A stretch of 64,000 bases of DNA, from sequence record MW879344.1, one strand, 5' to 3'. The notes below the pieces were generated by a model. The model did not search any database. It was given only the letters and a program-made list of their open reading frames with translations, and had not been told where the DNA came from. This document shows positions 1 through 64,000 of this stretch, one piece after another; positions within the stretch are counted from its first letter, which is position 1; every line of letters begins with the position of its first letter. The position numbers and the translations under genes were made by a program.

Positions 1-54
1 CTTCAGCGATTCTTTATCAAGAACGGCGTTCTCGTGAAAAAGAGGAACGTAAAA

Positions 55-243
55 ATGACGAAAGCGGAACTACTGGAAATTCTTAAAGATTATTCAGATG
101 ATTCATGTATTGAAGTAGTTCATGGTGGTGCACATTTTGATATTACGTGTGTAGTACCTTATAATGATAATGGAACTATTATCGCTGAATTAGGAATTTT
201 TGATCAAAAAACTATTCCTGAATCTGCAAAAAGGGTAATTTAA
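55..243 (+). CDS. hypothetical protein
   Basis: ORF; ATG at 55 follows GAGGA SD. Confidence 0.75.
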   Translation: MTKAELLEILKDYSDDSCIEVVHGGAHFDITCVVPYNDNGTIIAELGIFDQKTIPESAKRVI

Positions 244-375
244 ATGTCAATAAAAATTGATCCAGAAACTCAAACTGCGGTAGACCCTGAAAGTATTGGT
301 AAGGGTATGTGGAAACGTGCAGTACTAGCAATTTGTGTTATTGCTGCAATTATTGTCACTGCAAAAATTCTGTAA
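244..375 (+). CDS. small protein with C-terminal hydrophobic segment (43 aa)
   Basis: ORF MSIKIDPETQ...IIVTAKIL abutting previous stop; below ORF-track cutoff. Confidence 0.55.
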   Translation: MSIKIDPETQTAVDPESIGKGMWKRAVLAICVIAAIIVTAKIL

Positions 376-454
376 AAAGTACTTGACAGATATTGATAAT
401 TTTGATATTATATCTGTCAAGGAATTTTTAATTAAGAACAAAAAAGGTACTTAC

Positions 455-670
455 ATGAAAACTCTGTATTGCTGGGTCGCTGGTTTAATTAGTGTGATGG
501 TTGGTATAATGATAACCTCTATCCGAATGGCAACATGGCCTCAAGGTAATATGTATTATCTATCATATGATGAACGGCTGTTTGTCGGTTTGTGGGGTGG
601 TGGTCTATTTTGTATGTGGGTGCTTATAATTGCACTTATTGTTTGGTTAGTTGTAAAAGGTACTGACTAA
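455..670 (+). CDS. small membrane protein
   Basis: ATG 455 after AAGG; two hydrophobic segments. Confidence 0.7.
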   Translation: MKTLYCWVAGLISVMVGIMITSIRMATWPQGNMYYLSYDERLFVGLWGGGLFCMWVLIIALIVWLVVKGTD

Positions 671-1077
671 TGAATGAAGTAATTGAAACTTGGCTTAATA
701 AGGCAAAAACGTATCCACCTGCGGAAATCTTTTTTGAAAAATACGGAAAAGAAGCAAAAGCAGAAGAACGCCTGAAAGGTGTTTGTGAAGAAGTATATCG
801 TTTCTGTTTCCCTGAAAACCAAAAAAATCCATTAGGTGATTTGGGTGCTTCCTATCGTGATTTTGAAGTAGCTTATATTATGGGTTTTGAAGGTATGAAG
901 CCAGAATATATTCAAAAAGTAAAAGATAAATTTCTCGAAGATGTGAAATTTGCAATTACTGCATTGGATAATCTGTTTAAAAAAGATCAAGTACTTCAAC
1001 AGTATTATGCACCGTGGAAAGTTAAATTCTCTGAAATTAATTCTATTGTGTTCGATATGACTAAGGATTATCTATGA
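670..1077 (+). CDS. hypothetical protein
   Basis: ORF coupled to upstream stop. Confidence 0.8.
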   Translation: MNEVIETWLNKAKTYPPAEIFFEKYGKEAKAEERLKGVCEEVYRFCFPENQKNPLGDLGASYRDFEVAYIMGFEGMKPEYIQKVKDKFLEDVKFAITALDNLFKKDQVLQQYYAPWKVKFSEINSIVFDMTKDYL

Positions 1078-1373
1078 AAAAGTTTCATCATGAACATCAA
1101 ATTCATTTAGTATCACCTTGCATTGAACTTATTACCAATAATTCAGATTATTGGGAAGTACGTGAACGCTTGGATGATAATATGAATGGTGAAGTATCAT
1201 TGGTATGGGATCAGTATAATAGAAATCTTTTAAATCTCAGTATTAAAGTACGTTCAGCCGATATTAATTATGCTGAAAAGCTTGATAAAGCTATTGACGA
1301 TTTAGCTGGGTACTGTTATGATTACGAATGTAATATCCGTATCGGCGGTGAAATTGTTCGGAGTGAAGTATGA
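1074..1373 (+). CDS. hypothetical protein
   Basis: ORF, ATGA overlap. Confidence 0.75.
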   Translation: MKKFHHEHQIHLVSPCIELITNNSDYWEVRERLDDNMNGEVSLVWDQYNRNLLNLSIKVRSADINYAEKLDKAIDDLAGYCYDYECNIRIGGEIVRSEV

Positions 1374-1606
1374 AACTTGTAGCAATCGAACGAATTGGTG
1401 ATTTTTCTATGCCGTACTTGAAATTGTTCAAAGGTTCAGAAGATTCACCATCACCTGAAGTAGTACTGGCAGAATTGGAAGCAGTTAATTATCAAATTAA
1501 TGTATTCTCAGATCAGGATGAAAAATTAGATAAACAAATGACTCGTATTCTTAACCGTAATGGTTATACGGAGTTTGAACCACCAACGGTCACGATTAGT
1601 GACTAA
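1370..1606 (+). CDS. hypothetical protein
   Basis: ORF, ATGA overlap, GGAG SD. Confidence 0.75.
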   Translation: MKLVAIERIGDFSMPYLKLFKGSEDSPSPEVVLAELEAVNYQINVFSDQDEKLDKQMTRILNRNGYTEFEPPTVTISD

Positions 1607-1613
1607 TTAATTT

Positions 1614-1729
1614 GCAGTGATCGTCTAGAGGCTTAGGACACGAAAAAGCGATTCTTGGTTAAGAATCTTACGGCATCAATAAACTTTCATTTCACGAACG
1701 TAACGCAGGTTCGAATCCTGCTCACTGCA
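1614..1729 (+). tRNA. tRNA-Glu(TTC) interrupted by a 43-nt insert (1643-1685) in the anticodon stem
   Basis: Acceptor GCAGTGA/TCACTGC, T-arm GCAGG-TTCGAAT-CCTGC; removing 1643-1685 restores CG|TTC/GAACG stem around TTC (1691-1693). Confidence 0.8.
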
Positions 1730-1747
1730 CTAATATTGGAGTAATAT

Positions 1748-2050
1748 ATGAAAAGTATTCTTCTCTTTGAGTACTTCGCAACTGGCGAAGGTTGGCGTAC
1801 TGTAATCCGTTTCTATAATCAGAATCGTATTTCTGATGAGGCTGCACTGGAAACATTAAAATCAGAATTCGATCCATATTTTCATGTAGGATTTGAATTG
1901 CATGATATTAGTACTGTCAAGGATAACGCATCATTAATGCGTACTTTGAAAGAACATGTTCCAATTTTGTACAATTATGTTATGTTACCAGATGATGAAT
2001 ATCATCCAGTAATTAATGTAAAATATGAAGGTTATGTAAACTATTCATAA
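1748..2050 (+). CDS. hypothetical protein
   Basis: ORF with GGAG SD. Confidence 0.8.
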   Translation: MKSILLFEYFATGEGWRTVIRFYNQNRISDEAALETLKSEFDPYFHVGFELHDISTVKDNASLMRTLKEHVPILYNYVMLPDDEYHPVINVKYEGYVNYS

Positions 2051-2059
2051 AAGTAATTT

Positions 2060-2185
2060 GTGGGGTTAGCTCAGTCTGGTAGAGCAGCGAAAGAAAAAAC
2101 AATGGAATCTTGAAAAGGATTCTAACAGCATTATATCTTCTACTGTAAATTCGCAGGTCGGTGAGTTCGAATCCACCATCCCACA
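2060..2185 (+). tRNA. tRNA-Tyr(GTA)-like, short variable loop, interrupted by ~51-nt insert (~2092-2142)
   Basis: Acceptor GTGGGGT/ATCCCAC, D-stem GCTC/GAGC, GCGAA/TTCGC stem and CT-GTA-AA loop after removing insert. Confidence 0.75.
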
Positions 2186-2195
2186 CAAATTTGTC

Positions 2196-2224
2196 TTGAC
2201 ATGGTGTATCCTGTGTGTTATATT
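2196..2224 (+). promoter_or_regulatory. sigma70-type promoter
   Basis: TTGACA-N17-TATATT. Confidence 0.65.
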
Positions 2225-2258
2225 ACTATCATCAATTAAACGAGATAGGATTTAAATT

Positions 2259-2531
2259 ATGGACGGGATTGCAATGCGTATTCAAGTCTTACCGAATGGT
2301 TTGATTATTGGTCATGTTGTTCCAAAAGAACATCCAGCGAATCGCTGTTATAATTTGGAACCTAACCATGTATATGAACTTCAAATTGATCTTACTTATG
2401 GTAACGATAAATTGAAAAACATTGGCGAAGCTGATTTTAAAACTTCTGATGTTGATCCTCGTGGTTGTAGTATCGACCACTTGATTGCAGTAAGCAGTGG
2501 GCGTCATTTAACCGTGAATGATGGGAAATAA
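2259..2531 (+). CDS. hypothetical protein
   Basis: ORF downstream of promoter, AGGA SD. Confidence 0.75.
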   Translation: MDGIAMRIQVLPNGLIIGHVVPKEHPANRCYNLEPNHVYELQIDLTYGNDKLKNIGEADFKTSDVDPRGCSIDHLIAVSSGRHLTVNDGK

Positions 2532-2533
2532 AA

Positions 2534-2899
2534 ATGAAAGTATTCATTGATGATATTCGTGACCCAAAAAATTACTTGACACCAGAACAGGCTGATGGTA
2601 TTATTTGGATCAAAGAGTGGTGGTCAGCAAAACGCTTTTTGATTGATCATGCTGCTGAAATTGAAGTGATTCATTTTGACCATTACATGGATGAACCAAC
2701 GTTAACTGGTAAAGATTTATTCTTTATGGTTGCTGGGGATTGTATGTGGGGTGGAAAAGAAACATGGATTAAACTACAGAAAATTTATTTACATTCTTCT
2801 GATGTTGATATGGTTGAAGAACTTGTTGAAGAATATAGTACTGAATTGGCTGAAGCTGGTGTTGAGCTTATTGATAACCATCAAGAAAGGAACTACTAA
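2534..2899 (+). CDS. cyclic-phosphate processing receiver-like domain protein
   Basis: MKVFIDDIRDP...IHFDHY...GKD...IYLHSSD matches the LDDxRxP / DHD / HS pattern. Confidence 0.7.
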   Translation: MKVFIDDIRDPKNYLTPEQADGIIWIKEWWSAKRFLIDHAAEIEVIHFDHYMDEPTLTGKDLFFMVAGDCMWGGKETWIKLQKIYLHSSDVDMVEELVEEYSTELAEAGVELIDNHQERNY

Positions 2900-3256
2900 A
2901 TGAAAGTTTATGTAGATGATATTCGTAATCCACAAAACCATCTAAGTTCTGAACAGGCAGCCGATGTAGTATGGATTAAAGAATGGTGGGATGCACGTAA
3001 CTTTATCTTTTATAATAATTTAGAAATTGAAGTGATTCATTTAGATAATTATCTAGGTGACCGTACCCACACTGGGGCTGATTTACTTCAAATGATTACA
3101 TATAGGTTTCGCCGTGGGGAATTCCCTAAGTTGAAACAAATTTATCTTCACAGTTCTGATAAAGATATTGTGAATAAACTGTATGACAAACATATTGAAC
3201 GTTGTACAGAAGCTGGTGTTGAATTAATTAAAAATTCACGTCCAAACCGTAGTTAA
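2900..3256 (+). CDS. cyclic-phosphate processing receiver-like domain protein (tandem paralog)
   Basis: MKVYVDDIRNP...IHLDNYLG...GAD...IYLHSSD; clear paralog of 2534-2899. Confidence 0.7.
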   Translation: MKVYVDDIRNPQNHLSSEQAADVVWIKEWWDARNFIFYNNLEIEVIHLDNYLGDRTHTGADLLQMITYRFRRGEFPKLKQIYLHSSDKDIVNKLYDKHIERCTEAGVELIKNSRPNRS

Positions 3257-3262
3257 ACAAAT

Positions 3263-3384
3263 GGCGAGTTAGCTCAGTTGGTAGAGCAGGAAAAAAACCG
3301 ATTCTTGTATTGAATCGTACAGCAAACAATACTATTGCACTTTTAATGCCCTTGTCGGGGGTTCAATTCCCTCACTCGCCACCA
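3263..3384 (+). tRNA. tRNA-Lys(TTT) interrupted by a 46-nt insert (3291-3336) in the anticodon stem
   Basis: Acceptor GGCGAGT/ACTCGCC+ACCA; removing 3291-3336 gives GG|GCA-CT-TTT-AA-TGCCC. Confidence 0.85.
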
Positions 3385-3392
3385 AAACATCA

Positions 3393-3444
3393 AATATTCG
3401 AACCTATATGATAAATAAAAATAAATTATATAGGTTCGAATATT
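3393..3444 (+). promoter_or_regulatory. 17-bp inverted repeat over HNH ribosome-binding region, ATAAATA in the loop
   Basis: AATATTCGAACCTATAT (3393-3409) / ATATAGGTTCGAATATT (3428-3444); ATAAATA 3411-3417; ATG 3445. Confidence 0.7.
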
Positions 3445-4056
3445 ATGAATATATGTTTACAATGTAATCAAGAAATTGATGATAAGAAAAAGTTTTGTAA
3501 TAAATCTTGTGCGGCAAAGTACAATAATTCTCATAGAATATTGTCGGAAGAAACAAAATCTAAAATTTCTAAATCTTTAAAAGATCGAGAAGCTAAATTT
3601 ATTGAAACTGAAAATGTTAAGGCTGGTAGACTTCGAGCAGGTGCAAAACGTAGTGAATATGCGATTGGAAAATTATTATCTGATGATTTTGAATCATTAA
3701 GTGTTATAAGAAAGAAAAAACGTGTAAAAATGGAACAAGATAATAAATGTTTAATATGTGATTTATCTGAATGGCGTGGTTCTTTATTAACATTGGAAGT
3801 AGATCATATAGATGGAAATAACATGAATAATAGTAGAGATAATTTAAGAGCTTTATGTCCTAATTGTCATTCACAAACTGAAACGTGGCGTGGGAAAAAT
3901 AGTAAAAAAGTTATTTCAGATGAACTTTTAATTGAGATTATTTCAGTTTCTTCATCTATTGCAGAAGTTATTCGAAATACCAATATGTCTAAATCAAAAA
4001 CTTCGTATAATAAAATCCGTGCTATTATGGAAATGAATAAACTATCATTTAACTAA
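3445..4056 (+). CDS. HNH homing endonuclease with N-terminal Zn-binding motif
   Basis: LEVDHIDGNNMNN...NLRALCPNCHSQT; CxxC...FCNKSC. Confidence 0.9.
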   Translation: MNICLQCNQEIDDKKKFCNKSCAAKYNNSHRILSEETKSKISKSLKDREAKFIETENVKAGRLRAGAKRSEYAIGKLLSDDFESLSVIRKKKRVKMEQDNKCLICDLSEWRGSLLTLEVDHIDGNNMNNSRDNLRALCPNCHSQTETWRGKNSKKVISDELLIEIISVSSSIAEVIRNTNMSKSKTSYNKIRAIMEMNKLSFN

Positions 4057-4065
4057 GGTATAATT

Positions 4066-4272
4066 ATGTTCCTTGATGAAATTAAATCTGTTCCATTCCC
4101 AAGCTATAAAGCTTTGGAAAAATCACGTAACGAATCGTCTAAGTCTGTTAATCCAACAACTTATGATCGTTATGAAAAGTACCATTATCCTGCTGGTACA
4201 GAATTACGTTTAGCAAAAGCTATTGATTCTGTAATTGTAAAAATTAAAAAGGTAATTAACTATGTCGGTTAA
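4066..4272 (+). CDS. hypothetical protein
   Basis: ORF, AAGG SD. Confidence 0.7.
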   Translation: MFLDEIKSVPFPSYKALEKSRNESSKSVNPTTYDRYEKYHYPAGTELRLAKAIDSVIVKIKKVINYVG

Positions 4273-4672
4273 ATTCACACCAGTAGTAACTACATTGAAA
4301 AATACACTTGTTGTTGAATTGGAATACGAGCATGGTGATGCAGATGCAACTACCTTTGAATATGTAAATATTCCAGTACTTCCTGAACAAAAAGAAAGTA
4401 TTGGTGTGTTACTTTCAATGATTGAGCACGGTCTTGAATGTCAAAATGCTGAACGTTATGATGAAGATAGTGATCCAGTATTTGAAGATGACACTGTTTC
4501 ATTATTAGTAATGGACGGTGGCGAAATTAGCTTTACATATAATGGTATTAATGTTAACATTGGCAATGTTGGTGATTGTACCGTTGATGGTCAATTTAAT
4601 GCATCGGGCGGTATTAATGCGGTTTATTACTACGATGAAAATGCTATTAAATACAGTGTAACTGAATATTAA
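4262..4672 (+). CDS. hypothetical acidic protein
   Basis: ORF overlapping upstream stop. Confidence 0.8.
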   Translation: MSVKFTPVVTTLKNTLVVELEYEHGDADATTFEYVNIPVLPEQKESIGVLLSMIEHGLECQNAERYDEDSDPVFEDDTVSLLVMDGGEISFTYNGINVNIGNVGDCTVDGQFNASGGINAVYYYDENAIKYSVTEY

Positions 4673-4687
4673 AATTTGCGGGAACGC

Positions 4688-4717
4688 TTGACAAACTGCC
4701 AAAGACCCCGCTATAAT
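4688..4717 (+). promoter_or_regulatory. sigma70-type promoter
   Basis: TTGACA-N18-TATAAT. Confidence 0.65.
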
Positions 4718-4730
4718 AGAGGGGTTCTTT

Positions 4731-4883
4731 ATGAAGCATTATTATGATGTATTAGTGACGGTAGTTGTCTTATTCGGTCTTGCAACTTGTTTGTTTAAAA
4801 GTATAATTGTGGCATTTATTGGAATAGCAATATTCTTTTTAGGATGCCTTGTTGAATATCTTATCAATAGGAACAAAACATGA
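4731..4883 (+). CDS. small membrane protein (50 aa)
   Basis: MKHYYDVLVT... after GAGGGG SD; hydrophobic. Confidence 0.6.
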   Translation: MKHYYDVLVTVVVLFGLATCLFKSIIVAFIGIAIFFLGCLVEYLINRNKT

Positions 4884-5221
4884 AACACTTCTTGGAAGTA
4901 CTGTTCGTAGCAATTGCAATTTTGGCGGGTTTATTAGGTCACGTTGGTCTTGCGATTTGGGCAGGTATGTTTGGTGTGATTATGTGGTTTATTATCCCAA
5001 ATCCAACGTACCAACCACAAGTTCCTGTAGTACCAAAAATTAATGGTATTGAAGTGGAATTTAAATATCGTTCAGATGAAGAAGGTAAAACGTTCACCAT
5101 CGTTGTGCCAAATAATGGTGATGAAGAAATTGTTAATGTGGTTAAGTACATTAACAATTTAACAGGTACAGAAACCTCGGCTGAACGTTTAGAGATTTTA
5201 TCTACTAGGTACTTAATTTAA
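4880..5221 (+). CDS. membrane-anchored hypothetical protein
   Basis: N-terminal hydrophobic helices; ATGA overlap. Confidence 0.75.
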   Translation: MKHFLEVLFVAIAILAGLLGHVGLAIWAGMFGVIMWFIIPNPTYQPQVPVVPKINGIEVEFKYRSDEEGKTFTIVVPNNGDEEIVNVVKYINNLTGTETSAERLEILSTRYLI

Positions 5222-5265
5222 AAGTACTTTAATAGTGAAAGCCCTTATTAAAGGGCTTTTTAATT

Positions 5266-5351
5266 GGGGATATGGCGAAATTGGTAAGACGCACCACACT
5301 CAAAATGTGGCGGTTTAATCCGTGTCGGTTCGACTCCGACTATCCCCACCA
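5266..5351 (+). tRNA. tRNA-Leu(CAA)
   Basis: GGGGATA/TATCCCC, CCACA-CT-CAA-AA-TGTGG, long variable arm, ACCA. Confidence 0.95.
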
Positions 5352-5362
5352 AAAAAAAAAGA

Positions 5363-5465
5363 TTGACAGTGCTACAAATTTTAAGTAAGATAGAGTCATT
5401 GAGTTCAGCAAGTTTAAAAAATCTTTAAAAAACTGCTTGACAAGTGATTACAAATTCGATACTAT
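5363..5465 (+). promoter_or_regulatory. tandem sigma70-type promoters with A-rich UP tracts
   Basis: TTGACA-N17-TAAGAT (5363-5391) and TTGACA-N17-TACTAT (5437-5465). Confidence 0.75.
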
Positions 5466-5551
5466 GTATCACATCGACGGATGTAAAACGTATCTCTTGG
5501 TACTCAACGTTGAGTACTGTTTTAGAAAATAATATATAAGGGCTTTAAAAA

Positions 5552-5773
5552 ATGGCTAAGAACACTATTACTGATATTGGCGAAGTTGAACGTACTGTGA
5601 ACTACATCAAGTTCCAGATCTCTCAAGCTGACGAACAGCTTGCTCCATTCGCTAACAGCGATAAGCCAAAGATCTGCTATGCACATCTGTTGGATTGGAA
5701 AAAACAGTTGCAGTCTGAACTGTATGAAATCCGTCAGGCTCAGCAGAAAGCACGTCACAACACGCACAAGTAA
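5552..5773 (+). CDS. small helical protein, probably early
   Basis: First ORF after tandem promoters; host-like codon use. Confidence 0.8.
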   Translation: MAKNTITDIGEVERTVNYIKFQISQADEQLAPFANSDKPKICYAHLLDWKKQLQSELYEIRQAQQKARHNTHK

Positions 5774-5833
5774 TGAGCCATGCCGCTAACATCGTTAGCG
5801 GCGTCTTTTAAGTGATAAAAAGAGTATAAAAAT

Positions 5834-6076
5834 ATGAAAAGTGCAACTACTTTAAAGAACATGCATACTCGCATTGAGTTACTTAAATCACAACGTGATT
5901 TAGCATGGATTGAATGGCATAAGTTAAATGATTTGGAACAGCGTAACAAAGAGCAAGGTAAAGCATTGTCTCAAACTTTCGCCCTTATCACTAAACTGAC
6001 ATATGAAATTCGCGGTCTGCAAATCACCTTTGGTGAACTGAAAGAACAAGTCATCAAAGAAATCATTTTGTCTTAA
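5834..6076 (+). CDS. hypothetical coiled-coil protein
   Basis: ORF with heptad-like pattern. Confidence 0.75.
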   Translation: MKSATTLKNMHTRIELLKSQRDLAWIEWHKLNDLEQRNKEQGKALSQTFALITKLTYEIRGLQITFGELKEQVIKEIILS

Positions 6077-6092
6077 CTAAAATGGGGTTGTT

Positions 6093-6554
6093 ATGGGTGC
6101 AATTATTCTGTACAGTATTTTAGGTTTTCTCGGTGTATTCACTTTGTATATGTTCGTTGTAACATCTGCAATGGGTACTGAACGTTTAAAAACTTCACAG
6201 TACTTTATGTCTTCATTAAGTTATAGTGAAGAAGCTACAGTAAAAATCAATCTTTTGATTGATAAGTATCAAGCTGGCTTACTTAAAGCTAAGCTTAAAT
6301 CAAATGTTATAGAATTCACCGAAATGGAAGGTAATGCACTGGCTGGTGAGATTTATATTGCAAATAAGTACTTCTCGTATGGTCAGTTGTATCGTTATGG
6401 TGCAAATGGAAATACTAAGTGGCAATGCAATAAACCAGATTTAAAAACTTTCAAGCGTATTATTAAACTTGAAAAACAACTTGATATTACTGATGAAGTT
6501 CCAGTACAAAAAAGTACTAGTAAGTCATCAGAAGAACAGGTTATTCTGGACTAA
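6093..6554 (+). CDS. membrane-anchored hypothetical protein
   Basis: N-terminal TM segment. Confidence 0.8.
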   Translation: MGAIILYSILGFLGVFTLYMFVVTSAMGTERLKTSQYFMSSLSYSEEATVKINLLIDKYQAGLLKAKLKSNVIEFTEMEGNALAGEIYIANKYFSYGQLYRYGANGNTKWQCNKPDLKTFKRIIKLEKQLDITDEVPVQKSTSKSSEEQVILD

Positions 6555-6590
6555 GGGCAGTAATGCCCTATTTTAATTGAGAGATTTAAT

Positions 6591-7274
6591 ATGAATATCA
6601 TTGAACGAGCAAAACATATTGTTTCCGTTTCTGAATTTGAAAGTAATGTTAATCCAATAGAAATGAAAAAGATTAAAGCAGTTTGTCCATACGATGAACA
6701 ATATATTTTACGTATGGTGGTAAGTACCGATGGTTTGACCTATCACTTACCTATTGAATTACGATGGATGTATCCATTGTATATTGCAGCTTTAAAACAT
6801 CAAACTGAAGTAATTGGGATAAAACATCCGTTTTGTTATATTACTGTTCGTCATGGTTTAGTTAAATCAATAACTGATGACGAATGGCACGTTGATGGAT
6901 TCAGTACTAAAATTGTTCATGTACCTGAACAGAACTACATTTGGTCTAACAGTATTCCTACCGAATACACCAATGTTTCTGTTAAGTTCCCTGATGATTT
7001 TGATTCTAATATTCATAATGTGAATCATTACTTACAAAAGTTTGTCCATAATGATGAAGTTCAGCAGTGTAAAGAAAATGTGTTGTATTGTTTAGACCCA
7101 TATATCTTACATCGTCGTCCATCATCAAGTACTGGTGAAGTACGTACTTTTGTTCGTATCTCATTTGTTCCAATTGAAATCAATGATGTTAATAACACCC
7201 AAAATAAGTTATTACCACGTACTTATAACAACGATGGGGTTCAAGTACGAAATAAATTGAGAACGTATGGCTAA
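6591..7274 (+). CDS. 2OG-Fe(II) oxygenase-like protein
   Basis: WHVDG (HxD), LHRRP (H), RTFVRISF (R) facial-triad pattern. Confidence 0.65.
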   Translation: MNIIERAKHIVSVSEFESNVNPIEMKKIKAVCPYDEQYILRMVVSTDGLTYHLPIELRWMYPLYIAALKHQTEVIGIKHPFCYITVRHGLVKSITDDEWHVDGFSTKIVHVPEQNYIWSNSIPTEYTNVSVKFPDDFDSNIHNVNHYLQKFVHNDEVQQCKENVLYCLDPYILHRRPSSSTGEVRTFVRISFVPIEINDVNNTQNKLLPRTYNNDGVQVRNKLRTYG

Positions 7275-7680
7275 AATTATTTGTGGATTTCCTGGTATAG
7301 GTAAGAGTAGTATTAAAAATATCGGCAAAGTACTTGATTTGGATAGTTCTTTGTATACCAAGAATTCTTTATTTCCTGCTAATTATATTGTTGATATTGT
7401 ATCTGCAATGGATGAATATGATTATATTTTGGTAAGTACGCATGACGTACTTAGAAAAGAATTACAATCAATGGGTATTAGTTATACTAATGTATATCCA
7501 GAGATTGATTTAGGTGAAGAATACCACGACCGTTATGTTCAACGCGGAAGTCCTGAAAGTTTTATTAATTTTATTGATGAAAATTGGGATGACTTCATAT
7601 ACGAATTGCAGTATGATGATTCTGAATATGTTGAACTGGAAAGCGGTCAATTTCTTTCAGATATTATAGCAAATATTTGA
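7267..7680 (+). CDS. small P-loop NTPase/kinase-like protein
   Basis: Walker A GFPGIGKSS; DLDSS. Confidence 0.75.
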   Translation: MAKIICGFPGIGKSSIKNIGKVLDLDSSLYTKNSLFPANYIVDIVSAMDEYDYILVSTHDVLRKELQSMGISYTNVYPEIDLGEEYHDRYVQRGSPESFINFIDENWDDFIYELQYDDSEYVELESGQFLSDIIANI

Positions 7681-7706
7681 AACGAAAGAAAAAATTGTGG
7701 TATAAT
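7678..7706 (+). promoter_or_regulatory. TGAAAC-N17-TATAAT promoter class
   Basis: Same pattern at 7862-7890, 13345-13373, 17383-17411, 26431-26459, 41636-41664. Confidence 0.7.
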
Positions 7707-7723
7707 ATAGTACATAAGGCAAC

Positions 7724-7840
7724 GGAATCTTACAGCAAAAATACTAATTTTTGATGAAAACGAAACGACGAGGTTCGAATCCTCACCCACGAATTGCCTT
7801 ATTATTAGTGGGAGCACGGTGCTGGATAAACAAAGATTCC
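7724..7840 (+). ncRNA. module-clamped, permuted tRNA-like RNA (degenerate)
   Basis: GGAATC-TTACAGCAA...GAGG-TTCGAAT-CCTC-ACCCAC...GTGGG...AAACAAA-GATTCC. Confidence 0.65.
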
Positions 7841-7861
7841 AGAATTTAAGTTAGAAAATTA

Positions 7862-7890
7862 TGAAACAAATCAAAAATTTGTGGTATAAT
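7862..7890 (+). promoter_or_regulatory. TGAAAC-N17-TATAAT promoter class
   Basis: TGAAAC 7862-7867, TGG-TATAAT ending 7890. Confidence 0.7.
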
Positions 7891-7902
7891 ATAAGAAGTA
7901 AA

Positions 7903-8010
7903 GCGGGATGGTGATTGATGAAAGCTATTATTTGATTCTAGAAAATCATAATAAGCGAGTAAGAGAACAGGGTTCTTAATATCACGAGGGTTCGATCCCC
8001 TGTCGCTGCA
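7903..8010 (+). ncRNA. tRNA-like RNA with elongated central arm
   Basis: T-arm AGGG-TTCGATC-CCCT, imperfect acceptor GCGGGAT/GTCGCTGC, long central hairpin. Confidence 0.45.
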
Positions 8011-8023
8011 CAAAGCAACAAAC

Positions 8024-8141
8024 GAAATCTCACAGCAAACAAAACAATTTTTTTCCTTGCATAGAAAAACGGTGGGGTTCGATTCCCCAACATCCAAGTT
8101 GCTTTTAGGATGTGTCTGGAAGGCCGTATGACAAAGATTTC
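8024..8141 (+). ncRNA. module-clamped, permuted tRNA-like RNA (degenerate)
   Basis: GAAATCT-CACAGCAA...TGGGG-TTCGATT-CCCCA-ACATCC...GGATGT...ACAA-AGATTTC. Confidence 0.65.
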
Positions 8142-8317
8142 AGTTCCTATCAACTAAAAAGGATAGCATATAATGAGTTCTGAAGAAAATTTAGAATTAT
8201 TAAATAAAATAATGAATGCCATTGCAAATGGTAAGTTGAATGAAACAATGACTGAACTTGGTTACGAAGTAACTAAGAGTACTGATAAAAGTACAGAATG
8301 GTCATTAAAACAATAAT

Positions 8318-8391
8318 GTTCTGTTAGACAAATTGGTAAAGTCACCACCCTTTCAAGGTGGGGTTTACGGGTTCGACCCCCGTACAGAACG
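8318..8391 (+). tRNA. tRNA-Glu(TTC), uninterrupted
   Basis: GTTCTGT/ACAGAAC, CCACC-CT-TTC-AA-GGTGG; no encoded CCA. Confidence 0.92.
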
Positions 8392-8396
8392 CTAAA

Positions 8397-8506
8397 GGAT
8401 TCGCACAGCAACAATAAAATCTTAAAATTCAATTGGTGAAAACAACCTTGCAGTTCGATTCTGCTTCCACAATGCGTGGATCTGGTCGATAGAAAAAACC
8501 GAATCC
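8397..8506 (+). ncRNA. module-clamped, permuted tRNA-like RNA (degenerate)
   Basis: GGATTCG-CACAGCAA...GCAG-TTCGATT-CTGC-TTCCAC...GTGGA...AAAAAAC-CGAATCC. Confidence 0.6.
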
Positions 8507-8545
8507 TGATTTTAATTAAGAAGTACTAAAGAATTTGATACACAC

Positions 8546-8698
8546 GGATTTATACAGCAAACATAATCCTAAAATAAAACATACGATAATGTTACTAACT
8601 CGGAATTCGTTCCCTTCGTTAGTACTTGGCAACTTGGGTACTTAAATAAGTTGTATCACCTCACGTGTATCGGATTAGAGGTGATTATAAATAAATCC
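8546..8698 (+). ncRNA. module-clamped multi-hairpin RNA
   Basis: GGATTTA-TACAGCAA...three hairpins...TAAATCC. Confidence 0.6.
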
Positions 8699-8734
8699 AG
8701 TAACACAAAAGTACCTTGAACGGTACTTTTTTAT

Positions 8735-8827
8735 GGTAGGTTGGCAGAGTTTGGCTTATTGCACTTGTCTTGAAAACAAGCGGGGGTTAACAGCCCTCCG
8801 AGGGTTCAAATCCCTCACCTACCTCCA
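8735..8827 (+). tRNA. tRNA-Ser(TGA)
   Basis: GGTAGGT/ACCTACC, CTTGT-CT-TGA-AA-ACAAG, long variable arm, CCA. Confidence 0.93.
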
Positions 8828-8838
8828 ATACAATAAAG

Positions 8839-9156
8839 GTGAACATGATGGATTCAGTTGGTTTAATCGTTGTGTTTTTAGAACAACGTGTTCGTGGTTC
8901 TAATGAAATGCATTATGTAGTACAAGTTACTGAAGAAGGAACTTGTGACGTTCATGTTACTGACTCATGGAGTTTTAAGTCATGGGAAGATTTAAAAGAA
9001 ACGCATCCTACTTTCAAAAGTTTGTTATATGAATTTTTTAATTCTTGCAATTGGGCACCTTATGTAAACGAAAAAGAAATTTGGGCTGATGAAGTAATCG
9101 GCGGCGAAGGTCTTTATGATGATGATGATTCACATGTATTAAGTACTGATTTGTAA
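8839..9156 (+). CDS. hypothetical acidic protein
   Basis: ORF with AAGG SD; start codon among GTG/ATG uncertain. Confidence 0.75.
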   Translation: MNMMDSVGLIVVFLEQRVRGSNEMHYVVQVTEEGTCDVHVTDSWSFKSWEDLKETHPTFKSLLYEFFNSCNWAPYVNEKEIWADEVIGGEGLYDDDDSHVLSTDL

Positions 9157-9164
9157 AGTTCAAT

Positions 9165-9239
9165 GGGGTACGTAGCTCAGTCTGGTAGAGCAGCCATGCG
9201 AAAACGGTGTGTCGGTGGTTCGAATCCACTCGCTCCCCA
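9165..9239 (+). pseudogene. degenerate tRNA (Phe-like T-arm, anticodon unresolved)
   Basis: Intact D-arm and GGTGG-TTCGAAT-CCACT; mismatched acceptor and anticodon stems. Confidence 0.6.
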
Positions 9240-9243
9240 CTAA

Positions 9244-9300
9244 GGAATCTAGCAGCAACCATAACCCAATCAAACTTTTAATTTGACAATTATGGATTCC
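9244..9300 (+). ncRNA. module RNA carrying an isolated Lys(TTT)-type anticodon stem-loop
   Basis: GGAATC-TAGCAGCAA...TCAAA-CTTTTAA-TTTGA...GATTCC. Confidence 0.7.
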
Positions 9301-9478
9301 CGTTATTTTTAAGGATGTGATATGTCTAAAGAACAAGATGAATTTGAAAAAGAATATCTTATAAGTAAGCGTATTGATCCAAAAGCAACATTTTATATAA
9401 AATCTCGTAGAAAGAAAAATGGTTATAGAACTCGTGAATTGAATAATAAATTTCAAGAATTTCTTAAACGATTTAAAG

Positions 9479-9570
9479 GGTAAAGTGGCAGAGCGGCTGA
9501 ATGCAACCGCTTGGAAAGCGGTCAGGTTAGGTAATCCCTAGCCTCGTAGGTTCAAATCCTATCTTTACCG
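9479..9570 (+). tRNA. tRNA-Ser(GGA)
   Basis: GGTAAAG/CTTTACC, ACCGC-TT-GGA-AA-GCGGT, long variable arm, G73. Confidence 0.92.
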
Positions 9571-9622
9571 CAAAGTAATAACTCCTTATTAAAGTGAAGT
9601 ACAAAAACAATAGGAGAATATT

Positions 9623-9979
9623 ATGTACGAGAAAGATGATGGTCCATTAACTGATGAACAAATTCGTATCATCCGTGAAATGAATAGCCATCTGAATCAA
9701 ACTGATTTAGAAATTGATTTAAATTGGTTGAACAGTGATATACAAGGAAATGCAATGTATTACGACTATTATTACAAAGTTGACGGTGATCTTCGTCGTT
9801 ATACCAGTAATCAAGAGTTAACGGATGCGGAAATCAATAATATTTTTGGTGCAAGCAAACAAGTAGTAATGCTTACTCCAATTGTATTTGAACGTGACGT
9901 AACTACTGAAGACAAATCTGGTAAAAAGATTAAAAGTACTGAAAAAGTACATGTTGGCTTCTTAGGATATGTGGAATAA
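9623..9979 (+). CDS. hypothetical protein
   Basis: ORF with AGGAG SD. Confidence 0.75.
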   Translation: MYEKDDGPLTDEQIRIIREMNSHLNQTDLEIDLNWLNSDIQGNAMYYDYYYKVDGDLRRYTSNQELTDAEINNIFGASKQVVMLTPIVFERDVTTEDKSGKKIKSTEKVHVGFLGYVE

Positions 9980-9981
9980 AA

Positions 9982-10668
9982 ATGTCAAAAAAGACTGATA
10001 AAGAAGTAAAAGATACAAAAGAAAAGTACACTGTTGTTAAACACGGTTCACTAACACTAGTGAATACACCAACAGTAAAAACTTTCTATATGAATGGTTC
10101 TATTGATCATCCTACATTAACTAAGTTCCAAAAGTTCTTAGAAGATACATGTACGGAAAATAATAAAATTGATACCGAAGAAACTGAACGCAAAGAAAAG
10201 GATGAATTTAAAAAGATTCATGATCCTGAATCTAAGCCAGAGTTTGTTCCTGCTAAACGTAAAGTTGAGCGTATCAATCTGGTTATCAATAGTGGTGGTG
10301 GTTTAGTTGCAGTAATGCTAGAAGTTGTAGCACTAATGAAAACTTCACCAATTCCAATTGATACCTACTGTTTTGGTTCTGCAATGAGTGCAGCTTTCTT
10401 TATCTTCTTACATGGCAAACGCCGTTTTGTTGGTGAAGGTGCCTCATTTATGACACATAGCATTGGTGCTATGGCATGGGATAATGTACCAAACATGACA
10501 ATTCGTATGGAGTACTTGGTTAAACAAAACGAGTACGCACAACAGGAAATTGCTAAACGTACTGGAATTCCTCTTGAAAAATTAAAAGAGAAAGAACATC
10601 TCGATTGGTACTTGACTGCTGAAGAAGCGTTAGATGTTAAAATCGGTGAATATTTGATCCGAGATTAA
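9982..10668 (+). CDS. clpP: ClpP-family protease subunit
   Basis: INSGGG, GSAMSAA (catalytic Ser), FMTHS (catalytic His). Confidence 0.88.
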   Translation: MSKKTDKEVKDTKEKYTVVKHGSLTLVNTPTVKTFYMNGSIDHPTLTKFQKFLEDTCTENNKIDTEETERKEKDEFKKIHDPESKPEFVPAKRKVERINLVINSGGGLVAVMLEVVALMKTSPIPIDTYCFGSAMSAAFFIFLHGKRRFVGEGASFMTHSIGAMAWDNVPNMTIRMEYLVKQNEYAQQEIAKRTGIPLEKLKEKEHLDWYLTAEEALDVKIGEYLIRD

Positions 10669-10714
10669 ATATAAATTCTGGATTCGAAAGAATCCTTTTT
10701 TAAGTGAGATGATT

Positions 10715-10939
10715 ATGGACAATCAACACAAACATATTAAAGGGTATCGTGACCTTTCACAAAAAGAAGTGGATGCGATGAATGAGATTAAACAACTGGC
10801 TGCCATCGTTGGAGAGTTGATAGAAAAACTTGAAAGTACTGAATCAGTAGATAAACGTTGGCTTGCAATTGCAAAGACGGATTTACAAAAAGGATTCATG
10901 TCAGCAGTACGAAGTGTGGCTAAACCAGATTCCTTCTAA
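10715..10939 (+). CDS. acb2: anti-CBASS protein Acb2 (cyclic nucleotide sponge)
   Basis: MDNQHKHIKGYRDLS...RWLAIAKTDLQKGFM...PDSF closely matches the Acb2 family. Confidence 0.9.
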   Translation: MDNQHKHIKGYRDLSQKEVDAMNEIKQLAAIVGELIEKLESTESVDKRWLAIAKTDLQKGFMSAVRSVAKPDSF

Positions 10940-10948
10940 GGAACAAAG

Positions 10949-11329
10949 ATGTATACAACGGTTAATCATGCTGATATAATTGATGATATTATAACTGAAA
11001 TACTTGAAATTTATACATGTCGAGTTGAAATTTATAAAGATGGTCATTTATTCACTCAGTACGGGTATAATACTAAACATAATGTGAATTATCATATAAA
11101 TGTAAAGTACTATAATGATAATCCAAGTAATGGTGATAAAGCGAATAGCTTAATGGTAGAATTTAAATTTACCAATAGAGTTCCGAAGGGACTGAAAAAT
11201 CATTACAAGTTATCTATACCTGAAATAACAAGTCTTACAGAAGAACGGCATTTTCAATTAATGTTTGTCACTGATGATATGTATTTGGATTATGAAGTTA
11301 TAAATAAATTACGTACACATATTGTGTAA
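10949..11329 (+). CDS. hypothetical protein, EExxFQ paralog family
   Basis: C-terminal TEERHFQL motif. Confidence 0.75.
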   Translation: MYTTVNHADIIDDIITEILEIYTCRVEIYKDGHLFTQYGYNTKHNVNYHINVKYYNDNPSNGDKANSLMVEFKFTNRVPKGLKNHYKLSIPEITSLTEERHFQLMFVTDDMYLDYEVINKLRTHIV

Positions 11330-11341
11330 AAAAAAAGTTTT

Positions 11342-11393
11342 AGAATCTAACAGCAATCAAAACTCATTGGATATATGAAAAAAGATAGATTCT
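11342..11393 (+). ncRNA. minimal module RNA
   Basis: AGAATCT-AACAGCAA...TCAT-loop-ATGA-AAAAAGAT-AGATTCT. Confidence 0.65.
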
Positions 11394-11400
11394 AGTATTT

Positions 11401-11473
11401 GGGAATATAATTCAGTTGGTAGAATGCTCGACCGATAATCGAGTCGCCGCTGGTTCGAGTCCAGCTATTCCCA
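11401..11473 (+). tRNA. tRNA-Ile(GAT)
   Basis: GGGAATA/TATTCCC, CTCGA-CC-GAT-AA-TCGAG (C33). Confidence 0.9.
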
Positions 11474-11573
11474 CGAAGTAGTTCAGTACTGAAAAATGTA
11501 CAGTGAAATTATTCAACACTATAGGTAGCACTTTGAATGAATCAGTAAGCCTATAAGTAACTACAATAAATTT

Positions 11574-11700
11574 GGAATTCAACAGCAATTCACTTACTAA
11601 AAACAGCTACCTCACGGTTTGTAGGTTCAAGTCCTACCTTGTACTTTCGAGTACATGTGGTGAAAATGGTAAACACGGCTGTCCAAAAGAAATGAATTCC
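11574..11700 (+). tRNA. circularly permuted tRNA gene, Leu(TAA)-like
   Basis: 3' half 11596-11644, T-TTCG-A linker, 5' half 11651-11682; GCTGT/ACAGC anticodon stem; flanked by GGAATTC/GAATTCC. Confidence 0.75.
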
Positions 11701-11753
11701 AGTATTAATTAAGACATAAATATTCTTATACACTTTTTTGTAAGGATATAATT

Positions 11754-12353
11754 ATGGAAATGAAAAAGTTGATGGAAGATATTTCTGCCATCATGGAAGG
11801 ACAATTACCTGGTTATTATTATCATGGAAGTTCTGCCCCAATATCAAATTTTAGTGATGAGTTTGTTGGTAGAGGAAATGATGAATACGGTCCGGGAATA
11901 TATTTTAGTTCAGTTCCAAATACTTCTATAGGTTATGCAAAAGATGGCGGTTCTAATGGAATGGTATATCAGTGCGAAATCAATTTAAGAAAAGAACTAT
12001 CTAAAAAAACTAGAGTTAATAAAGCAGTACTATTAAAATTAATGCAAAATACACCTGATGAAGATGCATATACTAACTGGAATGAAAATAAAAATGTTGC
12101 TTATAGAACAGCATTACAGGGTTATGTAGATGAAGGTAATATGTATGATGCGTTAATGGGTGTTTGGTACGATTGGTATAGAGAATATCCTGTTCAATTC
12201 GTGCGTTCACTAGTACAGTTAGGATATGATGGATACATATATACTTTTGCAAGCGGTGAACGTTTTATTATAGTATATAATCCAGCAAGTATAAAAGTTG
12301 TAAACACATTCAATCCAGAAGAAGCTATGCAGAAACTGATTGGAAGTGAATAA
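11754..12353 (+). CDS. ADP-ribosyltransferase-fold protein (ART-PolyVal-like), possibly virion-packaged
   Basis: YYHGS, GPGIYFS, YA, late E motifs; ATAAATA at 11716-11722. Confidence 0.6.
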   Translation: MEMKKLMEDISAIMEGQLPGYYYHGSSAPISNFSDEFVGRGNDEYGPGIYFSSVPNTSIGYAKDGGSNGMVYQCEINLRKELSKKTRVNKAVLLKLMQNTPDEDAYTNWNENKNVAYRTALQGYVDEGNMYDALMGVWYDWYREYPVQFVRSLVQLGYDGYIYTFASGERFIIVYNPASIKVVNTFNPEEAMQKLIGSE

Positions 12354-12361
12354 TAAGATTT

Positions 12362-12479
12362 GGAATTCAACAGCAAATCATTCTAAACCCGTAGCATGTC
12401 GTAGGTTCAAGTCCTACCAGTACTTTCGAGTACTGTAGCTCAGTTGGTAGAGCAGCCACCTTAAAAAGAAATGAATTCC
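12362..12479 (+). tRNA. circularly permuted tRNA-like gene, anticodon unresolved
   Basis: T-arm and CAGTACT, TTCG, AGTACTG and D-arm GCTC/GAGC; flanked by GGAATTC/GAATTCC. Confidence 0.7.
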
Positions 12480-12511
12480 AGTATTAATTAAAACAACATG
12501 AGTATAAATCA

Positions 12512-12961
12512 ATGTCTGATAAGCATCAATTTAAAGTAAACATCGGTGATTGGTCACAAGATGGTCATAATCAATATGATGTTTTAGTTCTTAACAGTAC
12601 TAAACCAGTAGATGAAGTACAAAAAGCATTTAAAAAAGCTGCAACTGATTTACATTTACTAGTAAATGGTCGTTTTCTAATTGCAGATGAATTTGAAGAT
12701 TGTAGTCTATCTGAAGACCATGCAGAAGTTCTTAAAAATGCAGGTGTAAAATTTGATGATTTAGTGTATAATGATGGCGATGATGAAGAACCAAATTATA
12801 TTATTGAAGGTTCAAGTGATATGACTATCCTTGTGATGCGGATCGCCCAACTTGAATTGGACTTTGAATTTGAAATTACGAATGATGCAATTCCGAACTT
12901 TAACGGGTTCTGGACAGAAGAACAAATGCCATCAATCGGATATGGTTTGTATAACATATAA
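12512..12961 (+). CDS. hypothetical acidic protein
   Basis: ORF. Confidence 0.8.
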   Translation: MSDKHQFKVNIGDWSQDGHNQYDVLVLNSTKPVDEVQKAFKKAATDLHLLVNGRFLIADEFEDCSLSEDHAEVLKNAGVKFDDLVYNDGDDEEPNYIIEGSSDMTILVMRIAQLELDFEFEITNDAIPNFNGFWTEEQMPSIGYGLYNI

Positions 12962-12971
12962 AACAAGTTTT

Positions 12972-13034
12972 GGAATCTAGCAGCACCCATAAAATGAAAT
13001 CAACTGTTAATTGAAAAATTCAAAAATGGATTCC
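12972..13034 (+). ncRNA. module RNA carrying an isolated Asn(GTT)-type anticodon stem-loop
   Basis: GGAATC-TAGCAGCA...TCAA-CTGTTAA-TTGA...GATTCC. Confidence 0.7.
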
Positions 13035-13054
13035 AGCCTATTTCGGAGTAAAAA

Positions 13055-13324
13055 ATGTATTATGCTCGATTAGAATATCCAAACAATGGATATGAGATTG
13101 AAAGAATACGTCTTAAAGCCTTAGATCGCAAAAAGTACTACCCAGTAGTTTCGATTGATATTGGTAGTTCAAGTACTCGCATATATCTTGAAGGTGATAA
13201 GAATGCATATAATAGTGTGAACTTTGAATTCTATACCAAACATGGTGATGAATATATTCTTGAAGATATTTTCGAAGACCCTGATTTAAATCCGTACTTG
13301 GATGATGATGATGAAGAATATTAA
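13055..13324 (+). CDS. hypothetical protein
   Basis: ORF with GGAG SD. Confidence 0.8.
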   Translation: MYYARLEYPNNGYEIERIRLKALDRKKYYPVVSIDIGSSSTRIYLEGDKNAYNSVNFEFYTKHGDEYILEDIFEDPDLNPYLDDDDEEY

Positions 13325-13392
13325 ATAAAAATACCACAAATAAATGAAACGCTTCAAAAAATTGTGGTATAATATAAGTAAGTTAAACAAGA

Positions 13393-13464
13393 GGTTATGT
13401 CGTATAAAGGTTATTACGGAGAGCTGTTAACTCTTTTATCTTGGTTCGATTCCAAGCATGACCG
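13393..13464 (+). tRNA. tRNA-Asn(GTT)
   Basis: GGTTATG/CATGACC, GAGAG-CT-GTT-AA-CTCTT. Confidence 0.9.
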
Positions 13465-13581
13465 CAAAAAGTTAAATTCACCAGGCGTACTATGGTGGGA
13501 AAGGTATCATGATACCAATTCGAATAGAATACGTATTAAACCCTTGAACGGTTTTCTGTAAACTCAATTTAACAAATAATT

Positions 13582-13636
13582 AAGAATCTAACAGCAATCA
13601 AAACTCATTCGATTATATGAAAAAAGATAGATTCTT
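13582..13636 (+). ncRNA. minimal module RNA
   Basis: Near-copy of 11342-11393. Confidence 0.65.
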
Positions 13637-13641
13637 GTTTT

Positions 13642-13714
13642 AGGAGTATGGTGTAATTGGTTAGCACACGTGACTTTGACTCACGTAGTTGAGGTTCGAG
13701 TCCTTATATTCCTG
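13642..13714 (+). tRNA. tRNA-Gln(TTG)
   Basis: AGGAGTA/TATTCCT, CGTGA-CT-TTG-AC-TCACG. Confidence 0.9.
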
Positions 13715-13865
13715 CAAATTAAAATTTCATTCATTTCCTTGTGTGAAACAAGCTGGTATGATTCCCCTTGCTTGTAAAATTATCGAACGGGAACCGCGTT
13801 GCACCTGTACAGGTCAGATTGTAAAGATCGAGTATGTACAGTACTGAGAGCGGCAGTACAATAAA

Positions 13866-13947
13866 GCGGGATTAGCTCAGTGGTAGAGCACTTGCCTTCC
13901 AAGCAAGAGGCGAATAGGTTCCATCGGTTCGAATCCGATATTCCGCT
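13866..13947 (+). tRNA. tRNA-Gly(TCC) with enlarged variable region
   Basis: GCGGGAT/ATTCCGC, U73, CTTGC-CT-TCC-AA-GCAAG, ~15-nt variable region. Confidence 0.85.
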
Positions 13948-14065
13948 CAAACTAAACAAACAATAAGGTGATTTTTATGCTATAGAATCCTAGTACTGGT
14001 CCTCCTAAAGAATTTAATTCTGATATAAACAACTCAAAATTAAACTACTATAGGAAGAACATACC

Positions 14066-14392
14066 ATGTTAAACAAAGAACAATATATTACTGTAAAAAA
14101 TACTTGGAAAGCTGTAAAAGAACATAACATTTTTGATCATGTGATCTATAATGTACTTCGTGGAGTCCCATCTGATACTGGTTTCGCACCAATTACAGAC
14201 AGGGGTCGTTTACACGCTAACAACAATGACCCGTTCAATATGTACAATTACGCAGTTCGTGAAATTCATTATGAATTAAACGAAAAACGGTACAATTACG
14301 AAAAGACAGTAAAGCATTATTCTGAACTATTCGGCATTGAATTTACAAAAGAACTCATCGAAGAAATTGTTTCTTTGATTAAAGTTAAATAA
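14066..14392 (+). CDS. hypothetical protein
   Basis: ORF with AGGA SD. Confidence 0.8.
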   Translation: MLNKEQYITVKNTWKAVKEHNIFDHVIYNVLRGVPSDTGFAPITDRGRLHANNNDPFNMYNYAVREIHYELNEKRYNYEKTVKHYSELFGIEFTKELIEEIVSLIKVK

Positions 14393-14400
14393 CAGAATTA

Positions 14401-14457
14401 AAGAATCCAGCAGCAACTAAAACTCATTCGCTTAATATGAAAAAGAAACGGATTCTT
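14401..14457 (+). ncRNA. minimal module RNA
   Basis: AAGAATCC-AGCAGCAA...TCAT-loop-ATGA...GGATTCTT. Confidence 0.65.
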
Positions 14458-14477
14458 GTTTTTATTTGGAAAACGAT

Positions 14478-14705
14478 ATGAAACGTAACTACTTCCATTT
14501 TGTTACTTTTACTAAACCAAAGGTATCTACAGCTAAAAGTGCAGACGATGTAGCACAATTAATTGAAGATACTATCAATAAAATGCAAGAAGATGGTGAA
14601 AAATATGGAGAAATTCATATTGATATGCCAGAAGACTTAACACCAGAAGAACAACAAATGTTCATAGAAGAAATTATGAAACGATTTGGTGGAACTGATG
14701 AGTAA
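14478..14705 (+). CDS. hypothetical protein
   Basis: ATG 14478 after TGGA. Confidence 0.7.
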   Translation: MKRNYFHFVTFTKPKVSTAKSADDVAQLIEDTINKMQEDGEKYGEIHIDMPEDLTPEEQQMFIEEIMKRFGGTDE

Positions 14706-14952
14706 TTCATTTTATGAAGATTTAAGATTTAGATATATTGAAGTGCTTGATTGTCAAGCATATTGTAATCCTGATGAACCTACTAGCAACAAACATTTAG
14801 TATGGATGTTATTAGAACTAAGTAATCCTAATATGTCTGAAACAAAGAAACACAGATGGTTAGGATACATACAAGGTTGTATGGTTTCTAAAGGACTAAT
14901 CAATGTTCAAGAAGAACGTGAATTAACCAGAGATGTATTTCAAGGTAAATAA
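14698..14952 (+). CDS. hypothetical protein
   Basis: ORF with KHRWLGYIQG motif. Confidence 0.75.
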   Translation: MSNSFYEDLRFRYIEVLDCQAYCNPDEPTSNKHLVWMLLELSNPNMSETKKHRWLGYIQGCMVSKGLINVQEERELTRDVFQGK

Positions 14953-14953
14953 T

Positions 14954-15163
14954 ATGAAAAAATATTTTGTACGCTACACTTATCCTAGTACGGAATATAG
15001 TCAAGAACTTCATGACTTTGAACGAATAGAAACAAGTGATATTATTAGTACTGAACACGAATTTGAAGATATTTCGGATGTTCGTGAAAAATTAAGAAGT
15101 GTATTTTCATGGCGTAATATTCAAGAACATGAATTTGACGTTATAGCATTGAACGTGCTATAA
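14954..15163 (+). CDS. hypothetical protein
   Basis: ORF, AAGG SD. Confidence 0.7.
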   Translation: MKKYFVRYTYPSTEYSQELHDFERIETSDIISTEHEFEDISDVREKLRSVFSWRNIQEHEFDVIALNVL

Positions 15164-15168
15164 TAAAT

Positions 15169-15240
15169 GGAGCTATCGTATATCGGTTAGTATACTCCCC
15201 TGTCACGGGAGAGAGGCGGGTTCGATTCCCGCTAGTTCCG
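15169..15240 (+). tRNA. tRNA-Asp(GTC)
   Basis: GGAGCTA/TAGTTCC, CTCCC-CT-GTC-AC-GGGAG, G73. Confidence 0.93.
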
Positions 15241-15257
15241 CAAAAATAAGGAAAAAT

Positions 15258-15521
15258 ATGAATAAGAAAGCTAAAAAACGTATTTTTAATACTGTGATAG
15301 AAACATCATCAGAACATTGTAAGTACAATTACTGGTATCATAATCTTCTTAGAAAAACAATTTTACTTATGTCTAAAGGAAAGTATCGTAAATCTGAGAA
15401 AGAGATTATACGAATACTTACTGCAAGACATGGTAAACCTAGATATAATCCTACACCAGAACAACATGATGAAATGGTTCGTTTAGAACAAAGTGTTGGT
15501 CTAATGTGTGGTGTTAAATAA
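15258..15521 (+). CDS. basic hypothetical protein
   Basis: ORF with AAGGA SD. Confidence 0.7.
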   Translation: MNKKAKKRIFNTVIETSSEHCKYNYWYHNLLRKTILLMSKGKYRKSEKEIIRILTARHGKPRYNPTPEQHDEMVRLEQSVGLMCGVK

Positions 15522-15524
15522 ATT

Positions 15525-15915
15525 GGTAATAAAGAGTGTAAGGGTTAGTACTTAGTATCATATCCCCCCCTCTACTTTCATCCCCCATAAATTGGGTTCT
15601 AGTCGTAGACACAAAGAAGTACTTTATTACCCGCGATTTTCCCGAAAGGGTGACGATGTGAATAGTGCATATCCTTGTAGTATGGGACAGTACTACATTT
15701 TTATAAATAAATTGGAATAGAGAATGAGACTGCCCTCACTATTCGACGCTTTAAGTAGCTAGCAGACGTTTACTGCATGTAATAAATATGATAGTAGGTT
15801 GCAATTCATATTGTTGTGCGGTATCATGCAACCACTTTGGATAAAGGTCAAGAAACTAGATTCTCTTTATCGACGCTTTAAGTAGCTTTCTAGAGAGTAC
15901 TTTCGGGTACTCATC
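15525..15915 (+). ncRNA. structured non-coding region with 18-nt direct repeat
   Basis: GGTAATAAAG/CTTTATTACC stem; TCGACGCTTTAAGTAGCT at 15743 and 15870; no ORF. Confidence 0.5.
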
Positions 15916-15933
15916 CCAAATAATATAAACACT

Positions 15934-16007
15934 GTTCTCGTAGCTCATTCGGATAGAGCGTCACGCTACGAACGTGAAGGTAGTAGGTTCGATCCCTTCC
16001 GAGAACG
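15934..16007 (+). tRNA. tRNA-Arg(ACG)
   Basis: GTTCTCG/CGAGAAC, TCACG-CT-ACG-AA-CGTGA. Confidence 0.9.
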
Positions 16008-16026
16008 CACATTAAAGGTCATTAAG

Positions 16027-16248
16027 ATGAAATCACTAGTAACTATGGTAAAAGACAAAAAAGTCTATTTTAGCCATTATCAAAACAACGAGTTATGGTA
16101 CAGTACTGAATGCGGATTTATGTTTCCGGTTCCGGTATCTGATACTGGTAACGCAGAATTTAAACAAGAAGATAAAGCCACTTTCTTTATGCGTTGGATT
16201 CGCAAACATCTTGAAATGATCGAGAATGAGCGAGTTCAGTTTGAATGA
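16027..16248 (+). CDS. hypothetical protein
   Basis: ORF with AAGG SD. Confidence 0.8.
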   Translation: MKSLVTMVKDKKVYFSHYQNNELWYSTECGFMFPVPVSDTGNAEFKQEDKATFFMRWIRKHLEMIENERVQFE

Positions 16249-16562
16249 GAGAACCAATGTCTGATGAGAACTGGAAAGAAGTACATACTATAATTAATAA
16301 TTACATAACCAACGGTGAAAATACCGTCTATGGATATGTAACGTATGATTACTTTCCAAAGTACTGTTATATGATGGGAACTGGCTTTAGTTTTACAAAT
16401 GAATACGTTCATTTTAACGGAAGCCGACGCATTATAGATCAAGTACTGTCAGAAGAATCTTTCTTTCAACAAAGTACAATCTATGATTTTTACGACCTAA
16501 CACTCGAAGAAATCATAGCATTAAAAGAAATCTATAAATTTATGCTAGGGGATTTTCCGTGA
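16245..16562 (+). CDS. hypothetical protein, EExxFQ family
   Basis: SEESFFQQSTIYDFYDL. Confidence 0.75.
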   Translation: MREPMSDENWKEVHTIINNYITNGENTVYGYVTYDYFPKYCYMMGTGFSFTNEYVHFNGSRRIIDQVLSEESFFQQSTIYDFYDLTLEEIIALKEIYKFMLGDFP

Positions 16563-16981
16563 GGAAAATCCCTTTTTCGTTTCTGGAGTTTATGTTGAAC
16601 AATATTAATACATTACTTAGACAATATATTAAGATTATTAAATCGTTTGACCATCCTATAACCCGCGACGAAATTGAAATTTATGGTTTTAATAATTGTA
16701 TTAGAAATTTAAGAACTACACCGTGTAATACTAGTACTGATTTGTTATTTGATTTTGGTAGATATACACATGATAAAAAGTTTAATCATATTGGAATAAT
16801 AAAAGTATCTAGTGAATTATTATGGTACATTTATTTTGGTGGAAATATAAGATTCAAAACTGACCTTACTGAAGAAGAAATATTTCAACAAAGTACTGTT
16901 AATAACTTCTATGATTTGGAACCTGATGTTGCATCAAATATATCAGAGTTGATTTCATTATTAGAACACTTATGGAAATAA
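16559..16981 (+). CDS. hypothetical protein, EExxFQ family
   Basis: TEEEIFQQSTVNNFYDL. Confidence 0.75.
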   Translation: MRKIPFSFLEFMLNNINTLLRQYIKIIKSFDHPITRDEIEIYGFNNCIRNLRTTPCNTSTDLLFDFGRYTHDKKFNHIGIIKVSSELLWYIYFGGNIRFKTDLTEEEIFQQSTVNNFYDLEPDVASNISELISLLEHLWK

Positions 16982-16984
16982 ATT

Positions 16985-17410
16985 ATGAATGTATTTGAAA
17001 CGTGTTTTTTATATGCAAGTAATGGTAACCAAAATAAAACAATTAGAAGTGTAAATGATGAAAAAATTCTATTCATGTACAAAGTCATAACCGAATATGA
17101 TTCTTCAATTGAACAGAATGTGTGTATTTTAATGATTACTGTGTTTGAGGAAAGTGAAACATTAATATTTGCCTTTGGCATATCTGAACAATATCCAGAT
17201 ATTGGAATTTCAATTATGAAAGTACAAGGTAATAAAACCTTACATTGCAGTGATGTAAGTACTGTAGAAGATTTAGAAGCACGTTTGTTTCAATTGGAAA
17301 CAGTAGTTGATGTATATGATTTAGATACTTCTTTATTGGATAAAATGAATATTATTCGTGAAGTATTTTTAAATAAAAAAGATGAAACGGTGCTGAATAA
17401 TCTGGTATAA
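16985..17410 (+). CDS. hypothetical protein, EExxFQ family
   Basis: LEARLFQLETVVDVYDL. Confidence 0.75.
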   Translation: MNVFETCFLYASNGNQNKTIRSVNDEKILFMYKVITEYDSSIEQNVCILMITVFEESETLIFAFGISEQYPDIGISIMKVQGNKTLHCSDVSTVEDLEARLFQLETVVDVYDLDTSLLDKMNIIREVFLNKKDETVLNNLV

Positions 17411-17433
17411 TATCAGTACCTTAGAAATAAATT

Positions 17434-17510
17434 CGGGGTGTAGCTCAGTTGATTAGAGTGCATATTTTGGGGATATGAAGCCGCTGGTTTGAGTCCAGCC
17501 ATCCCGACCA
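17434..17510 (+). tRNA. tRNA-Pro(TGG)
   Basis: CGGGGTG/CATCCCG, CATAT-TT-TGG-GG-ATATG, ACCA. Confidence 0.88.
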
Positions 17511-17519
17511 ATACAAAAT

Positions 17520-17591
17520 CTCCGATTGGGTCATTGGTTGATCGCATAGTTTGGGACTATGATTAAGGGTGTTCGATTCACTCATTGGAGA
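17520..17591 (+). tRNA. tRNA-Pro(TGG), second divergent copy
   Basis: CTCCGAT/ATTGGAG, CATAG-TT-TGG-GA-CTATG. Confidence 0.8.
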
Positions 17592-17658
17592 CTAACTGTA
17601 GGTTTTGAGTTCAAAACCTACAACATTGATAAATATTCCATAACAGGGAGATTTATCA

Positions 17659-18255
17659 ATGAAAATAAATTTTACGAAAGAGCAGCTTTTGAAAGCATCT
17701 ATTGGTATAACAAGAAAAGTTCATCTTTATAGGAATTTAGGTATTGCGAATACAAATAGTACAACATCTAATAAAATAAAACAACTGTGTTTAGATAATG
17801 GTATTGATATAGAACAAATAATACACGACAATTTGTATGAATATAAATCATGTCCAGTGTGTGGAAATGAGTTTAAAGTTTCTAAACAATATGAAACACA
17901 TAGTCCAAAAACCACTTGCTCACATTCTTGCTCTAATACCTACTTCAGAAGTGGTATTAATAATGGTTCTCATGCCAAAGCCCTATCAACAGATAAAATT
18001 AGGAAGGCTAAAGAAAATTCTCAATACAGAACACTGTGTTTTCATTATCATGAAAAGAAATGTGTAGTATGTGGGGAGAAAAATATAGTTGCTGTTCATC
18101 ATTATGATGAAAATCATTATAATAATGAACCATCAAATTTAATACCATTATGTCCAACGCATCATGTTTATATGCATAGTAGTTTCAAACATTTAATTGA
18201 AGAACAAGTACACCAATATGTACTTAACTGGAAAAATAACAATAATGTACTATAG
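17659..18255 (+). CDS. HNH homing endonuclease
   Basis: CVVCG...AVHHYDENHYNNEPSNLIPLCPTHH; ATAAATA 17629-17635. Confidence 0.88.
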   Translation: MKINFTKEQLLKASIGITRKVHLYRNLGIANTNSTTSNKIKQLCLDNGIDIEQIIHDNLYEYKSCPVCGNEFKVSKQYETHSPKTTCSHSCSNTYFRSGINNGSHAKALSTDKIRKAKENSQYRTLCFHYHEKKCVVCGEKNIVAVHHYDENHYNNEPSNLIPLCPTHHVYMHSSFKHLIEEQVHQYVLNWKNNNNVL

Positions 18256-18598
18256 AATATGCACAAAACCTTATTCTGACAGAGTTATTACCATGACGCA
18301 TTTGAGGGGTTTTTATGGTGACTGGATAGAAGAATTTGGAATGAATTATAATGTTGATACTAAAGAATGGATGTTATGGTATTTGGAAAACAGAGAAAAA
18401 ATTTATTTAGATTTTATATTATTAGATAAAAATATAGATCAATTTGAATTAGAAAATTATCCAGTTCCTTTAAAATCATTACAAATAATACAAGAATATA
18501 TGTTATTCTTTTTATTACATGACAATAATCCATCATTTGTATTAAATGAAAAATTACAAATTGTAAGATATAATTATAAAGAAATAATATCGGAATAA
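18245..18598 (+). CDS. hypothetical protein
   Basis: ORF; start uncertain. Confidence 0.6.
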   Translation: MYYRICTKPYSDRVITMTHLRGFYGDWIEEFGMNYNVDTKEWMLWYLENREKIYLDFILLDKNIDQFELENYPVPLKSLQIIQEYMLFFLLHDNNPSFVLNEKLQIVRYNYKEIISE

Positions 18599-18604
18599 AG
18601 TACT

Positions 18605-18934
18605 ATGAAACGCAATAGACAAATGATATTAAGTACTGATTCAGTAACTGACGTTAAAGTTACTAAAATCAAAAATAAGTACCATGCACGACTATTCGTT
18701 AATGGTATCTTATCTGATGAAATGGCATGTTCCTTACGTTCAGATATTGGTTGGATTTGTCGAGAAATGATGCGTTGGTGTGATAAGTTAGGTGCAGGTA
18801 ATGCACATACTACATCAGCTAGACGTAGACACAATGAAGATTCTGCTCCACGTGGTAAAGTATATTACTACAATGAGATTCAAAATAATATTCAAAAACA
18901 TAAGGCTAAGAATAATGGAAAATTATCTTCCTAA
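18605..18934 (+). CDS. hypothetical protein
   Basis: ORF. Confidence 0.75.
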   Translation: MKRNRQMILSTDSVTDVKVTKIKNKYHARLFVNGILSDEMACSLRSDIGWICREMMRWCDKLGAGNAHTTSARRRHNEDSAPRGKVYYYNEIQNNIQKHKAKNNGKLSS

Positions 18935-19301
18935 ATCCGAATTAATAGTTGGAAGAACTTATAGTGGTTCATGTCGTAATTCTGATACGGCTGTATGGAC
19001 TGGTACACAGTTTACTTATGAACGAGAAAAATTTGGTTCAACCTATAATGATAGTGTTAATCATCCAGAAGATGATGATAACTATGATTTGTTTTATCCC
19101 ACAGAACTTTTGAAAGAAACATATCTACCTAAGTATAAATTAGTAATAGGTGCGTGGTATCACGGATATGGTTGCTCATCACAAGCAATGTGGATTGGTA
19201 ATATGTTTATGTATAATTATGGAAATACTGAAAAAGAAGCAAAACATGTTGATGATAGTACTGAAAATTGCTTTATTCCGTACAGAAAAATAGATACTTA
19301 A
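18915..19301 (+). CDS. hypothetical protein with internal two-domain duplication
   Basis: YLPKSELIVGRTYSG...AVWTG and YLPKYKLVIGAWYHG...AMWIG. Confidence 0.75.
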   Translation: MENYLPKSELIVGRTYSGSCRNSDTAVWTGTQFTYEREKFGSTYNDSVNHPEDDDNYDLFYPTELLKETYLPKYKLVIGAWYHGYGCSSQAMWIGNMFMYNYGNTEKEAKHVDDSTENCFIPYRKIDT

Positions 19302-19308
19302 AATCAGT

Positions 19309-19386
19309 GGTGGCTATAAGCATAGTTGGTTAATGTTCCTGCCTGTGACGCAGATGACGTGGGTTCGACTCCCACTAGCCACACCA
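19309..19386 (+). tRNA. tRNA-His(GTG)
   Basis: G-1 plus GTGGCTA/TAGCCAC, CT-GTG-AC loop, ACCA. Confidence 0.88.
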
Positions 19387-19403
19387 ACAATAGGAGTACT
19401 ATC

Positions 19404-19670
19404 ATGAGCGTAGAAAAAATCCTCAGTAAAATGAGACAAAATAAAAGAGATTGGTCAATGCCGAAACTACTTACAGTAGCAAGTAAGCTGAACATCCCGT
19501 ACTCGAATCATAGATCAAGTCATTATATATTCAAGTACGAAGGTATAACAGATAATCTGAGTATCCCCGAAAATAAAAAAGATATTCATCCAGATTATAT
19601 AACAAAATTCCTGAGATTCGTAGATAGAGTACTGGAATTGCAATCAAATAATGGGTCTGTAGCTCAGTAG
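19404..19670 (+). CDS. HicA-family RNase-like protein
   Basis: SSHYIFKY...LSIP...IHPDYITKFL pattern; AGGAG SD; no HicB next to it. Confidence 0.65.
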   Translation: MSVEKILSKMRQNKRDWSMPKLLTVASKLNIPYSNHRSSHYIFKYEGITDNLSIPENKKDIHPDYITKFLRFVDRVLELQSNNGSVAQ

Positions 19671-19730
19671 GTTTAGAGCGTTGGTTTGAAACACCAAAGG
19701 TCGAGGGTTCGATTCCCTCTGGACCCACCA
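19653..19730 (+). tRNA. tRNA-Phe(GAA)
   Basis: GGGTCTG/TGGACCC, TTGGT-TT-GAA-AC-ACCAA, ACCA. Confidence 0.9.
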
Positions 19731-19800
19731 TAAAAAACTTGACTTCAGATAGTCAGTGTGATATAATTTCTACACTGATTAATGATAAAGGAAATGAATA

Positions 19801-20238
19801 ATGTCATCGCAAGTAAAAGCTACCATTGAGTTCGTTAAATCCAATTCAATTGAAAATACACGTGAAGTAGAAAGTGTATCTATTGTTGGTAAAAGTAAAG
19901 AAGCTTTGCATTCACAAGTTTCTTCCATGATCGACACGTGGGTAAGTACTATCAAAGATGATTCAGGTGCTGTTGTTTTTCAGTGTTATCTGAAAAATGT
20001 AAAATACAATGATATTAATATTGCAAGTAAACCAGTACTGGATGCTTCAGTATTAATGACTAAGGATGAAATGTTCGATTTCATTTCTAACAATCAAGTA
20101 TACATCACACCAGACACTCGTTTTTGGGTAGATGATGAAGGTAATGATGTAAAAATCACTACTAGTATTCAAATTAATAATAAGTCATATGATGGCATGA
20201 CACTTGAAGATGCGATTTTAAGCTACATCAATAGCTAA
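19801..20238 (+). CDS. hypothetical protein
   Basis: ORF after TTGACT...TATAAT promoter. Confidence 0.8.
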   Translation: MSSQVKATIEFVKSNSIENTREVESVSIVGKSKEALHSQVSSMIDTWVSTIKDDSGAVVFQCYLKNVKYNDINIASKPVLDASVLMTKDEMFDFISNNQVYITPDTRFWVDDEGNDVKITTSIQINNKSYDGMTLEDAILSYINS

Positions 20239-20427
20239 AAATGAACTTCCTCAAGCGACTGTTCTGTGGTCACTATATTAGTATGGAAGTGTGTAAGATA
20301 CAGTATCACACTTCTAGTACTGAACTAATTTATACTAAAATCTGTAAAGATTGTGGTAAAAAATTAGGAATATCCAGAACAAAAAACATTGATAAAAATG
20401 GCAATTCATGTTAGAATTGCTTTAATT

Positions 20428-20514
20428 GGGTCGTTCACTCAGTTGGTTAGAGTACCGGACTTTTAATCCGGCGGGTATATCCCATCGAAGGTTCGAATCC
20501 TTCACGGCCTACCA
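20428..20514 (+). tRNA. tRNA-Lys(TTT) with long variable arm
   Basis: CCGGA-CT-TTT-AA-TCCGG, GGG-TATAT-CCC variable hairpin, ACCA. Confidence 0.88.
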
Positions 20515-20534
20515 ATTTAAATAAGGAAACATTT

Positions 20535-21071
20535 ATGTTCAGTACTGAATTCATTCCTACTAGTATTAGCATGTCTTCACTTGTGGGTATTAGTGGTGAG
20601 TTCCCACGTGGTCGAGGAAACTATATTAGTACACGTAATAATCATACAGGCGAAAACTTTTCTATTATCAATCTAAGTTATGAAGATTTAGAAGATGCGA
20701 AAAGTTTAGGTCTTATCGGTGATACTATGCAAGCTGAAGTATATGGTGAAGGTACTGATAAAGTCGCTTTCATTATTGATGAACGTTTTCCTCCAATCTG
20801 CCTTACTCCTGAATGGTGGTATGGTAGCCGTCATCATTTCAAAATACCAGTACTTCGTCGTAAGTTTGGTGTTCCTGATGGTGTGTGTTTGTGTGAATTT
20901 GTTCCATCACGTGCTTCGGCTATTCATTTCCATAATTATGGGTACTCACAGATACCAGGGTACTTTGTTAAGAATGGTACATGTACCGAATGTAAAACTG
21001 AAGTTCGTACTGTAGACATTGATAAACGTCAATCTATGGTTGGTAACATAGTAACTATTAAAGGTGCATAA
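20535..21071 (+). CDS. hypothetical protein with CxC/CxxC motif
   Basis: VCLCEF...TCTECK. Confidence 0.8.
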   Translation: MFSTEFIPTSISMSSLVGISGEFPRGRGNYISTRNNHTGENFSIINLSYEDLEDAKSLGLIGDTMQAEVYGEGTDKVAFIIDERFPPICLTPEWWYGSRHHFKIPVLRRKFGVPDGVCLCEFVPSRASAIHFHNYGYSQIPGYFVKNGTCTECKTEVRTVDIDKRQSMVGNIVTIKGA

Positions 21072-21198
21072 TGAAACCTGAACAATGGATCATTGATGAC
21101 ATGCGTAGTATGCGTTCTATTAAGGAGCGTACTGAAATTGAACAATCATATCTTGAATTACTTCAATGGTATTGTTCAGTACTTAACGGGAAGGATAA

Positions 21199-21513
21199 AT
21201 GAATTTAACTTTAATTATCGTTGCTGGTATGTTAGTACTGGCAGCAGGATTGATATACTTAGCTAATAAAAAGATTGCAGCTAATGTATATACAAGAACA
21301 TATCTTGAAATTCATGGACAAGATCCTGCGAATGCAAAGAAAAGTCCATATAGTATTGTTCGAACATATAACCGTTGGGATGAATCTCGTTATACAGTAG
21401 TTGAGAAGGGGAAACCCGTTTCACCAGTACTGACTTCATTGAATGAAGCTAAAAAATCAATGTGGGAACTTGAATCATTAAACAATTATGATAAATCCAA
21501 GTTTAAGGATTAA
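21199..21513 (+). CDS. TM-anchored protein, tandem paralog 1
   Basis: N-terminal TM; KKSPY motif. Confidence 0.8.
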   Translation: MNLTLIIVAGMLVLAAGLIYLANKKIAANVYTRTYLEIHGQDPANAKKSPYSIVRTYNRWDESRYTVVEKGKPVSPVLTSLNEAKKSMWELESLNNYDKSKFKD

Positions 21514-21515
21514 TT

Positions 21516-21839
21516 ATGTCACTAACAACCTTAGTATTTTTGATGTTTGGTGCAGCGTGTATTACACTGATTGCAAACAAAATGATTGCAGCGACTATCT
21601 ATAATCGTAGTACTGGTAACTTTGGTAAGAAAAGTCCATATGGACTTTCTCGTGAACAAGGTGTAGATAAAAAGTGGGGATATTGCATCACTAAACATGG
21701 AAAAATCCTCCGTGGCAATGATGGTTATGGATCAGCACCAGTATATCTATCTATAGCAGAAGCAGTCAAAGACATGAATGTTATGGAAGCAATTGAGGGT
21801 TATAAACTGACCACAATTAATTTAGAGGAAAATACATGA
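21516..21839 (+). CDS. TM-anchored protein, tandem paralog 2
   Basis: KKSPYG...WGYCITK...IEGYKLT. Confidence 0.8.
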   Translation: MSLTTLVFLMFGAACITLIANKMIAATIYNRSTGNFGKKSPYGLSREQGVDKKWGYCITKHGKILRGNDGYGSAPVYLSIAEAVKDMNVMEAIEGYKLTTINLEENT

Positions 21840-22147
21840 ATATTTTAATTATTTGTACTACTATCATGTTTATTTCTGCATTAATTGCATTAATGGTTAA
21901 TCGTTCAATTGCAGCACGTATATATGAGCGTACTATATTAGATTTAGCACAATCTGATCTACCAGATAGCCCATATGGTGTTAGTCGTGAGCCACGTGGT
22001 GACGGTTCTTGGGGATATTGTATTACCAAAAATGGTAAAATAGTATTCAGTAGTGATACTGCACAAATATTTCCAAGTATTGGTACAATTATCAATGAAA
22101 TTAATAAACTTGAAAAAATTGAAGGATATAAACTAACTCGTGTTTAA
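21836..22147 (+). CDS. TM-anchored protein, tandem paralog 3
   Basis: DSPYG...WGYCITK...IEGYKLT. Confidence 0.8.
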   Translation: MNILIICTTIMFISALIALMVNRSIAARIYERTILDLAQSDLPDSPYGVSREPRGDGSWGYCITKNGKIVFSSDTAQIFPSIGTIINEINKLEKIEGYKLTRV

Positions 22148-22322
22148 ATCTAAATGCCCTCGCTGTGGCTGTACTGGTATTCATGCCTGTATGGGCGACA
22201 CAGCGAAATTAAAAAAGGTTGACATGGCCTCAATAAGCATGTATAGTACCTTGGAAGAAGCGATTGAACACATTCGACGTGAGGAAGCCAAAAAATGCAA
22301 GACCAAAAAGAAAAAACGGTAG
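22140..22322 (+). CDS. small Cys-rich protein
   Basis: CPRCGC..HAC. Confidence 0.6.
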   Translation: MFKSKCPRCGCTGIHACMGDTAKLKKVDMASISMYSTLEEAIEHIRREEAKKCKTKKKKR

Positions 22323-22513
22323 CCGTTATCGAGTATTTTGAACTGGCATATGGTGCTGAAGAACGACGATTGTTTCAAGTGTTTGAAAATACCGCTTCAT
22401 TTGAGAAGTATTGCATTGATAACAATATAGAGATCCGTAAAACTGGTTATGGAACTTATTACTCTGATGCAACTTATGCATACAATGTTAAAGTTATGGT
22501 GGTCAACCAATGA
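22295..22513 (+). CDS. hypothetical protein
   Basis: ORF. Confidence 0.65.
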   Translation: MQDQKEKTVAVIEYFELAYGAEERRLFQVFENTASFEKYCIDNNIEIRKTGYGTYYSDATYAYNVKVMVVNQ

Positions 22514-22764
22514 TTTTAAGTACTGGTGAAGCTGCATTAGCACTGTTAGTATGGCAATCGTTTCTTACCTTACTAGCTTATATGCAATATTTGGTTGATA
22601 GTTCTAAAAAAGATTATCGTGAATATCTGGCACTCGTCGAGCGTACTAAAGGTAAATTCAGAAAACAATTATATACAATTTATGATTGCATTGATAATAT
22701 TTTAGGATTTTGGATAGTTGGTTGTTTACCAAGCATAGGATTTTTGATTTATATTTTCAAATAA
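22510..22764 (+). CDS. small membrane protein
   Basis: Two hydrophobic segments. Confidence 0.7.
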   Translation: MILSTGEAALALLVWQSFLTLLAYMQYLVDSSKKDYREYLALVERTKGKFRKQLYTIYDCIDNILGFWIVGCLPSIGFLIYIFK

Positions 22765-22820
22765 TCCTTTACAGTACTGACAGTACTGACAGTTCGTAGT
22801 ACTATTTTAATTAAGAAATT

Positions 22821-22905
22821 GGCATCGTCGCATAGCGGCAATTGCAGGAGACTGTAAATCTCTCGCCTTCGGGCTTCGTTGGTTCGAGTCCAACCGGTGC
22901 CACCA
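22821..22905 (+). tRNA. tRNA-Tyr(GTA), canonical class II
   Basis: GGCATCG/CGGTGCC, CT-GTA-AA, variable arm, ACCA. Confidence 0.95.
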
Positions 22906-22931
22906 ATTCAACTCTTTATAAAGGAAATTAT

Positions 22932-23207
22932 ATGTTCAATCCATATATTTCATATGTACCAATGAGTGAAGAAGAAGCAAAAAATGTTAAACCACGAGAA
23001 ATACTGAATGACCATTATACGTGGGTACAAGGTACTTCTATGGTAGGAAGTAAAGTAGTGAAACGTTCAGGTAGGCCGTTTAAAAGTCAACTTAAATGTA
23101 ATACATGTACGGGTATAGTCCGTAATCCACACACCCATCTATGGGCATTAACATTTGCTGATGATGATAGTATTGTGGATGTTAAGCAACTAAAACTGGA
23201 GTCTTAA
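22932..23207 (+). CDS. hypothetical protein
   Basis: ATG 22932 after AAGGA. Confidence 0.75.
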   Translation: MFNPYISYVPMSEEEAKNVKPREILNDHYTWVQGTSMVGSKVVKRSGRPFKSQLKCNTCTGIVRNPHTHLWALTFADDDSIVDVKQLKLES

Positions 23208-23407
23208 TGGTTCATGTGATAAAATACACCGAATCCGAACGTGGATGGGGTGGTGAAGTATGGTATCGTGAATTCAGTACTGAAAAAGATGCACGTGCAG
23301 AAGTTATGGATACCAATAAAGATTTACCTGAAGCTGTTCCAGACTGGTATATTCAAGCTGAATATATTGGTGAAATGGAAAAAGCACCAGAAGGTTATAA
23401 GTTTTAA
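23207..23407 (+). CDS. hypothetical protein
   Basis: ORF, GGAG SD. Confidence 0.75.
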   Translation: MVHVIKYTESERGWGGEVWYREFSTEKDARAEVMDTNKDLPEAVPDWYIQAEYIGEMEKAPEGYKF

Positions 23408-23503
23408 CAATATTCTCAGGTTAAGCAGGAAACATTCGTAAAGTACTGCGTTCATACACCAATGAGCCTGAATTTTTAATTAATCCAGTGTAGGATATAT
23501 CTA

Positions 23504-23815
23504 ATGAAATATATTTTAGTACTTATCTCTGCTTTACTCATAACTGGTTGTGAACCAGTAAGTGCTGATAATACCAGTACTAACGCTCCTAAACAAAATA
23601 ATTCCAAATATGATTCTAATGAATCAAACTTCGATCCAGTTCGTCTATCTGAAAATACAGTTGTTTTGTATGGTACTAGTAACAATCAAGTACTTCTAAA
23701 ACGAGTGGAAGATGTTGATGGTACATGCTGGGTAACTTTGAATACCAAAAATTGGGATTCATCGGTTAGTTGTGTACGAAAAGAACATACACAAACAGAA
23801 ACAACTGCACACTAA
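23504..23815 (+). CDS. putative lipoprotein
   Basis: Signal peptide with LITGC lipobox. Confidence 0.7.
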   Translation: MKYILVLISALLITGCEPVSADNTSTNAPKQNNSKYDSNESNFDPVRLSENTVVLYGTSNNQVLLKRVEDVDGTCWVTLNTKNWDSSVSCVRKEHTQTETTAH

Positions 23816-23891
23816 AATTTACATCATTCATAAGTACTTCAATTCTAAATAATTAGCAGACAACAAGTTCTGTTTTTATTATGGAGTACTT

Positions 23892-24080
23892 ATGAGCATT
23901 TTAATTAAGATTTGGTCAGTGATTGTATTGGTAGTAGGTAAGATTTGGGCAGAATTGACCAAAGAGCCAGCTAATAATGTGCTAGATACTGATGCACCAG
24001 CAGATGAACCTGCTAGTGAAGAACCAGTTCAACCAGCACCGGAAGCCACCGTTGACAATACAGAGGAACCTAAGCAATAA
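23892..24080 (+). CDS. small membrane-anchored acidic protein
   Basis: GGAG SD; TM then Pro/Glu-rich tail. Confidence 0.7.
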   Translation: MSILIKIWSVIVLVVGKIWAELTKEPANNVLDTDAPADEPASEEPVQPAPEATVDNTEEPKQ

Positions 24081-24125
24081 AAAGGGAAAAGATTTCCCTT
24101 GACAGCCAAAAGGATTTAATATAGA

Positions 24126-24737
24126 ATGAGTGGATTGACAAACAGAAACAACCTTGTTGATTATTTTCATAGACATTTAAGTTCATTTGTGGTAGAATCA
24201 TCATCACCATCACAAACAGTACTCGTAAAGGGTACTGATTTGAAAATTATCAATAATATTGATGGTACGATTGAATTCTACAAAAAACTCTCAGGTGAAT
24301 ATTCATATCAATATATGGATGATTCACCTTGGAATCCAAGTAGAAGTACTTACACAAATGTTGCCAACATCGAAAGATTAGCATTAGTCATGGTTAATAC
24401 TGATACACATTTCTCAATGGTATCTGCTAGTAATGATGAATGGGCTACTGTTAATAAAAAGGTTCGAGAAGTTAGAATTAAAGATAGTTTTCAAAGTCAT
24501 TATGAAGAATATTATGACATTGATACAGTACTCAATATGAAGTACAAAAAATTACCCATCTCTGAAGAAGAACACTTTCAACGAACAGCATCTGATGATT
24601 TGATATTAGATTTGAAACAATGCTTGAAAGTTAAAGAAATGTGTGATAAGATTAAAGCTGTTGGTGAAGTTGTTGAAGTTTCACCAGTACTGAAAATTAA
24701 TTTATTGTTCGAAGAAAATTTACGCGAGGGTGCCTGA
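24126..24737 (+). CDS. hypothetical protein, EExxFQ family
   Basis: SEEEHFQRT; 3' end overlaps tRNA-Cys. Confidence 0.7.
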   Translation: MSGLTNRNNLVDYFHRHLSSFVVESSSPSQTVLVKGTDLKIINNIDGTIEFYKKLSGEYSYQYMDDSPWNPSRSTYTNVANIERLALVMVNTDTHFSMVSASNDEWATVNKKVREVRIKDSFQSHYEEYYDIDTVLNMKYKKLPISEEEHFQRTASDDLILDLKQCLKVKEMCDKIKAVGEVVEVSPVLKINLLFEENLREGA

Positions 24738-24801
24738 GATGGCTTAAAGGATCGAATTGCAAATTCGAAGATCGTGGGTTCGAATCCCACCCCTTGCTCC
24801 A
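24724..24801 (+). tRNA. tRNA-Cys(GCA)
   Basis: GCGAGGG/CCCTTGC, U73, TCGAA-TT-GCA-AA-TTCGA, CCA. Confidence 0.92.
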
Positions 24802-24816
24802 TTTAAAGGAAAGATT

Positions 24817-25182
24817 ATGCACCACTTTGCATCGCTTGATGAAATAGCTAGTTTCTTTTATAATAATTACTATCAATTCTTTAGATATGATGATAAAACC
24901 ATTGATTATGGTGGCGTAACATATATGATGGAATTTGCGGAAAGTTCACCAGTACCAGTACTGAAGCTTTCTTATATTAATCCAGATGATGATACTGAAC
25001 AAGTACTACTATGTGTAGTAGATTTCGGTTTAGTTATTCATTCGGAAAGAAGTGTTGATAATCGTCCAGATATTTTTGAGTACGTTGACATTATCAAAGA
25101 AGAATTGTTCGGCTTGAATTTGTTTGACTTAGCTAAGTTTAACACTATATTTGAGCGATACAAAAATGATATGGGCTGTTAA
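24817..25182 (+). CDS. hypothetical protein
   Basis: ATG 24817 after AAGGA. Confidence 0.75.
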   Translation: MHHFASLDEIASFFYNNYYQFFRYDDKTIDYGGVTYMMEFAESSPVPVLKLSYINPDDDTEQVLLCVVDFGLVIHSERSVDNRPDIFEYVDIIKEELFGLNLFDLAKFNTIFERYKNDMGC

Positions 25183-25249
25183 CTCAGTAGGTTAGAGTAG
25201 CCGACTCTTAATCGGTTTGTCCAGGGTTCGAATCCCTGACAGCCCACCA
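25173..25249 (+). tRNA. tRNA-Lys(CTT)
   Basis: GCCGA-CT-CTT-AA-TCGGT, ACCA. Confidence 0.95.
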
Positions 25250-25317
25250 GATTTCACTTGACAGTCGTGAAATTTCGTGCGATAATAATCGCACATTTTA
25301 AGTAAGAGGATTAAAAC

Positions 25318-25521
25318 ATGAATATTTCACGTTTGAATGAAATTCAAGTTGAATTGATGAAAATTCAACATGAGCTTCAAACCGTTATTCGAGTTGATGA
25401 TTCAATACAAAAATCAGTAAATTATGCACAGCGTTTTATCGTTGGTGGTATTGCAGACGCACGTAATGAATTGCAGTACTTAATAAAATCGATAGAAGCA
25501 ACTGGTAATCATTGTGATTAA
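25318..25521 (+). CDS. small helical protein
   Basis: After TTGACA promoter, GAGGA SD. Confidence 0.75.
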   Translation: MNISRLNEIQVELMKIQHELQTVIRVDDSIQKSVNYAQRFIVGGIADARNELQYLIKSIEATGNHCD

Positions 25522-25533
25522 TTAGTACTCAAA

Positions 25534-25606
25534 GGTCAGTTAGTTCAGTTGGTAGAACGCTTCACTCATAATGAAGAAGTCACTGGATCGTAGCCAGTAC
25601 TGACCA
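25534..25606 (+). tRNA. tRNA-CAT (Met or Ile2) with atypical T-loop
   Basis: GGTCAGT/ACTGACC, CTTCA-CT-CAT-AA-TGAAG, T-loop ATCGTAG. Confidence 0.8.
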
Positions 25607-26350
25607 CTAATTATATTTTTCATCCCAAATGCGAATTCTCTCTAAAAGTTCTTCATATGTAATACTAGAAGTACTATGCTTTATAGTATTATTAGTTTGA
25701 AGCATTATTGAGCAATTAGCAGGATGTTTAAGTATGGATGGATCTACTTTATTGTGGTATCCATCATGAACTGAATACATATGATCACGAGAAACGCCTT
25801 TTGGATTTTTCTTTGGATGAAACATACCATGTTCTTCTAATAAAGTTAAATCATATTCATTTGGATAATTTCTTAAATCATGTGTAAAATTACAAAGACC
25901 ACGATATTCAGTTATTGTTCTACAGGACGGACATAATTCATGTTGAAATCTACCTAGTGATATTTCTTCATTATTACACTTAGGACAATTTCTTATATTA
26001 ACAAATTTACGTGGACGATGTGGAGATATTTTAGTACTACAATCTTCACACAGTTTTCTTTTTTTGTCAGTACTTGTTTTTTCTAATTTACAGAATTGAC
26101 AACAAAATTGATAAATTGTGGTCATTGATTTTGAAATTGATTTAGCTCTTTTTATTTGTTGCTCTTTAGTTCTATGTAAATTATTATAAGTTGCAGCACA
26201 AGAACGATTACAAAATTCTTTTCTGAATGATATAAAATTATTACACGTCAAGCATTTTTTTTCTTGGCATTTTTCAAAATGTGAGTTAAGATTTGCGGTG
26301 GTTAATTTTATCTTGCATTTTAAACAAGAACAATATAAATGATATTTCAT
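25607..26350 (-). CDS. HNH-type homing endonuclease with several CxxC motifs
   Basis: SRDHMYS...HPANCSIMLQTNN; TATAAATA upstream (26368-26375, minus). Confidence 0.75.
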   Translation of the reverse strand: MKYHLYCSCLKCKIKLTTANLNSHFEKCQEKKCLTCNNFISFRKEFCNRSCAATYNNLHRTKEQQIKRAKSISKSMTTIYQFCCQFCKLEKTSTDKKRKLCEDCSTKISPHRPRKFVNIRNCPKCNNEEISLGRFQHELCPSCRTITEYRGLCNFTHDLRNYPNEYDLTLLEEHGMFHPKKNPKGVSRDHMYSVHDGYHNKVDPSILKHPANCSIMLQTNNTIKHSTSSITYEELLERIRIWDEKYN

Positions 26351-26475
26351 AAATTCTCCTTTTGATATATTTATAAGAATCTATAAAATATAAGTTCATA
26401 ACAAACCGCTGCAAAAAAATGAAAAAAATTTGAAACGGTAGGAAAAAATGTGGTATAATATACACATAAAGAAAT

Positions 26476-26553
26476 TGCGATGTAGAGAAACGGTTATCTC
26501 GCAGGGTTCATATCCCTGAAACAGCATGGGTTCAACTCCCGCCATCGCATCCA
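26476..26553 (+). tRNA. tRNA-Met(CAT), initiator-like
   Basis: CAGGG-TT-CAT-AT-CCCTG (three G-C pairs), TGCGATG/CATCGCA, CCA. Confidence 0.85.
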
Positions 26554-26555
26554 AC

Positions 26556-26631
26556 CTTATATAAAGCCAATGCATTTCGGGGTGTGTTACGTCTGCCTGA
26601 TAATCGACTTTATATAAGCTAGGACGTAACA
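26556..26631 (+). ncRNA. predicted H-type pseudoknot between tRNA-Met and tRNA-Ala
   Basis: 11-bp stem 26556-66/26608-18 interleaved with 9-bp stem 26585-93/26623-31. Confidence 0.55.
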
Positions 26632-26635
26632 AATT

Positions 26636-26708
26636 GGGGCTATAGCTCAGTAGGGAGAGCGTCTGCTTTGCACGTAGAAGGTCATCGGTTCGATTCCGAT
26701 TAGCTCCA
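26636..26708 (+). tRNA. tRNA-Ala(TGC)
   Basis: GGGGCTA/TAGCTCC with G3-U70; TT-TGC-AC loop. Confidence 0.93.
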
Positions 26709-26906
26709 CAGACAATATACTTATCGTCTAATATTCAGGTTGCGTATTGTCCAAATAAGGGATACAATAGCTGGACAGGATACTGATTCGCTCGCAGGAG
26801 GTTTCGGGGATACAAGTGAAATTCTTGTTGAGTATACCAATTTTAAGTAACACCATAGTAAAAAAGTAACTAAGAGTCCTAAACAAATAACTAATGAGGT
26901 ATTATC

Positions 26907-27623
26907 ATGCAAGTACAATTCCAAACCGTTCTATTTGATTCTGAAGATTATCGTTTCGCAGTAGTAGTTGAAGAAACCCTAGTGATTGTAACCTCAAAAG
27001 GTGAAATCGAGCTAGAGTTCGATTCTGAAGCGGAAGCACTAGCAGGTCAGCTAGAACTCGGTGAAGTACTAGATGCTGCTAAAGGTTCTAACATCGCTTC
27101 TGTAATTCAGGACGCTGCTGAAACTGTTTCTGGTCTAGTTTCTGGTCTAGTTTCTGGTCTATTCGGCAAAACTGGTTTCGGTTCAGTTAAATCTAAAGTA
27201 GCTGGTAAAGCTGCTAAAGCAACCGCTGGTATTGATGAGCGTGTAAATGAGTTCCTACGTCAACTTGACGAAGCGATCAAAGGTGCAGAACAAGCTGTTC
27301 CAGCTCGTGCAGATACCCGCCGTGCTTCCACCGCTGAAGCAGAAGATGTATTCGGTACTTCTCGCACTCGTCGTGCAGTAGATGCTGATGCAGTAGTAAG
27401 TACTCTATCTGATGCTGATCTACAAGCAGTTATCAGTACTAAAGCAGACCAACTAATTGCTACTAACCGTCAGGTTCAGGGTCTAGTTGCAAATCTACGC
27501 CGCTTCCATAGCGAAGAAGAAGTGCAAGAAGCTATCGATGCACACAAAGAAATGGTATTCAACGTTGCTCGTGCGAACGATGAACTAACCGTTAACGAAG
27601 TGTTCAATCACCTTCTACGTTAA
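26907..27623 (+). CDS. Ala/Glu-rich protein with strong codon bias
   Basis: GAGG SD; VSGL x3 repeat. Confidence 0.85.
   Translation: MQVQFQTVLFDSEDYRFAVVVEETLVIVTSKGEIELEFDSEAEALAGQLELGEVLDAAKGSNIASVIQDAAETVSGLVSGLVSGLFGKTGFGSVKSKVAGKAAKATAGIDERVNEFLRQLDEAIKGAEQAVPARADTRRASTAEAEDVFGTSRTRRAVDADAVVSTLSDADLQAVISTKADQLIATNRQVQGLVANLRRFHSEEEVQEAIDAHKEMVFNVARANDELTVNEVFNHLLR
27126..27161 (+). repeat. 12-nt tandem repeat x3 (GTTTCTGGTCTA)
   Basis: Direct reading. Confidence 0.9.
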
Positions 27624-27634
27624 TATCCAAAATT

Positions 27635-27657
27635 AAGGCAGCCAATGGCTGCCTTTT
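27635..27657 (+). terminator. intrinsic terminator
   Basis: AAGGCAGCC-AAT-GGCTGCC-TTTT. Confidence 0.8.
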
Positions 27658-27672
27658 GTCATTTGAGGTTAT

Positions 27673-28212
27673 ATGAAAATAACAGAGCAGTACCGAACAC
27701 TAGGTGTTCAAAATTTCTATTCATGTCCTTCTATCCAGAAAACATATCAAAACCCACACGGTCAATTCATCATCGAATGCCTGAATAACTCATTCTATCA
27801 ATACTTCACAGAAAACGCCTCAGTACTCGATCTAGGCTCAGGAAATGGCCTTATCAGTCATGCTCTCAAAACATGTGGAGTCCACAACATTGAAGGTTCA
27901 GACAAATACATGTATGAACGTTATACAGAAGAAACTGGTTTTAAATGCTATCCATATTCATTCGAAGACATTTCCGATTTTAATTGTACGTTTGAAAAAG
28001 AATATGATGTTATCATATGTAGCTATGCATTTGATCTTGTTCCTGAATCATATCGGCAAAAACTGTTATATGCATTAAGTACTTATACCGAAACACTAAT
28101 ACTAATAAGACCTAACTCACATGAGTTGATTTCTGATATATGGAAATTAGAGTATAAAAACAGAACGGGAAAATCTAGAGTTACGATGTATCAAAAAGAA
28201 AGGCACTCATAA
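27673..28212 (+). CDS. class I SAM-dependent methyltransferase-like protein
   Basis: VLDLGSGNG motif I; YDVIICSYAF. Confidence 0.8.
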   Translation: MKITEQYRTLGVQNFYSCPSIQKTYQNPHGQFIIECLNNSFYQYFTENASVLDLGSGNGLISHALKTCGVHNIEGSDKYMYERYTEETGFKCYPYSFEDISDFNCTFEKEYDVIICSYAFDLVPESYRQKLLYALSTYTETLILIRPNSHELISDIWKLEYKNRTGKSRVTMYQKERHS

Positions 28213-28226
28213 GAGTGCCTTTTTTT
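28199..28226. terminator. bidirectional intrinsic terminator
   Basis: AAAGGCACTC-ATAA-GAGTGCC-TTTTTTT between convergent genes. Confidence 0.85.
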
Positions 28227-29358
28227 ATGCCTTACCAGCGATAACAACTTTACCAGCAAAATCTTCATTGCTATATAATGTAATATTATCTGAACTATCT
28301 ACTTCTATTGTTATTGAAACCATTTCAGAACCATCATATACTGAAACGGATGGATTTGATTTATCATGTATACTAAATGGTATTTCCATTTTATATGAAG
28401 AACCATCATCAGACCACACTAAACTAGTACTGAATACTGATAATTGATCCGTTGGTCCAATTATAACAATATCCATATCCTCTGCAACTAATTGAGTTAC
28501 TGAAATGTCACCAGTACTGTTTACATGTACTTCAGGATTATATACTACCCCATTTGGATTTTGAATTTGAACTACCAAATCAGCACCACGATTATGTACA
28601 CTTTCAGGTAATGTATATGTAAATGTTCCATCACCATTATCTACAAATTGTGCAGATGCTACAGGTATATTAGTTACAAAATCAGTATCAGTTCCAGATG
28701 GTAAAACATCAAAAGGTACTGTTGCAGTATTATAATGTGGTGATGTTATTACAATAGTACCTACACCAGTATTTTCAAATACGACATTATCGAAGGTGAA
28801 TACTCTGTTAACTACATTAGTAGTATATATTAAACCTTCTGGTGTAGTTAATGTAACGATCATTCCATCTTCATTTAATGCACCACTAATTGCACTTACC
28901 GAACCAGTTACTGTAGTACTATCAACAGTAACCGTATTAACGATAATAGTTCCTAAGTCTGGAATTGGTATGTCACATTCAGGGGTATACATATCATAAA
29001 GATATGTTCCATCACTCAAAACAACTTTATTAGATAAAAACCGGATTACAAATCCTTGTTCAGATAAAGAATCGTTATAGCCACGAACAAAGAAAGAATT
29101 TTTTGGAATCATATCCAATAAATTATCATCCGATAAACTATAATCGAGTACTCTATTACTTGTGTTATAACCAGTTAATTGTACTTTTTGATACACCATA
29201 TTAGATACGGGATCAATCAAGTCGAACATATGAATAGATCTTTGCTTATATATTCGCATATTTTTTAGCTTAGTCCCATCCTTTAATAATGCTCCACTCA
29301 CAATAAATCCACATACTCCGTATGGATAATCATTTATGCCAGCAATAGGTTTAGCCAT
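28225..29358 (-). CDS. probable virion structural protein (beta-rich, Ig-like)
   Basis: Thr/Val/Ser-rich beta pattern; late-type ATAAATA at 29384-29390 (minus). Confidence 0.6.
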   Translation of the reverse strand: MAKPIAGINDYPYGVCGFIVSGALLKDGTKLKNMRIYKQRSIHMFDLIDPVSNMVYQKVQLTGYNTSNRVLDYSLSDDNLLDMIPKNSFFVRGYNDSLSEQGFVIRFLSNKVVLSDGTYLYDMYTPECDIPIPDLGTIIVNTVTVDSTTVTGSVSAISGALNEDGMIVTLTTPEGLIYTTNVVNRVFTFDNVVFENTGVGTIVITSPHYNTATVPFDVLPSGTDTDFVTNIPVASAQFVDNGDGTFTYTLPESVHNRGADLVVQIQNPNGVVYNPEVHVNSTGDISVTQLVAEDMDIVIIGPTDQLSVFSTSLVWSDDGSSYKMEIPFSIHDKSNPSVSVYDGSEMVSITIEVDSSDNITLYSNEDFAGKVVIAGKA

Positions 29359-29533
29359 ATGTACCCTCCTAGTTATTATCCTGTATTTATTTGATACCGT
29401 ATGATTTTCCTTGACTTTTCCAACTCATTGTAGTATAATCTTTTTGTAATGAGAAACCCTATTGACAGTGATTAATGGGGTTGACATACCATTCATTTAA
29501 TGTATAATGAATGAAAATTAATTGAGGTGATGT

Positions 29534-30112
29534 ATGACACGTTTAATTATCCGTGAAGAAAAAATGAAAATCCGCTTGCATCAAGATGAAGCTGAGTCAT
29601 TTATGGCTAAAGCTGCTGCGAAAGCAGAGAAGTACACCAAGCTTGCACCGGATGGAAAATCACCATATGGTTTCAATCATGCACACTCGCATCTTGTAGG
29701 AATGGCTGCTGAACATGCATCATGGGTTCTTTTTACTGAAATTGAAGAAATGTTAGGAATTGATTTAAAGATTGATCCTGCCTTTCAAGATGAACGCCGT
29801 GAAGGAGAATGTGACCTTTATGTAGGTGGTAAACGTATTGAAGTAAAAGGTATTAAGTACGGTTCATGGTTGCGATTTGGTCCATGTGTAAGTGCTCGTC
29901 AACTTCCAAAAATAAAAAAGAAAGCTGACATTGTACTGTGGGCGTTGTATAATGAACGTTGTCAGGAATTTACATTTGAAGGATACAACTTAGTATCTGA
30001 AATTGAAACTATTCCTACTATCATGACTGGTGCTGAAGGTCGTGAAAAGATTGAAAACTATCCAGTACTAAGCATTATTAAACCACTACAGGAGCTTACA
30101 TTTGATGGTTAG
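29534..30112 (+). CDS. PD-(D/E)XK nuclease-like protein
   Basis: GMAAE...CDLYVGGKRIEVKG. Confidence 0.55.
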   Translation: MTRLIIREEKMKIRLHQDEAESFMAKAAAKAEKYTKLAPDGKSPYGFNHAHSHLVGMAAEHASWVLFTEIEEMLGIDLKIDPAFQDERREGECDLYVGGKRIEVKGIKYGSWLRFGPCVSARQLPKIKKKADIVLWALYNERCQEFTFEGYNLVSEIETIPTIMTGAEGREKIENYPVLSIIKPLQELTFDG

Positions 30113-30299
30113 GGTAACAGTTATTAATAAAAATGACCTATCACGAAAGGATTACACGTTTCTAGTATTACCCCGTAAAGACGAATGGGTAGTACTAGAT
30201 AGTGGAGACTTATTTTCCGTGCATAGTATTGTACATCTATGTTCAGGGGATTCAGAATATAATCCTCCACGAACTGAAATTTATGTAATTCCAGAATAA
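30102..30299 (+). CDS. hypothetical protein
   Basis: ORF. Confidence 0.65.
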   Translation: MMVRVTVINKNDLSRKDYTFLVLPRKDEWVVLDSGDLFSVHSIVHLCSGDSEYNPPRTEIYVIPE

Positions 30300-30305
30300 G
30301 GTAAA

Positions 30306-30623
30306 TTGAAAATGAAAAGTATTGGTATTTTGTTTCTTGTATTAGTGTGTACATTTCTTTACAAAACCGCACATGCAAGTACTGTACCAGTTTATCATAG
30401 TGCGTATTGTTCAGGATACGCATCTAAGATGGCAGCGACATATCGTATGCAGTACTATTACAAAATGCAAAAGTTTTATGATAGTCAAGTTAGTTCTACA
30501 ATTGAACATGATGGTCTACTCAATGAGTACTATCAAAGTGGTTCAGAAGCAGTGAAAGATAATGTATCTATTTCTCATAACTTAAATGATAAGTGTGAGG
30601 AACAATTTAAAAGGAATAAATGA
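30306..30623 (+). CDS. exported hypothetical protein
   Basis: Signal peptide ending AHA. Confidence 0.7.
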   Translation: MKMKSIGILFLVLVCTFLYKTAHASTVPVYHSAYCSGYASKMAATYRMQYYYKMQKFYDSQVSSTIEHDGLLNEYYQSGSEAVKDNVSISHNLNDKCEEQFKRNK

Positions 30624-31105
30624 TGTGGCAAGTAATAGTATTTTTTATTTTGTTCCAAATCTTCTATTCTATAGCTAATAATGCATTTGTGTTTCGTTCA
30701 ATATATGCATTCAAATTGGCTCAGAAATTAGGTTGGAAGTCGTTTTTTAAATTCTATTTCGAATCGTACCTAGTTTATGGTGATGCAATAAATGCATTCG
30801 AACACTTCTTACCAGAAGTAAATGATAGGTTGGAAAAGTTGTTAGCACTAGCATTAAATGGTGAAGCACAGGCAACAATCTCATGGGATCGTTGGGGTGA
30901 ACAGAAATACTTGAACATCCAAGCACCACGGAATTTTGATACTAATAGTAGTTCAATTTCATTCTATTATTTGGTTGGAAAAATTAATAGTAATGAAAAA
31001 TACCTACTATCACCAAGCGTATTTTTCATTGCTAATAAATTGATCAAGAAGTTGGAAGACAAAAAGGCTCAAGAAAAGTTAGATAGTCAAAAACGTACCA
31101 TTTAA
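30620..31105 (+). CDS. membrane-anchored hypothetical protein
   Basis: N-terminal TM. Confidence 0.75.
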   Translation: MMWQVIVFFILFQIFYSIANNAFVFRSIYAFKLAQKLGWKSFFKFYFESYLVYGDAINAFEHFLPEVNDRLEKLLALALNGEAQATISWDRWGEQKYLNIQAPRNFDTNSSSISFYYLVGKINSNEKYLLSPSVFFIANKLIKKLEDKKAQEKLDSQKRTI

Positions 31106-31166
31106 CTTGACTTGTAAAAATGATAGTGTATAATACTTGTATATTAACAAATGTGAGGGTTCCATT

Positions 31167-31667
31167 ATGTCAGCAGTACTAGCAACCAATATGACCAACA
31201 ATATGTCAAACCGTGCAGGTTACCTCACCTTCAATGAAATTATGGATGAAAATTTGATGTACTATACATTCAAAGATTGTATTAAGTACAATAAAGAAGG
31301 ATTCCACAGTTGGATCTGTTATTGGGAAGGTTCACCAATTGCAGTACAATGTACAGTTAAAGCATCAGTACTTGCAAATGGTTTTACAAAGGTCGCAATT
31401 CTATCGAAAGAATTGAAAACTATTGATGAAATTGGTATGTATCCAGCTAAGCAGCATCATTGCTTAGGCCACGTAATTAATGGTCGCTTCTTAAATGAAA
31501 AAGGTGTACAAAGCTTTGTAACTAAATCAATGGTGGATGGTCTACCAGTTGAAGTTGCACAGTCAAATACAGTGCTAAAATCCTCTGACAAGAAAGTTCT
31601 ATCAGCATCTGAGGTAGATCATTTCAAAAAAGTTATGGCAGAAAATTGGGGCTGTACATTCAAATAA
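31167..31667 (+). CDS. hypothetical protein
   Basis: After TTGACT...TATAAT, GAGG SD. Confidence 0.8.
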   Translation: MSAVLATNMTNNMSNRAGYLTFNEIMDENLMYYTFKDCIKYNKEGFHSWICYWEGSPIAVQCTVKASVLANGFTKVAILSKELKTIDEIGMYPAKQHHCLGHVINGRFLNEKGVQSFVTKSMVDGLPVEVAQSNTVLKSSDKKVLSASEVDHFKKVMAENWGCTFK

Positions 31668-31706
31668 TTTGGTTGGGGCGAAAGCCCCATATTTAAATGG
31701 TGACAT

Positions 31707-32153
31707 ATGAAAAAGTCTACAATCTTTACTATAGTGTTCTTACTATTCACAATTGAAGTAGCAATGAGTTTCGCTCAACTAAACAAAACATATCATTTTT
31801 ATGCATATACAATTCAATCCAAGTATGTAGTACTATCTGTTATTTCATACTTGTTGTTCACAGCATTCTCAGGATTATACTTCATGAATATGCCTGATGG
31901 ACAGAATGCTGAACGAACACATTATCTTGAAGTTTATGGTCCAAAGAAGTTTAACCTCCTTTATACCTATCACTTCATTATATTCACCGTAATAATGTTC
32001 CATGTTGGGAATTGGCCTTGGACTATTATGGGTATCCTACTCTTTATGATATGGAACTGGATACGAGTTAAGCAGAATAACTATATTACGGCAGCTAACT
32101 TAGAACAACTCAAAGAAGCTGCAAAGCAAAAACCAACAGTTACATTAGAATGA
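31707..32153 (+). CDS. multi-pass membrane protein
   Basis: Four hydrophobic segments. Confidence 0.75.
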   Translation: MKKSTIFTIVFLLFTIEVAMSFAQLNKTYHFYAYTIQSKYVVLSVISYLLFTAFSGLYFMNMPDGQNAERTHYLEVYGPKKFNLLYTYHFIIFTVIMFHVGNWPWTIMGILLFMIWNWIRVKQNNYITAANLEQLKEAAKQKPTVTLE

Positions 32154-32163
32154 GGATATAATT

Positions 32164-32592
32164 ATGTTTTCGAATATTGTATCTAAATCATTAGCAGTGA
32201 TATATCTTTTTTTAGGAGTATCATTGTATGGAGCATTTGTTGAAATGTTTCAATGGAATACTTATCTAGCAAGCCAATGGTTTATTGTAACTAATGTATT
32301 CATGGCTCTAGTAGTGTTCTGTTCATTTTGTTCAATAATCGCATTGGGTATGGTATATTGTGAAATTGATGCAGAGGCTAAACGTTTTAAAGTACAAATG
32401 TACACACTACTATCAGACAACCTATACAGTTCATTTTGGTATATATTACCATTTATCATAACTGTAGTATGTTTCCAATTAGCTATGTATCTATTCGCTG
32501 GTGGATTTTTGATGATTGGTCTGTGTGTACTAGCATTCTATTTGTTACATAAAAACATTATCAAAAAAGCTACAATTACAGCATTAAAATAA
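32164..32592 (+). CDS. multi-pass membrane protein
   Basis: Four hydrophobic segments. Confidence 0.75.
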   Translation: MFSNIVSKSLAVIYLFLGVSLYGAFVEMFQWNTYLASQWFIVTNVFMALVVFCSFCSIIALGMVYCEIDAEAKRFKVQMYTLLSDNLYSSFWYILPFIITVVCFQLAMYLFAGGFLMIGLCVLAFYLLHKNIIKKATITALK

Positions 32593-32665
32593 TGAAATAC
32601 CAGTTGACAGCGGTCATGTCAACTGGTATAGTACTTGTATATTAAATGAGATGAGAGGCCACAAA

Positions 32666-32914
32666 ATGGAAATCCAACACCTTGTTAACACAGTAAAAGA
32701 GAATGAAATTAAAATCGAAGAACTTCGTCAGTCTATTAAAGATCTGTACGAGGATAACAGTATTCGTTTTTCTGAATCTAAAAATACTGTCACTCCTGAA
32801 ATTCAGGAAAACTATAAAAAAATTGATAGTACTTTTACTGCTAAAGCTAAACTTGAAGCAGAAGTTCGTAGTTTGCAGAAACAAATTCTATCTGTCGTGT
32901 TGGGAGAACAATAA
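32666..32914 (+). CDS. coiled-coil protein
   Basis: Heptad pattern; GAGG SD. Confidence 0.75.
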   Translation: MEIQHLVNTVKENEIKIEELRQSIKDLYEDNSIRFSESKNTVTPEIQENYKKIDSTFTAKAKLEAEVRSLQKQILSVVLGEQ

Positions 32915-33537
32915 TGGCTAAGTATAGTGCTGCTAAAATTGAAGTTGCTCGTAAGTTAAGTACTAGTAAGTATCGTTATTATAGTATCTTTCCAACAGCA
33001 TTATCACAATTAGATCATATCTTTTTTGTGATCGGCAATGGTATTGGTTTCGACCCCAAAGATGGAGTGTACTTCGAAAATCTTAGTATCGAGGATGCCA
33101 AAAAAGAAAGGGCAAATCGTATTATTCGTTGCCATGAACGCATGAAAGAAATGCGTGATATTTTCGGTGAAGGTGGTTCCCGTTTTGATGAAATTTATCA
33201 AGAAGAAATACAAGAACTGGAAAAAGATTTTGAACCAATGCCAGCCAGTTATTATTTTGATGCTGATGCAATGGCAGCAGAACAAATTGCACATAATGAA
33301 ACAGCAAAACATAAAGGACAACCATATCCTGTTTGTGGTTACTCCATCATTATGCATGTTCAACCAGATACAAACAAAACAACGTTAGCATTGGCAATAG
33401 CCTGTACTAAAGGTTGGTTGAAAGTAGTTCAACATGAACTTACTTCTGAACAGAATGACGAACAGAAAGCAGTACTTGAAAAATGGATTGCTTTCTTTAA
33501 TGAAACAATTGAACGTTTGGAGAATAAAAATGCTTAA
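32914..33537 (+). CDS. hypothetical protein
   Basis: ORF coupled to upstream stop. Confidence 0.8.
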   Translation: MAKYSAAKIEVARKLSTSKYRYYSIFPTALSQLDHIFFVIGNGIGFDPKDGVYFENLSIEDAKKERANRIIRCHERMKEMRDIFGEGGSRFDEIYQEEIQELEKDFEPMPASYYFDADAMAAEQIAHNETAKHKGQPYPVCGYSIIMHVQPDTNKTTLALAIACTKGWLKVVQHELTSEQNDEQKAVLEKWIAFFNETIERLENKNA

Positions 33538-33652
33538 ACCATTAATCCTGTTAATTGTAGTACTGGCAGTCGGTATTGGTATCGGCTATAAAATTGGTCA
33601 AAAATCACCATCAGTTGGTGACTGTGTAAATTCTATTATTGGGAGCAACTAA
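33530..33652 (+). CDS. small membrane protein
   Basis: MLKPLILLIVV... after GGAG. Confidence 0.6.
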   Translation: MLKPLILLIVVLAVGIGIGYKIGQKSPSVGDCVNSIIGSN

Positions 33653-34131
33653 TGAACATTAGTACTAATTCGTGGCATTACAAAATGAATGAGTTTGTGT
33701 ATGAGTTCTTGAACAAGAACGTAGCAACCTCACTCTGTGGTTATTTCTGGCAGACTGTGTTTGCTCCGATCATTACTCTAACGTTAGCTATTGTTGGATT
33801 GATTGTCATTTCCATTCTAAGTTGGGGTGCGTTATATCTAGTAGGTGCACTATTCTCTAACTTCTTAGTATGGATCAATGTTCTACCTGAAGCGTTCCAA
33901 CTTGTGAAAAACGTATTCAACTGGCGGTTCATTCCAATGTCAATCCTTTTTGACGTGTTAGTGATTGCAGTGTTCTATGGTAAGTACAAATACTCATCTT
34001 ACAAAGAACGTAAAATTGAAGAAGCTAAAGAAAAAGGTGCTCCGATTGATTCAAAACCACTATTGGTTATTGAGTATATCAAAGCTAAAAAACGTAAAAT
34101 ATGCCCATTGATCAATTTCACTGATGATTAA
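33652..34131 (+). CDS. membrane protein
   Basis: Hydrophobic core, basic tail. Confidence 0.8.
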   Translation: MNISTNSWHYKMNEFVYEFLNKNVATSLCGYFWQTVFAPIITLTLAIVGLIVISILSWGALYLVGALFSNFLVWINVLPEAFQLVKNVFNWRFIPMSILFDVLVIAVFYGKYKYSSYKERKIEEAKEKGAPIDSKPLLVIEYIKAKKRKICPLINFTDD

Positions 34132-34195
34132 TTGTAGTATAGTGCCAGTTAAATCTGGCACATTTTAAGTTAGTTCAATACAACAGGGGGTCATT

Positions 34196-34537
34196 ATGGC
34201 TCTATTCAAAAAAGGAGATGAGGTTTGTTTTGTATATGAAAAACAGATACTTACCGGAATCGTAAAAACTATTGGTTTATTGATTGGTATTAAAGTACAA
34301 TCAGGAGAAGTACTGTACGCATCAGAACAGTACGTTGCACCAATAGATGCAAAATTTTGTGTAGTTGAAACAGATCCAGAATATTCTAATTATTCTAAGA
34401 TTCGTTTAGATTACACTACTTATACCACAAGAAACAAAACATGGAATAATTGGAGTAATCAATCCTCTTGGATAAAAGAATCATTTGATCCAGTTGAACT
34501 ATGTTTAAAAACAACTGTCTATGGACTGGAGATATAA
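34196..34537 (+). CDS. hypothetical protein
   Basis: ORF. Confidence 0.75.
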   Translation: MALFKKGDEVCFVYEKQILTGIVKTIGLLIGIKVQSGEVLYASEQYVAPIDAKFCVVETDPEYSNYSKIRLDYTTYTTRNKTWNNWSNQSSWIKESFDPVELCLKTTVYGLEI

Positions 34538-34809
34538 TGGTTTACATTTTTAGCATTAACTTAACACCAGATGATGACTACTATGATTTTCTTGTAAGTA
34601 TTGTCCAAGAAGATTATTTCAAAGAACATGGCTGTCTAAATGATAAACATCTTGAGGATGAACTGTTTGATAGCATCCCTGATTTTTATGAAATCATGGA
34701 AAGTGTTTTTGAAACTGAATTATCATTATCTTCAGCACGTTCTGCATTAATTAATGCAGGGTTAATTGAAAGTACTGATCTTCATTCATTTATTGAATCA
34801 TGTAAGTAA
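34537..34809 (+). CDS. acidic hypothetical protein
   Basis: ATG 34537 after GGAG. Confidence 0.75.
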   Translation: MVYIFSINLTPDDDYYDFLVSIVQEDYFKEHGCLNDKHLEDELFDSIPDFYEIMESVFETELSLSSARSALINAGLIESTDLHSFIESCK

Positions 34810-34819
34810 GGGGTTATAT

Positions 34820-35365
34820 ATGTCTTTTAAAACTGGTCAGTGGATTGTATTAAAAGATCCTGATAATTTCAGCAAAGCTCACGGACAGAATGAAGAAATT
34901 GCTCGTGCTATTAATGGAGAAGCTATCAAAATTACGGTTATGGATCGTGATGGAGATGTACGCCGTTTTGTTAATGCTGATGGTAATCAGTTTGATATGG
35001 GACTATATCGTGCTGAACTTGAACGTTTTTTTGAACCGTTCGACAAGACTGAAGTATTTGGTAAGTTTAAATTGATTATTACTTATATTGAGAATGGTAA
35101 AACACTGGAAGAAGAAGGTGTTACGAACATTGAACTTACACATGATACAGTATCTTACAAATACAACCGTAAGAAAATGGGATTTTTAACCTATAAAGGT
35201 GAAGTTTCATTGAAGATCGATGAACTGAAGCAAATCACAGTCAGTACTCCAGCATCTGAACGTGTGTTTCACATCGAAAATGGTGTTGTAATTCGTGAGC
35301 ATATCATGTATGATAATAATCGTAAGTTTAAGAAATTCTCATTAAGGAGTAAAGGTGACAACTAA
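34820..35365 (+). CDS. hypothetical protein
   Basis: ATG 34820 after AGGGG. Confidence 0.8.
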   Translation: MSFKTGQWIVLKDPDNFSKAHGQNEEIARAINGEAIKITVMDRDGDVRRFVNADGNQFDMGLYRAELERFFEPFDKTEVFGKFKLIITYIENGKTLEEEGVTNIELTHDTVSYKYNRKKMGFLTYKGEVSLKIDELKQITVSTPASERVFHIENGVVIREHIMYDNNRKFKKFSLRSKGDN

Positions 35366-35499
35366 TTCATGGTGGGTTCGTTTTAAGAAAAAAATGAATG
35401 AACCTGTAACAATGTATCATTTTCATATAGCTATGGCATTCCTTATAGGGTACTTCGCAGCCACTATGGTCATGATAATTTTAATGTTGGGACGTTAAT

Positions 35500-35817
35500 A
35501 TGAGCAAATTCTTTGTTGTTCGGGTACAAACTAATTCTGATTATAACCATATCCGCATGGATAAATGGAATACGCCAGTACGAACCAATATATTTTCGGA
35601 ATGTACTAATTTTGAAAGCAAAGAATCTGCTCTAGCAATGATAGAGAAGTTCATGCTGGTTAGTACTTTCTATCCTCATGAAGTACTATGTTGTGATTTA
35701 GAAAATAATCCACCAGTATCTGTGGTGGCGATTTGTACATTTGTAAAGAAAAACAATGGTAAATTCGGATTACATGTACAGGATTTAACTGTTGGGGCAA
35801 GCCATCGATCAAGCTAA
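35500..35817 (+). CDS. hypothetical protein
   Basis: ORF. Confidence 0.7.
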   Translation: MSKFFVVRVQTNSDYNHIRMDKWNTPVRTNIFSECTNFESKESALAMIEKFMLVSTFYPHEVLCCDLENNPPVSVVAICTFVKKNNGKFGLHVQDLTVGASHRSS

Positions 35818-35896
35818 AAAATGTTTAAAATGGCTTGACAACAATGGAATTCAATGATATAGTACTTGTCATAATTTGCTTATTAAGAGGTTTAAT

Positions 35897-36307
35897 ATGG
35901 CATCAGCTTTAATCAATAAACTTTCTGAAAAAAATAAGTACGATGAACTCGACCCACGATTAAATCGTATCATGTTTTTAATCGATATTTTCAAAGAACG
36001 TGAAGAAAAGTATCGTGAAGTTATTAAAGTTCGTAAAAATCAAGAACGTGCGTTTGAATTAAGTAATTCTAAACGGCAAAACTATTCAGTAGTTTATACT
36101 GAACATACCGTTTTCGGTCGTACTATGAAGTTATGTGATAGTACTGAGGGTGATTTGGAATATAAACTGATTGAATTTGGTCGTAAGATTTCAAAGATCA
36201 TCAGTGCTACACCGGAAATGGTTCAAAATGAAAAGGTTGCAAGCTTCCTTTATAATATGGAATTCAAGTCAAACGAATATAAAAACAAGCATCAATATGA
36301 TCATTAA
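35897..36307 (+). CDS. hypothetical protein
   Basis: After TTGACA promoter, GAGG SD. Confidence 0.8.
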   Translation: MASALINKLSEKNKYDELDPRLNRIMFLIDIFKEREEKYREVIKVRKNQERAFELSNSKRQNYSVVYTEHTVFGRTMKLCDSTEGDLEYKLIEFGRKISKIISATPEMVQNEKVASFLYNMEFKSNEYKNKHQYDH

Positions 36308-36321
36308 ATAAAAAAAAAGAC

Positions 36322-36444
36322 TTGACACCACCGTTCATTATGATATACTGAACAGGCTAAGAAGGAAGTTCACCACGAAGCCATACCGAGGCTTCAAAAT
36401 AAAATAAAATAGTACTTGACAGACGAAACGCTAGATGGTACTAT
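36322..36444 (+). promoter_or_regulatory. two sigma70-type promoters
   Basis: TTGACA...TATACT (36322-36349) and TTGACA-N17-TACTAT (36416-36444). Confidence 0.75.
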
Positions 36445-36450
36445 GTAGTC

Positions 36451-37385
36451 TCTAAAGAAGACATACGATTAACTAGAAAGAGGATTGAACGCAAATGTAA
36501 CAGTTTAACTATAATCTTTTATAATATAACCTAGTCGAATCTAAAAAATTTATTCAGCAGTAACCGTTGCAGGGTGGAATGTCTCTACTCTGACAAACAA
36601 TGAGGGATACGATCATGAAGTAATTTAAACACTTTAAACATCGATCTTAAATATTGCCTGAGTTAAAGTGCAGTACGGGACGGCGATAAGCAAAGTTGCC
36701 TTCTACTATGATCTGCATGACTACATTGCAAATGAACGTGTATCCAATGAAAGGATACAAGTGGAGAGGAAACCGATTCACGTGGTACAACCAGTAATCG
36801 GCAGAGAATCGTTGAAGCTGTTCATGTTGACTTCGCCATTCAAAGTAATGGCAAGCTACTTAGTACTGGAAGTATATTTTGTCGTATCATCACATTATAG
36901 GGGACATGAAGCCCGTATAATGGGGGTTACGCGGGGATTGCCAGCAGGATTAAGTAGACAATATGAGGGAAACACTACTAACTGAACACGGTTAGATGAA
37001 GTCAATGAAGTGACTTTCCCCTGATACGTCAGTGGGTTCCGGTAGACGCAGGCCGGAGAGTGTTTCAAACAAGTGCAAGTTGTACAGCGTAGGTACAACA
37101 CCCTTTCGAGGGAAGCTGTGAGAAGCGGCACTTGTCGAACATCCCGAACGATGTTCACACAAAGACTTGCAGTACTACGAAGTTTAATGCTATAATCAGT
37201 TCGGTGAGGACTAGCATTAAGCGATTTCAACGCCCCTACGGTACGTACCATAATGTCGTACCTGTTCTGTGGCAGAGCATATCCGACTAGCTTAGAACTA
37301 GATGCTCAATTACCTACAAGGGTCAACCCAAGTGAGGTAAAGATGTTTCGGATTCCAACCCGCCGGAGGTGTTCCGGCAACTTTT
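36451..37385 (+). ncRNA. candidate large structured ncRNA (~930 nt)
   Basis: Promoter-led, GC-richer than flanks, more than 10 hairpins, terminal GCCGGA/TCCGGC hairpin then T-tract. Confidence 0.7.
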
Positions 37386-37400
37386 AATTTAGAGGTAGTT

Positions 37401-37868
37401 ATGTTTACAAACTTCCGTTATATTCGTTGGGACCGAGTTTTTTCATATATCATTCTTCCGTTTTTGTGCTGTTTAATCTTATATTTTCTTTGGATGTTTT
37501 TCACATCAATAACAAAGATACGTGAAAATTACATCAATCGTACTGAAACTTTTCACATAACAGCAAATGTTGTTAAAATAAAATATGATGAAGTTTATAC
37601 TGCTCGTCATAATAAACGCCGACATACCTATTATCCAGTACTGGTAGAAGATTCAAATGGTGTACAATATCAATACACATTTGATACTCGTACAAATGAT
37701 AACTGGAGTCCATCAATTGGTACACAAGTTTATAAAGATTGTTGGACAGAAGTTGATGGTAAAAAGTTGTGCAGTGAATATTGGAATGAAGATTTTGAGT
37801 ATGTAAAAACTAAAAAACAGCTTGACACCAACCGCCCAAGTAGTGTATCATCTAAATCAATCAATTAA
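37401..37868 (+). CDS. membrane-anchored hypothetical protein
   Basis: GAGG SD, N-terminal TM. Confidence 0.8.
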   Translation: MFTNFRYIRWDRVFSYIILPFLCCLILYFLWMFFTSITKIRENYINRTETFHITANVVKIKYDEVYTARHNKRRHTYYPVLVEDSNGVQYQYTFDTRTNDNWSPSIGTQVYKDCWTEVDGKKLCSEYWNEDFEYVKTKKQLDTNRPSSVSSKSIN

Positions 37869-38057
37869 GTGAGGTAATTATCATGAAAGAATATATTGTA
37901 GAGTACTTTTTACCAAAAAGTTCAATTCCTTTAGCAACTCGTCAATTCGCACATTCCGAAGCAAATGCACGAAGTGCTGCTAAAGCAGAAAAGGGACAGG
38001 ATATAATTATTCGTAGCACCCGCCTTGCATAATAACTATTAAGTAAGTAAAATTGAG

Positions 38058-38083
38058 AAAAAGCCAGTTAACGCTGGCTTTTT
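38058..38083 (+). terminator. intrinsic terminator
   Basis: AAAAAGCCAG-TTAACG-CTGGCTTTTT. Confidence 0.8.
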
Positions 38084-38127
38084 CTGTTGGATAAAATCAA
38101 TTGTTGTAATTTTGTACGGAGAAAAAT

Positions 38128-39120
38128 GTGAGCATCAAAAAGCTAAACTTAGATGAAATTCAGGATGAGATTCTAGATGAGTGTTTTAACAGTGAAGATA
38201 AAACACTTGACTCGTTAGTTGTCGATGAAGATGATTTCGAAGTAGAAAGTACCGAAGAAGTTATCGATACTGGTCTAACTATGGATAAGATTAAATCCAA
38301 AGTAAAAACAGAGCAGTACATCAGTAATGAAGTTTTAGTTCGTAATGTACAGAATAATATTGATGTTGAACGTTCAAAAGAACTTCTAATCATGTTCAAC
38401 AGTGGCTTAGTGTATAACGAAGCAAAGAACTGTACTTGTAACATTCCGTTCCAAGATAAAGTACAATACGGTTTTGAAGGATTAATGAAAGCTATCTATG
38501 GTTTCAATACAAACTTCAAAACAATGTTCAGTACTTATGCAACTACCGCGATCCGTCAACATATGTACCGAAACGGAAACAACGATGTGCGTATGGTAGC
38601 GTTACCAGAGCATCTATCAATGCACAATATCCGCATCCAGAGCTTCATTGAGAAGACCATGCAGGACAGTACTGGCTACCCTACGCACGAACAGATCTCA
38701 GAGGGTACGGGCATTGACATTCGTTCAGTGAAGCGTATAATGAACTACAACAGCAACACATTCAGCATCGACACCCCAATGAATCGCGGTGGGGATGAAG
38801 GGTCACAACAGACTCTAAAAGATATGATTCCTGGTGAAAGTGGGGATTACATCGTAGATGAACGTTGTGTAAGTAAAGACTTCCTAAGCACAATGGAAGA
38901 TATTATGAATGAACTAGAAGAACATGAACGTGTATTGTTAGGTTTAGTTCATGGTTTAGATGGTTATCGTATTCATACATTTGATGAAATTATTAGTACT
39001 GGATATATCGACAGTACTGGTAAGTATGTTTCATCTAAAGCAACATTATCTCGCCGTTATAGTGCTGTGATGGATAAAGTACGCCGCATTGTTGAACGTA
39101 AACAAATCAGTTTTGACTAA
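38128..39120 (+). CDS. sigma70-family RNA polymerase sigma factor
   Basis: Region 2 NSGLV..EAK, GLMKAI..F..FSTYATTAIR; region 3 PTHEQI, SIDTP; region 4-like LEEHER...TFDEI. Confidence 0.85.
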   Translation: MSIKKLNLDEIQDEILDECFNSEDKTLDSLVVDEDDFEVESTEEVIDTGLTMDKIKSKVKTEQYISNEVLVRNVQNNIDVERSKELLIMFNSGLVYNEAKNCTCNIPFQDKVQYGFEGLMKAIYGFNTNFKTMFSTYATTAIRQHMYRNGNNDVRMVALPEHLSMHNIRIQSFIEKTMQDSTGYPTHEQISEGTGIDIRSVKRIMNYNSNTFSIDTPMNRGGDEGSQQTLKDMIPGESGDYIVDERCVSKDFLSTMEDIMNELEEHERVLLGLVHGLDGYRIHTFDEIISTGYIDSTGKYVSSKATLSRRYSAVMDKVRRIVERKQISFD

Positions 39121-39132
39121 GAGAGGTTATGC

Positions 39133-39570
39133 ATGTTTTTAGATTGTCCTGATATTCTTTCAGATAAAATGATTGACAATAATGAATTAGTTCATATTGT
39201 AATTAAACAAAAACGAAATCGTAAGTTGCCACAAGAACAACGAAGTGTTTTGACTAAAGCATATAGCCGTTATGTTAAAAAATTACATAAACGTCAGGCT
39301 GAAGTACTGAAGAAAAAAGAACAAAGTAAGGCACAAAAGTATAATTCTGCACGTCCACACGGTTTTCGTTATCGTTCTGCAAAAGAAATTTCAGAATTGA
39401 TGATTAAAAATCCTGTAGTACTGGCTAAAGCAAAAACTTATCTAAGTAAGAAAGTTCGTTCTCGTGCTACAGACACATTTTTGCAAAAAATGGATTCAGC
39501 CTTAGCATTATATTGTGCAAAAACTGGTGATGTAAAAATCAAATATAAGTTGGATATTCTAAATCCATAA
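39133..39570 (+). CDS. basic hypothetical protein
   Basis: GAGG SD, Lys/Arg-rich. Confidence 0.8.
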   Translation: MFLDCPDILSDKMIDNNELVHIVIKQKRNRKLPQEQRSVLTKAYSRYVKKLHKRQAEVLKKKEQSKAQKYNSARPHGFRYRSAKEISELMIKNPVVLAKAKTYLSKKVRSRATDTFLQKMDSALALYCAKTGDVKIKYKLDILNP

Positions 39571-39581
39571 GGGTTATAATA

Positions 39582-40289
39582 ATGTCACATAAAGATAAAC
39601 GTTCTGTAAGTACTGATGCGTTAGATACGCTTGGTACTATTCATACACGCGATGAACATCGTGATGCAATCCATCTTGGAGTAGAACCAGTTATTGCTGG
39701 TGAAGATATTGCAGTTGGTGCTAATATTGGTATTGGGACTGATGGTAAAGCATATGCTACTGATTTCCGTTCAGATATTAAAGCTGTAGGTATTTCTGAT
39801 CCATTCCTACGCAATCGTATCAATGAAGGAGAAAGTTTCTGGTTAGTTGTATATCCACGTAAGATTACATCACTTCGTCATGTGTGGTCACATCCAGACT
39901 TTGATTCAGATGAACCAGTACTAGATATTTCTTCACTAAGTTCAGAAGAAATTATGGCTGAAGTACAAAAACGTTTAGTACAATCATCTACTCCACCAGT
40001 ACAATCATCTGCTGCACCAGAACTCGATGAAAGTCTTCGTATTGCGGAAGCATTTACATGGATTGACAATTATGCCGACAACTTAGGCTTAAATGTTGAG
40101 GAACTAATTGATTATGCTGATTCATGGGTGAACTCTCAAAAACGTGGAAGTTTTGGTGAGTACTTATGTAAAGGTGGATTACTAGAAGGTGAATGGGTAT
40201 CTGATGAGTTTTGGGATAACTATGATGTATATCGTAGTACTAAAACTTTAGATGAACATCGTGGTTCCTTCTTTACATGTTCATGTTAA
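39582..40289 (+). CDS. hypothetical protein
   Basis: ORF. Confidence 0.85.
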   Translation: MSHKDKRSVSTDALDTLGTIHTRDEHRDAIHLGVEPVIAGEDIAVGANIGIGTDGKAYATDFRSDIKAVGISDPFLRNRINEGESFWLVVYPRKITSLRHVWSHPDFDSDEPVLDISSLSSEEIMAEVQKRLVQSSTPPVQSSAAPELDESLRIAEAFTWIDNYADNLGLNVEELIDYADSWVNSQKRGSFGEYLCKGGLLEGEWVSDEFWDNYDVYRSTKTLDEHRGSFFTCSC

Positions 40290-40487
40290 AGGTATAATAT
40301 GAATAAAACATTATCTCCAGTATCAAAGATAATTGATTTACACTTGATGCCAGTTAAGAACTTGAATCAAGGAACCGGTAAGTTAGGTTTAGAGAATCAC
40401 AAAACTGAAACTATCATTGATACTACCAAAATGACTTCTGATGAAAAGAATGAATATCTGAAGAAGTTTAATAAATGAGGCAATAAT

Positions 40488-40706
40488 ATGAAAATCTTTA
40501 TTGCATTTATTGTATGTGTAATTTTAATATTCAGTATTTTGATTACAGTAATAGATCATAAACCAAAAATTACAGCATACGAATCTCAAGAAAGTACTGA
40601 GCAAAAGAAAGAAGATGAAGATGATTGTACCTATACGATGTGTAATTCATTCGGTGGTGGTATTGCTGGTGATACACTAGCAATCGGATTTATGTTCGGG
40701 GATTAA
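40488..40706 (+). CDS. small exported/membrane protein
   Basis: GAGG SD, N-terminal TM. Confidence 0.7.
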   Translation: MKIFIAFIVCVILIFSILITVIDHKPKITAYESQESTEQKKEDEDDCTYTMCNSFGGGIAGDTLAIGFMFGD

Positions 40707-40949
40707 TATGGAAAAAGAAAAAGAACGTATTGGATTAGTTGTAAGTATTAGTGTAGTACTTAAATTAAATCCAATACAGACTCAAGTTCAAAGCTTTATG
40801 TTTGAAGATATTGAAAAAGGTCGTGAGTTTGCGAAAAAACATACTACTTTGAGTACACAATTAATTGCAATTATTTAAAAAAAGGGTTGACTTCGGTCAG
40901 CCCTTTTTTGTACAATATGTATTATAAAAAATAAATCGAGATATTACTA

Positions 40950-41384
40950 ATGACACGTATAAACTTAGTGCACGTAAAAGAACTTTCAGACCAACATTTA
41001 ATGGCAGAATATCGTGAATTACCACGTGTATTCGGTGCAGTTCAGAAGCATATTGCTGCTGGTAAGAAGATTAAAGATTTTAAAATCAACCAAACTTATA
41101 TTCTTGGTACTGGTCATGTAACGTTCTTCTATGATAAATTGTTATTCTTATCATTACGACATGAACAAATAGTACTTGAATGTTTAAAACGTGGAATAAA
41201 AATTAGTAATATTGATAAGTATGATGTTTCTAATTTTCCTCCTGTGTGGTGTAATGATTATATTCCAACAGAAGCAGAAATAAGTATTTCACGTGCTCGT
41301 TTGATTGAAAAATTAAAAATGAAACCTTCTTGGTACAGGTTCAGTACTGATTCAGTTCCTAAGTATTTTGAAGATATGCTATAA
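40950..41384 (+). CDS. denV: pyrimidine-dimer DNA glycosylase / endonuclease V
   Basis: MTRINL...[15 protein letters not shown]...[13 protein letters not shown]. Confidence 0.95.
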
Positions 41385-41447
41385 CTTTGACTTTTTCTCA
41401 GTACGGGTAACTATACTAATTCCTGTTAGAAAAACAGTAGGTGTATA

Positions 41448-41630
41448 TTGATAAGTCAATATCTGGTAGAACACCTGAAAGAAAAAAGTTTTAAAATTGT
41501 CAATTATGATAATAGTGAAGTTGTGGTAAAAGGTAAAGCATTTCTTTCAAGGGCTGAAAAGTTTTTGGATAAAGTGAAAGATCCTCGTTACAGTACGAAT
41601 AAGAAAAACAATCTGATTATAGGTGGTTAA
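41448..41630 (+). CDS. hypothetical protein
   Basis: Short ORF with AGGTG SD. Confidence 0.5.
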   Translation: MISQYLVEHLKEKSFKIVNYDNSEVVVKGKAFLSRAEKFLDKVKDPRYSTNKKNNLIIGG

Positions 41631-41697
41631 TTAAATGAAACCACGAATTTTTTTATGGTATAATGGTGTATAGAAAGTATTATTTTAAAGGTAGCTT

Positions 41698-42295
41698 ATG
41701 ATCTACGGTATTGCAACGTATGATTCAATGATACCTACAACAAAACATCCATTATACAAAACATGGCATAATATGTTAAAACGCTGTTATTCTGCGAAAT
41801 ATCAGGAACAGCGTCCAACATATAAAGGAACTACAGTTTCTGATGAATGGCTACTATTTTCAAATTTTGAAAAATGGTGTGATTGCAAATTTATAGTTGG
41901 TTATGTTTTGGATAAGGATTTTATTGCAGGTGATTTGAAAATCTATTCACCCAAAACCTGTGCATTCATACCAAAGGAACTAAACACCTCAATTTTAGAA
42001 AGAGATTATAGTTCAGCATATCCATTAGGAGTAAGTTTAATCACTCAAAAAAAATGGTATTGCTTTTTCATCTAGAATTTCGATGTTTGGAAAAGAAAAA
42101 CATTTAGGAAATCGAGAATCAGAAAAAGATGCACATAAGTTATGGCAAATAGCTAAAAAAGATTATTTCATTAAACTTCTTGAAATTCATAAACAATTAG
42201 ATGATAATGTTTTAGATGGATTACGACGAAGGATTTCTATATTAGAAAATGATATAGAAAATGATCTGATAACAAAAAGTATTAATAAAGTATAA
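41698..42295 (+). pseudogene. HNH-type homing endonuclease split by a frameshift in an A8 run (42047-42054)
   Basis: HPLYKTWHNMLKRCY...LDKD...YSPKTCAFIP; deleting one A fuses it to FGKEKHLG... Confidence 0.7.
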
Positions 42296-42334
42296 CTCTG
42301 ATTGACAAGGGTTCCCCTTGATGAGTATATCCTG

Positions 42335-42785
42335 ATCCTATCGAAAATGTAGATGGCAGATGAGAAGTTCAATCAGTTCGGACAGCAAAAGAAACCCGTT
42401 AGATGTTGGCATAGTTTGTACCACTCACGGCAATGCGGCTGTATAAAGAAATTATTCTAGTGTATAATTTCCGTGATAGACATTTATGGCATACCCATAC
42501 TACATAAAAGGGAGAATGCTTAATTTTGGTAACAGTATAGATCCGTCCAAAATTTATGTATTCAAGTACTAGGATTGATTGTATAGTCCAAGTATTAAGT
42601 GAGCTAAAACCTCGACCGTTGTTAGAACTGAAATAGGAAGAAACAGAATAACCCGCTTCCGTACTGTAAAAGTAATTTTCAATACAATATTGCCGACGAC
42701 TATCATCGTCAGATTTCGTTCCCCTGCGGGGGGATGAAATTGCCTCAACAAATCTCGTCAGTACAATAGTATTGAACGTACATTT
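42335..42785 (+). ncRNA. candidate structured ncRNA (~450 nt)
   Basis: Promoter-like TTGACA at 42302, no convincing ORF, several hairpins. Confidence 0.4.
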
Positions 42786-42907
42786 AGAAATTGATTTTCT
42801 GTGAACGAAGTGAAAGAAAATCCTTGACTTGCTTCAGCAAGGCGAGTAAAATATCTCGTATTGAAGCAGTGAACCGTTTTATAATATTAACCAATGAGGT
42901 AATTCCG

Positions 42908-43702
42908 ATGGGCGACATTTATTTCAAATTAGCAAAAGAAGATGTAACTGGTGACAAATTACGTAAAATGGATTTGACTGATATGGATCGTCGTGATCGT
43001 GAAGACCTGTGTGAAATTCCTGGTGTACGTGAAGAACTTATTGCTATTAATATTCCAAGCCGTCTGCAAGAAACATTGCATCGCCAGAAACACCTTTCAG
43101 TAGATGAATGTATTTCTATCCTGCGTAATAGTGATCGTGTATGGGATAGTATTAGTACTATGCACCTTGATTATCCAGCAGAGGCATTGATGGAATTGGG
43201 TAACAAACTTGATTTGTACTGCATTGAGAATCAGAAAAACATCACGCCAGAATTCGTGAATAAGTTCGGTTCAAAAATGGATATTTCTACATTCATTCGT
43301 ATCCGTGAAGAACGTGGTGATATTGCAGATTTTCTTCAATGTGCACCAGTTATGAAAGTTGGGATTCAAGGTCGTATCCGCTGGACATATTCAAAAGAAA
43401 TGGCACGTAACGTTATGTTGCAGTACGCACCTAATCGTGTAGAACAAATTGATGCTGCACTTGATGAAGTCTACAGTACTATCATCAACAAAGAAACGTT
43501 GACTCGCAATTATGATATTGGTGGTTCACATAGTACTACTGATATTATGCGTTTCTTCAATCGTCACTACAACGAAGATAGTACTTTTACATGGGATGCT
43601 TTTGTAGAAAAATCTAAAGACATTGATGTTTCAGCATTGGCTGATGTATTCTGGTCAGATTTCTTACTGCCAAAATTGACTCAAGCACTCACTGCTGAAT
43701 AA
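42908..43702 (+). CDS. helical-repeat protein, paralog family
   Basis: ATG 42908 after GAGG; FxxKFxxKMD repeats. Confidence 0.75.
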   Translation: MGDIYFKLAKEDVTGDKLRKMDLTDMDRRDREDLCEIPGVREELIAINIPSRLQETLHRQKHLSVDECISILRNSDRVWDSISTMHLDYPAEALMELGNKLDLYCIENQKNITPEFVNKFGSKMDISTFIRIREERGDIADFLQCAPVMKVGIQGRIRWTYSKEMARNVMLQYAPNRVEQIDAALDEVYSTIINKETLTRNYDIGGSHSTTDIMRFFNRHYNEDSTFTWDAFVEKSKDIDVSALADVFWSDFLLPKLTQALTAE

Positions 43703-43771
43703 AAACCCCTTGACATGGCACGGTCACCGTGCCATAATGTATGTACTTTAAATGAACAGGACATAAAAATT

Positions 43772-44812
43772 ATGTTAGCTTTCAAATCAGATAAAACTAG
43801 CCTCCTTGACCTGAGTGTAGAAGAAATTCGTCGTTTAGCATGGCGTCATATGGATTTCAGCGACTTCGAAGATGAAATCAATGATAAGAAGTTTCTTATC
43901 CGTATGCGTCTTGCGGATAAAAATATGTTCTCTTATATTCTTACACGTGATGAAGTATGTTTCTTAAACAAAGAAACTATTGGATTCATGTTAGAATCAT
44001 TGGGTTCTGATTTCACTGAAGAAGTGAATGCAAACATGTTCAGGGATAATGCTCAATACCCAATCGAGTTTCTTGAGCGTTATAACCGTAATATCCCCAT
44101 GTACCATGTTGAGCATCAGAAGTGCATCACTCCTGAATTCTTGTCTAAGTACAAGAATCGCATGGATCTCAGTAACTTCTGGAGCCGTTTCAGCCGTAAC
44201 CACGATGTTAGTACTTATGCAGTTTGGGCTAACTATAACGATGGTGAATTCCGTTCTGATATGGAAGAATACTGTGTAACTCGTTACTATACAGCGGCAC
44301 AACTTGCTTCTTGTGGTATGACAGCACCTGAATACTACAATAACATCATGAATGAACAGCGTGTTATGTCAGGTGATCCGTGTTCTGATGGTCAACGCTC
44401 TTATGCTATCTGGTTGCGTAAATATCGTCGCACTTTCAAAGATGAAACGGGTTATCCAACATGGGATCAACTGCTTCAATTATTTGAACAGCATCCTCGC
44501 ATGAACAACAATGGTTATATTGATTGGTTGTTTGATCGTGCAGTTCGTCACGATGATGAATATATTTCTGAATATCGTGAAACTCTGGAAATTGGTGAAG
44601 TGTCTGAACGTGCTTACGCAAATGAAACTGGTGAGACACCAGACGGCGAAGCAGTAGATGTTGAAGAAGGTTGTCAGTGTGATTCATGTGTAGCGGATCG
44701 TGAACGTGCTCGCCAACGTCAATCACAAGAAGCACCTATCGATCTTTCAGAAGCAGTGACTGTAGCAATGTCACCAATGACTTCAGAAGTTCGTCAACCA
44801 ACCGAAAGCTAA
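43772..44812 (+). CDS. helical-repeat protein, paralog family
   Basis: FLERY...FLSKYKNRMD repeats; DPCSDG motif; acidic tail. Confidence 0.8.
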   Translation: MLAFKSDKTSLLDLSVEEIRRLAWRHMDFSDFEDEINDKKFLIRMRLADKNMFSYILTRDEVCFLNKETIGFMLESLGSDFTEEVNANMFRDNAQYPIEFLERYNRNIPMYHVEHQKCITPEFLSKYKNRMDLSNFWSRFSRNHDVSTYAVWANYNDGEFRSDMEEYCVTRYYTAAQLASCGMTAPEYYNNIMNEQRVMSGDPCSDGQRSYAIWLRKYRRTFKDETGYPTWDQLLQLFEQHPRMNNNGYIDWLFDRAVRHDDEYISEYRETLEIGEVSERAYANETGETPDGEAVDVEEGCQCDSCVADRERARQRQSQEAPIDLSEAVTVAMSPMTSEVRQPTES

Positions 44813-44831
44813 TATAATTTTAGTACTTAAT

Positions 44832-44858
44832 AATGCCGAACAAGTTGTTCGGCATTTT
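44832..44858 (+). terminator. intrinsic terminator
   Basis: AATGCCGAAC-AAGTT-GTTCGGCATTTT. Confidence 0.8.
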
Positions 44859-44882
44859 CTTTTTTATCAAAGGTAAACTTTA

Positions 44883-45407
44883 ATGACAACAATTATTGTT
44901 ACACGTAATACTAATATTGGTTCTATCAATGAACTTATTGAACTTATTAATAAACATGGTTCAGAAAATATAACTATCAAAAGTATGTATAACCTTCTAA
45001 GTTCATCCAATTGCTCAGTACAGGAACTTTATAATCTACTACAAGTACTTAATAGTGAATCAGCAGGGGTTCTGATTAACAACATCCTTGATGACAATCG
45101 ACTATACAATAAAGTACTAGAAAATTCAGAGTTCACTGAAACACAAATCAATGAACACTTATATGACATTGCTGTTGCAAAGAAAGCACACATTCAGAAT
45201 GTCCGTACCTCCACTACTATTGAACAATTGAACAAACTGGCTGAAGCTAATATTGCACCATTGTATTACGTGGAAGTACTACCTGTTATTGATCTTCCAT
45301 TCATTCAAAAATATGGTGAACAAATGGATTTATTGGGCGTAGTTCGTAATTCACGTAACCCTGCTGTAGTTGCTTTTGCACAAAACCTATTGAATAATAA
45401 GGAATAA
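44883..45407 (+). CDS. helical-repeat protein
   Basis: FIQKYGEQMD motif shared with neighbours. Confidence 0.75.
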   Translation: MTTIIVTRNTNIGSINELIELINKHGSENITIKSMYNLLSSSNCSVQELYNLLQVLNSESAGVLINNILDDNRLYNKVLENSEFTETQINEHLYDIAVAKKAHIQNVRTSTTIEQLNKLAEANIAPLYYVEVLPVIDLPFIQKYGEQMDLLGVVRNSRNPAVVAFAQNLLNNKE

Positions 45408-45410
45408 TAA

Positions 45411-46211
45411 ATGTTTAATATTTCAGTTAAATCTAATGTTGAATTAGATGAAGTTATCAAAGATATTGGATCATACACGTTTGAACGTGAAGTAATTACC
45501 AAAGAAGTTTTCGTATCAATGGTAGAAAAGTTGAATCCTACAGACTATCGTCGGTTATATTATAATAATGTACTTGAACATTTTACGGCGAACTGTGGTC
45601 AGATTGATGATGAAATTGCACAAGTACTACTATCTGGAAACATTGATCTAAATTCAGTAGTTGGTTGTACTAAACTATCACTAGAAATGATTGTAGATAT
45701 TTTGACTAATCATTTGGACGAACTATCCCCATCAGTTATGATTGAAGCACAACATATCAGTACTGAACAATTGGATTTATTACTTAACAGTGAAGACCAT
45801 GAATTAGATGTGTATTCTTTAGGTGAAGCAATTGCTACATCTGGTAATGTTGAACTGGCTAAGCATGTTGTTATGAATTGGGATAAGTTTGACAACCTAG
45901 ATGATATTGATGGTTTCCGTACTGAACTATTCAATGGTTTCGGTTCAGTTATGATTGACCATGATGATGAGCTTATTATCTTTGGTCTTAATCGCCCAAG
46001 TATGTGTGCTGAAGAACTACGTGAACATGAACCATGTTCGGAAGGTTGGAAACGTGTTCTAAAATGGACACCACGAAATGGTCAATCATATACTTGGAAT
46101 TCATTTATTGCATTCCACCTTCTTGCAAACCAAGACGATCTTGATAATGCTAAATCAGATTTAACATGGTTAGCAGAAGTAGTTGCAGATGATAATTCAT
46201 ACTTTTATTAA
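45411..46211 (+). CDS. helical-repeat protein, paralog family
   Basis: ELREHEPCSEGW...YTWNSF. Confidence 0.8.
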   Translation: MFNISVKSNVELDEVIKDIGSYTFEREVITKEVFVSMVEKLNPTDYRRLYYNNVLEHFTANCGQIDDEIAQVLLSGNIDLNSVVGCTKLSLEMIVDILTNHLDELSPSVMIEAQHISTEQLDLLLNSEDHELDVYSLGEAIATSGNVELAKHVVMNWDKFDNLDDIDGFRTELFNGFGSVMIDHDDELIIFGLNRPSMCAEELREHEPCSEGWKRVLKWTPRNGQSYTWNSFIAFHLLANQDDLDNAKSDLTWLAEVVADDNSYFY

Positions 46212-46276
46212 AATCTGCTTGACTTATGAACAATTAATGTAGTACTATGGACTCTCACATTAGAAGGGAGTCCATA

Positions 46277-46789
46277 ATGATTAAGTTAGAGTTCAATTCA
46301 GAACCAGTGGTAGCGTATCGCAACACTTGCTGCATGTGCTGTGGAATACCACAAGTGTCCAACCAGCACTTTTTAAAACCCAATGGGAAGCCTGTACAGG
46401 TCACTAGCGACCATGTGCTGCTGAAGTCGTTGGGTGGCTCAGCTAAGGCCGAAAACCTCGTGGTGATGTGCTACGATTGCAATCAGTTGAGGGCAAATCT
46501 CTTTGCTGAACTGGAACAGTTTATTGATTGGTATTGGAGTGGGAAAGAACTACCAACTGAAAAAAACTTCAGTTATATAAAAGATAATCCTAAGTACAAA
46601 CGTAATTACCGATTCACATTTGAAACTCCAGAGAAGCATGTAACACACAAGACACCATCTAGTACTGGTGTTGTGCTACCAAGCAAAAATACATCAGTAC
46701 CCCTAAATGTTATTGTAATGAATGGTGTTAAGTATCAAGAATACAAACATCCTTTATTTGGTAACAGCCTAATTAAGATAGAGGATTAA
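46277..46789 (+). CDS. HNH endonuclease-domain protein
   Basis: CCMCC...TSDHVLLKSLGGS...NLVVMCYDCN. Confidence 0.85.
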   Translation: MIKLEFNSEPVVAYRNTCCMCCGIPQVSNQHFLKPNGKPVQVTSDHVLLKSLGGSAKAENLVVMCYDCNQLRANLFAELEQFIDWYWSGKELPTEKNFSYIKDNPKYKRNYRFTFETPEKHVTHKTPSSTGVVLPSKNTSVPLNVIVMNGVKYQEYKHPLFGNSLIKIED

Positions 46790-46792
46790 AAT

Positions 46793-47029
46793 ATGACTTT
46801 TGATATATTCATGGTTATGGTTATTATCTTTGTTCCATCCATATTTTGTTTAGTACGTTATCCAAATGAAATTGTAAAGATTTTCGTACTGAACTTTGTA
46901 TTGGGTTATTTGTGGGTAATGCATCCACCTGTGTACGGTTGGTTAAATGGTGCATTTCATTTCTTAGCATGGATCGGTTGGTTCATGTTACTTGATACAG
47001 ATAATAATCTGAAAAAGGAATCTAAATGA
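46793..47029 (+). CDS. small membrane protein (T4 Imm-like pattern possible)
   Basis: IFVLNFVLG...W hydrophobic pattern. Confidence 0.6.
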   Translation: MTFDIFMVMVIIFVPSIFCLVRYPNEIVKIFVLNFVLGYLWVMHPPVYGWLNGAFHFLAWIGWFMLLDTDNNLKKESK

Positions 47030-47355
47030 CATTATTCGGATTTGTAGTAGGTACTACATTGATAAACACATTGTTTTTATTTGATGTGTATGTAACTAAG
47101 TACAGCCAACGTATGTCTCTTTGGGGAAGTACTATGGCAGTAGTACTACAACAAAGTGGATTGTTCAAATTAGTTCCAATCATTACTCTTTTAAATTTAT
47201 GGGTGATTGGTATGTTATTCAGTGATGGTATTACATTTGTACAATTCATTGTAAGTATTGCATTCTGGTGCTGGTTCATGCTATTATATGTTTCCAGTAC
47301 TTTCATGTATTATAAATGGGGTATTGATAAGATTCCTAATCCAAATAAGAAATAA
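47026..47355 (+). CDS. membrane protein
   Basis: Three hydrophobic segments. Confidence 0.75.
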   Translation: MTLFGFVVGTTLINTLFLFDVYVTKYSQRMSLWGSTMAVVLQQSGLFKLVPIITLLNLWVIGMLFSDGITFVQFIVSIAFWCWFMLLYVSSTFMYYKWGIDKIPNPNKK

Positions 47356-47406
47356 CAAAACGGGATGCTTAGGCGTCCCTTTTTTATTTGACAGAAAGAG
47401 GCAATT

Positions 47407-47661
47407 ATGTTAAAGTACAAAATAATTCTTAAAGGTTTACAACCTAAGCAGGATGATTATATTGTAGAAGAATTGTTCATTTGTGCAGAAACTGAAATTC
47501 AAATTGAAGCATTAATTGCTGATGCAATATATGAACTTCGAAATCAGAAGAAGTACTATAAGATGAAATATGTATCTAAGGAATTGTGCAATGACGATGA
47601 AAAGTGTGTATGCGGAGTTGAACAGGTACAAAGCGAATTGGAAAACCCGTCAGGACGTTAA
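47407..47661 (+). CDS. hypothetical protein
   Basis: GAGG SD. Confidence 0.7.
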   Translation: MLKYKIILKGLQPKQDDYIVEELFICAETEIQIEALIADAIYELRNQKKYYKMKYVSKELCNDDEKCVCGVEQVQSELENPSGR

Positions 47662-47851
47662 TAGTTCTTGTACAAGGATTTTAAATAAACTTACTCAAAT
47701 GCGTAGTTTACGTAGAAAAGAATTAGCAAAAGCAAGTACTGAAGCTGAAAAGACAGCAGTACATAAAAAATATGACAATCAAATTAAGTTTTATGATTTT
47801 CTGTTATATACTATTAAATTAGAATATTATGAAATTGTGGGTAAGCTATGA
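47570..47851 (+). CDS. hypothetical protein
   Basis: ORF; start uncertain. Confidence 0.6.
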   Translation: MYLRNCAMTMKSVYAELNRYKANWKTRQDVNSSCTRILNKLTQMRSLRRKELAKASTEAEKTAVHKKYDNQIKFYDFLLYTIKLEYYEIVGKL

Positions 47852-48049
47852 TATACCAAATGATTATACGAGAACTAAATCGTATCCGTAACGAAGGTAC
47901 TGATATTGGTAAAGCAATAAAGTACTGTACTGAAAATGCATTTGATTTAGTACAAATGCACGATGATGGTAAAACTGTTAATGAATTGGTGAAGATATGT
48001 TTAGCACATAAATAAAATTACCGGAAATCATTATTATAAGGATATAAAC

Positions 48050-48322
48050 ATGATTCGACCAGATATGAACGTTATTCAACGTTGGAATACCGTTAAGGTT
48101 TCTGATCTTCCAGAACTTCTAAAATCACAGGGATTTCATTTTGTAAAATCTTTTAGTACTGATGAACATAGGATTTTTGTTAGTCAAGATAATTCATTGA
48201 TGATAATCTTTGAACGTAATGTAGGGAAAGTGTATAGTACTCGAAATCGTAAACAGTCTTTACATTCATTCACTGTAGTACCAGAAGGTCCAAAGTTAAA
48301 TCAAATAAAACGTGCTGAATAA
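48050..48322 (+). CDS. hypothetical protein
   Basis: AAGGA SD. Confidence 0.75.
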   Translation: MIRPDMNVIQRWNTVKVSDLPELLKSQGFHFVKSFSTDEHRIFVSQDNSLMIIFERNVGKVYSTRNRKQSLHSFTVVPEGPKLNQIKRAE

Positions 48323-48404
48323 AAACAAAAAAGGGGTTGACTTAGGTCAGCCCCTTTGCTATTATACTAGCATTGAAACGGATAACCTTTTAAGTGAGAT
48401 ACTA

Positions 48405-49274
48405 ATGTCTACTCCAACAGTTAAAAACATTAAATTTAAACCTTCATATGTAATGAATTTCAACACTAATGTTAACGGTATTCGTTTTACCAAAAACGTT
48501 GAAAAGGTTATTGAAGTTATGAAGCGGGATGGTTTAAAGTGTCATTGTTGTGAAGAAAGTTCAGTATTTTTTAAAGTTATTGATAACGATTATATGGCTG
48601 CGTTTGTTGATCGTGATGGACAACACGTTCGCCTTACGTTAGACCATGATCATTTAGATTCAATGGGTGGTTCAGATACCATCGATAACTTTCATGTTCT
48701 TTGTGAGCAATGTAATCTTCTTCGTGATGATCGTTTTGCCGAGTACAGTACTTTTAAATCATGGTATGATGAAAAGAAATTGTCTGGTAAAAAGATTTGC
48801 AAACCAAACATGCGTAACTATTCTCGTATAGATTTTGAATACATGATCAAACATCGTTTATCTGAAATCAATTTCAGTGCTGGTGTTCCAGCACCAATGA
48901 AAATACAATTGCGTAATTATGTATTATCTCACAACAAATTGAGTGGACGCTACACCGCTAGTGCATTAAAGCGTATTAGTTCAAAGCATATGAATAATTT
49001 CTTATCTAAACTCGTACATGAAATTGCAGCTAAGCGAACTAATTCAGATATTCTTACAAATATCAGTACTCTTAATTTCTATCCTAAAGTTACTAAAGGA
49101 ACAACTTCCAAAGAATTTTTAGATAAGTTGGATAATAATTTTAAAATGCATTTGAAAAATACCGTTAAAATGTATTCATCTTCAGAAGTACAACAGAAAG
49201 TACTTAATGTACATACATCACGAACCGGAATCTGGACACGAATTACTGAAGCATTCAAAATATTGTTTTGTTAA
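48405..49274 (+). CDS. HNH endonuclease-domain protein
   Basis: CHCC...TLDHDHLDSMGGS...NFHVLCEQCN. Confidence 0.8.
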   Translation: MSTPTVKNIKFKPSYVMNFNTNVNGIRFTKNVEKVIEVMKRDGLKCHCCEESSVFFKVIDNDYMAAFVDRDGQHVRLTLDHDHLDSMGGSDTIDNFHVLCEQCNLLRDDRFAEYSTFKSWYDEKKLSGKKICKPNMRNYSRIDFEYMIKHRLSEINFSAGVPAPMKIQLRNYVLSHNKLSGRYTASALKRISSKHMNNFLSKLVHEIAAKRTNSDILTNISTLNFYPKVTKGTTSKEFLDKLDNNFKMHLKNTVKMYSSSEVQQKVLNVHTSRTGIWTRITEAFKILFC

Positions 49275-49337
49275 AAACAGCTTGACTCCCTTCGGGGAGT
49301 CTGGTATACTGTCTTCATCAAGTGAGGGGAGTAGAAA

Positions 49338-50120
49338 ATGATTGATCGTCGTGAAGTGCTAAAACTGCGTATCGCTGAAAACTTTAATGCTATGATGGAT
49401 ACGCTTGAATGTGTCCTGAATCCGTTGAATCCTATTAAGTCAATGACTGTAACAGGTGCGAGTGGTATTGGTAAATCATACAATCTGATTCTGCGTCTTA
49501 AAGAAGCTGATGAAACTGGATATTGTAATTTCCATTACCTGAACAGTAAATGTACGACTCTAGGTTTATATGAGGCGTTGTGGAATGCACGTGAAGTTGG
49601 GTCAGTACTGTTACTGGATGACGTTGACGTTTTCGATACAGAAGATAAGTTGAACTTATTGAAAGCGGCATTGGAAACTGATGAAGAACGTATTATTACT
49701 TATATGAGTACTTCACGTCATTTGGTTGATAATGATATTCCAACACAATTTGATTTTCGTGGTAAGATTATCTTTATCACGAACAAAGATCTTGTTAAGA
49801 TCTCTGAATCAAATTCATCTTTGTCTCCACATGTGGATGCATTGATGACTCGTGGTGTGTTTGTTGATTTGGAAATTCACGACAATGAAAGTATCATGGT
49901 TCACATTGAGAACATCATGAACAGTACTAACATTGTTGCTAAGTTCGGTATTGATCAAAATGGGGCAACAAGTATTTTAAACTTCATGCTAAAGAATGCT
50001 GCGAATCTTCGTAAACCGTCTTTACGTATGCCTGTTCAGTTAGCAGGGTTGTATATTCAGTATCCTGATAAGTGGGAGATACATGCAACTAAAATGTATG
50101 TAAAAACTAAGAAGGTGTAA
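49338..50120 (+). CDS. AAA-like P-loop ATPase
   Basis: Walker A GASGIGKS, Walker B LLLDDVD. Confidence 0.85.
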   Translation: MIDRREVLKLRIAENFNAMMDTLECVLNPLNPIKSMTVTGASGIGKSYNLILRLKEADETGYCNFHYLNSKCTTLGLYEALWNAREVGSVLLLDDVDVFDTEDKLNLLKAALETDEERIITYMSTSRHLVDNDIPTQFDFRGKIIFITNKDLVKISESNSSLSPHVDALMTRGVFVDLEIHDNESIMVHIENIMNSTNIVAKFGIDQNGATSILNFMLKNAANLRKPSLRMPVQLAGLYIQYPDKWEIHATKMYVKTKKV

Positions 50121-50121
50121 T

Positions 50122-50469
50122 ATGGGTGAAATGTTTTTAAATTATGCATATGTTAATGTGTCATTATGGACTATAGTAGCACTCATTATGTTCGTAGGGT
50201 ACTGGACTTATGCAGATTATTATACTAATCTTTCAAAACAGATACGTGAAGTATTTGCTGCAATTAGTATAGGACAATTCGGGTGTGGTATGTTTTTCTT
50301 ACTCATCGGTCTTGGTATTGAAGACGACAAAATGAATGCAGTGAATGTTGGTGTATGTGTGTTCACAGCAATTAGCACTGTTGTTTATTCAGTACTTCTA
50401 TTTGTATTCTTATCGAAGTACTTCGAACAATCACGTAAGTACTTTGGTCGTAAACGAAACAAAATTTAA
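50122..50469 (+). CDS. 3-TM membrane protein, array member
   Basis: C-terminal RKYFGRKR. Confidence 0.75.
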   Translation: MGEMFLNYAYVNVSLWTIVALIMFVGYWTYADYYTNLSKQIREVFAAISIGQFGCGMFFLLIGLGIEDDKMNAVNVGVCVFTAISTVVYSVLLFVFLSKYFEQSRKYFGRKRNKI

Positions 50470-50482
50470 GGGTAATGAAAAA

Positions 50483-51283
50483 ATGATTAAACTTATTCTG
50501 AACAGTACTAAACTTTCTGATCTAACTTCTGACCAGTTGAAATTTCTTGACTGGAAAGCATTGTCACGCGATGATGTAACTGAATCTGATAATGAATTCG
50601 TCGCGGCGAATCTCAATAAATTCAGTACGAACCTGAAAAAGCATCTGATTACATCAGGACGCATCAATTCGTCAGCAATGGATCATGATCAGTGGATTGC
50701 ATTCATTCAAGAACACTCGTACTACTCAAGTGATATTGACGTATTCAAACACGTTCAACTTCCGTACAGTGTAGTCAACCAACTTCTTACTGATACCAGC
50801 CATCGTTACCGTAGCCGTATCGTAAGTACACAATCATGTGTTCCTATTGAAGTGGCGATTGAGCAAGTATCCGCATCTGAAATGAATGATATTCTATTCA
50901 GCAATTCAAATCCAGCGATTGTTGATTTCATTCAAACGCCTGAAGGTGCAGAAGCAGTTAAGAAACGTGGTAAATCATTCTTGAATTCATTACGTTACTT
51001 GACCAGTGCTGAGGGTGAACGCCTTGGTGTGCGAGTTCGCAACCACACAATTAGTGTAGAAGTACTTCGCCGTGCTAATGCATGTGATGATGGTTGTAAC
51101 TATGCTCGTCGTATTTTGAAAGAACTTGATCTTCCATCCATTAAATGGGATGATGCAGTACTGCGTATTCGCAATAGTTCTAAACTTCAAGGCCGTCAAG
51201 CATTACGTAGTTACATTCAGTGGATTGTAGAAAGTCGTGATCGTGTTGAATCCGCTGCTGCTCGTGTTGAAGCTCAGGGTTAA
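50483..51283 (+). CDS. helical-repeat protein, paralog family
   Basis: LRRANACDDG...IKWDD. Confidence 0.8.
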   Translation: MIKLILNSTKLSDLTSDQLKFLDWKALSRDDVTESDNEFVAANLNKFSTNLKKHLITSGRINSSAMDHDQWIAFIQEHSYYSSDIDVFKHVQLPYSVVNQLLTDTSHRYRSRIVSTQSCVPIEVAIEQVSASEMNDILFSNSNPAIVDFIQTPEGAEAVKKRGKSFLNSLRYLTSAEGERLGVRVRNHTISVEVLRRANACDDGCNYARRILKELDLPSIKWDDAVLRIRNSSKLQGRQALRSYIQWIVESRDRVESAAARVEAQG

Positions 51284-51331
51284 CATCTAATATAAAAAAC
51301 TCCCTGCGGGGAGTTTTTCTTTGAGGTTATT

Positions 51332-51676
51332 ATGTCAGAATTTTTCATATACTTATGTAATGGAATATTAATTTCAGAATTCGTTTTCGGTGCATTGATT
51401 GCAGTTGGTTGGTTATGTTGTGCCAATTATTATTTCTACATTGAAGATATTATAACTAATGTAGGAATTGGAATAATCTATCTCTATTTGGGAATATTTG
51501 CATTCTTATCAATAGTTCTGTCTCTCATGGATGGATGGAAAGGATTTACCTTTATATCAATAATTGGAACTATATTGACTGGTATAGTACTAATTGTATG
51601 CTTTATTGTTAATGTAGTACCTACTGTACTTAAACTCCGTCAGTACTTTGCTAATAAAAGAGGTCGCCGTATATGA
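51332..51676 (+). CDS. 3-TM membrane protein, array member
   Basis: LRQYFANKRG. Confidence 0.75.
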   Translation: MSEFFIYLCNGILISEFVFGALIAVGWLCCANYYFYIEDIITNVGIGIIYLYLGIFAFLSIVLSLMDGWKGFTFISIIGTILTGIVLIVCFIVNVVPTVLKLRQYFANKRGRRI

Positions 51677-52035
51677 TAGATTTTATCGCATCTATATTCC
51701 AACAGATTGGAATGTATCCACATATTTTAAGCATCCCACTATATGCATTCACTATATGCATTGGAATGTTTATAATCGGATGGTTCTTTAGTACTGATTA
51801 TTATGATAAGATTGCTGAAGACTATGACGATGATGATATGCCAGGTATAGTATGTGTGTTATTGATATGTTTACTGACTATAGCATGGCACGTAGTTAAT
51901 TACGTATATGGACTAGATAATACTTTTAATATAATTAGTAATCTAGTAGCATGGGTAGTGTTCGTTATACCGATTGTATATGGTTCGTTAGATTCATTTC
52001 GTCTTAAAATTCGTAAAAAACGAGGTAAGTCATGA
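51673..52035 (+). CDS. 3-TM membrane protein, array member
   Basis: WFFSTDYYD; basic tail. Confidence 0.75.
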   Translation: MIDFIASIFQQIGMYPHILSIPLYAFTICIGMFIIGWFFSTDYYDKIAEDYDDDDMPGIVCVLLICLLTIAWHVVNYVYGLDNTFNIISNLVAWVVFVIPIVYGSLDSFRLKIRKKRGKS

Positions 52036-52373
52036 GTATTTGGGAATGGGTTGTACAAAATTCTATTGTGCTAACTGCACCATTGTTTTTGTATATTACA
52101 TTGTATGCATTCACAACAATAACTTGGTTGTTTGCAACTGATTTTTATGACAGTTTTAAATACAATTACTCAAATAACTTTGGGATGTTTCATACCTTGT
52201 TGTGGGGAGGATTAGCAACAATCCCAATTGGCTACTATTGGACATGGGTTAATCCCTTTACCTTTATAATCAATGGGTATATTTCATTAATACTTATAGT
52301 GATTTTTATTGCTAAGATACATTCAACAGCCAATTCTATTCACCAGTACTTTCGTTCTAAACGAGGAAAATAA
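52032..52373 (+). CDS. 3-TM membrane protein, array member
   Basis: WLFATDFYD; HQYFRSKRG. Confidence 0.75.
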   Translation: MSIWEWVVQNSIVLTAPLFLYITLYAFTTITWLFATDFYDSFKYNYSNNFGMFHTLLWGGLATIPIGYYWTWVNPFTFIINGYISLILIVIFIAKIHSTANSIHQYFRSKRGK

Positions 52374-52705
52374 TGTTAATACCAATTCTTTATACATACA
52401 ATGTTTTATTCACTGCACTAATAGTAGTACTTATTTTAGATTGGTTGTTTGCACTGGATAAAATAAATCCAGTACTAGATAAGTGGGTACATGATGAATC
52501 TTATCTATTACCAGTGATGGGAGTTGAAGTTATTGCTTTATTCTCATTAGTATTTGCACTAATCACTGATTTAAATTTGTTCATGTACTTTAGTCTAGCT
52601 TGTTCATTAATGTCCATTGGTATTTTACTAATTGGTACGTGTGGATATAGTTGTTACATCGTACTTGCTAAGGTACGTCAGTACTTTATTGAACGAAAAG
52701 CGTAA
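52373..52705 (+). CDS. 3-TM membrane protein, array member
   Basis: WLFALD; VRQYFIERK. Confidence 0.75.
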   Translation: MLIPILYTYNVLFTALIVVLILDWLFALDKINPVLDKWVHDESYLLPVMGVEVIALFSLVFALITDLNLFMYFSLACSLMSIGILLIGTCGYSCYIVLAKVRQYFIERKA

Positions 52706-52771
52706 AATGCCTTGACATGGGAGACTTTATCCCCTATAATGTACCCATCAACTGACAGAGAGGAACACAAA

Positions 52772-53065
52772 ATGCAAGAAGATATTATTGTTGAAGTAGC
52801 GAAACGTACCATTGTTGAAATCAAAGAGCAAGTGCTGTCTACCCCGTTTGTAGCTGCACCATTCGCTGTGTATGGTCTAATCGCAAGTTCATTTTTCGCC
52901 ACGTTTATTTGTATTCTGGCGATCATCGGCTTCGTAGCGTACCAAGAGTACAAACAATACGAAGAAGAATTACTTGCTGGTAATCTGGAAGTACCTAACA
53001 AGGTAGATCCTATCGAAACTGAAGTTCAGAAACAGGCCGATACTGAAAGTACGGATCAGAAGTAA
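52772..53065 (+). CDS. membrane-anchored acidic protein
   Basis: After TTGACA...TATAAT, GAGG SD. Confidence 0.75.
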   Translation: MQEDIIVEVAKRTIVEIKEQVLSTPFVAAPFAVYGLIASSFFATFICILAIIGFVAYQEYKQYEEELLAGNLEVPNKVDPIETEVQKQADTESTDQK

Positions 53066-53120
53066 TTTTCAAAATCCCCTACATCGGTAGGGGATTTTTA
53101 ATTAAGATGAAGGTGCAACA

Positions 53121-53753
53121 ATGAAGCGTACTAAAAATATTAATCATAAGCGTTTTCGTAAAGTACATAAATTCTGGAAATATAGTGCGTTGTTTGTAGC
53201 GATTGGAAGTACTTTCTTCCTAACTGCGTGTGATGATTTTCAGGAAGAAAATGTTTCTGTTTATAAAACAATTCAGGATTGTGAAAAAGGTGCAAGTACT
53301 CAAGCTGATAAAGATCGTTGTGCATTAGATTATCAAAATGCATTAGGTCAAGCTGAGAAGGTTGCACCTAAGTATGATTCAAAAGGTTCATGTGAAGAAG
53401 AATTTGGTTATGATCAATGTAAGCCAAGTTCACAAACAGCTTCACATAGTTCAGGTTTTATGTGGTTCCCAATAATGAGCGGTTATAGTTCCTCACATGC
53501 GAACTATCCAAGTCAACCATTGTATTCAAGTTCACGTTATTCATCTCCGATGTATAACAAGTTCGTTGACGCAAAAGGTAATTCGTTTGGGAACTTTACC
53601 CATGCAGGTAAAGCAAGTGTATCTCGTTCAGCATTAGCACCTAAACCTGCTATGACAACAACAACACGTGGTGGATTTGGAAGTACTGTACACGCACAGT
53701 CCTCTGCTAAATCTGTTTCTCATTCATCTGGTGGTCGTAGCTTTGGGGGTTAA
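53121..53753 (+). CDS. DUF1190 (YgiB-like) lipoprotein
   Basis: MKRTKNINH..FRK, LTAC lipobox, APKY...CEEEFG, RGGFG...SFGG tail. Confidence 0.85.
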   Translation: MKRTKNINHKRFRKVHKFWKYSALFVAIGSTFFLTACDDFQEENVSVYKTIQDCEKGASTQADKDRCALDYQNALGQAEKVAPKYDSKGSCEEEFGYDQCKPSSQTASHSSGFMWFPIMSGYSSSHANYPSQPLYSSSRYSSPMYNKFVDAKGNSFGNFTHAGKASVSRSALAPKPAMTTTTRGGFGSTVHAQSSAKSVSHSSGGRSFGG

Positions 53754-53754
53754 T

Positions 53755-54237
53755 ATGGAACACAAAATTGTTGGTCATAGTACTGATGAATCAATACAAA
53801 CAACTTTCTATATCATCAATAGTACTAATACTGATAAAGTACTGTTCGATTCTATGGGTGGATTGCAGTTTGAACCAATCACCTATAAAAATGAATGGGC
53901 TAATGTAATGAACTTTACAACTGCTAAAGCTGCTTATTCATATATTAAGCATTTGTATAGCAAAGATAGTATCATTACTAAGCATTATAACTTAGCAGTT
54001 ATGGGTCGTACTATCATCGAAACTGTAAACTCCGTGGTTTACAGTACGTACTTGACACATAAAGAACATACTGATGCACAGAATTATGGTCACATGGATA
54101 CATTTGAACATTTCTATTCATCTATACATCCTGAATGGTCAGAAAGTAAAATGCGTGAAGAACGCAGTACTGAAGCACCTGAGTATATTTCTTCAGTACT
54201 TCAAAATGCCTTCGAGTTGTACAAGCAACTGTTGTAA
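53755..54237 (+). CDS. hypothetical protein
   Basis: ATG 53755. Confidence 0.75.
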   Translation: MEHKIVGHSTDESIQTTFYIINSTNTDKVLFDSMGGLQFEPITYKNEWANVMNFTTAKAAYSYIKHLYSKDSIITKHYNLAVMGRTIIETVNSVVYSTYLTHKEHTDAQNYGHMDTFEHFYSSIHPEWSESKMREERSTEAPEYISSVLQNAFELYKQLL

Positions 54238-54240
54238 TTA

Positions 54241-54266
54241 AAAAAGCCCCAATAAGGGGCTTTTTT
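54241..54266. terminator. bidirectional intrinsic terminator
   Basis: AAAAAGCCCC-AATAA-GGGGCTTTTTT between convergent genes. Confidence 0.85.
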
Positions 54267-55401
54267 ATGATAATGAAGGAGTAACTAATGGTTGGAAACC
54301 AATAACTACCTTACTACTTCCATAATTTGGAAGTAATGAATAATTGCCACTATTACCACAACCATATATTTTAAAATCGGTTATAAAATATGTAGTACCT
54401 GTACCGAAATGAATAATATCTTTGAGTTGGGATATTATAGCAGGATCAGTACCAGGAACTTGTGTAAATGAAGACATATAATTATTCCAAGGTGCAGCAA
54501 TAGTATTTGCTCCACCAATTGGATATGTCGAAGTTTGATAACCACTGAAATAAAGATTATTATCTGTACCAATTATGTGAGTACAACTTTGATAACTATG
54601 TATTGATTTTATAGTTGACAAATTAAATGGAAGTACTATCCAGTCGGTAACACCAGAAGTTAAACCATTACCTAGTTGACCATTAGAATTTTGTCCTTGT
54701 ACATACCACGTACCATCACTTTTCTTTACAAATAATGCACCATACATTACGTATACATCAACAACATCTGTGTTTAATGTTATAAATGATGGATTAGTCG
54801 ATGGATTAGCTGAACCTAATAAATTTGTTCCATTATATCCAGAACCAACTATTGTACCATCATTTTTTAATACAAATAAGTTATCAATAATATCATCTTT
54901 TGTGAATATATCTTTCACATTAGTCAATGGTAGTTTAATAAAAGATTGACTTGTTGTAGTAGTTCCATTTCCATATGAACCATATCCATTTCCACCAACT
55001 GCCCAAACTTCACCAACAGTATTCAAAACAAATATAGAACTAGAACTTACACACATTTTTTTAACAATACCAAATGAGTTAAAACTTGAGCTAACATTGC
55101 TCCAAGGTACGGTTGTACGTATTCCAAATGGATTTGATGATCCGCTCCACCAGTAAGTACCATCATTCTTGAGTACAAATGACCAACTAGTATTACTCCA
55201 TACATCTTTAACATCTGAAATTGTTTTTACAAATCCAGTAAATGGTACACCTAAACCTAACCTAGAATCATCACCCATTCCATATAACGAATTTGTTGAA
55301 TCCTGAGAAAGTAGCCCTAAACTAATTCTACTAGTAACAAACTTTTTATAGAATCTTTTTTCGCGTATTGTAGTATTACTTATTATTGGGAAAGGTAACA
55401 T
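54265..55401 (-). CDS. MLPFP-family, RCC1-like beta-propeller protein
   Basis: VWAVGGNGYGSYG, GQNSNGQLG repeats. Confidence 0.8.
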   Translation of the reverse strand: MLPFPIISNTTIREKRFYKKFVTSRISLGLLSQDSTNSLYGMGDDSRLGLGVPFTGFVKTISDVKDVWSNTSWSFVLKNDGTYWWSGSSNPFGIRTTVPWSNVSSSFNSFGIVKKMCVSSSSIFVLNTVGEVWAVGGNGYGSYGNGTTTTSQSFIKLPLTNVKDIFTKDDIIDNLFVLKNDGTIVGSGYNGTNLLGSANPSTNPSFITLNTDVVDVYVMYGALFVKKSDGTWYVQGQNSNGQLGNGLTSGVTDWIVLPFNLSTIKSIHSYQSCTHIIGTDNNLYFSGYQTSTYPIGGANTIAAPWNNYMSSFTQVPGTDPAIISQLKDIIHFGTGTTYFITDFKIYGCGNSGNYSLLPNYGSSKVVIGFQPLVTPSLS

Positions 55402-55412
55402 ATATATTCCTC

Positions 55413-56255
55413 TTATTGATTATTTGTTAATTGATTAGGGAATGATCTACCTGCACCCCATATAACTCGTACTCCACCTTGGCATGTAGTAGAATTTGAA
55501 CCCCCTGCACCACGATAGTTAGTACTTCCCATATTTGAAGAACCAGCAGCACCTTCATTTCCCCGACCTCCACCAGTACCATTGTTACCTTGACCATACA
55601 TAGCAGTTCCACCACCTGAACCACCATATGACTGTGAACCTAGACCAGAACCGCCACCGCCGCCAGCACCACCAGCACCAGTTCCTCCTGATCCTCCTGA
55701 ATATACACCACCATTTCCTCCTGAACCAGAATATCCTCCAGCACCACCGGAACCACCTCTGCCGTTTCCATATTGTCCAGCACCACCGGAACCACCATTA
55801 GCACCCCCATCATTTATAGTACTTGCAGATTTACCACCTGTACCACCTGTACCTGCATATGGTGTTGTACCACCCGTACCACCATTCGCTATAACTAATG
55901 TATCAGTATTTCTTCTAATTGCACTTAATGTTCCACCGCCCCCAGTACTACCTATTGAATTAACTGGTGCACCTCTAGAACCAACAATTATTGTTAAGGT
56001 TTCGCCTGGAGTTACAGGAATATTATTTCTAAAACTTAGTCCACCGCCTCCGCCTCCGCCACCAGCAGGATATGAACCTGATCCACTAGGTGGACCATAA
56101 TATGTATTTGAACCACCACCACCACCGATAACAACTGCACTGATAGAATAAACATCATGAGGTACTGTAAAATTAAATGTTCCAGTACTAATCCATTCTT
56201 GTTGACCTTTAGGTGGAAGTTTGTTAGTATTACTTATTATTGGAAATGGTAACAT
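55413..56255 (-). CDS. MLPFP-family, glycine-rich fibre-type protein
   Basis: FTVP..VYSISAVVIGGGGG...GGVRVIWG. Confidence 0.8.
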   Translation of the reverse strand: MLPFPIISNTNKLPPKGQQEWISTGTFNFTVPHDVYSISAVVIGGGGGSNTYYGPPSGSGSYPAGGGGGGGGLSFRNNIPVTPGETLTIIVGSRGAPVNSIGSTGGGGTLSAIRRNTDTLVIANGGTGGTTPYAGTGGTGGKSASTINDGGANGGSGGAGQYGNGRGGSGGAGGYSGSGGNGGVYSGGSGGTGAGGAGGGGGSGLGSQSYGGSGGGTAMYGQGNNGTGGGRGNEGAAGSSNMGSTNYRGAGGSNSTTCQGGVRVIWGAGRSFPNQLTNNQ

Positions 56256-56269
56256 TTTTTTCTCCTTAA

Positions 56270-57433
56270 TTAAAATGGCATCCCATTCATTTTTGTTAAT
56301 GTAGTTCGTACTATATTTCCATCAGGCAACTGTGTTCCGTTACCAGTAGCTCCCCCCGCACCCCATAAATCACCAGAATTTGTTAATATTAATATCTTGG
56401 ACCAATCTTTTGAAATAGTATTAATATTATCTATACCTCCTAATGCTGTAAGATTTAGAGTATATACTGAACTTATTGGTGTAGTTGTATTACCATTGCC
56501 TATTTGTCCATATTCATTTCGACCACAATGACGTATTGTACCATTGCTTAAATATAATGGTGAACCTGAATTAGCATTAGTTGTATTACATTGAGTATAA
56601 AATCTTTGTACTGGATTAAATGATATAGAATTATTAATTATAGGAACAGTACTTGACGTTGGTGAAAGACTACCAACACCAGCTTGACCAGAACCATTAT
56701 TACCAGACCAATATATTTGCCCACTCAATAAGTAATACCATGTTGTAGTATATGTAGCTCCAATTTCAAAAACACCGGTTCTAGATTGTGTTGGTGTAGT
56801 TATAATTGCAGTACTTCCTACCCCACCTTCCCCATAGCTATTTTGACCACAAAATAAAACATTGTTAAATGAATCAATAAAATGTGTCCCAACAAAAGAA
56901 CAACGTAATTTTTTAATTCCATTAAGAGTACTATGTATCGTAAGACTTAAAATATCTGAACCTGAACTACCATTACCAATTTCACCATATGTATTTCGAC
57001 CACAATAAACATATTGACCACTTGTAGTTAAAATTCTAATACATTGACCAATATAACAATCTGCAATATCATATACACTTACACCAATTGCAGAAAAATA
57101 TTGTGTTACGTTTAACCATGTAGTAGTATTAGTACCAATTTGTGGAAATGCAACAGCACTTCCAGAATAATAAATTTGTAAATCAGTTCCTAAAACTAAT
57201 GTTCCATGTACGCCTAAAAAATATTTCCATACTCCATTTTTACATACTGTAAAAGTAGGAACATTTGAAGTTGTACCTAAACCTAGTTGTGAATAATTAT
57301 TTTGACCATATCCATATAATGTATTATCTTTTAAAAACATTGTGTTAGTATAATTCGTTTGAAGTGGTCTGTCAAACGGTTCTAATGGAGGTCTTGTATT
57401 TCCATATACTACTAGTACTGGACTCGGAAACAT
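56270..57433 (-). CDS. MLPFP-related (MFPSP), RCC1-like protein
   Basis: GQNNYSQLG, GRNTYGEIG, GRNEYGQIG. Confidence 0.8.
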   Translation of the reverse strand: MFPSPVLVVYGNTRPPLEPFDRPLQTNYTNTMFLKDNTLYGYGQNNYSQLGLGTTSNVPTFTVCKNGVWKYFLGVHGTLVLGTDLQIYYSGSAVAFPQIGTNTTTWLNVTQYFSAIGVSVYDIADCYIGQCIRILTTSGQYVYCGRNTYGEIGNGSSGSDILSLTIHSTLNGIKKLRCSFVGTHFIDSFNNVLFCGQNSYGEGGVGSTAIITTPTQSRTGVFEIGATYTTTWYYLLSGQIYWSGNNGSGQAGVGSLSPTSSTVPIINNSISFNPVQRFYTQCNTTNANSGSPLYLSNGTIRHCGRNEYGQIGNGNTTTPISSVYTLNLTALGGIDNINTISKDWSKILILTNSGDLWGAGGATGNGTQLPDGNIVRTTLTKMNGMPF

Positions 57434-57480
57434 ATTAAATCTCCTTTGTAAATTAATATCCAGTATTTACCTGTGTAATA

Positions 57481-57507
57481 AAAAAAGCCCATCCGTAGAT
57501 GAGCTTA
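57481..57507 (-). terminator. intrinsic terminator (minus)
   Basis: rc AAGCTCATCT-ACG-GATGGGCTTTTTT. Confidence 0.7.
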
Positions 57508-57510
57508 AAT

Positions 57511-58239
57511 TTAAATAGGATATATGTTGTTAATATCAAAGTTCTCTGTCCATACTGCTCCAGTTCGGAAACGCACTCTCTCGACAATACTATGTACTGT
57601 TCCAGATGGTGAGTTTACATGTCCACCAACACCACAAATAGTTGCAGATGCTGGAGATGCAACAGTGTAAGTAAATGAATCAACTAATATACCATTAATA
57701 AAAAAATAATTCATATTAGAAGTACTATCATATACATATGCAATATGTTTCCATGTGCTGGTGAACAACGATGAATAATTAGATTTAGGTCTAATAATAT
57801 TAGCACCGTTATTTTGATACCTCATACCTTGAGTATCTACACCATAAAACCATAATAAGTACTTGTTGTCATTTGGAGCTAATTGTCTATACATACCATA
57901 AGGTATAAATTCTATACCAGCAGTACTTGATTGTGAATACCACATATCTATAGTGAATGATGAAGTACTAAATGATGGTGGTATCTGTGAACTACCAGCC
58001 ACTAATAATGCACCATACAGTGCTATACCACTTCCATATGGAGAAGCAACACCAGTATTAAGAGTGGGATTAGGGGAGCTTGCATTTTGTTTATCTATAC
58101 TAATTATTTTACTTTTGTAGTCATTGAAATTGGTATTAGGAATAAAATTATTTGAATCAAATGCAAGTACTACATTGGAACCTGTGTACCAATTTTTGGC
58201 AACATTTCCATATTCCGATATTCTTGGAAATGGTAACAT
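57511..58239 (-). CDS. MLPFP-family, LamG/ConA-like lectin-fold protein
   Basis: FTIDMW, WKHIAYVYD, FFINGIL, VERVRF. Confidence 0.75.
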   Translation of the reverse strand: MLPFPRISEYGNVAKNWYTGSNVVLAFDSNNFIPNTNFNDYKSKIISIDKQNASSPNPTLNTGVASPYGSGIALYGALLVAGSSQIPPSFSTSSFTIDMWYSQSSTAGIEFIPYGMYRQLAPNDNKYLLWFYGVDTQGMRYQNNGANIIRPKSNYSSLFTSTWKHIAYVYDSTSNMNYFFINGILVDSFTYTVASPASATICGVGGHVNSPSGTVHSIVERVRFRTGAVWTENFDINNIYPI

Positions 58240-58248
58240 ACTATATCC

Positions 58249-59046
58249 TTATAAATCTGTTGTTTTTGAACTAGGAAATGCCCTTCCATTTCCCCATATA
58301 ATACGAACAGCCCCTGCTCCACCAGGACATAATGCAGTACCTCCACCACCTCCACCATATAAGCCGCCCCTTGATACTGTTGTACTTGTTGCAACACCAT
58401 CGGTTCCACCAGAACCACCTCTACCTACTGAACTCGATGCATTAGATGGAGAACCAGTTCTTGCCGCTCCACTTGCACCTTCACCAAGTAAACCAACTCC
58501 ACCACCAGAACCACCATAGAAGGTTGAACTAGATGTAAAAGCTACACCTGCTCCCCCTGCTCCACCCGTACCTGCACTAGATATAGTACCATTACCAATA
58601 CCACCATTACCAGAATATCCTCCAGCACCGCCACCACCACGTGATGAAGTATCGAATCCACCATTACCACCACCAGTACTGTTAACACCAATAGTACTAC
58701 TAGTGTCATTGTTATTACCACCTTTAGCAATTAATAATACTTCTGAAGTGCTAGCTCTTACTATTTTAGATGATACTGATACTGACCCAGCATTTGTTTG
58801 ATTCGCTGCGGTTATATTAAGTACTTCTCCTGGTGTTACTGGTATATTGTTTCTCCAGCGGAGATCACCACCAGCACCACCAATTACTGTATTTGAAATA
58901 TATCTACCTGAACCAGCACCTACGCATACGGCACATATACTATGAACTCCAGCAGGAACGGTAAAGGTTGTTGTTTGTGCAGTCCATTGTTGTTGACCAG
59001 TCGGTACTGATACTGTTGTGTGACTGATGATTGGAAATGGTAACAT
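58249..59046 (-). CDS. MLPFP-family, glycine-rich fibre-type protein
   Basis: FTVPAGVHSICAVCVGAG...GAVRIIWG; paralog of 55413-56255. Confidence 0.8.
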   Translation of the reverse strand: MLPFPIISHTTVSVPTGQQQWTAQTTTFTVPAGVHSICAVCVGAGSGRYISNTVIGGAGGDLRWRNNIPVTPGEVLNITAANQTNAGSVSVSSKIVRASTSEVLLIAKGGNNNDTSSTIGVNSTGGGNGGFDTSSRGGGGAGGYSGNGGIGNGTISSAGTGGAGGAGVAFTSSSTFYGGSGGGVGLLGEGASGAARTGSPSNASSSVGRGGSGGTDGVATSTTVSRGGLYGGGGGGTALCPGGAGAVRIIWGNGRAFPSSKTTDL

Positions 59047-59103
59047 ATTGAATTCCTTATTTTAAAATATTTACCCAAAATAATATTAATTTGAGTTAAG
59101 TTT

Positions 59104-60237
59104 TTATACACTTGGAAATGATGTTTGTCTTGAACCAAGTACAACATTCGTGGTAGTACTTCCTAATCTCCCATCAGCACTATAACCAGATGCATATTTC
59201 GTGTTATCAATCAAGTTTATAATTAACATACCAGCACGTATATTATCTGAATAATCACTAATTGTGGTAGGGAATGTATATGAAGTAAACACTGGAACAA
59301 TAGCAGTACTTCCAGTAGTACTTAAACTAGAATATGAATTTATTCCAGCGAACCATAAAGTACTAGGATCTGATTTAAGTACATAATATGTATTGTATTC
59401 TGAATCAACTGCGGATAATACGTTTGATGCCATTAGATAAGGATCACTGTAATATACATTACCTGTATTATTATTCCCTGCTTGTGCTTGTGACGAATTT
59501 CCAATAAAATATAAATTATCATTGGAATCTATATAGTTCAAATGCTTTCCACCAACTGAAAAAGATTTAACACCATTCAAAAATGGAGCACTTGTCCATA
59601 TTCTTTTAGTACTGTCAGTTGCATTCATTGGTATACCTGTAGCACTTACTGCACCACATGCTTGATAACTTCCATCCATCATCTTTGCATATGTACACAT
59701 ACCAGATGAACCAGTACCATAAGCATATCCAACTTCTTGAACTGAACTTAATGTCTTGGTTAAAGTACTGTACGAAGATACAGTAGTACCAAATTGATAA
59801 CTTGTATTATTTCCTATAAAATATAAATCACCATTCTTTAGAAGTACACAGGCACTTTGAAAAGAAGCACTTTTAATAGTCACTATATCACTTATGTTTG
59901 TTATACCAGCAGACCTAAATTGAGAAGTCAAATCTAATTTTTGATATGATGAACCAGTCATTCCCCAAAAGGAGTTATCACTACCGTATCCGTAAATTTT
60001 ATTACTTGCATAACATAACATGTAAGTGATATACTGACCAGTAAACACAGCATCTACCGATTCACCTGGTGGGGTTTGTTCGAACCATGCAGTACTGACT
60101 GGTGCATTTGACCAATATCTACCACGCACAAATACTCTTTTGTTTATAAAATATAATGTGTCAATTAACCCATTAAGTAATGGTTCTATTGGCTTATATC
60201 TACTATTCGTATTACTTATTATTGGAAATGGTAACAT
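59104..60237 (-). CDS. MLPFP-family, RCC1-like protein
   Basis: LYFIGNN repeats. Confidence 0.75.
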   Translation of the reverse strand: MLPFPIISNTNSRYKPIEPLLNGLIDTLYFINKRVFVRGRYWSNAPVSTAWFEQTPPGESVDAVFTGQYITYMLCYASNKIYGYGSDNSFWGMTGSSYQKLDLTSQFRSAGITNISDIVTIKSASFQSACVLLKNGDLYFIGNNTSYQFGTTVSSYSTLTKTLSSVQEVGYAYGTGSSGMCTYAKMMDGSYQACGAVSATGIPMNATDSTKRIWTSAPFLNGVKSFSVGGKHLNYIDSNDNLYFIGNSSQAQAGNNNTGNVYYSDPYLMASNVLSAVDSEYNTYYVLKSDPSTLWFAGINSYSSLSTTGSTAIVPVFTSYTFPTTISDYSDNIRAGMLIINLIDNTKYASGYSADGRLGSTTTNVVLGSRQTSFPSV

Positions 60238-60246
60238 TTTTTCTCC

Positions 60247-60504
60247 TTAATTAAAATCTGGTATTACTAATGGCCTATAAACACTATCATTTTGTGGGAA
60301 CATTAATCCTAAACCCCATACCTCTTGATAATCTGCACCTAAACTGTACGTAGTATCACCAAGTTGTCCGTACTGGTTATTGCCTCTAGTATATAATTGT
60401 CCATTTGTTCCAAGTACTGCAATGTGGGATGATCCAGCTATAAACTTTTGAATTCTGTAATTACTTTTTTGACGTAAATTACTTATGATTGGAAATGGTA
60501 ACAT
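60247..60504 (-). CDS. MLPFP-family, truncated single RCC1-like repeat
   Basis: GQLYTRGNNQYGQLG; only 85 aa. Confidence 0.65.
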   Translation of the reverse strand: MLPFPIISNLRQKSNYRIQKFIAGSSHIAVLGTNGQLYTRGNNQYGQLGDTTYSLGADYQEVWGLGLMFPQNDSVYRPLVIPDFN

Positions 60505-60518
60505 TTGTTGTTCTCCTA

Positions 60519-61676
60519 TTATTCTGGAACCTCTTGTGGTAAAAAATTATATGTAGTCGCATCTAACCACGTTACATTACCACAGGCATATAATATATTA
60601 TTCTGTACAACAAATGTAACACCTGTAGTATCAGCATTACCCGCTGAACAAAATGATGTAATTCCAGTACTAGGCAATGGCATAATAGTAAATCCAGTAC
60701 TCTTGTTAGTACTTGAACCTAAACTTGGCCCAGCACTTCCCGCTGAATATAAATTTGTACTACCTGCATCAGTATAAAATGATTGGTGACCAATTTCTAA
60801 ATATCCAGTACCAAATGAACTAAATGAATTTCCAGTTCCTCCAGCACCAACCCTAAACGTAGGTGTGTAGTTAGAACCATAAGGAGGTATAGCACCACCA
60901 GGATTCGTAGATGTGTATCCACAATATAATATTGCAGTATCATTCAATGTACTATCAGATGCAGCATATATTAATGTATGAATGTATCCCTCAAAGGCCA
61001 TGACAGGATATGTGTATCCAGCAGGTAATGTTATAGTAGTCCATGAAGCCATGTCAGTATTACTATTATTTCCCATCTTATAATTCTGTGCTAAACCCCT
61101 TGCATACAATATATTATTTGTACCTATACAAAACGTTCCAGCTAGATTACTGTGAACGTACTTCACCGATGAACGTGTTAACGTAAATGCAGTACTAGTA
61201 CTATTCAAGGCACCAACTCCTAAAGTATTATATGCGTTAAATCCTAAAGCATATAAGTTGTTATTCGTATTCAATAATACAAATGTTCCATATATGTTTA
61301 AACATATCTGCTTAACTGTCGTTGCAGGTGTTGAGGTTAATGTGTATAATCTATCATATACCGTCCACAAATAACTCGTACCACCATATCCTAATGCTCT
61401 ACCATATCCAGCACATAAGAATTGATCATCATATGTTTGTATTATAGTGTGATAATTGTTTAACCAAACCTCTTTAACATTCGTCCGTACTAGTACCCAA
61501 TTCTTATAATCACTAGGTGAAGCTATTCCAAAATTAGTATATTGATTTGAACCCCGCATGTATAAATTACCATTATCGTATAATAATGCAACAACTCTAC
61601 CTGATCCAAGTACTTTCTTTATTTTATTTTTTACTACTGTATTCCCATACTTATTCATTATTGGAAAGGGTAACAT
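60519..61676 (-). CDS. MLPFP-family, RCC1-like protein
   Basis: LYMRGSNQY, LYALGFNAYNTLG repeats. Confidence 0.8.
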   Translation of the reverse strand: MLPFPIMNKYGNTVVKNKIKKVLGSGRVVALLYDNGNLYMRGSNQYTNFGIASPSDYKNWVLVRTNVKEVWLNNYHTIIQTYDDQFLCAGYGRALGYGGTSYLWTVYDRLYTLTSTPATTVKQICLNIYGTFVLLNTNNNLYALGFNAYNTLGVGALNSTSTAFTLTRSSVKYVHSNLAGTFCIGTNNILYARGLAQNYKMGNNSNTDMASWTTITLPAGYTYPVMAFEGYIHTLIYAASDSTLNDTAILYCGYTSTNPGGAIPPYGSNYTPTFRVGAGGTGNSFSSFGTGYLEIGHQSFYTDAGSTNLYSAGSAGPSLGSSTNKSTGFTIMPLPSTGITSFCSAGNADTTGVTFVVQNNILYACGNVTWLDATTYNFLPQEVPE

Positions 61677-61781
61677 GTAAAATTCTCCTTATTTTTTACT
61701 ACTGTGTAGTAGTCACCTATAATCATCAGTATTTACCTCATTAAACAAAAATAGCTCAACCTAATATTGAGCTATATGTCG

Positions 61782-61880
61782 TTACACTAATTGTCTTATA
61801 CTTAGTTTCTGAATGTATCCATAAAATGTAGATACAGATGCACCACGTACATTATTACTTATTATTCGTAGTGGTAACAT
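61782..61880 (-). pseudogene. MLPFP-family relic (32 aa, MLPLRIISN...)
   Basis: Family leader with GGAG SD, early stop. Confidence 0.6.
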
Positions 61881-61889
61881 ATATCTCCC

Positions 61890-62555
61890 TTAACTTAATT
61901 TTGTTATCTTTATATATGCTAATGATCCTGAACTATAATAGTACTGACCACTCGCCGCATCTACATAGCCACCACCTATACTAAAGTAATCACCTCGACC
62001 AAATGCATATGCAGGATAATTCTGTGTTACTCCAGTACGTGCATTGTATATGCTCCAACCAATCCCACGTATGAATGTTATCTTTAATGTCTCCCAACCT
62101 AATGTATTCGCCCCATTCATCAGTACTCTATTAAAACTAGAACCCGTATCACAAAATATTTGAAAGTACGTGCTCGGATACTGATTCGCACTACACGATA
62201 TTCCCGCAACCCTGCGTGTACCATAATTTCCAGTCTGCCATAGTACCTGTAATGTTCCCGTATTACACTTGAACATGTAATCTATCTCGAAATCGATATT
62301 CCTTAAATCTAATTGTGAACCATCAGTAATTGCAGGTGATAAGTAATATCCATTGTTGAATACCATTACATTTCTATCTACTTCAGAATCATATTGTACT
62401 ATTCCCGCTGAACCACTCGATAACGGAAACTGTACCCCAGTACTGTCTATCATAGATGTACTTCCTATATCTTGTCTATCAAAATCTATATCCAATAGTA
62501 TATTAGCCGCTGGTGCAACATTTCCGTACTCGACTATTCTCGCAAATGGTAACAT
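61890..62555 (-). CDS. MLPFP-family (MLPFA), LamG/ConA-like protein
   Basis: FEIDYMF, WETLKITF, GSLAYIKI. Confidence 0.7.
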   Translation of the reverse strand: MLPFARIVEYGNVAPAANILLDIDFDRQDIGSTSMIDSTGVQFPLSSGSAGIVQYDSEVDRNVMVFNNGYYLSPAITDGSQLDLRNIDFEIDYMFKCNTGTLQVLWQTGNYGTRRVAGISCSANQYPSTYFQIFCDTGSSFNRVLMNGANTLGWETLKITFIRGIGWSIYNARTGVTQNYPAYAFGRGDYFSIGGGYVDAASGQYYYSSGSLAYIKITKLS

Positions 62556-62599
62556 CTCTATTCCTCTCCTTGAACCTAGTGTTAGGTCACTCCATTATT

Positions 62600-63682
62600 T
62601 TATTTCGGCTGCTCTAACTTATAGTACGATATAGAAGTACCCTGATTAACTAATAAATCAGAACCAGCTCCATATATCCCCGTACTCGTGTGCAATACCG
62701 TACTCGTGTTTGTACCTGTTAAATCAATTAATGATCCACTAAAAGATGTAATAGGATAATACTTCGTCCAGACCGTCTGATTCGATGAAGAACTTCCAGA
62801 ATATAAAGTCTGCCCACATCCCCATATACCATCACTTCCAATCACCGATGCTCCATATCCCCAACAATGTATCTTAGCAGGTAACAGTATTAAAGTATTC
62901 ATTAACTTCGTTAAACCCCTATTACCTGTACTTCCACTTAAACCTAAAGATATTAATGCATTCTGACCCCTGCCCCATATCTCTCCATTAAGAAGTACTA
63001 TATATACATTGTTAATTCCTCCTAATGCAAATGATACAGAAGTCGTTATACTAGTGTAAGTACTAAATGATGTACCACTGTTAGAAATCTGTAACTGTGC
63101 ATTTGAACCAGTACCAAATAATTCTGAACCCCGTACTATATAAGTGTTGGTACTGTTAATACTAAATGAATCTACATTACTAGAACTCAACGTTAGTACT
63201 GGACTTATCGCTGTACTTCCTGTACCTAAATTTGTACCAGTTAAATATAAATTCTTATTACTTAATAATACTCCTATACTACCAGTACTACTCTGTATAT
63301 CTGTAACAGTACTTCCATCTGAGGTTAAGGTGCTTAAATCATAAAACTCTGTCCATGTCAGTACTTGAGTAGATACAGAACTATCACCTATTATTGCTCC
63401 CCTCTTACCACTGTATAGGAGCTTCTTCCCCTTACGTATTATAGATGTGTATGTGTTGGAGTTCCTATTCAAATATATATCATCCACTCCAGTTGCACTC
63501 AATGTCCATGTAGTCCTCTGTGTGGTATCACCTAATCCTAATTGACCATTGGAATTTGTACCATAAGAGTATACATTTCCTGTGTTACTTAAAGCAAGAT
63601 AATATCCATTAGCACCAACGTATTTTACAATAGATACCTTCAATATTATATGTGTATTACTTATTATTGGAAATGGTAACAT
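62600..63682 (-). CDS. MLPFP-family, RCC1-like protein
   Basis: VYSYGTNSNGQLGLG, IWGRGQN. Confidence 0.8.
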   Translation of the reverse strand: MLPFPIISNTHIILKVSIVKYVGANGYYLALSNTGNVYSYGTNSNGQLGLGDTTQRTTWTLSATGVDDIYLNRNSNTYTSIIRKGKKLLYSGKRGAIIGDSSVSTQVLTWTEFYDLSTLTSDGSTVTDIQSSTGSIGVLLSNKNLYLTGTNLGTGSTAISPVLTLSSSNVDSFSINSTNTYIVRGSELFGTGSNAQLQISNSGTSFSTYTSITTSVSFALGGINNVYIVLLNGEIWGRGQNALISLGLSGSTGNRGLTKLMNTLILLPAKIHCWGYGASVIGSDGIWGCGQTLYSGSSSSNQTVWTKYYPITSFSGSLIDLTGTNTSTVLHTSTGIYGAGSDLLVNQGTSISYYKLEQPK

Positions 63683-63758
63683 TAATTATTCCCCCTTACC
63701 ATTGTATTCCGCGTGTAGCAGTCACTAGTCAATTATAATTATGTACTATAATATCTAA

Positions 63759-63765
63759 TATTTAC
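63759..63765 (-). promoter_or_regulatory. late-type promoter core GTAAATA
   Basis: Same core upstream of array genes at 57464-70, 59068-74, 61730-36; resembles T4 late TATAAATA. Confidence 0.6.
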
Positions 63766-64000
63766 CCCATAGAACTGCGTAGGAAGCTCTTAGAGAGCAT
63801 TAGTTTGATTCCTGTAGTATCGCAGTGCGATATCGAAAGGATTCAAACACGCCAAAATAGTGCTTTCTAAAAGTACTGGTTATTATTATAGTACTATATA
63901 TTTGTACAACATGTGGATGTTTACAGGTGTAAGTAGGTACAGTACTATAATACATTATCCAGTATATTCTAGTACTGTCAAGTACTACCCCCTGCCGCTA

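What the first reader, a model, noticed from the sequence alone, without database searches (positions are those of the whole stretch)
11574..11700. Circularly permuted tRNA-Leu(TAA)-like gene
Seen: the 3' half comes first (TAA-AA-ACAGC, variable arm ACC/GGT, T-arm GTAGG-TTCAAGT-CCTAC, CTTGTAC). A T-TTCG-A linker follows, then the 5' half (GTACATG, Leu-type D-arm, GCTGT), all inside the clamp. GCTGT/ACAGC pair perfectly. This is what results from circularising a type I interrupted gene and opening it in the insert hairpin. Established: permuted tRNA genes in Cyanidioschyzon and Thermofilum mature through a circular intermediate; I know of none in phages. Inference: yields a circular tRNA that may be opened or kept as a stable mimic. 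No other Leu(TAA) gene is in this window.
Basis: partly seen in the sequence, partly recalled or inferred. Interest (0 to 1): 0.93.

Follow-up and report, generated by a model that had tools for sequence, protein, structure and literature searches.

The report
Phage Y-RNA-like tRNA mimic
The "back-to-front tRNA" is real and conserved, but it is most likely a non-decoding tRNA look-alike RNA with a sealed acceptor end, one of a family in large phages that appears to partner a phage-encoded Ro60-like ring protein in RNA repair.

Summary
At 11572-11705 an 8-bp clamp encloses, in order, an anticodon-stem 3' strand, variable arm, T arm, acceptor 3' strand, a TTTCGA loop, acceptor 5' strand, D arm and anticodon-stem 5' strand. 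Six related phages keep this fold with compensatory changes.

A permuted tRNA-Leu(UAA) gene is not the best reading:
- The phage (Erwinia phage pEa_SNUABM_49) has an ordinary tRNA-Leu(UAA) gene 1.7 kb upstream of the window.
- The "anticodon" stretch changes in sequence and length among orthologues (ACTAAAA, ACTAAAAA, ACCCAA), and position 33 is C.
- The discriminator base varies.
- In relatives the closed "acceptor" hairpin shrinks to 3-5 bp.

The element belongs to a family with a paralogue at 12360-12484, degenerate copies, and members in unrelated viral contigs. The family's topology is that of YrlA Y RNAs, its best Rfam match, though below threshold.

The phage encodes a DUF2828/vWA protein whose model matches only Ro60/Rsr structures over its full length. 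That gene sits among RNA ligase, 2H phosphoesterase and CCA-adding enzyme genes. In other viral contigs, family members lie just upstream of this gene.

Verdict: a Y-RNA-like tRNA mimic, a new variant of a known kind. The same clamp module also interrupts conserved tRNA genes, so a cut-and-ligate (circular) fate is not excluded.

The parts
11573..11581 (+). P1 clamp, 5' strand (TGGAATTC plus A11581, which pairs with T11693)
   Evidence: Pairs with 11693-11701. 4 of 8 pairs covary among orthologues. RNAalifold recovers a 9-bp P1 in the family.
11582..11602 (+). 5' strand of the asymmetric internal loop: family-wide conserved ACAGCAA, then a variable stretch ending in the 'anticodon-like' ACTAAAA
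   Evidence: AACAGCAA is invariant in all copies. The distal part varies among orthologues: ACTAAAA, ACTAAAAA, ACCCAA.
11603..11607 (+). Anticodon-stem equivalent, 3' strand (ACAGC)
   Evidence: Pairs with 11678-11682. Compensatory C-G to U-A change in GAP32, CBB and XbC2.
11608..11620 (+). Long variable arm (ACC-TCAC-GGT), class II tRNA-like
   Evidence: A-U to G-C compensatory change.
11621..11637 (+). T arm: GTAGG TTCAAGT CCTAC
   Evidence: The T stem covaries across the wider family.
11638..11657 (+). Closed acceptor-like hairpin: CTTGTAC, TTTCGA loop, GTACATG (6 pairs plus a U.U mismatch)
   Evidence: Orthologues have ACTAT/ATAGT with 10-11-nt loops and tandem G.A pairs. Family members have 3-7 bp hairpins.
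11658..11677 (+). U8-G9 equivalents, D arm (GTG AAAATGGTAAA CAC) and G26 equivalent
   Evidence: Invariant stem and conserved GG in the loop.
11678..11682 (+). Anticodon-stem equivalent, 5' strand (GCTGT)
11683..11692 (+). A-rich 3' strand of the internal loop (CCAAAAGAAA)
   Evidence: An A-rich strand precedes P1' in every copy.
11693..11705 (+). P1 clamp, 3' strand (T GAATTCCA), then the conserved GT(A)T tail
12360..12484 (+). Paralogue E2. It has the same clamp, loop strands, T arm and GTAC-TTTCGA-GTAC hairpin, but a class I type body.
   Evidence: Rfam YrlA 40.5 bits, E 1e-7. R1 123.6 bits. Covariation.
7722..7845 (+). Degenerate family member: clamp, T arm, closed hairpin and a mini D hairpin
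   Evidence: 25.8 bits.
8395..8511 (+). Degenerate family member: clamp GGATTCG/CGAATCC, T arm and closed hairpin
   Evidence: 26.3 bits.
11340..11398 (+). 'Small' copy of the clamp module: P1, ACAGCAA loop, a 4-bp hairpin instead of a tRNA-like body, and an A-rich strand. Similar copies lie at 9242-9305, 12970-13039, 13581-13640 and 14400-14461.

Best explanation
The element is a gene for a structured non-coding RNA of about 134 nt (11572-11705), transcribed with the phage's early tRNA cluster. It mimics tRNA but does not decode.

Its two ends pair in an 8-9 bp clamp (P1). Next comes an asymmetric internal loop with the family-invariant ACAGCAA on one strand and an A-rich strand opposite. A 5-bp stem then leads into a tRNA-shaped body whose T loop and D loop can form the tRNA elbow. 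The acceptor stem of that body is sealed by a loop, so there is no free CCA end. This is the architecture of YrlA-type bacterial Y RNAs.

Most likely (inferred), the clamp plus internal loop is the binding site of the phage's own Ro60-like ring protein (pEaSNUABM49_00180, DUF2828 plus a vWA-like domain). The tRNA-like body would then recruit or present a tRNA-handling partner. The neighbours of the Ro-like gene are candidates: an RNA ligase, a 2H phosphoesterase and a CCA-adding enzyme. A host nuclease is another candidate. The ribonucleoprotein would serve tRNA/RNA repair or quality control during infection.

Shown here: the fold, its conservation and covariation, family membership, the Ro60-like fold of the protein, its RNA-repair neighbourhood, and the genomic linkage of RNA and protein in other phages.

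Inferred: binding, the identity of the partner, and the physiological role.
For: 1. Fold and covariation. E1 orthologues from six phages are 99.4% paired with 6 pairs changed on both sides. The E2-type family is 95.4% paired with 15 double-changed pairs, against 23-47% for slid controls. RNAalifold independently recovers P1, the T arm, the closed hairpin and the D arm.

2. Family.
- Model R1, built without E1, scores E1 at 60.2 bits, E 5e-10.
- Members occur in unrelated IMG/VR contigs of 45-302 kb.

3. YrlA is the best Rfam match for family members: 40.5, 45.6, 35.4, 31.8 and 31.4 bits. YrlA has exactly this order of T arm, closed acceptor and D arm, and lacks a free CCA (PMC4201824; bioRxiv 10.1101/312249).

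4. The element is not a decoder.
- The same phage has a canonical tRNA-Leu(UAA).
- The anticodon-equivalent stretch varies in sequence and length.
- The acceptor hairpin is 3-5 bp in XbC2, Kaldavass and L014/16/22.

5. Partner protein.
- The 508-aa DUF2828+DUF7788 protein gives an AF2 model with pLDDT 86.
- Its top 11 PDB matches are all Ro60/Rsr/TROVE, E 1.7e-10 to 3e-7, over the full length.
- Its neighbours are an RNA ligase, a 2H-SAK phosphoesterase and a PolyA_pol-type CCA-adding enzyme.

6. Linkage. In DUF2828 loci from other viral contigs, R1 hits lie upstream of the gene and on its strand. Examples are L065 (68.7 bits), L095 (67.4), L078 (56.5), L073, L080 and L101. Small modules abut the gene start in L076, L080, L081 and L046.
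Against: - E1 scores only 13.9 bits against Rfam YrlA, whose gathering score is 69.
- The outer stems of the YrlA model and its GNCGAAN0-1G Ro-binding motif are not matched.
- In this phage the Ro-like gene lies about 200 kb from the element.
- In the other contigs both the gene and the RNAs sit in tRNA clusters, so part of the linkage could be indirect.
- No canonical TROVE Pfam match was found. The Ro60 relationship rests on a predicted structure.
- The same clamp module also occurs without any tRNA-like body and inside tRNA genes. A pure Y-RNA model does not explain this.
- There are no expression or binding data.
Confidence: 0.58

Rival explanations
1. Cut-and-ligate element. The clamp module is a protein-dependent splice or circularisation signal. 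An endonuclease cuts both strands of the internal loop and a phage RNA ligase joins the ends. In interrupted tRNA genes this would remove the module as an intron. In this element it would close the anticodon stem and release a covalently circular, very stable tRNA mimic.
For: - The same module sits in tRNA-Glu(UUC) (1614-1729) and tRNA-Lys(UUU) (3263-3381) between positions 28 and 29. Removing it precisely gives canonical tRNAs.
- The interrupted tRNA-Lys is kept in XbC2 with covarying exons and an intact CTTTTAA anticodon loop.
- The phage encodes an RNA ligase, a 2H phosphoesterase and a CCA-adding enzyme beside the Ro-like gene.
- The topology of the permuted and interrupted forms is interchangeable.
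Against: - No endonuclease was identified, no bulge-helix-bulge motif is present, and Rfam reports no ribozyme match.
- Intact paralogues of the interrupted tRNAs exist (Glu 8318, Lys 20428, Tyr 22821), so splicing is not required.
- The CBB copy of the interrupted tRNA has a 10-nt, non-canonical anticodon loop.
- No junction data exist.
Confidence: 0.16
2. Cis-acting transcript element. The clamp module, with or without a tRNA-like body, is a processing, stability or regulatory structure of the polycistronic early transcripts. Possible roles are an RNase P or RNase E punctuation site, a 5'/3' end protector, or a leader controlling the downstream gene. No dedicated protein partner is involved.
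For: - All copies are intergenic, on the transcribed strand, and immediately upstream of tRNAs or ribosome-binding sites.
- A U/A-rich tail follows P1'.
- Small copies abut the start of the Ro-like gene in other contigs.
- M. smegmatis YrlA is cut by RNase P when its acceptor has 7 bp (PMC4201824).
Against: - A simple processing site does not need a conserved T-loop/D-loop elbow, a covarying variable arm, or the conserved A.C mismatch in the stem.
- Sigma-70-like promoters and terminator-like sites are not enriched, and only one copy has a strong promoter just upstream.
Confidence: 0.13
3. True circularly permuted tRNA-Leu(UAA) gene. The flanks are removed, the ends are ligated in the anticodon loop, the acceptor loop is opened by RNase P and a 3' nuclease, CCA is added, and the tRNA is charged and decodes UUA.
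For: - The rejoined halves are called tRNA-Leu(taa) by ARAGORN.
- The body is class II with a Leu-like D arm.
- The acceptor has 7 positions in Eneladusvirus.
- The phage has a ligase and a CCA-adding enzyme.
Against: - A canonical tRNA-Leu(UAA) gene is present in the same phage.
- Position 33 is C, and the discriminator is T or G rather than the A73 that E. coli LeuRS needs (established knowledge).
- The anticodon stretch becomes ACCCAA in XbC2 and Kaldavass and ACTAAAAA in CBB, while the body is conserved.
- Mimasvirus orthologues have only 4-5 Watson-Crick acceptor pairs plus tandem G.A pairs, and a self-pairing 10-11-nt loop.
- No bulge-helix-bulge motif is present.
Confidence: 0.04
4. Selfish or decaying repeat. 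The module is a small mobile or recombination-prone repeat that has captured or disrupted tRNA pieces and has no function of its own.
For: - There are many copies in one region, in three topologies, some degenerate.
- Homing HNH endonuclease genes lie in the tRNA regions of relatives.
Against: - The element is orthologous and syntenic across two phage genera, with compensatory changes in five helices.
- The family is present in unrelated phages.
- Copies are found on one strand only.
Confidence: 0.05

Closest known systems
YrlA-type bacterial and phage Y RNAs (Rfam RF02553; Chen et al. 2014, PMC4201824; structure in bioRxiv 10.1101/312249)
   Same: - The 5' and 3' ends pair in a stem.
- The order of parts is the same: stem, variable region, T arm, closed acceptor-like hairpin, D arm, stem.
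- There is no free CCA end.
- The anticodon-stem equivalent carries an irregularity. Here it is a conserved A.C mismatch in the E2 type.
- The genome encodes a Ro60-fold protein and RNA-repair enzymes.
- YrlA is the best Rfam match for the family.
   Different: - All scores are below Rfam's gathering threshold (13.9-45.6 bits against 69).
- The Ro-binding module differs: a GGAAUyy/rrAUUCC clamp with an ACAGCAA loop instead of GNCGAAN0-1G.
- The candidate protein partner is a DUF2828-family Ro60 look-alike, not a Pfam TROVE protein.
- This copy has a class II (long variable arm) body.
- There are several paralogues per genome inside the tRNA cluster.
- The module also occurs alone and inside tRNA genes.
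Circularly permuted tRNA genes of Cyanidioschyzon merolae and Thermofilum pendens (own knowledge; reviewed in PMC4090602 and PMC3400036)
   Same: The 3' half lies upstream of the 5' half in one transcript. The two flanks pair with each other. A short linker joins the acceptor strands.
   Different: - No bulge-helix-bulge motif.
- No conserved 7-nt anticodon loop or U33.
- The acceptor is variable and often too short.
- A normal gene for the same isoacceptor is present.
- The host is bacterial and has no known splicing endonuclease.
Two-piece (permuted) tmRNA genes
   Same: The tRNA-like domain is encoded in permuted order (T arm and acceptor 3' strand before the acceptor 5' strand). Permuted tmRNA genes occur in phage tRNA clusters next to family members (L019, L020).
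   Different: ARAGORN and Rfam call no tmRNA here. There is no tag reading frame and there are no pseudoknots. A full D arm and variable arm are present, and the acceptor is closed.

Membership tests
Circularly permuted tRNA gene | 3' half precedes the 5' half on one strand, joined by a short linker between the acceptor strands | tested here: met
Circularly permuted tRNA gene | Leader and trailer form a bulge-helix-bulge motif for the splicing endonuclease | tested here: not met
   By inspection: an 8-9 bp clamp next to a roughly 21 x 10 nt asymmetric loop. No 3-nt bulge / 4-bp helix / 3-nt bulge can be drawn.
Circularly permuted tRNA gene | Joined halves give a canonical anticodon loop (7 nt, U33), with the anticodon conserved among orthologues | tested here: not met
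   C at position 33. The stretch is ACTAAAA, ACTAAAAA or ACCCAA among orthologues.
Circularly permuted tRNA gene | Acceptor can be opened to 7 bp plus a discriminator suited to the synthetase, then CCA | tested here: not met
   U.U mismatch at 6:67. The discriminator is T or G, against A73 in the phage's real tRNA-Leu. Only 4-5 Watson-Crick pairs in Mimasvirus orthologues. 3-5 bp hairpins in family members.
Circularly permuted tRNA gene | Circular intermediate and a mature, charged tRNA exist | not testable with these tools
   Needs RNA from infected cells.
YrlA-type Y RNA | Terminal stem formed by the RNA's two ends, plus a large internal loop | tested here: met
   P1 covaries.
YrlA-type Y RNA | tRNA-like domain in the order T arm, closed acceptor-like hairpin, D arm | tested here: met
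YrlA-type Y RNA | Reaches the Rfam RF02553 gathering score | tested here: not met
   E1 13.9 bits and E2 40.5 bits. Best family member 45.6 bits, against a cut-off of 69.
YrlA-type Y RNA | GNCGAAN0-1G motif in the Ro60-binding module | tested here: not met
   Absent. The conserved strand is GGAAUyyAACAGCAA.
YrlA-type Y RNA | Encoded with a Ro60/Rsr orthologue | tested here: inconclusive
   - No Pfam TROVE hit among 20 proteins of 440-610 aa.
- A DUF2828/vWA protein has a Ro60 fold.
- Its gene is about 200 kb away in this phage.
- In other viral contigs it lies 0.05-1.5 kb downstream of family members.
YrlA-type Y RNA | Bound by the Ro60 protein | not testable with these tools
   Needs co-purification or EMSA.
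Permuted tmRNA | Tag reading frame and pseudoknots; detected by ARAGORN or Rfam tmRNA models | tested here: not met

The most novel reading that the evidence does not exclude
The clamp module (P1, ACAGCAA loop, A-rich strand) is the recognition signal of a protein-dependent RNA cut-and-join system in large phages. The system would be scaffolded by the Ro60-like protein and completed by the neighbouring RNA ligase and 2H phosphoesterase. It would splice a new class of non-group-I introns out of phage tRNA genes at positions 28/29. It would also convert elements such as this one into covalently circular tRNA mimics.
Probability: 0.15. Interest if true: 0.9.

Novelty: new variant of a known kind. 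Interest (0 to 1): 0.6.

Why it matters
- Y RNAs that mimic tRNA are known from bacteria and a few phages, but their partners and roles remain poorly understood.
- This family pairs a distinct end module with a very widespread, uncharacterised protein family: DUF2828, with at least 580 relatives in IMG/VR. That protein appears to be a Ro60 look-alike sitting among RNA-repair genes.
- The pairing gives a testable RNA partner for the protein. It also points to a phage ribonucleoprotein for tRNA repair or counter-defence against host anticodon nucleases.
- Annotation pipelines miscall these RNAs. The interrupted tRNA-Glu is annotated as tRNA-Phe(aaa) with an intron.
- The same module inside conserved tRNA genes raises the possibility of an unrecognised kind of tRNA intron in bacteria-infecting viruses.

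Tried and rejected
- **Ordinary interrupted tRNA.** Rfam's tRNA model gives only 15.7 bits on a forced alignment.
- **Known ribozyme, riboswitch or other Rfam family for the clamp module.** Nothing at E <= 1 in 3-27 kb.
- **Bulge-helix-bulge motif.** None can be drawn.
- **Clamp as promoter or terminator.** Sigma-70-like sites are not enriched: 33 found against 36.6 expected. Only element 7725 has a strong promoter just upstream. The one terminator-like call in the finding is the T arm itself.
- **tmRNA-like reading of the conserved ATGAATTCCAGTATTAATTAA after the body.** No tmRNA call, and the stretch is the P1' strand.
- **T-arm/D-arm pattern hits near DUF2828 genes in L084 and L050.** These proved to be ordinary tandem tRNAs.
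- **Sequence search of the DUF2828 protein against PDB.** No Ro60 hit. Only the fold search showed the relationship.
- **E1 as a recent copy of a phage class II tRNA.** It is no closer to any of them than they are to each other.
- **Literature.** No paper on permuted tRNA genes or such tRNA introns in phages was found. Burroughs and Aravind 2016 (PMC5062991), which may discuss Rot/TROVE relatives, is not held.

Full report
**Origin of the window.** The window is the last 64 kb of Erwinia phage pEa_SNUABM_49 (MW879344.1, Eneladusvirus, 358 kb). This is a RaK2/GAP32-like jumbo phage. Window position equals record position minus 294049. The first 27 kb hold the phage's tRNA cluster: 21 ARAGORN calls, all on the + strand.

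**The observation.**
- Clamp: TGGAATTC 11573-11580 with GAATTCCA 11694-11701.
- ACAGC 11603-11607 with GCTGT 11678-11682.
- Variable arm 11608-11620.
- T arm 11621-11637.
- CTTGTAC 11638-11644, TTTCGA 11645-11650, GTACATG 11651-11657.
- D arm 11660-11676.

ARAGORN sees nothing in the native order. On the hand-rejoined halves it calls tRNA-Leu(taa). Three details differ from a good tRNA-Leu. Pair 6:67 is U.U. The base at position 33 would be C. The base after the acceptor 3' strand is T.

**Conservation.** Orthologues sit at the same place, after tRNA-Ile, in five other phages: Yersinia phage fHe-Yen9-04, Cronobacter phage GAP32, Pectobacterium phage CBB, Xanthomonas phage XbC2 and Erwinia phage Kaldavass. 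An IMG/VR contig carries another. On their alignment, 24 pairs of the clamp, anticodon-like stem, variable arm, T arm and D arm are 99.4% paired. Six pairs changed on both sides. Slid controls give 35-37%. The acceptor strands also covary: CTTGTAC/GTACATG against ACTAT/ATAGT and ATTAT/ATAAT. The permuted cloverleaf is therefore a selected structure.

**Why it is not a decoding tRNA-Leu(UAA).**
- The phage has an ordinary tRNA-Leu(taa) at record 292274-292362, 1.7 kb before the window. Its anticodon loop is CTTAAAA, and it has A73 and an encoded CCA. The phage also has tRNA-Leu(tag) and tRNA-Leu(caa).
- The body is conserved, but the stretch that would become the anticodon loop is not. It reads ACTAAAA in Eneladusvirus and GAP32, ACTAAAAA in CBB, and ACCCAA in XbC2, Kaldavass and L018.
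- The discriminator position is T or G. The closing loop is 6 nt in Eneladusvirus and 10-11 nt and self-pairing in Mimasvirus. There the acceptor has only 4-5 Watson-Crick pairs plus tandem G.A pairs.
- No bulge-helix-bulge motif can be drawn. The flanks form a plain 8-9 bp helix next to a roughly 21 x 10 nt loop.

**A family, not a singleton.**
- A paralogue at 12360-12484 (E2) has identical flanks, an identical T arm and the same GTAC-TTTCGA-GTAC hairpin, but a class I type body.
- More degenerate members lie at 7722-7845 and 8395-8511.
- The clamp module also occurs around a mere 4-bp hairpin, in 'small' copies at 9242, 11340, 12970, 13581 and 14400.
- With the clamp capped by a loop, the module sits inside tRNA genes at 1614-1729, about 2061-2186 and 3263-3381.
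- The module consists of a P1 of consensus GGAAUyy/rrAUUCC, then nAACAGCAA, with an A-rich strand before P1'.
- A pattern scan of IMG/VR found the module plus a T arm in 15 loci, including unrelated contigs of 45-302 kb.
- In those contigs the acceptor-like hairpin is 3-4 bp with a triloop (L014, L016, L022) or 5 bp with a 15-16-nt loop (L010, L020). In XbC2 and Kaldavass E2 it is the palindrome CAGTACTAGTACTG. A sealed hairpin of variable length is thus the conserved state.
- Nine E2-type sequences give 95.4% pairing, 15 pairs changed on both sides, and a conserved A.C or C.A mismatch in the middle of the anticodon-like stem.
- RNAalifold independently recovers P1, the T arm, the closed hairpin and the D arm.
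- A covariance model built from these nine sequences (R1) scores the finding at 60.2 bits, E 5e-10. Within the whole phage genome it finds family members only in the tRNA region.

**What it resembles.**
- The order (terminal stem, T arm, closed acceptor, D arm, terminal stem) is that of YrlA Y RNAs. These mimic tRNA, lack a free CCA end and have a kinked anticodon-like stem (PMC4201824; bioRxiv 10.1101/312249).
- YrlA is the best Rfam match for E2 (40.5 bits, E 1e-7) and for members in other phages (45.6, 35.4, 34.3, 31.8 and 31.4 bits). All are below the gathering score of 69. E1 itself scores 13.9 bits.
- The score comes from the tRNA-like part. YrlA's outer stems and its GNCGAAN0-1G motif are not matched.

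**A candidate protein partner.**
- None of 20 phage proteins of 440-610 aa hits Pfam TROVE.
- pEaSNUABM49_00180 (508 aa; DUF2828 plus the vWA-like DUF7788) gave an AlphaFold model with pLDDT 86 and pTM 0.85.
- The model's first 11 PDB matches are all Ro60, Rsr or TROVE structures: Xenopus and human Ro60, D. radiodurans Rsr, and Thermus phage phiLo Ro60. E-values run from 1.7e-10 to 3e-7 over the full length. The next matches cover only the vWA domain.
- NCBI names the GAP32 homologue 'RNA-binding protein'.
- The gene lies among an RNA ligase (PHA02142 OB fold plus RNA_ligase), a 2H 'Swiss army knife' phosphoesterase and a PolyA_pol-type CCA-adding enzyme. This is the composition of Ro-associated RNA-repair systems described for jumbo phages (PMC7824862).
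- In this phage the gene is about 200 kb from the RNA.
- Among 80 IMG/VR loci centred on DUF2828 genes, all R1 hits lie upstream of the gene and on its strand. They are L065 (68.7 bits), L095 (67.4), L078 (56.5, 350 nt upstream), L065b, L073, L101 and L080. Small modules abut the start codon in L076, L080, L081, L046 and L073. P1 covaries among them: AGGAUAC/GUAUCCU, AGGAUGU/ACAUCCU, AGGUUCU/AGAACCU.
- In those contigs the gene is embedded in a tRNA cluster. The linkage is real, but it could be partly mediated by the cluster.

**Mechanism proposed.** The RNA folds into a sealed tRNA mimic on a stalk whose conserved clamp and loop bind the Ro60-like ring. The tRNA-like elbow recruits a tRNA-handling enzyme or competes for one. 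The particle acts in tRNA/RNA repair or quality control during infection. Structure, family, protein fold and linkage are shown here. Binding and role are inferred.

**What remains open.** The same module interrupts tRNA-Glu(UUC) and tRNA-Lys(UUU) between positions 28 and 29. Precise removal gives perfect tRNAs. The interrupted tRNA-Lys is kept in XbC2 with covarying exons and an intact anticodon loop. This fits an excisable element. Against that reading, intact paralogues exist, the CBB copy has a non-canonical loop, and no endonuclease or ribozyme was found.

**Verdict.** 'Permuted tRNA-Leu gene' is not supported as a decoding tRNA. The best reading is a Y-RNA-like tRNA mimic of a phage-wide family, a new variant of a known kind, with a testable Ro60-like partner.

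Noticed in passing
window 1614-1729 and 3263-3381 (also about 2061-2186; L008 33282-33400): These tRNA genes are interrupted by the same clamp module, capped by a loop.
- tRNA-Glu(UUC) carries a 43-nt insert and tRNA-Lys(UUU) a 46-nt insert, both between positions 28 and 29 of the anticodon stem. Precise removal gives canonical tRNAs, and the Lys gene encodes CCA.
- The record annotates the first as tRNA-Phe(aaa).
- A third gene (Tyr-GUA-like, with a bulged T stem) has the insert at 31/32.
- The interrupted tRNA-Lys is conserved in XbC2 and Kaldavass with covarying exons. The CBB copy has a 10-nt anticodon loop.
   Followed up: partly
window 9242-9305, 11340-11398, 12970-13039, 13581-13640, 14400-14461: 'Small' copies of the clamp module, with a 4-5 bp hairpin in place of a tRNA-like body. 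They sit immediately upstream of tRNA genes or ribosome-binding sites. Equivalent small copies abut the start of the Ro-like gene in other viral contigs.
   Followed up: partly
window 11754-12353 (+): The gene between the two tRNA mimics encodes a 199-aa ADP-ribosyltransferase. It hits Pfam ART-PolyVal at E 1.8e-11, has a weak PARP match, and carries the motifs YHGS...GPGIYFS. GAP32 and CBB keep the gene, preceded by a family member.
   Followed up: partly
record MW879344.1 99701-107366 (outside the window; L026 1-7666): An RNA-repair gene cluster: RNA ligase, the Ro60-like DUF2828/vWA protein, a 2H-SAK phosphoesterase and a CCA-adding enzyme. A PIN-PhoH protein and an NAMPT-like enzyme lie elsewhere in the genome.
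   Followed up: partly
window 7677-7706 and 7714-7722 / 7794-7802: A near-consensus sigma-70 promoter (TTGAAA, 18 nt, TATAAT with a TG) sits just upstream of family member 7722-7845. In addition, ATAAGGCAA upstream of that clamp is perfectly complementary to TTGCCTTAT in its acceptor-hairpin loop. This could be a pseudoknot or an alternative pairing.
   Followed up: no
window 13866-13948 and 20428-20514: tRNA-Gly(tcc) and tRNA-Lys(ttt) are 83 and 87 nt long, about 10 nt longer than usual. They still score 60-67 bits against the tRNA model. The position of the extra bases was not examined.
   Followed up: no
L019 417-609, L020 4238-4542, L014 4162-4492, L016 6897-7359: Phage tRNA clusters from IMG/VR that carry family members also carry tmRNA genes, including permuted (two-piece) ones, within a few hundred bases.
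   Followed up: no
record MW879344.1 290410-290485 (outside the window; L008 46361-46436): The record annotates a tRNA with anticodon CTA ('tRNA-Pyl(cta)'), which would be a possible amber-suppressor tRNA.
   Followed up: no

What the first reader, a model, noticed from the sequence alone, without database searches (positions are those of the whole stretch)
12362..12479. Second permuted tRNA whose acceptor stem is sealed directly by TTCG
Seen: CAGTACT-TTCG-AGTACTG leaves no discriminator base or CCA site. D and T arms are canonical, the anticodon stem GCCAC/GTAGC has one mismatch, and the anticodon cannot be resolved. Inference: unlikely to be chargeable, so it may be an exonuclease-proof L-shaped decoy.
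Basis: partly seen in the sequence, partly recalled or inferred. Interest (0 to 1): 0.85.

Follow-up and report, generated by a model that had tools for sequence, protein, structure and literature searches.

The report
Phage tRNA-shaped Y-RNA-like gene
The flagged stretch is a real, conserved gene for a circularly permuted, tRNA-shaped non-coding RNA. Its conserved stem handle links it to a Ro60-like protein of large phages, so it is most likely a phage counterpart of bacterial "Y RNAs", not a chargeable tRNA.

Summary
Window 12360-12481 (+) encodes a permuted tRNA body: T arm, a 7-bp acceptor stem closed by TTCG, a D arm, and a 5-bp anticodon-stem equivalent with one C·A mismatch. This body sits on a 10-bp closing helix followed by an invariant CAGCAA.

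The fold is kept by compensatory changes in five phage genera. It recurs in unrelated phage contigs, where 23 of 30 pairs covary. No anticodon can be rebuilt consistently across orthologues, so it is not a decoding tRNA.

Its topology is that of the tRNA-like domain of bacterial YrlA Y RNAs (Rfam YrlA 40.5 bits, below the cut-off of 69). It lacks the YrlA Ro-site motif.

The window's own phage, Erwinia phage pEa_SNUABM_49, encodes a Ro60-fold protein (DUF2828). That gene lies about 204 kb from the RNA.

In 80 other phage loci, the helix+CAGCAA handle piles up in the 1 kb just upstream of this protein's gene, on the same strand (p≈3e-44).

Best reading: a Y-RNA-like partner of a phage Ro-like RNP. 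Binding and function are inferred, not shown.

The same handle also interrupts tRNA-Lys and tRNA-Glu genes and forms short intergenic hairpins. This is unexplained.

The parts
12360..12369 (+). P1, 5' strand of the closing helix (UUGGAAUUCA)
   Evidence: Pairs with 12472-12481. It is 100% paired in five orthologues with one compensatory C-G to U-A change. Across the family the pair types are AU:19/GC:19, CG:26/UA:11 and UA:17/CG:14.
12370..12376 (+). A-CAGCAA, the invariant single-stranded motif directly 3' of P1 and the family signature
   Evidence: Invariant in alignments A3 and A4. The motif search gave 12 or 16 matches against about 2.3 or 2.8 expected. The same motif sits next to Ro-like genes in other phages.
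12377..12390 (+). Variable linker (AUCAUUCUAAACCC) between the motif and the anticodon-stem equivalent
   Evidence: It differs among orthologues and holds no conserved anticodon-loop sequence.
12391..12395 (+). P2, 3' strand of the anticodon-stem equivalent (GUAGC)
   Evidence: Pairs with 12455-12459. Two of the four counted pairs show compensatory changes, and the C·A mismatch is kept in all five orthologues.
12396..12400 (+). Variable loop (AUGUC), with C in position to pair with G15 (Levitt pair)
   Evidence: Read from the sequence. Identical in all five P3 orthologues.
12401..12417 (+). T arm (GUAGG-UUCAAGU-CCUAC)
   Evidence: Matched by the Rfam YrlA and tRNA models. Compensatory U-A to C-G change.
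12418..12435 (+). Closed acceptor-like stem (CAGUACU-UUCG-AGUACUG)
   Evidence: Read from the sequence. The loop varies among orthologues. All 7 pairs covary across distant family members.
12436..12454 (+). UA (positions 8-9), D arm (GCUC-AGUUGGUA-GAGC) and A26
   Evidence: Matched by the Rfam YrlA and tRNA models. Fully conserved in orthologues.
12455..12459 (+). P2, 5' strand of the anticodon-stem equivalent (GCCAC)
   Evidence: Partner of 12391-12395.
12460..12471 (+). A-rich linker (CUUAAAAAGAAA) leading into P1
   Evidence: An A-rich strand is found before the 3' strand of P1 in most family members.
12472..12481 (+). P1, 3' strand of the closing helix (UGAAUUCCAG)
   Evidence: Partner of 12360-12369.
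12482..12492 (+). Conserved 3' tail (UAUUAAUUAAA)
   Evidence: Identical after the first permuted copy. Conserved in orthologues.
11572..11702 (+). Sister element: the first permuted tRNA-like RNA, with a class-II-like body (long variable arm), the same P1/CAGCAA handle and the same TTCG cap
   Evidence: Sequence. R1 covariance model 84.3 bits. Orthologues in Yen9-03, CBB, GAP32, Kaldavass and XbC2.
7722..8507 (+). Three further permuted tRNA-like elements with the same handle (about 7722-7842, 8023-8142, 8396-8507)
   Evidence: Sequences. P1 partners located by script. An extended -10 promoter lies at 7677-7706.
9244..14458 (+). Short handle-only hairpins (about 55-80 nt) scattered across this span, at about 9244-9300, 11341-11395, 12971-13046, 13582-13637 and 14402-14458
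   Evidence: R1 hits at 11336-11406, 13577-13648 and 14396-14469, all on the gene strand. The copies at about 9244-9300 and 12971-13046 rest on motif and sequence only.
1614..3384 (+). Normal-order tRNA genes carrying the same handle as a 45-55 nt insert in the anticodon stem (1614-1729 Glu-UUC, 2060-2185, 3263-3384 Lys-UUU)

Best explanation
Window 12360-12481 is a gene for a stable non-coding RNA of the Y-RNA kind. It belongs to a jumbo phage (Erwinia phage pEa_SNUABM_49, genus Eneladusvirus).

The RNA's 5' and 3' ends pair into a 10-bp helix (P1). P1 is followed by an unpaired CAGCAA, and together they form a conserved handle. The rest of the RNA folds into a circularly permuted tRNA body. 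That body has an anticodon-stem equivalent, a variable loop, a T arm, an acceptor stem closed by a loop, and a D arm. It has the tRNA L-shape but no anticodon and no CCA end.

Proposed mechanism, by analogy with Ro60/Y-RNA particles: the handle is bound by the phage's Ro60-fold protein (DUF2828 + vWA-like domain; MW879344.1 101383-102906). The tRNA-shaped domain then presents a tRNA look-alike to tRNA-recognising factors. These could be phage RNA-repair enzymes encoded in the same genome (an ATP RNA ligase next to the Ro-like gene, RlaP, the CCA-adding enzyme, Pnkp/Rnl1). They could also be host tRNA-targeting nucleases, with the RNA tethering or gating the Ro-like ring during the contest over tRNAs.

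Shown: the fold, its conservation and covariation, the family, the Ro60 fold of the protein, and the genomic linkage of handle and protein gene in other phages.

Inferred: transcription, binding, and what the particle does.
For: (1) The structure is real and selected. RNAfold gives z = -3.6. Five orthologues are 99.3% paired, with compensatory changes in P1, P2 and the T stem. Ten members from unrelated phages are 95.9% paired, with 23 of 30 pairs compensated and all 7 acceptor pairs covarying.

(2) The topology is that of the YrlA tRNA-like domain. The Rfam YrlA model aligns to T arm, closed stem and D arm inside a short enclosing stem (40.5 bits, E = 2e-7). Chen et al. 2014 (PMC4201824) describe exactly this order.

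(3) It is modular like Y RNA families. One handle carries different apical domains: five tRNA-like bodies and at least five short hairpins in this window. There are 43 covariance-model hits at E < 0.01 across nine sources (the window and eight loci), all on the gene strand.

(4) The same genome encodes a Ro60-fold protein. Pfam matches DUF2828 and DUF7788. The AlphaFold2 model has pLDDT 90. The top 11 Foldseek PDB hits are all Ro60, Rsr or phage phiLo Ro60, full length, E = 1.7e-10, TM 0.6. The protein is present in MW879344.1 and in every handle-bearing phage examined.

(5) Handle and protein gene are linked across phages. In 80 loci around DUF2828 genes, strict handle matches number 164 on the gene strand, 35 on the opposite strand and 20 in shuffled sequence. 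Of the 164, 77 fall in the 1 kb directly upstream of the gene, which is 7% of the sequence (p = 3e-44). 47 of 76 loci have one there. tRNA genes do not explain this.

(6) Full permuted tRNA-like members lie beside Ro-like genes in unrelated contigs. tRNA-likes carrying the handle lie beside the gene in Cronobacter phage S13 and Aeromonas phage 4_4572.

(7) It is not a decoder: no consistent anticodon loop can be rebuilt across orthologues (sequence inspection).
Against: - In this phage the RNA lies about 204 kb from the Ro-like gene. Published YrlA RNAs lie within 4 kb of theirs.
- It lacks the GNCGAAN0-1G/CGAA Ro-site motif and falls below the Rfam YrlA gathering score.
- The protein does not match Pfam TROVE by sequence. 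It matches Ro60 only by fold.
- Only P3 hits the YrlA model, not the other permuted copies.
- No expression or binding data exist.
- The handle upstream of Ro-like genes lies a median of about 70 nt from the start codon, so it could be a cis-acting leader rather than a free RNA.
- In Eneladusvirus the handle precedes many unrelated genes and tRNAs. It also sits inside tRNA-Lys and tRNA-Glu genes, which a pure Y-RNA model does not explain.
- DUF2828 proteins occur in 709 phage records. I examined flanks in only 83 loci (3 picked phage loci plus the 80 best viral contigs matches), and Vibrio phage nt-1 showed nothing within 2.5 kb.
Confidence: 0.6

Rival explanations
1. Processing or splicing signal. 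The helix+CAGCAA module is a cleavage-and-ligation signal, a small protein-dependent intron. It would play the role that the bulge-helix-bulge motif plays for archaeal and algal intron-containing, split and permuted tRNAs. In tRNA-Lys and tRNA-Glu genes it would be cut out and the exons sealed by Pnkp/Rnl1 or the second ligase. In the permuted form (this finding) the same cuts would release a tRNA-shaped body whose ends are then joined into a covalently closed circle, or left nicked. This reading is compatible with the Ro-like ring serving as the platform.
For: - The identical module interrupts the 5' strand of the anticodon stem (position 28/29 or 29/30) of otherwise intact tRNA-Lys(UUU) and tRNA-Glu(UUC) genes in four lineages. 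These tRNAs cannot decode unless the insert is removed.
- The permuted and short forms are exact circular permutations of that arrangement.
- By my reading of the sequences, the distance from P1 to the 3' junction is nearly constant at 18-20 nt.
- The phage encodes T4-type Pnkp and Rnl1, a second ATP RNA ligase, RlaP and a CCA-adding enzyme.
- Lak megaphages also have unexplained tRNA introns (PMC6784885).
Against: - No endonuclease candidate was identified.
- No bulge-helix-bulge-like symmetry or conserved helix appears at the junctions (inspection).
- Handle-only hairpins in many intergenic gaps, and directly upstream of Ro-like genes, have no exons to join.
- No ribozyme family matches.
- There are no RNA data.
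Confidence: 0.2
2. Cis-acting intergenic element. The helix+CAGCAA hairpins would be mRNA leaders, stabilisers, weak terminators or processing sites of the early/tRNA operons. In other phages they would be an autoregulatory leader of the Ro-like gene. The tRNA-shaped cargo of this copy would then be an evolutionary passenger.
For: - All copies are co-oriented with the genes. They fill intergenic gaps and end 5-30 nt before a ribosome-binding site or a tRNA 5' end.
- The 3' strand of P1 is followed by U-rich tails.
- A genuine terminator at 10680-10695 uses the same GGATTC/GAATCC stem.
- In other phages the handle ends a median of about 70 nt before the Ro-like start codon.
Against: - The tRNA body is under its own strong structural selection. 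This includes the closed acceptor stem, in phages that share little else. That is hard to square with a passenger.
- P1 is AU-rich and encloses 55-330 nt, unlike an intrinsic terminator.
- The sigma-70 and terminator scans are at chance level for this region.
Confidence: 0.12
3. Permuted gene for a real, chargeable tRNA. As in Cyanidioschyzon merolae, the ends would be joined at the anticodon side, and RNase P plus 3' processing would open the acceptor loop.
For: - The 3' half precedes the 5' half.
- There is a 7-bp acceptor stem plus a 5-bp T stem. In M. smegmatis YrlA a 7-bp acceptor-like stem is cut by RNase P and receives CCA (PMC4201824).
- The phage has a CCA-adding enzyme.
- In CBB the acceptor loop holds 35-170 nt, like a spacer.
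Against: - No 7-nt anticodon loop can be rebuilt consistently. Orthologues would give different anticodons.
- There is no discriminator/trailer arrangement. The loop is 4 nt here and effectively CUAG in Kaldavass and XbC2.
- The C·A mismatch in the anticodon stem is conserved.
- The body is not a close copy of any tRNA in the window.
Confidence: 0.04
4. Non-functional debris left by recombination between tandem intron-bearing tRNA genes.
For: Reading across two adjacent insert-bearing tRNA genes would produce exactly this order. The region also holds several degenerate tRNA-like sequences.
Against: Conservation at 83-100% identity in five genera, with compensatory changes in four helices. The same architecture appears in unrelated phages.
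Confidence: 0.02

Closest known systems
YrlA-type bacterial Y RNAs (Rfam RF02553; Chen et al. 2014, PMC4201824; structure preprint 10.1101/312249)
   Same: - A stem formed by the RNA's two ends carries a protein handle.
- The apical domain is a tRNA mimic in the same permuted order: short enclosing stem, variable region, T arm, closed acceptor-like stem, D arm.
- The conserved tRNA tertiary-pair positions are kept.
- Smaller siblings lacking the tRNA-like domain exist, like YrlB.
- A Ro60-fold protein is encoded in the same genome.
- YrlA-like RNAs were already reported in 22 phages.
   Different: - The handle is a helix plus CAGCAA, not GNCGAAN0-1G.
- It scores 40.5 bits against the gathering score of 69.
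- The partner candidate is a DUF2828-type protein that matches Ro60 by fold but not Pfam TROVE by sequence.
- In this phage the RNA is about 204 kb from the protein gene and is multiplied within the tRNA cluster.
- The same handle also occurs inside tRNA genes.
Thermus phage phiLo Ro60 with Yrl1/Yrl2 (PMC12135203)
   Same: A phage-encoded Ro60-fold ring with phage-encoded Y-like RNAs. Its structure (9KOP) is among the top fold matches of the protein found here.
   Different: Yrl1 and Yrl2 were picked by a CGAA motif just upstream of the gene and are stem-bulge-stem RNAs. No permuted tRNA body and no CAGCAA handle are described.
Permuted, split and intron-containing tRNA genes of archaea and Cyanidioschyzon merolae (bulge-helix-bulge system; reviewed in PMC4090602)
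   Same: One junction motif is seen in three gene topologies: inside tRNAs, flanking a permuted tRNA body, and on its own. In the permuted form the 3' half lies upstream of the 5' half.
   Different: There is no bulge-helix-bulge motif, no splicing endonuclease is known in these phages, and no functional anticodon loop can be restored.
Enigmatic tRNA introns of Lak megaphages (PMC6784885)
   Same: Phage tRNA genes interrupted by short, highly conserved inserts with no known splicing mechanism.
   Different: A different phage group and host. I did not compare the sequences.
Circularly permuted (two-piece) tmRNA genes (from my own knowledge)
   Same: A bacterial precedent for a permuted tRNA-like gene.
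   Different: ARAGORN finds no tmRNA here. There is no tag reading frame and no free acceptor end.

Membership tests
YrlA / bacterial Y RNA | tRNA-like domain in the order T arm, closed acceptor-like stem, D arm, enclosed by a stem, with tRNA tertiary-pair positions kept | tested here: met
   Rfam YrlA alignment over model positions 24-84. RNAfold. Covariation. U8/A14, G15/C48, G18-G19 and the UUC of the T loop are present in the sequence.
YrlA / bacterial Y RNA | Reaches the Rfam RF02553 gathering score (69 bits) | tested here: not met
   40.5 bits. Only the tRNA-like core aligns, and the flanks (model positions 1-23 and 85-114) do not.
YrlA / bacterial Y RNA | GNCGAAN0-1G (CGAA) motif near the 5' end, the presumed Ro60 site | tested here: not met
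   The 5' region reads UUGGAAUUCA-ACAGCAAAUC. The motif definition comes from PMC4201824 and PMC12135203.
YrlA / bacterial Y RNA | Encoded within about 4 kb of a Ro60 orthologue on the same strand | tested here: not met
   - No ORF longer than 230 aa lies within 4 kb.
- No TROVE or DUF2828 match among the 8 largest ORFs of the 64-kb window.
- The Ro-like gene lies at MW879344.1 101383-102906, while the RNA is at about 306.4 kb.
- For relatives of the family in other phages the criterion is met.
YrlA / bacterial Y RNA | A Ro60 (ring of HEAT-like repeats plus vWA domain) protein encoded by the same genome | tested here: met
   The match is at fold level: AlphaFold2 pLDDT 90, and the top 11 Foldseek PDB hits are Ro60, Rsr or phiLo Ro60. 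By sequence it is DUF2828 + DUF7788, not TROVE.
YrlA / bacterial Y RNA | RNA is physically bound by the Ro60 protein | not testable with these tools
   Needs pull-down or gel shift. Only genomic linkage of handle and gene is available (p = 3e-44).
Canonical tRNA (Rfam RF00005 / ARAGORN) | Cloverleaf in normal order with a 7-nt anticodon loop and a free acceptor end | tested here: not met
   ARAGORN makes no call here. RF00005 scores 24.6 bits, below 29.
Permuted tRNA gene (C. merolae / archaeal type) | 3' half upstream of the 5' half of one tRNA | tested here: met
   Sequence order. The acceptor halves are complementary.
Permuted tRNA gene (C. merolae / archaeal type) | Bulge-helix-bulge motif formed by leader and trailer at the anticodon-side junction | tested here: not met
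   By inspection the junction is a 10-bp helix with asymmetric unpaired strands of 21 nt and 12 nt. I ran no formal bulge-helix-bulge search.
Permuted tRNA gene (C. merolae / archaeal type) | Joining the ends restores a functional anticodon loop that is conserved among orthologues | tested here: not met
   The possible loops differ among orthologues.
Permuted (two-piece) tmRNA | tRNA-Ala-like acceptor with a free CCA end plus a tag reading frame | tested here: not met
   ARAGORN reports no tmRNA in the window.

The most novel reading that the evidence does not exclude
The helix+CAGCAA module may be the recognition signal of a previously unknown phage RNA cut-and-rejoin system. This system would be built around the Ro60-like ring and its neighbouring RNA ligase.
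- It would splice the module out of phage tRNA-Lys and tRNA-Glu precursors.
- From permuted genes like this one, it would produce covalently closed, tRNA-shaped circular RNAs that no exonuclease or acceptor-end-directed toxin can attack.
- It would be a bacterial-virus analogue of the archaeal bulge-helix-bulge world.
Probability: 0.15. Interest if true: 0.92.

Novelty: new variant of a known kind. Interest (0 to 1): 0.7.

Why it matters
Y RNAs that mimic tRNA are known from bacteria and a few phages. Their function and the reason for the tRNA mimicry remain open.

This analysis points to a large, unannotated phage RNA family with a new handle motif. The family is tied by genome context to DUF2828 proteins, which are Ro60-fold proteins present in at least 709 sequenced phages (T4-like, Rak2-like, mycobacteriophages, Listeria and Staphylococcus phages and others). 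That gives a testable RNA partner for a very common phage 'hypothetical protein'.

It would also place Ro-type particles in the phage-host contest over tRNAs, alongside phage tRNA sets, RNA ligases, Pnkp and anti-defence genes.

The same handle sits inside tRNA-Lys and tRNA-Glu genes, whose tRNAs are the classic targets of anticodon nucleases. These genes offer a direct experimental route to the question of what Ro/Y RNPs do with tRNAs.

Tried and rejected
- Decoding tRNA: rejected. ARAGORN and RF00005 fail, and no consistent anticodon exists.
- Sigma-54 or sigma-70 promoter reading of TTGGAAT..CAGCA: rejected. The GG-to-GC spacing is one base short for sigma-54. Promoter scans are at chance level. 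P1 shows RNA-type covariation including G·U pairs.
- Known self-cleaving ribozymes or other Rfam families: no match in E-value mode over about 7.4 kb of the window.
- Mobile element with inverted ends: by inspection of the flanks there is no target-site duplication. All copies are co-oriented with transcription.
- Module present in bacterial genomes: the genome-contig scan gave only scattered single hits in unrelated taxa, as chance would give.
- Y RNA right beside the Ro-like gene in phage BF: none found with the R1 model or Rfam.
- Closest tRNA paralogue of the body: none stands out, with 51 of about 65 positions at best.
- Literature on permuted tRNAs or this motif in phages: nothing found. 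Burroughs & Aravind 2016 (PMC5062991) could not be read. From memory, it predicted Rot/TROVE modules with Y RNAs in RNA-repair systems.
- My first, loose module detector (6-bp stem) was too permissive, with 165 hits in shuffled sequence. I replaced it with the strict one.
- One literature search was wasted on a bad term setting.
- I did not scan BF genome positions from about 150 kb to about 294 kb, where this window begins.
Full report
**1. What is in the sequence**

The window is the last 64 kb of the record of Erwinia phage pEa_SNUABM_49 (MW879344.1, 358 kb, Eneladusvirus BF). Window position equals record position minus 294049. It covers the early/tRNA region, where ARAGORN finds 21 tRNAs.

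At 12360-12481 on the + strand the sequence reads as follows:
- UUGGAAUUCA, the 5' strand of helix P1
- A-CAGCAA
- a 14-nt linker
- GUAGC
- AUGUC
- GUAGG-UUCAAGU-CCUAC, the T arm
- CAGUACU-UUCG-AGUACUG, the closed acceptor stem
- UA
- GCUC-AGUUGGUA-GAGC, the D arm
- A
- GCCAC
- CUUAAAAAGAAA
- UGAAUUCCAG, the 3' strand of P1
- UAUUAAUUAAA

RNAfold recovers P1 and the T, acceptor and D hairpins without guidance (-31 kcal/mol, z = -3.6). ARAGORN makes no call here. Rfam tRNA is sub-threshold (24.6 bits). The best Rfam match is the bacterial Y RNA family YrlA, at 40.5 bits against a gathering score of 69 (E = 2e-7 for the 801 bases scanned). Only its tRNA-like core, model positions 24-84, aligns.

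**2. It is a conserved, selected RNA structure**

The element is unannotated in every record. It is conserved at 83-100% identity in Serratia phage BF, the pEa_SNUABM phages, Yersinia phages fHe-Yen9-03 and -04, Cronobacter phage GAP32, Erwinia phage Kaldavass and Xanthomonas phage XbC2. Pectobacterium phage CBB holds altered copies.

In five orthologues 99.3% of pair cells are standard pairs. Four pairs (in P1, P2 and the T stem) carry compensatory double changes. Slid controls give 18-43%. The C·A mismatch is kept in all five.

The TTCG loop is not conserved. Yen9-03 has UAAUUG. Kaldavass and XbC2 effectively have CUAG. The CBB copies carry about 35 and 170 nt there. What is selected is a closed acceptor stem, not the tetraloop.

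No anticodon loop can be rebuilt. The bases flanking the stem would give UAA, AUA or AAA, or alternatively AAC, UCC or AUC, in different orthologues. It is not a decoding tRNA. It is also not a recent copy of any tRNA in the window.

**3. It belongs to a multi-copy family defined by a handle**

P1 plus CAGCAA recurs far above chance: 12 matches against 2.3 expected, and 16 against 2.8. It appears in three topologies.

(a) Permuted tRNA-like elements:
- the 'first' one at 11572-11702, with a class-II-like body and the same TTCG cap
- three more at about 7722-7842, 8023-8142 and 8396-8507

(b) Handle-only hairpins of 55-80 nt in intergenic gaps:
- at about 9244, 11341, 12971, 13582 and 14402
- two of them end 5-6 nt before tRNA-Ile and tRNA-Gln

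(c) A 45-55 nt insert inside normal-order tRNA genes:
- at 1614-1729 (Glu-UUC), 2060-2185 and 3263-3384 (Lys-UUU)
- always arranged as 5' exon, A-rich strand, P1 hairpin, (N)CAGCA, 3' exon
- located in the 5' strand of the anticodon stem
- conserved in GAP32, Kaldavass and XbC2, with P1 covarying as GATTC/GAATC, GGATTC/GAATCC and AAATTAC/GTAATTT

Forms (a) and (b) are exact circular permutations of (c).

A covariance model built from the five orthologues (R1) finds 43 elements at E < 0.01 across nine sources (the window and eight loci). All are on the gene strand. P1 covariation across the family is strong, with pair types AU:19/GC:19, CG:26/UA:11 and UA:17/CG:14. That alignment is model-fitted.

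Pattern scans place multi-copy occurrences only in 355-378 kb jumbo-phage contigs. A bacterial genome scan gave only scattered single hits in unrelated taxa, as chance would give.

**4. Comparison with Y RNAs, and the search for Ro60**

Chen et al. 2014 (PMC4201824) define YrlA RNAs by four features:
- a 5'/3' stem carrying a GNCGAAN0-1G motif
- T, acceptor-like and D stem-loops in this same permuted order
- location within 4 kb of a Ro60 gene on the same strand
- existence of smaller siblings such as YrlB

Here the tRNA-like core and the modular family structure fit. The motif is different (ACAGCAA). No large ORF lies nearby. The eight largest ORFs of the window are a sigma-70-like factor, five RCC1-like repeat proteins and two ORFs without a significant family match. 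None matches TROVE or DUF2828.

I then scanned the BF genome up to 150 kb. It holds a 508-aa 'RNA-binding protein' at 101477-103003, next to an ATP-dependent RNA ligase. Pfam assigns it DUF2828 + DUF7788, not TROVE.

An AlphaFold2 model built from 27 homologues is confident (pLDDT 90, pTM 0.88). Its top 11 PDB matches are all Ro60 proteins: Xenopus and human Ro60, D. radiodurans Rsr, and Thermus phage phiLo Ro60. They align over the full length, with E down to 1.7e-10 and TM about 0.6.

The same protein is encoded by the window's own genome at 101383-102906 (99.8% identity). It is also encoded by every handle-bearing phage examined, and by 709 phage records in all, including 95 mycobacteriophages.

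The genome also carries RlaP, a CCA-adding enzyme, T4-type Rnl1 and Pnkp, and per the literature a Thg1-like enzyme, TyrRS and a peptidyl-tRNA hydrolase.

No Y-like RNA lies directly beside the Ro-like gene in BF.

**5. The handle is genomically tied to the Ro-like gene in other phages**

In Cronobacter phage S13 (T4-like), two tRNA-like genes lie 0.5 kb downstream of the Ro-like gene. Each has an A-rich strand, a hairpin and UAUU-CAGCA in place of the anticodon loop.

In Aeromonas phage 4_4572, a tRNA-like gene has its anticodon loop replaced by AGCAAAAACA-GGAGUC-UGAGA-GAUUCC-UUA-CAGCAA. Two handle-only hairpins also precede the Ro-like gene. All lie on its strand. Vibrio phage nt-1 shows nothing within 2.5 kb.

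I then fetched 80 loci around DUF2828 genes from IMG/VR. I scored them with a strict detector: an 8-bp helix with at most one G·U pair, 0-3 nt, CAGCAA, and the partner strand 15-330 nt downstream.

The results:
- 164 hits on the gene strand, 35 on the opposite strand and 20 in shuffled sequence.
- 77 of the 164 lie in the 1 kb directly upstream of the gene, which is 7% of the sequence (binomial p = 3e-44).
- 47 of 76 eligible loci have at least one there.
- The consensus ends are UUUUAGGAUnnnUnCAGCAA ... AUCCUGUU.

tRNA genes do not explain the peak. That bin holds only 16 tRNAs, and 14 of 31 tRNA-free loci still carry the handle.

R1 also finds complete permuted tRNA-like members on the Ro-gene strand in unrelated contigs:
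- L326 (76.6 bits), L351 (75) and L314 (66).
- L347 (59).
- L328 (46), 344 nt upstream of the gene.
- L287.

Ten such members are 95.9% paired. 23 of 30 pairs are compensated, and all seven acceptor-stem pairs covary (model-fitted alignment).

**6. Interpretation**

The best-supported reading is that this is a Y-RNA-like gene. It combines a handle (P1 + CAGCAA) for a phage Ro60-fold protein with a permuted tRNA-shaped domain. That makes it an analogue of YrlA with a different handle and a divergent Ro.

By analogy with Ro60/Y RNA particles (PMC4201824, PMC12135203), the handle would dock on the ring. The tRNA-shaped domain would tether or gate it toward tRNA-recognising partners. The genomic company suggests tRNA repair or quality control in the phage-host conflict:
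- RNA ligases, RlaP, a CCA-adding enzyme and Pnkp
- a large phage tRNA set
- nearby anti-defence genes, namely Acb2/Tad1-like at 10709-10939 and an ART-PolyVal ADP-ribosyltransferase at 11754-12353

Shown here:
- the fold, its selection and the family
- the Ro60 fold of the protein
- the genomic linkage of handle and protein gene

Inferred, not shown:
- transcription and ends
- physical binding
- function

Weak points:
- the 204-kb separation in this phage
- the absence of the canonical motif
- the possibility that upstream copies act in cis
- the unexplained presence of the handle inside tRNA-Lys and tRNA-Glu genes

That last observation keeps alive a more novel reading, in which the module is a cut-and-rejoin (intron or circularisation) signal. 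I rate it at about 0.15-0.2.

A chargeable permuted tRNA and recombination debris are both effectively excluded.

**7. Novelty and verdict**

tRNA-mimicking Y RNAs, including some in phages, are known. So this is a new variant of a known kind, not a new category.

What appears new, within the literature I could search:
- the CAGCAA handle family
- its link to the very widespread DUF2828 proteins
- its three topologies, including inserts in tRNA genes
- its amplification in the tRNA region of Rak2-like jumbo phages

I could not read Burroughs & Aravind 2016, which may anticipate part of this.

'Exonuclease-proof decoy' is unproven, and a Ro-type RNP component is the better frame.

Noticed in passing
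window 1614-1729, 2060-2185, 3263-3384 (also L004:3964-4090, L005:3713-3829 and 11781-11902, L006:4263-4377 and 11660-11781): Otherwise intact tRNA-Glu(UUC) and tRNA-Lys(UUU) genes carry a 45-55 nt insert (A-rich strand, hairpin, CAGCA) in the 5' strand of the anticodon stem. The insert is conserved across four phage lineages. GenBank annotates these genes as oversized tRNA-Phe(aaa), tRNA-Lys or tRNA-OTHER.
   Followed up: partly
window 11754-12353 (+): A 199-aa ADP-ribosyltransferase (Pfam ART-PolyVal, E = 2e-11, with a weak PARP match) lies exactly between the two permuted tRNA-like RNAs. The same arrangement holds in CBB and GAP32, but not in Kaldavass or XbC2.
   Followed up: partly
window 9982-10668 and 10709-10939 (+): A ClpP-like protease gene is followed by a 76-aa Acb2/Tad1-hairpin protein, a likely anti-CBASS/Thoeris nucleotide sponge. 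This marks the region as anti-defence territory.
   Followed up: no
window 7677-7706, 7861-7890, 13344-13373 (+): Three near-identical strong promoters with an extended -10 (TGGTATAAT) sit directly upstream of a permuted tRNA-like element, a degenerate insert-bearing tRNA-like sequence, and tRNA-Asn.
   Followed up: no
window 8547-8693 (+): An element with the same P1/CAGCAA handle (GGATTTAT ... ATAAATCC) carries a 120-nt non-tRNA cargo.
   Followed up: no
window 54265-63682 (-): Five paralogous 360-387 aa proteins with RCC1-like beta-propeller repeats lie in a row on the minus strand.
   Followed up: no
window 38128-39120 (+): A phage-encoded sigma-70-family factor (regions 2 and 3 detected).
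   Followed up: no
L002:2659-2815 and L002:4043-4315 (Pectobacterium phage CBB): Orthologous permuted elements carry about 35 nt and about 170 nt inside the acceptor-stem loop. That loop therefore tolerates, or hosts, extra RNA.
   Followed up: no
window 10680-10695 (+): An intrinsic terminator after the ClpP-like gene uses the P1 sequence itself: GGATTC-GAAA-GAATCC followed by T6.
   Followed up: no
L274:7227-7673 (Serratia phage BF 57227-57673): A gene annotated 'RNA ligase' matches Pfam Acb1 (an anti-CBASS 2H phosphodiesterase), not an RNA ligase.
   Followed up: no
L287:7679-7810 and L328:7523-7657 (uncultured phage contigs): Permuted tRNA-like RNAs with the UAGGAU.../CAGCAA handle lie 190-350 nt upstream of DUF2828 genes in phages unrelated to the window.
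   Followed up: partly

What the first reader, a model, noticed from the sequence alone, without database searches (positions are those of the whole stretch)
12972..13034. 63-nt RNA displaying an isolated Asn(GUU) anticodon stem-loop
Seen: nested stems CCAT/ATGG and TGAA/TTCA carry TCAA-CTGTTAA-TTGA. The loop is identical to tRNA-Asn at 13424. A second canonical loop in the same scaffold makes chance less likely. Established: colicin E5 cuts tRNA-Asn/Tyr/His/Asp anticodons. Inference: a decoy for a QUN-specific nuclease or for TGT.
Basis: partly seen in the sequence, partly recalled or inferred. Interest (0 to 1): 0.76.

Follow-up and report, generated by a model that had tools for sequence, protein, structure and literature searches.

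The report
Conserved anticodon-arm mimic on phage RNA handle
The 63-base hairpin is real and strongly conserved: it is one member of an unannotated family of small structured RNAs in the tRNA region of a jumbo phage, all built on the same "handle", and this member carries a hairpin that copies the anticodon arm of tRNA-Asn; what that hairpin does has not been tested.

Summary
The window is the last 64 kb of Erwinia jumbo phage pEa_SNUABM_49. The described stems and the CTGTTAA loop are at 12972-13034, and the loop equals that of the phage tRNA-Asn.

Taken alone the hairpin is not significant. Its fold z-score is -1.2, the nearest-neighbour model does not predict the 4-bp stem to form, and about 6 such hairpins are expected by chance per window.

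Context changes the picture:
- At least 13 plus-strand elements at 2-14.5 kb share a covarying terminal helix followed by an invariant (A/G)CAGCA motif, the "handle".
- The handle carries different modules: a closed tRNA elbow (one copy partially matches Rfam YrlA), small hairpins, or a bare anticodon-arm-like hairpin (Asn GUU here, Lys UUU at 9244-9300).
- The same handle sits as an extra arm inside the anticodon stem of otherwise canonical tRNAs.
- In nine sequence variants from about eight phage lineages an 18-nt core including the loop is invariant, while the flanks are unalignable.
- The phage encodes a Ro60-fold protein.

Best reading: a Y-RNA-like, tRNA-derived small RNA displaying an AAN-box anticodon arm to a protein. 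A decoy role is possible but unproven. A QUN-nuclease or TGT target does not explain the Lys and Ile-like relatives.

The parts
12972..13034 (+). Asn-type handle element (the finding): terminal helix, 5' bulge with AGCAGCA, CCAT/ATGG helix and anticodon-arm-like hairpin
Evidence: Sequence. Nine distinct variants keep the loop in relatives, and flanks are unconserved.
12972..12978 (+). 5' strand of the terminal handle helix (GGAATCT); pairs with 13028-13034
   Evidence: Pair probability 0.975. Family-wide covariation, e.g. G-C 36 / A-U 30 at pair 1 and C-G 56 / U-A 12 at pair 6.
12979..12985 (+). Invariant family motif (A/G)CAGCA, directly 3' of the 5' helix strand and unpaired in the model
   Evidence: GAATYYARCAGCA gives 10 matches against 0.63 expected, nine of them on the + strand at 2-14.5 kb. 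CAGCA is invariant in alignment A2 and in the Kae01 clade.
13000..13014 (+). Anticodon-stem-loop-like hairpin TCAA-CTGTTAA-TTGA (loop 13004-13010; GUU at 13006-13008)
   Evidence: Loop identical to tRNA-Asn. The 18-nt core 13000-13017 is invariant in the eight sequences aligned with flanks and in nine loop-keeping variants overall. The stem is 100% paired across paralogs.
13011..13023 (+). Alternative, mutually exclusive hairpin TTGAA-AAA-TTCAA that uses the 3' strand of the anticodon-like stem
   Evidence: Part of the MFE fold. A TTGA-loop-TCAA pairing is possible in all Asn-type variants.
13026..13034 (+). 3' strand: ATGG (pairs with CCAT) and the handle helix strand GATTCC
   Evidence: AAAATGGATTC is invariant in the Asn-type alignment.
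9244..9300 (+). Lys-type paralog: same handle, CCATAA/TTATGG helix, TCAAA-CTTTTAA-TTTGA hairpin
   Evidence: the MFE contains the hairpin. Relatives show loops CATTTAA, CTTTTAC and CCTAACC, with a compensatory CCACAA/TTGTGG change.
11342..11393 (+). Type C handle element (small hairpin TCAT-loop-ATGA), 8 nt upstream of tRNA-Ile
   Evidence: The hairpin covaries to TTCT/AGAA in relatives.
13583..13635 (+). Type C handle element, 6 nt upstream of tRNA-Gln
14402..14456 (+). Type C handle element. The syntenic slot in Yersinia phage fHe-Yen9-03 holds an Asn-type element instead.
12362..12479 (+). Handle element with a closed tRNA elbow (T arm, acceptor stem capped by UUCG, D arm): YrlA-like
   Evidence: Rfam YrlA partial match at 12394-12456: 40.5 bits, E 5e-7, model positions 24-84 of 114, below the gathering score of 69. 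Fold.
11574..11700 (+). Paralog of 12362-12479 (same arms, T arm and capped hairpin, degenerate D arm)
   Evidence: No Rfam YrlA hit.
7724..7840 (+). Handle element with a T arm and two further hairpins. It starts about 10 nt after a TGAAACG...TGTGGTATAAT promoter-like site.
8024..8141 (+). Handle element with arms GAAATC/GATTTC, a T arm and hairpins
   Evidence: Read from the sequence.
8397..8506 (+). Handle element with arms GGATTCG/CGAATCC, a T arm and hairpins
   Evidence: Read from the sequence. The homolog is at L001 13557.
8546..8698 (+). Long handle element with arms GGATTTAT/ATAAATCC
3263..3381 (+). Canonical tRNA-Lys(UUU) body with the handle inserted as a capped hairpin between positions 28 and 29 of the anticodon stem
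   Evidence: Rfam tRNA 46.5 bits. Sequence reading. The cloverleaf plus handle scores -30.5 kcal/mol against an MFE of -34.5.
2061..2187 (+). tRNA body (GUA loop) with the handle hairpin inserted between the anticodon stem 5' strand and the loop

Best explanation
The element is a transcribed, plus-strand small RNA. It belongs to a phage-specific family of tRNA-derived RNAs with Y-RNA-like architecture.

**Architecture.** Every member has the same 'handle': a 5-8-bp helix formed by the two ends, followed on the 5' strand by an invariant (A/G)CAGCA(A) and faced by an A-rich 3' strand. The handle is attached where a tRNA's anticodon stem would be. Three layouts occur:
- a full tRNA with the handle as an extra arm;
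- a closed tRNA elbow with the handle in place of the anticodon arm (YrlA-like);
- the handle carrying only an anticodon arm, which is the finding.

**Proposed function.** The handle is the common protein-recognition or processing part. The most plausible partner is the phage's Ro60-fold protein. The module is the specific part: here it mimics the anticodon arm of AAN-box tRNAs (C32 U33 ... U36 A37 A38 U39). It would offer that arm to a protein that reads anticodon loops, such as a host tRNA-cleaving defence nuclease or a modification enzyme, either as a competitor or as bait held on the Ro-like particle.

**Shown:** the family, helix covariation, strand, conservation of the core, positional homology to real anticodon arms, and presence of a Ro60-fold gene.

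**Inferred:** transcription and processing, binding of the handle to the Ro-like protein, formation of the hairpin in vivo, and any decoy activity.
For: **Family and helix covariation.**
- 10 motif matches against 0.63 expected, on the + strand at 2-14.5 kb.
- About 70 distinct elements in related phages pass a 6.5-of-8 complementarity filter. They carry G-C/A-U, A-U/U-A and C-G/U-A swaps; the filter itself selects for pairing.
- About 20 G.U pairs against 1 A.C within pairs 1-7, which favours RNA of the + strand.
- The family is also present, with new arm variants, in the Klebsiella phage fENko-Kae01 clade.

**Conservation of this element.**
- A loop-blind pattern scan of IMG/VR found only CTGTTAA among Asn-type elements. 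A metagenome scan found CTGTTAA plus one CTGATAA.
- An 18-nt core is invariant while the 30 nt on each side do not align.
- The stem is 100% paired, with two-sided changes between paralogs.

**Origin from tRNA.**
- The handle is inserted in the anticodon stems of four otherwise canonical tRNAs, and the flanking bases restore perfect 5-bp stems. In these the module sits where the anticodon arm sits.
- The sibling element 12362-12479 matches the permuted tRNA-like domain of Rfam YrlA.

**Ro60-like protein.**
- BF gp180, identical in the window's phage, carries DUF2828 + DUF7788.
- Its AF2 model has pLDDT 88, and all top ten Foldseek PDB hits are Ro60, Rsr or a phage TROVE protein (E 3e-10 to 5e-8, TM up to 0.59, full length).
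- All three scaffold-bearing clades carry this gene. An Asteriusvirus that did not appear in the E<=1e-100 tblastn list for this gene (absence not checked directly) has no scaffold in its 24-kb tRNA region.
- The gene and several scaffold/tRNA units are preceded by the same promoter-like motif.

**Precedent and pressure on tRNAs.**
- A Thermus phage Ro60 binds phage-encoded Y-like RNAs that have a 5'-3' stem and a motif-bearing bulge (PMC12135203).
- The phage carries Pnk, an Rnl1-like ligase, two other RNA ligases, RlaP and a CCA-adding enzyme.
Against: - No expression data were available.
- The anticodon-like stem has only 4 bp (3 A-U) and is not predicted to form in naked RNA. A competing hairpin and a CAG/CUG pairing with the family motif are more stable.
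- The handle motif is not the known Ro/Rsr-binding motif GNCGAA/CGAA.
- The Ro-like gene lies about 200 kb from the elements rather than adjacent. It is also much more widespread than the scaffold (711 phage records), so co-occurrence is weak evidence.
- Only one family member hits Rfam YrlA, below the gathering score. The other T-arm members do not hit it.
- Loops of the Lys-type paralog drift (CATTTAA, CTTTTAC, CCTAACC). Canonical loop features are therefore not universally maintained.
- PARIS AriB also needs D-loop contacts, so a bare arm may bind it poorly.
Confidence: 0.4

Rival explanations
1. Processing or punctuation hairpin. The handle elements are structural signals that punctuate long tRNA/ORF transcripts as cleavage or stabilisation sites for host RNases (RNase E, P or III), comparable to the T7 RNase III sites. 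Alternatively they are intron-like inserts removed by an unknown endonuclease and sealed by the phage Pnk/ligase set. On this view the anticodon-arm look of this copy is an evolutionary leftover of a tRNA gene with no function of its own.
For: - The elements abut tRNA genes by 5-8 nt or sit just before ribosome-binding sites.
- They occur only in the tRNA region of the 214 kb examined.
- The same hairpin is inserted in tRNA anticodon stems with exact restoration of the stem, which is intron-like.
- The phage has a complete healing-and-sealing enzyme set.
- Lys-type loops drift.
Against: - A pure processing signal does not explain why the 18-nt module core, including the whole loop, is invariant across lineages about 25% diverged while adjacent module bases change.
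- It does not explain why type C modules keep their own conserved sequence.
- No endonuclease candidate was identified.
- The helices are too short and irregular for a classical RNase III substrate.
Confidence: 0.3
2. The loop is conserved because it base-pairs with RNA, not because it mimics a tRNA for a protein. CUGUUA is complementary to the family motif UA(A/G)CAG, in cis (closing the element) or in trans (contacting other handle RNAs).
For: The MFE fold pairs GCAG with CUGU. Six-base complementarity, perfect with the UAACAG variants, can be read directly from the sequences.
Against: - The Lys-type paralog has no such complementarity.
- The CTGATAA variant weakens the pairing but keeps canonical loop features.
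- L077 has UAUCAG, which gives a U.U mismatch.
- There are no compensatory changes, because both partners are invariant.
Confidence: 0.1
3. Cis-acting translational operator of the downstream 89-aa ORF (13055-13324). An anticodon-arm mimic next to the ribosome-binding site would bind AsnRS, LysRS or a phage protein, as the E. coli thrS operator does (own knowledge).
For: The element ends 20 nt before the ATG, with GGAG just downstream. The position upstream of an ORF is the same in CBB.
Against: - In fHe-Yen9-03 the Asn-type element sits before tRNA-Asp with no adjacent ORF, while the ORF homolog is preceded by a Lys-type variant.
- Family members precede tRNAs as often as ORFs.
- The downstream ORF has no Pfam family and is not a synthetase.
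Confidence: 0.07
4. A chance hairpin inside a DNA-level repeat such as a recombination site, homing-endonuclease target or promoter.
For: - The single-hairpin statistics are unremarkable.
- HNH endonuclease genes are common in this region in relatives.
- Modules appear swapped between loci.
Against: - The strand bias is strict.
- G.U pairs occur, but not A.C pairs.
- Covariation preserves pairing.
- There is no sigma-70-like site inside the element.
- The core is invariant amid diverged flanks.
Confidence: 0.05

Closest known systems
Bacterial and phage Y RNAs (YrlA, Rfam RF02553; Thermus phage phiLo Yrl1/Yrl2) with Ro60/Rsr
   Same: - A terminal stem made by the 5' and 3' ends.
- A conserved motif on the 5' strand next to that stem.
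- An internal loop and an effector module attached at the anticodon-stem position.
- A sibling element carries the permuted T arm, closed acceptor and D arm domain.
- The genome encodes a Ro60-fold protein.
   Different: - The motif is (A/G)CAGCA, not GNCGAA/CGAA.
- This element has no tRNA elbow at all, only an anticodon arm, which known Y RNAs lack.
- There are more than 13 copies per genome, clustered among tRNA genes about 200 kb from the Ro-like gene rather than adjacent to it.
- The protein is of the divergent DUF2828 type.
- There is no Rfam hit for this element.
Phage-encoded tRNAs that escape tRNA-cleaving defences (T5 tRNA-Lys/Thr/Asn against PARIS AriB; tRNAs against retron effectors)
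   Same: - It concerns Lys(UUU) and Asn(GUU) anticodon arms in a tRNA-rich phage.
- The element keeps the U36-A-A-U39 motif that AriB needs, whereas the phage's own tRNA-Asn has C39 and its tRNA-Lys has C41.
   Different: - Those are complete, chargeable tRNAs that replace cleaved host tRNAs. This is a bare arm that cannot be charged and could only compete or bind.
- AriB also reads the D loop.
Anticodon-arm mimicry in the E. coli thrS mRNA operator (own knowledge)
   Same: An anticodon-arm-like hairpin in an untranslated region close to a ribosome-binding site, recognised through the loop.
   Different: The downstream gene is not a synthetase, the element is not tied to one gene across phages, and it belongs to a multi-copy handle family.
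tRNA introns, split/tri-split tRNAs of archaea and permuted tRNA genes of Cyanidioschyzon (own knowledge)
   Same: - An intervening hairpin interrupts the anticodon stem of tRNA genes, with exact restoration of the stem.
- There are mini-elements holding only the anticodon part, flanked by complementary leader and trailer.
- The elbow elements have a permuted T-arm to D-arm order.
   Different: - No bulge-helix-bulge motif or splicing endonuclease was found.
- The closed elbows are capped by a UUCG tetraloop and cannot be opened into a chargeable tRNA.
- Intron-less copies of the same tRNAs exist.
T7-type RNase III processing hairpins between genes (own knowledge)
   Same: Irregular intergenic hairpins of 50-60 nt repeated along a polycistronic early region.
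   Different: The helices are much shorter, the modules are sequence-conserved, and some members contain tRNA domains.

Membership tests
Y RNA / YrlA (RF02553) | Terminal stem formed by the 5' and 3' ends | tested here: met
   Pair probability 0.975. Covariation across about 70 elements and in a third clade.
Y RNA / YrlA (RF02553) | Ro/Rsr-binding motif GNCGAAN0-1G (CGAA) on the 5' strand | tested here: not met
   The conserved motif is (A/G)CAGCA(A). The reference motif comes from PMC4201824 and PMC12135203.
Y RNA / YrlA (RF02553) | tRNA-like domain (T arm, closed acceptor, D arm) | tested here: not met
   It is absent from 12972-13034. It is present in the sibling 12362-12479 (40.5 bits, below the gathering score of 69).
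Y RNA / YrlA (RF02553) | Score at or above the Rfam gathering threshold | tested here: not met
   There is no YrlA hit on the element. The only overlapping hit is noise, mir-1006 at E 3-5.
Y RNA / YrlA (RF02553) | Ro60 ortholog encoded in the same genome | tested here: met
   A DUF2828 protein with Ro60 fold, 100% identical in MW879344.1 at 101383-102906.
Y RNA / YrlA (RF02553) | RNA gene adjacent to the Ro gene | tested here: not met
   The elements lie about 200 kb away. No handle is present in the intergenic regions around gp180.
Y RNA / YrlA (RF02553) | Physical binding to Ro60 | not testable with these tools
   Needs pull-down or gel-shift experiments.
tRNA (RF00005) | Cloverleaf with acceptor, D, anticodon and T arms | tested here: not met
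   Neither ARAGORN nor Rfam calls it. Only the anticodon-arm equivalent is present.
tRNA (RF00005) | 7-nt anticodon loop with pyrimidine 32, U33 and purine 37 | tested here: met
   The loop is C U G U U A A, identical to the phage tRNA-Asn loop.
tRNA (RF00005) | 5-bp anticodon stem stable enough to form | tested here: not met
   The stem has 4 bp, folds at 0.0 kcal/mol alone and has a pair probability of about 0.01.
   - U33-G34-U35 (TGT, colicin E5; own knowledge) is present here but absent from the Lys-type and CTGATAA relatives.
- UAAU at positions 36-39 (AriB) is present in all three, but AriB also needs the D loop.
   Needs biochemical competition or cleavage assays.
Protein-spliced tRNA intron / split tRNA piece | Bulge-helix-bulge motif and a splicing endonuclease | not tested
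   By eye the junctions showed no such motif. No systematic search for the motif or for an endonuclease was run. Only the ligase/kinase half of such a pathway was found.

The most novel reading that the evidence does not exclude
Jumbo phages of the Eneladusvirus/GAP32/CBB/Kae01 group run a modular RNA system. One protein-recognised handle, bound by the phage Ro60-like protein or cut by an unknown endonuclease, is grafted onto whole tRNAs, closed tRNA elbows and bare anticodon arms.

The bare AAN-box arms (GUU, UUU, GAU), which keep U36-A-A-U39, would act as baits or decoys. They would titrate or report host nucleases that cut tRNA anticodon arms (PARIS-, PrrC- or OLD-like). That would be an RNA-based counter-defence distinct from supplying resistant tRNAs.
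Probability: 0.15. Interest if true: 0.9.

Novelty: new variant of a known kind. Interest (0 to 1): 0.68.

Why it matters
- These phage records leave the elements unannotated ('none' under every match), and full-text searches found no description of them.
- If the handle binds the Ro60-like protein, this would be the first Y-RNA-like family with interchangeable modules, and the first with an anticodon arm as the module. It would also give the very widespread phage DUF2828 'Ro-like' proteins (711 phage records) a candidate RNA partner.
- If the arm is a decoy, it adds an RNA-mimic strategy to the phage response against tRNA-cleaving immunity.
- If the handle is an intron, it would be a protein-dependent tRNA intron in a bacterial virus.
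- Each alternative can be tested directly with standard phage and laboratory-strain experiments.

Tried and rejected
- **Sigma-54 promoter** (TGG...GC in the 5' arm): the spacing is wrong, and the A-type arms lack the GG.
- **Sigma-70 promoter inside the element:** no site found. The Lys-type does contain TTGACA, but the Asn-type has no usable -10.
- **Intrinsic terminator:** there is no T run after the helix.
- **rrn/lambda boxA antitermination site:** the invariant bases (CAGCA) are not those of boxA.
- **Retron msr** (terminal repeats plus AGC): no reverse transcriptase, many copies, no Rfam hit.
- **CsrA sites:** the A-type arms lack GGA.
- **Known Rfam families on the element:** only noise.
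- **YrlA hits for the other T-arm elements:** none.
- **Trans-assembly of elbow and arm elements into a chargeable tRNA** (tri-split tRNA style): rejected, because the elbow's acceptor stem is sealed by a UUCG tetraloop with no discriminator.
- **Sequence-level search of the Ro-like protein against PDB:** uninformative. Only the fold search worked.
- **Supplement of Chen 2014 for a phage list:** not held.
- **First loose IMG/VR pattern:** returned mostly random coding hits.
- **Two scaffold-like hits in gut-phage contigs** (L009, L041): left unresolved.

Full report
**Source of the window.** Window 12000-14000 is 100% identical to Erwinia phage pEa_SNUABM_49 (MW879344.1, 358 kb) at 306049-308049, which places the window over the last 64 kb of that record. 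Serratia phage BF and five other Erwinia phages are at least 99.5% identical. Yersinia phages fHe-Yen9-03/04, Cronobacter GAP32, Pectobacterium CBB, Kaldavass and XbC2 are more distant relatives. The first 27 kb hold 21-23 tRNA genes, all on the + strand. The finding lies between two annotated hypothetical ORFs, 12512-12961 and 13055-13324.

**Observation.** As an isolated hairpin it is unremarkable:
- z-scores are -1.2 and -0.03;
- the pair probability of the anticodon-like stem is about 0.01, and the hairpin alone does not fold;
- 17 comparable hairpins lie outside tRNA genes in the window, against 6.0 +/- 2.4 in first-order Markov-chain randomisations.

**A repeated scaffold.** GAATYYARCAGCA occurs 10 times against 0.63 expected, nine of them on the + strand between 2.1 and 14.5 kb. 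Each copy is followed 40-160 nt later by the complement of its first 5-8 bases. I call this terminal helix plus the invariant (A/G)CAGCA the handle. Evidence that it is an RNA helix on the + strand:
- Across window, relatives and IMG/VR loci, about 70 distinct elements pass a complementarity filter of 6.5 of 8. That filter itself selects for pairing.
- The helix covaries: pair 1 is G-C 36 / A-U 30, pair 4 is A-U 61 / U-A 9, pair 6 is C-G 56 / U-A 12, and pair 7 has five pair types.
- About twenty G.U pairs occur against one A.C within pairs 1-7.
- A third clade (Klebsiella phage fENko-Kae01) has the family with further arm variants and an unchanged ACAGCAA.
- No copy was seen in BF 1-150 kb or in the rest of the window. 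The stretch at 150-294 kb was not scanned.

**Modules.** The handle carries three kinds of insert.
- A T arm, a capped acceptor-like hairpin and a D arm. Element 12362-12479 matches the tRNA-like core of Rfam YrlA at 40.5 bits, E 5e-7, below the gathering score. Elements 11574, 7724, 8024 and 8397 are related in layout but do not hit YrlA.
- A small hairpin, TCAT-loop-ATGA, that covaries to TTCT/AGAA (type C; 20 distinct sequences).
- An anticodon-arm-like hairpin: the finding (GUU) and 9244-9300 (UUU).

**Conservation of the finding.**
- A pattern that fixes only scaffold bases and leaves the loop free was run on IMG/VR and, truncated at 120 loci, on metagenomes.
- Every scaffold-bearing hit in IMG/VR carries CTGTTAA or the Lys-type loops. 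The metagenome scan adds three more CTGTTAA variants and one CTGATAA.
- Nine distinct sequences from about eight lineages share the invariant 18-nt TCAACTGTTAATTGAAAA. The 30 nt on either side of the element do not align at all.
- CBB and GAP32 are only about 74% identical to the window over this region.
The outer helix and the anticodon-like stem are 100% paired, CCAT/ATGG is nearly invariant, and TGAA/TTCA is only 79.5% paired.
- The element also moves. In fHe-Yen9-03 the Asn-type sits before tRNA-Asp with A-type arms, and its usual slot holds a Lys-type variant.

**Limits of the anticodon reading.**
- The Asn- and Lys-types are paralogs, differing by one loop base and one extra pair. Two canonical loops are therefore one invention plus a substitution.
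- Lys-type loops drift to CATTTAA, CTTTTAC and, in CBB, CCTAACC, while the stem is kept.
- A competing hairpin (TTGA-loop-TCAA) is possible in all Asn-type variants.
- The loop is also complementary to the family motif UA(A/G)CAG.

**Link to real tRNAs.** Over-long tRNAs are annotated pseudo, undetermined or OTHER in relatives. They are canonical tRNA bodies with the same handle inserted as a capped hairpin in the 5' strand of the anticodon stem, and the flanking bases restore perfect stems.

| Locus | Restored stem | Loop |
|---|---|---|
| window 3263-3381 | GGGCA/TGCCC | Lys UUU |
| CBB L002 8143-8264 | CGAGC/GCTCG | Lys UUU |
| fHe-Yen9-03 L001 7159-7279 | CGACT/AGTCG | GAU |
| window 2061-2187 | GCGAA/TTCGC | GUA |

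The cloverleaf plus handle scores -30.5 kcal/mol against an MFE of -34.5. In these molecules the order is handle, ACAGCAA, about 10 nt, then the anticodon arm, exactly as in the stand-alone elements. The hairpin in the finding is therefore positionally homologous to a true anticodon arm. The elbow elements keep only a 2-bp stub of that stem, and their acceptor is sealed (UUCG), as in YrlA.

**A Ro60-fold protein.**
- BF gp180 (508 aa) is 100% identical in the window's phage at 101383-102906.
- It matches Pfam DUF2828 and DUF7788 and has an invariant DxSxS motif.
- Its model has pLDDT 88, and the ten best PDB matches are all Ro60, Rsr or the Thermus phage TROVE protein, over the full length.
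- Its neighbour is an RNA ligase. The genome also has an Rnl1-like ligase, Pnk, RlaP and a CCA-adding enzyme.
- All three scaffold-bearing clades carry this gene at 58% identity or more.
- Escherichia phage A4 did not appear in the E<=1e-100 list for this gene; whether it truly lacks it was not checked directly. It has no scaffold in its 24-kb tRNA region.
- The gene and five sites in the tRNA region share a TGAAAC-N13-TGNTATAAT promoter-like motif, one of 14 such sites in the 214 kb examined.
- The gene is far more widespread than the scaffold, so this is consistency, not proof.

**Mechanism.** I commit to a Y-RNA-like small RNA whose handle is the common protein-recognition part and whose module presents an AAN-box anticodon arm to a loop-reading protein (confidence 0.4).
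- Candidates that fit GUU, UUU and GAU together are those reading U36-A37-A38-U39. One example is PARIS AriB, whose targets are Lys(UUU), Thr(UGU) and Asn(GUU).
- AriB also contacts the D loop.
- The phage's own tRNA-Asn has C39 and its tRNA-Lys has C41, positions where substitutions block AriB. This fits the decoy idea, but tRNA stems vary anyway.
- TGT and colicin E5 (own knowledge) fit only the GUU copy.
- Rivals are a processing or intron-like signal with a relic module (0.3), loop-motif RNA pairing (0.1), a cis operator (0.07), and a DNA repeat or chance (0.05).

**Novelty.** The records show no annotation under these elements, and no paper in the library describes them. The architecture is closest to Y RNAs but fails their motif, adjacency and score tests. 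I rate it a new variant of a known kind.

Noticed in passing
window 3263-3381 and 2061-2187; L001 6149-6274 and 7159-7279; L002 8143-8264 and 13380-13498: tRNA genes of 110-127 nt carry the handle hairpin inside the anticodon stem (position 28/29 or 31/32), and the flanking bases restore a perfect stem. They look like intron-bearing tRNAs or tRNAs with an extra arm. Three share one body (acceptor GCGAGT/ACTCGC) but have different anticodon arms.
   Followed up: partly
window 11754-12353 (+): A 199-aa ORF matching ART-PolyVal ADP-ribosyltransferase (PF18760, E 1.8e-11) is flanked on both sides by the two YrlA-like handle RNAs (11574-11700 and 12362-12479).
   Followed up: no
window 9166-9238 (+): A tRNA-like gene is seen by Rfam only (36.4 bits). 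It has a mismatched acceptor stem and GCGAAAAC where the anticodon loop should be, so it contains the CGAA of Ro-binding motifs. It lies 5 nt upstream of the Lys-type handle element.
   Followed up: no
window 7678, 7862, 13345, 17383, 26431, 41636 (+); L005 1101: A repeated promoter-like motif, TGAAAC-N13-TG(N)TATAAT, occurs only on the + strand. One copy precedes the Ro-like gene operon, and one lies about 10 nt before the handle element at 7724.
   Followed up: partly
window 13004-13009 and 12978-12983: The loop bases CUGUUA are complementary to the family motif UAGCAG (UAACAG in other copies). The MFE fold uses part of this pairing.
   Followed up: partly
L213 661-720 (-), metagenome contig Ga0308167_1074513: An Asn-type element has the loop CTGATAA (anticodon GAU, Ile-like). 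It is the only loop variant found and is still a canonical loop shape.
   Followed up: no
window 10680-10695 (+): A terminator-like hairpin, GGATTC-GAAA-GAATCC followed by T6, uses the same arm sequence as the handle, in capped form.
   Followed up: no
NC_041917.1 (BF) 99795-103003; L004 7227-7673 and 37898-39142: The Ro60-fold gene sits next to an RNA ligase (PF09414 plus the PHA02142 OB fold). Elsewhere the phage has an Acb1-like 2H phosphoesterase and an RlaP nucleotidyltransferase.
   Followed up: partly
L009 and L041 (IMG/VR contigs of 128 and 169 kb, gut-phage-like): Handle-like elements (GAATCTAACAGCAA...TAGATTCC) occur in contigs unrelated to the jumbo phage group. They could be chance or a wider distribution.
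   Followed up: partly
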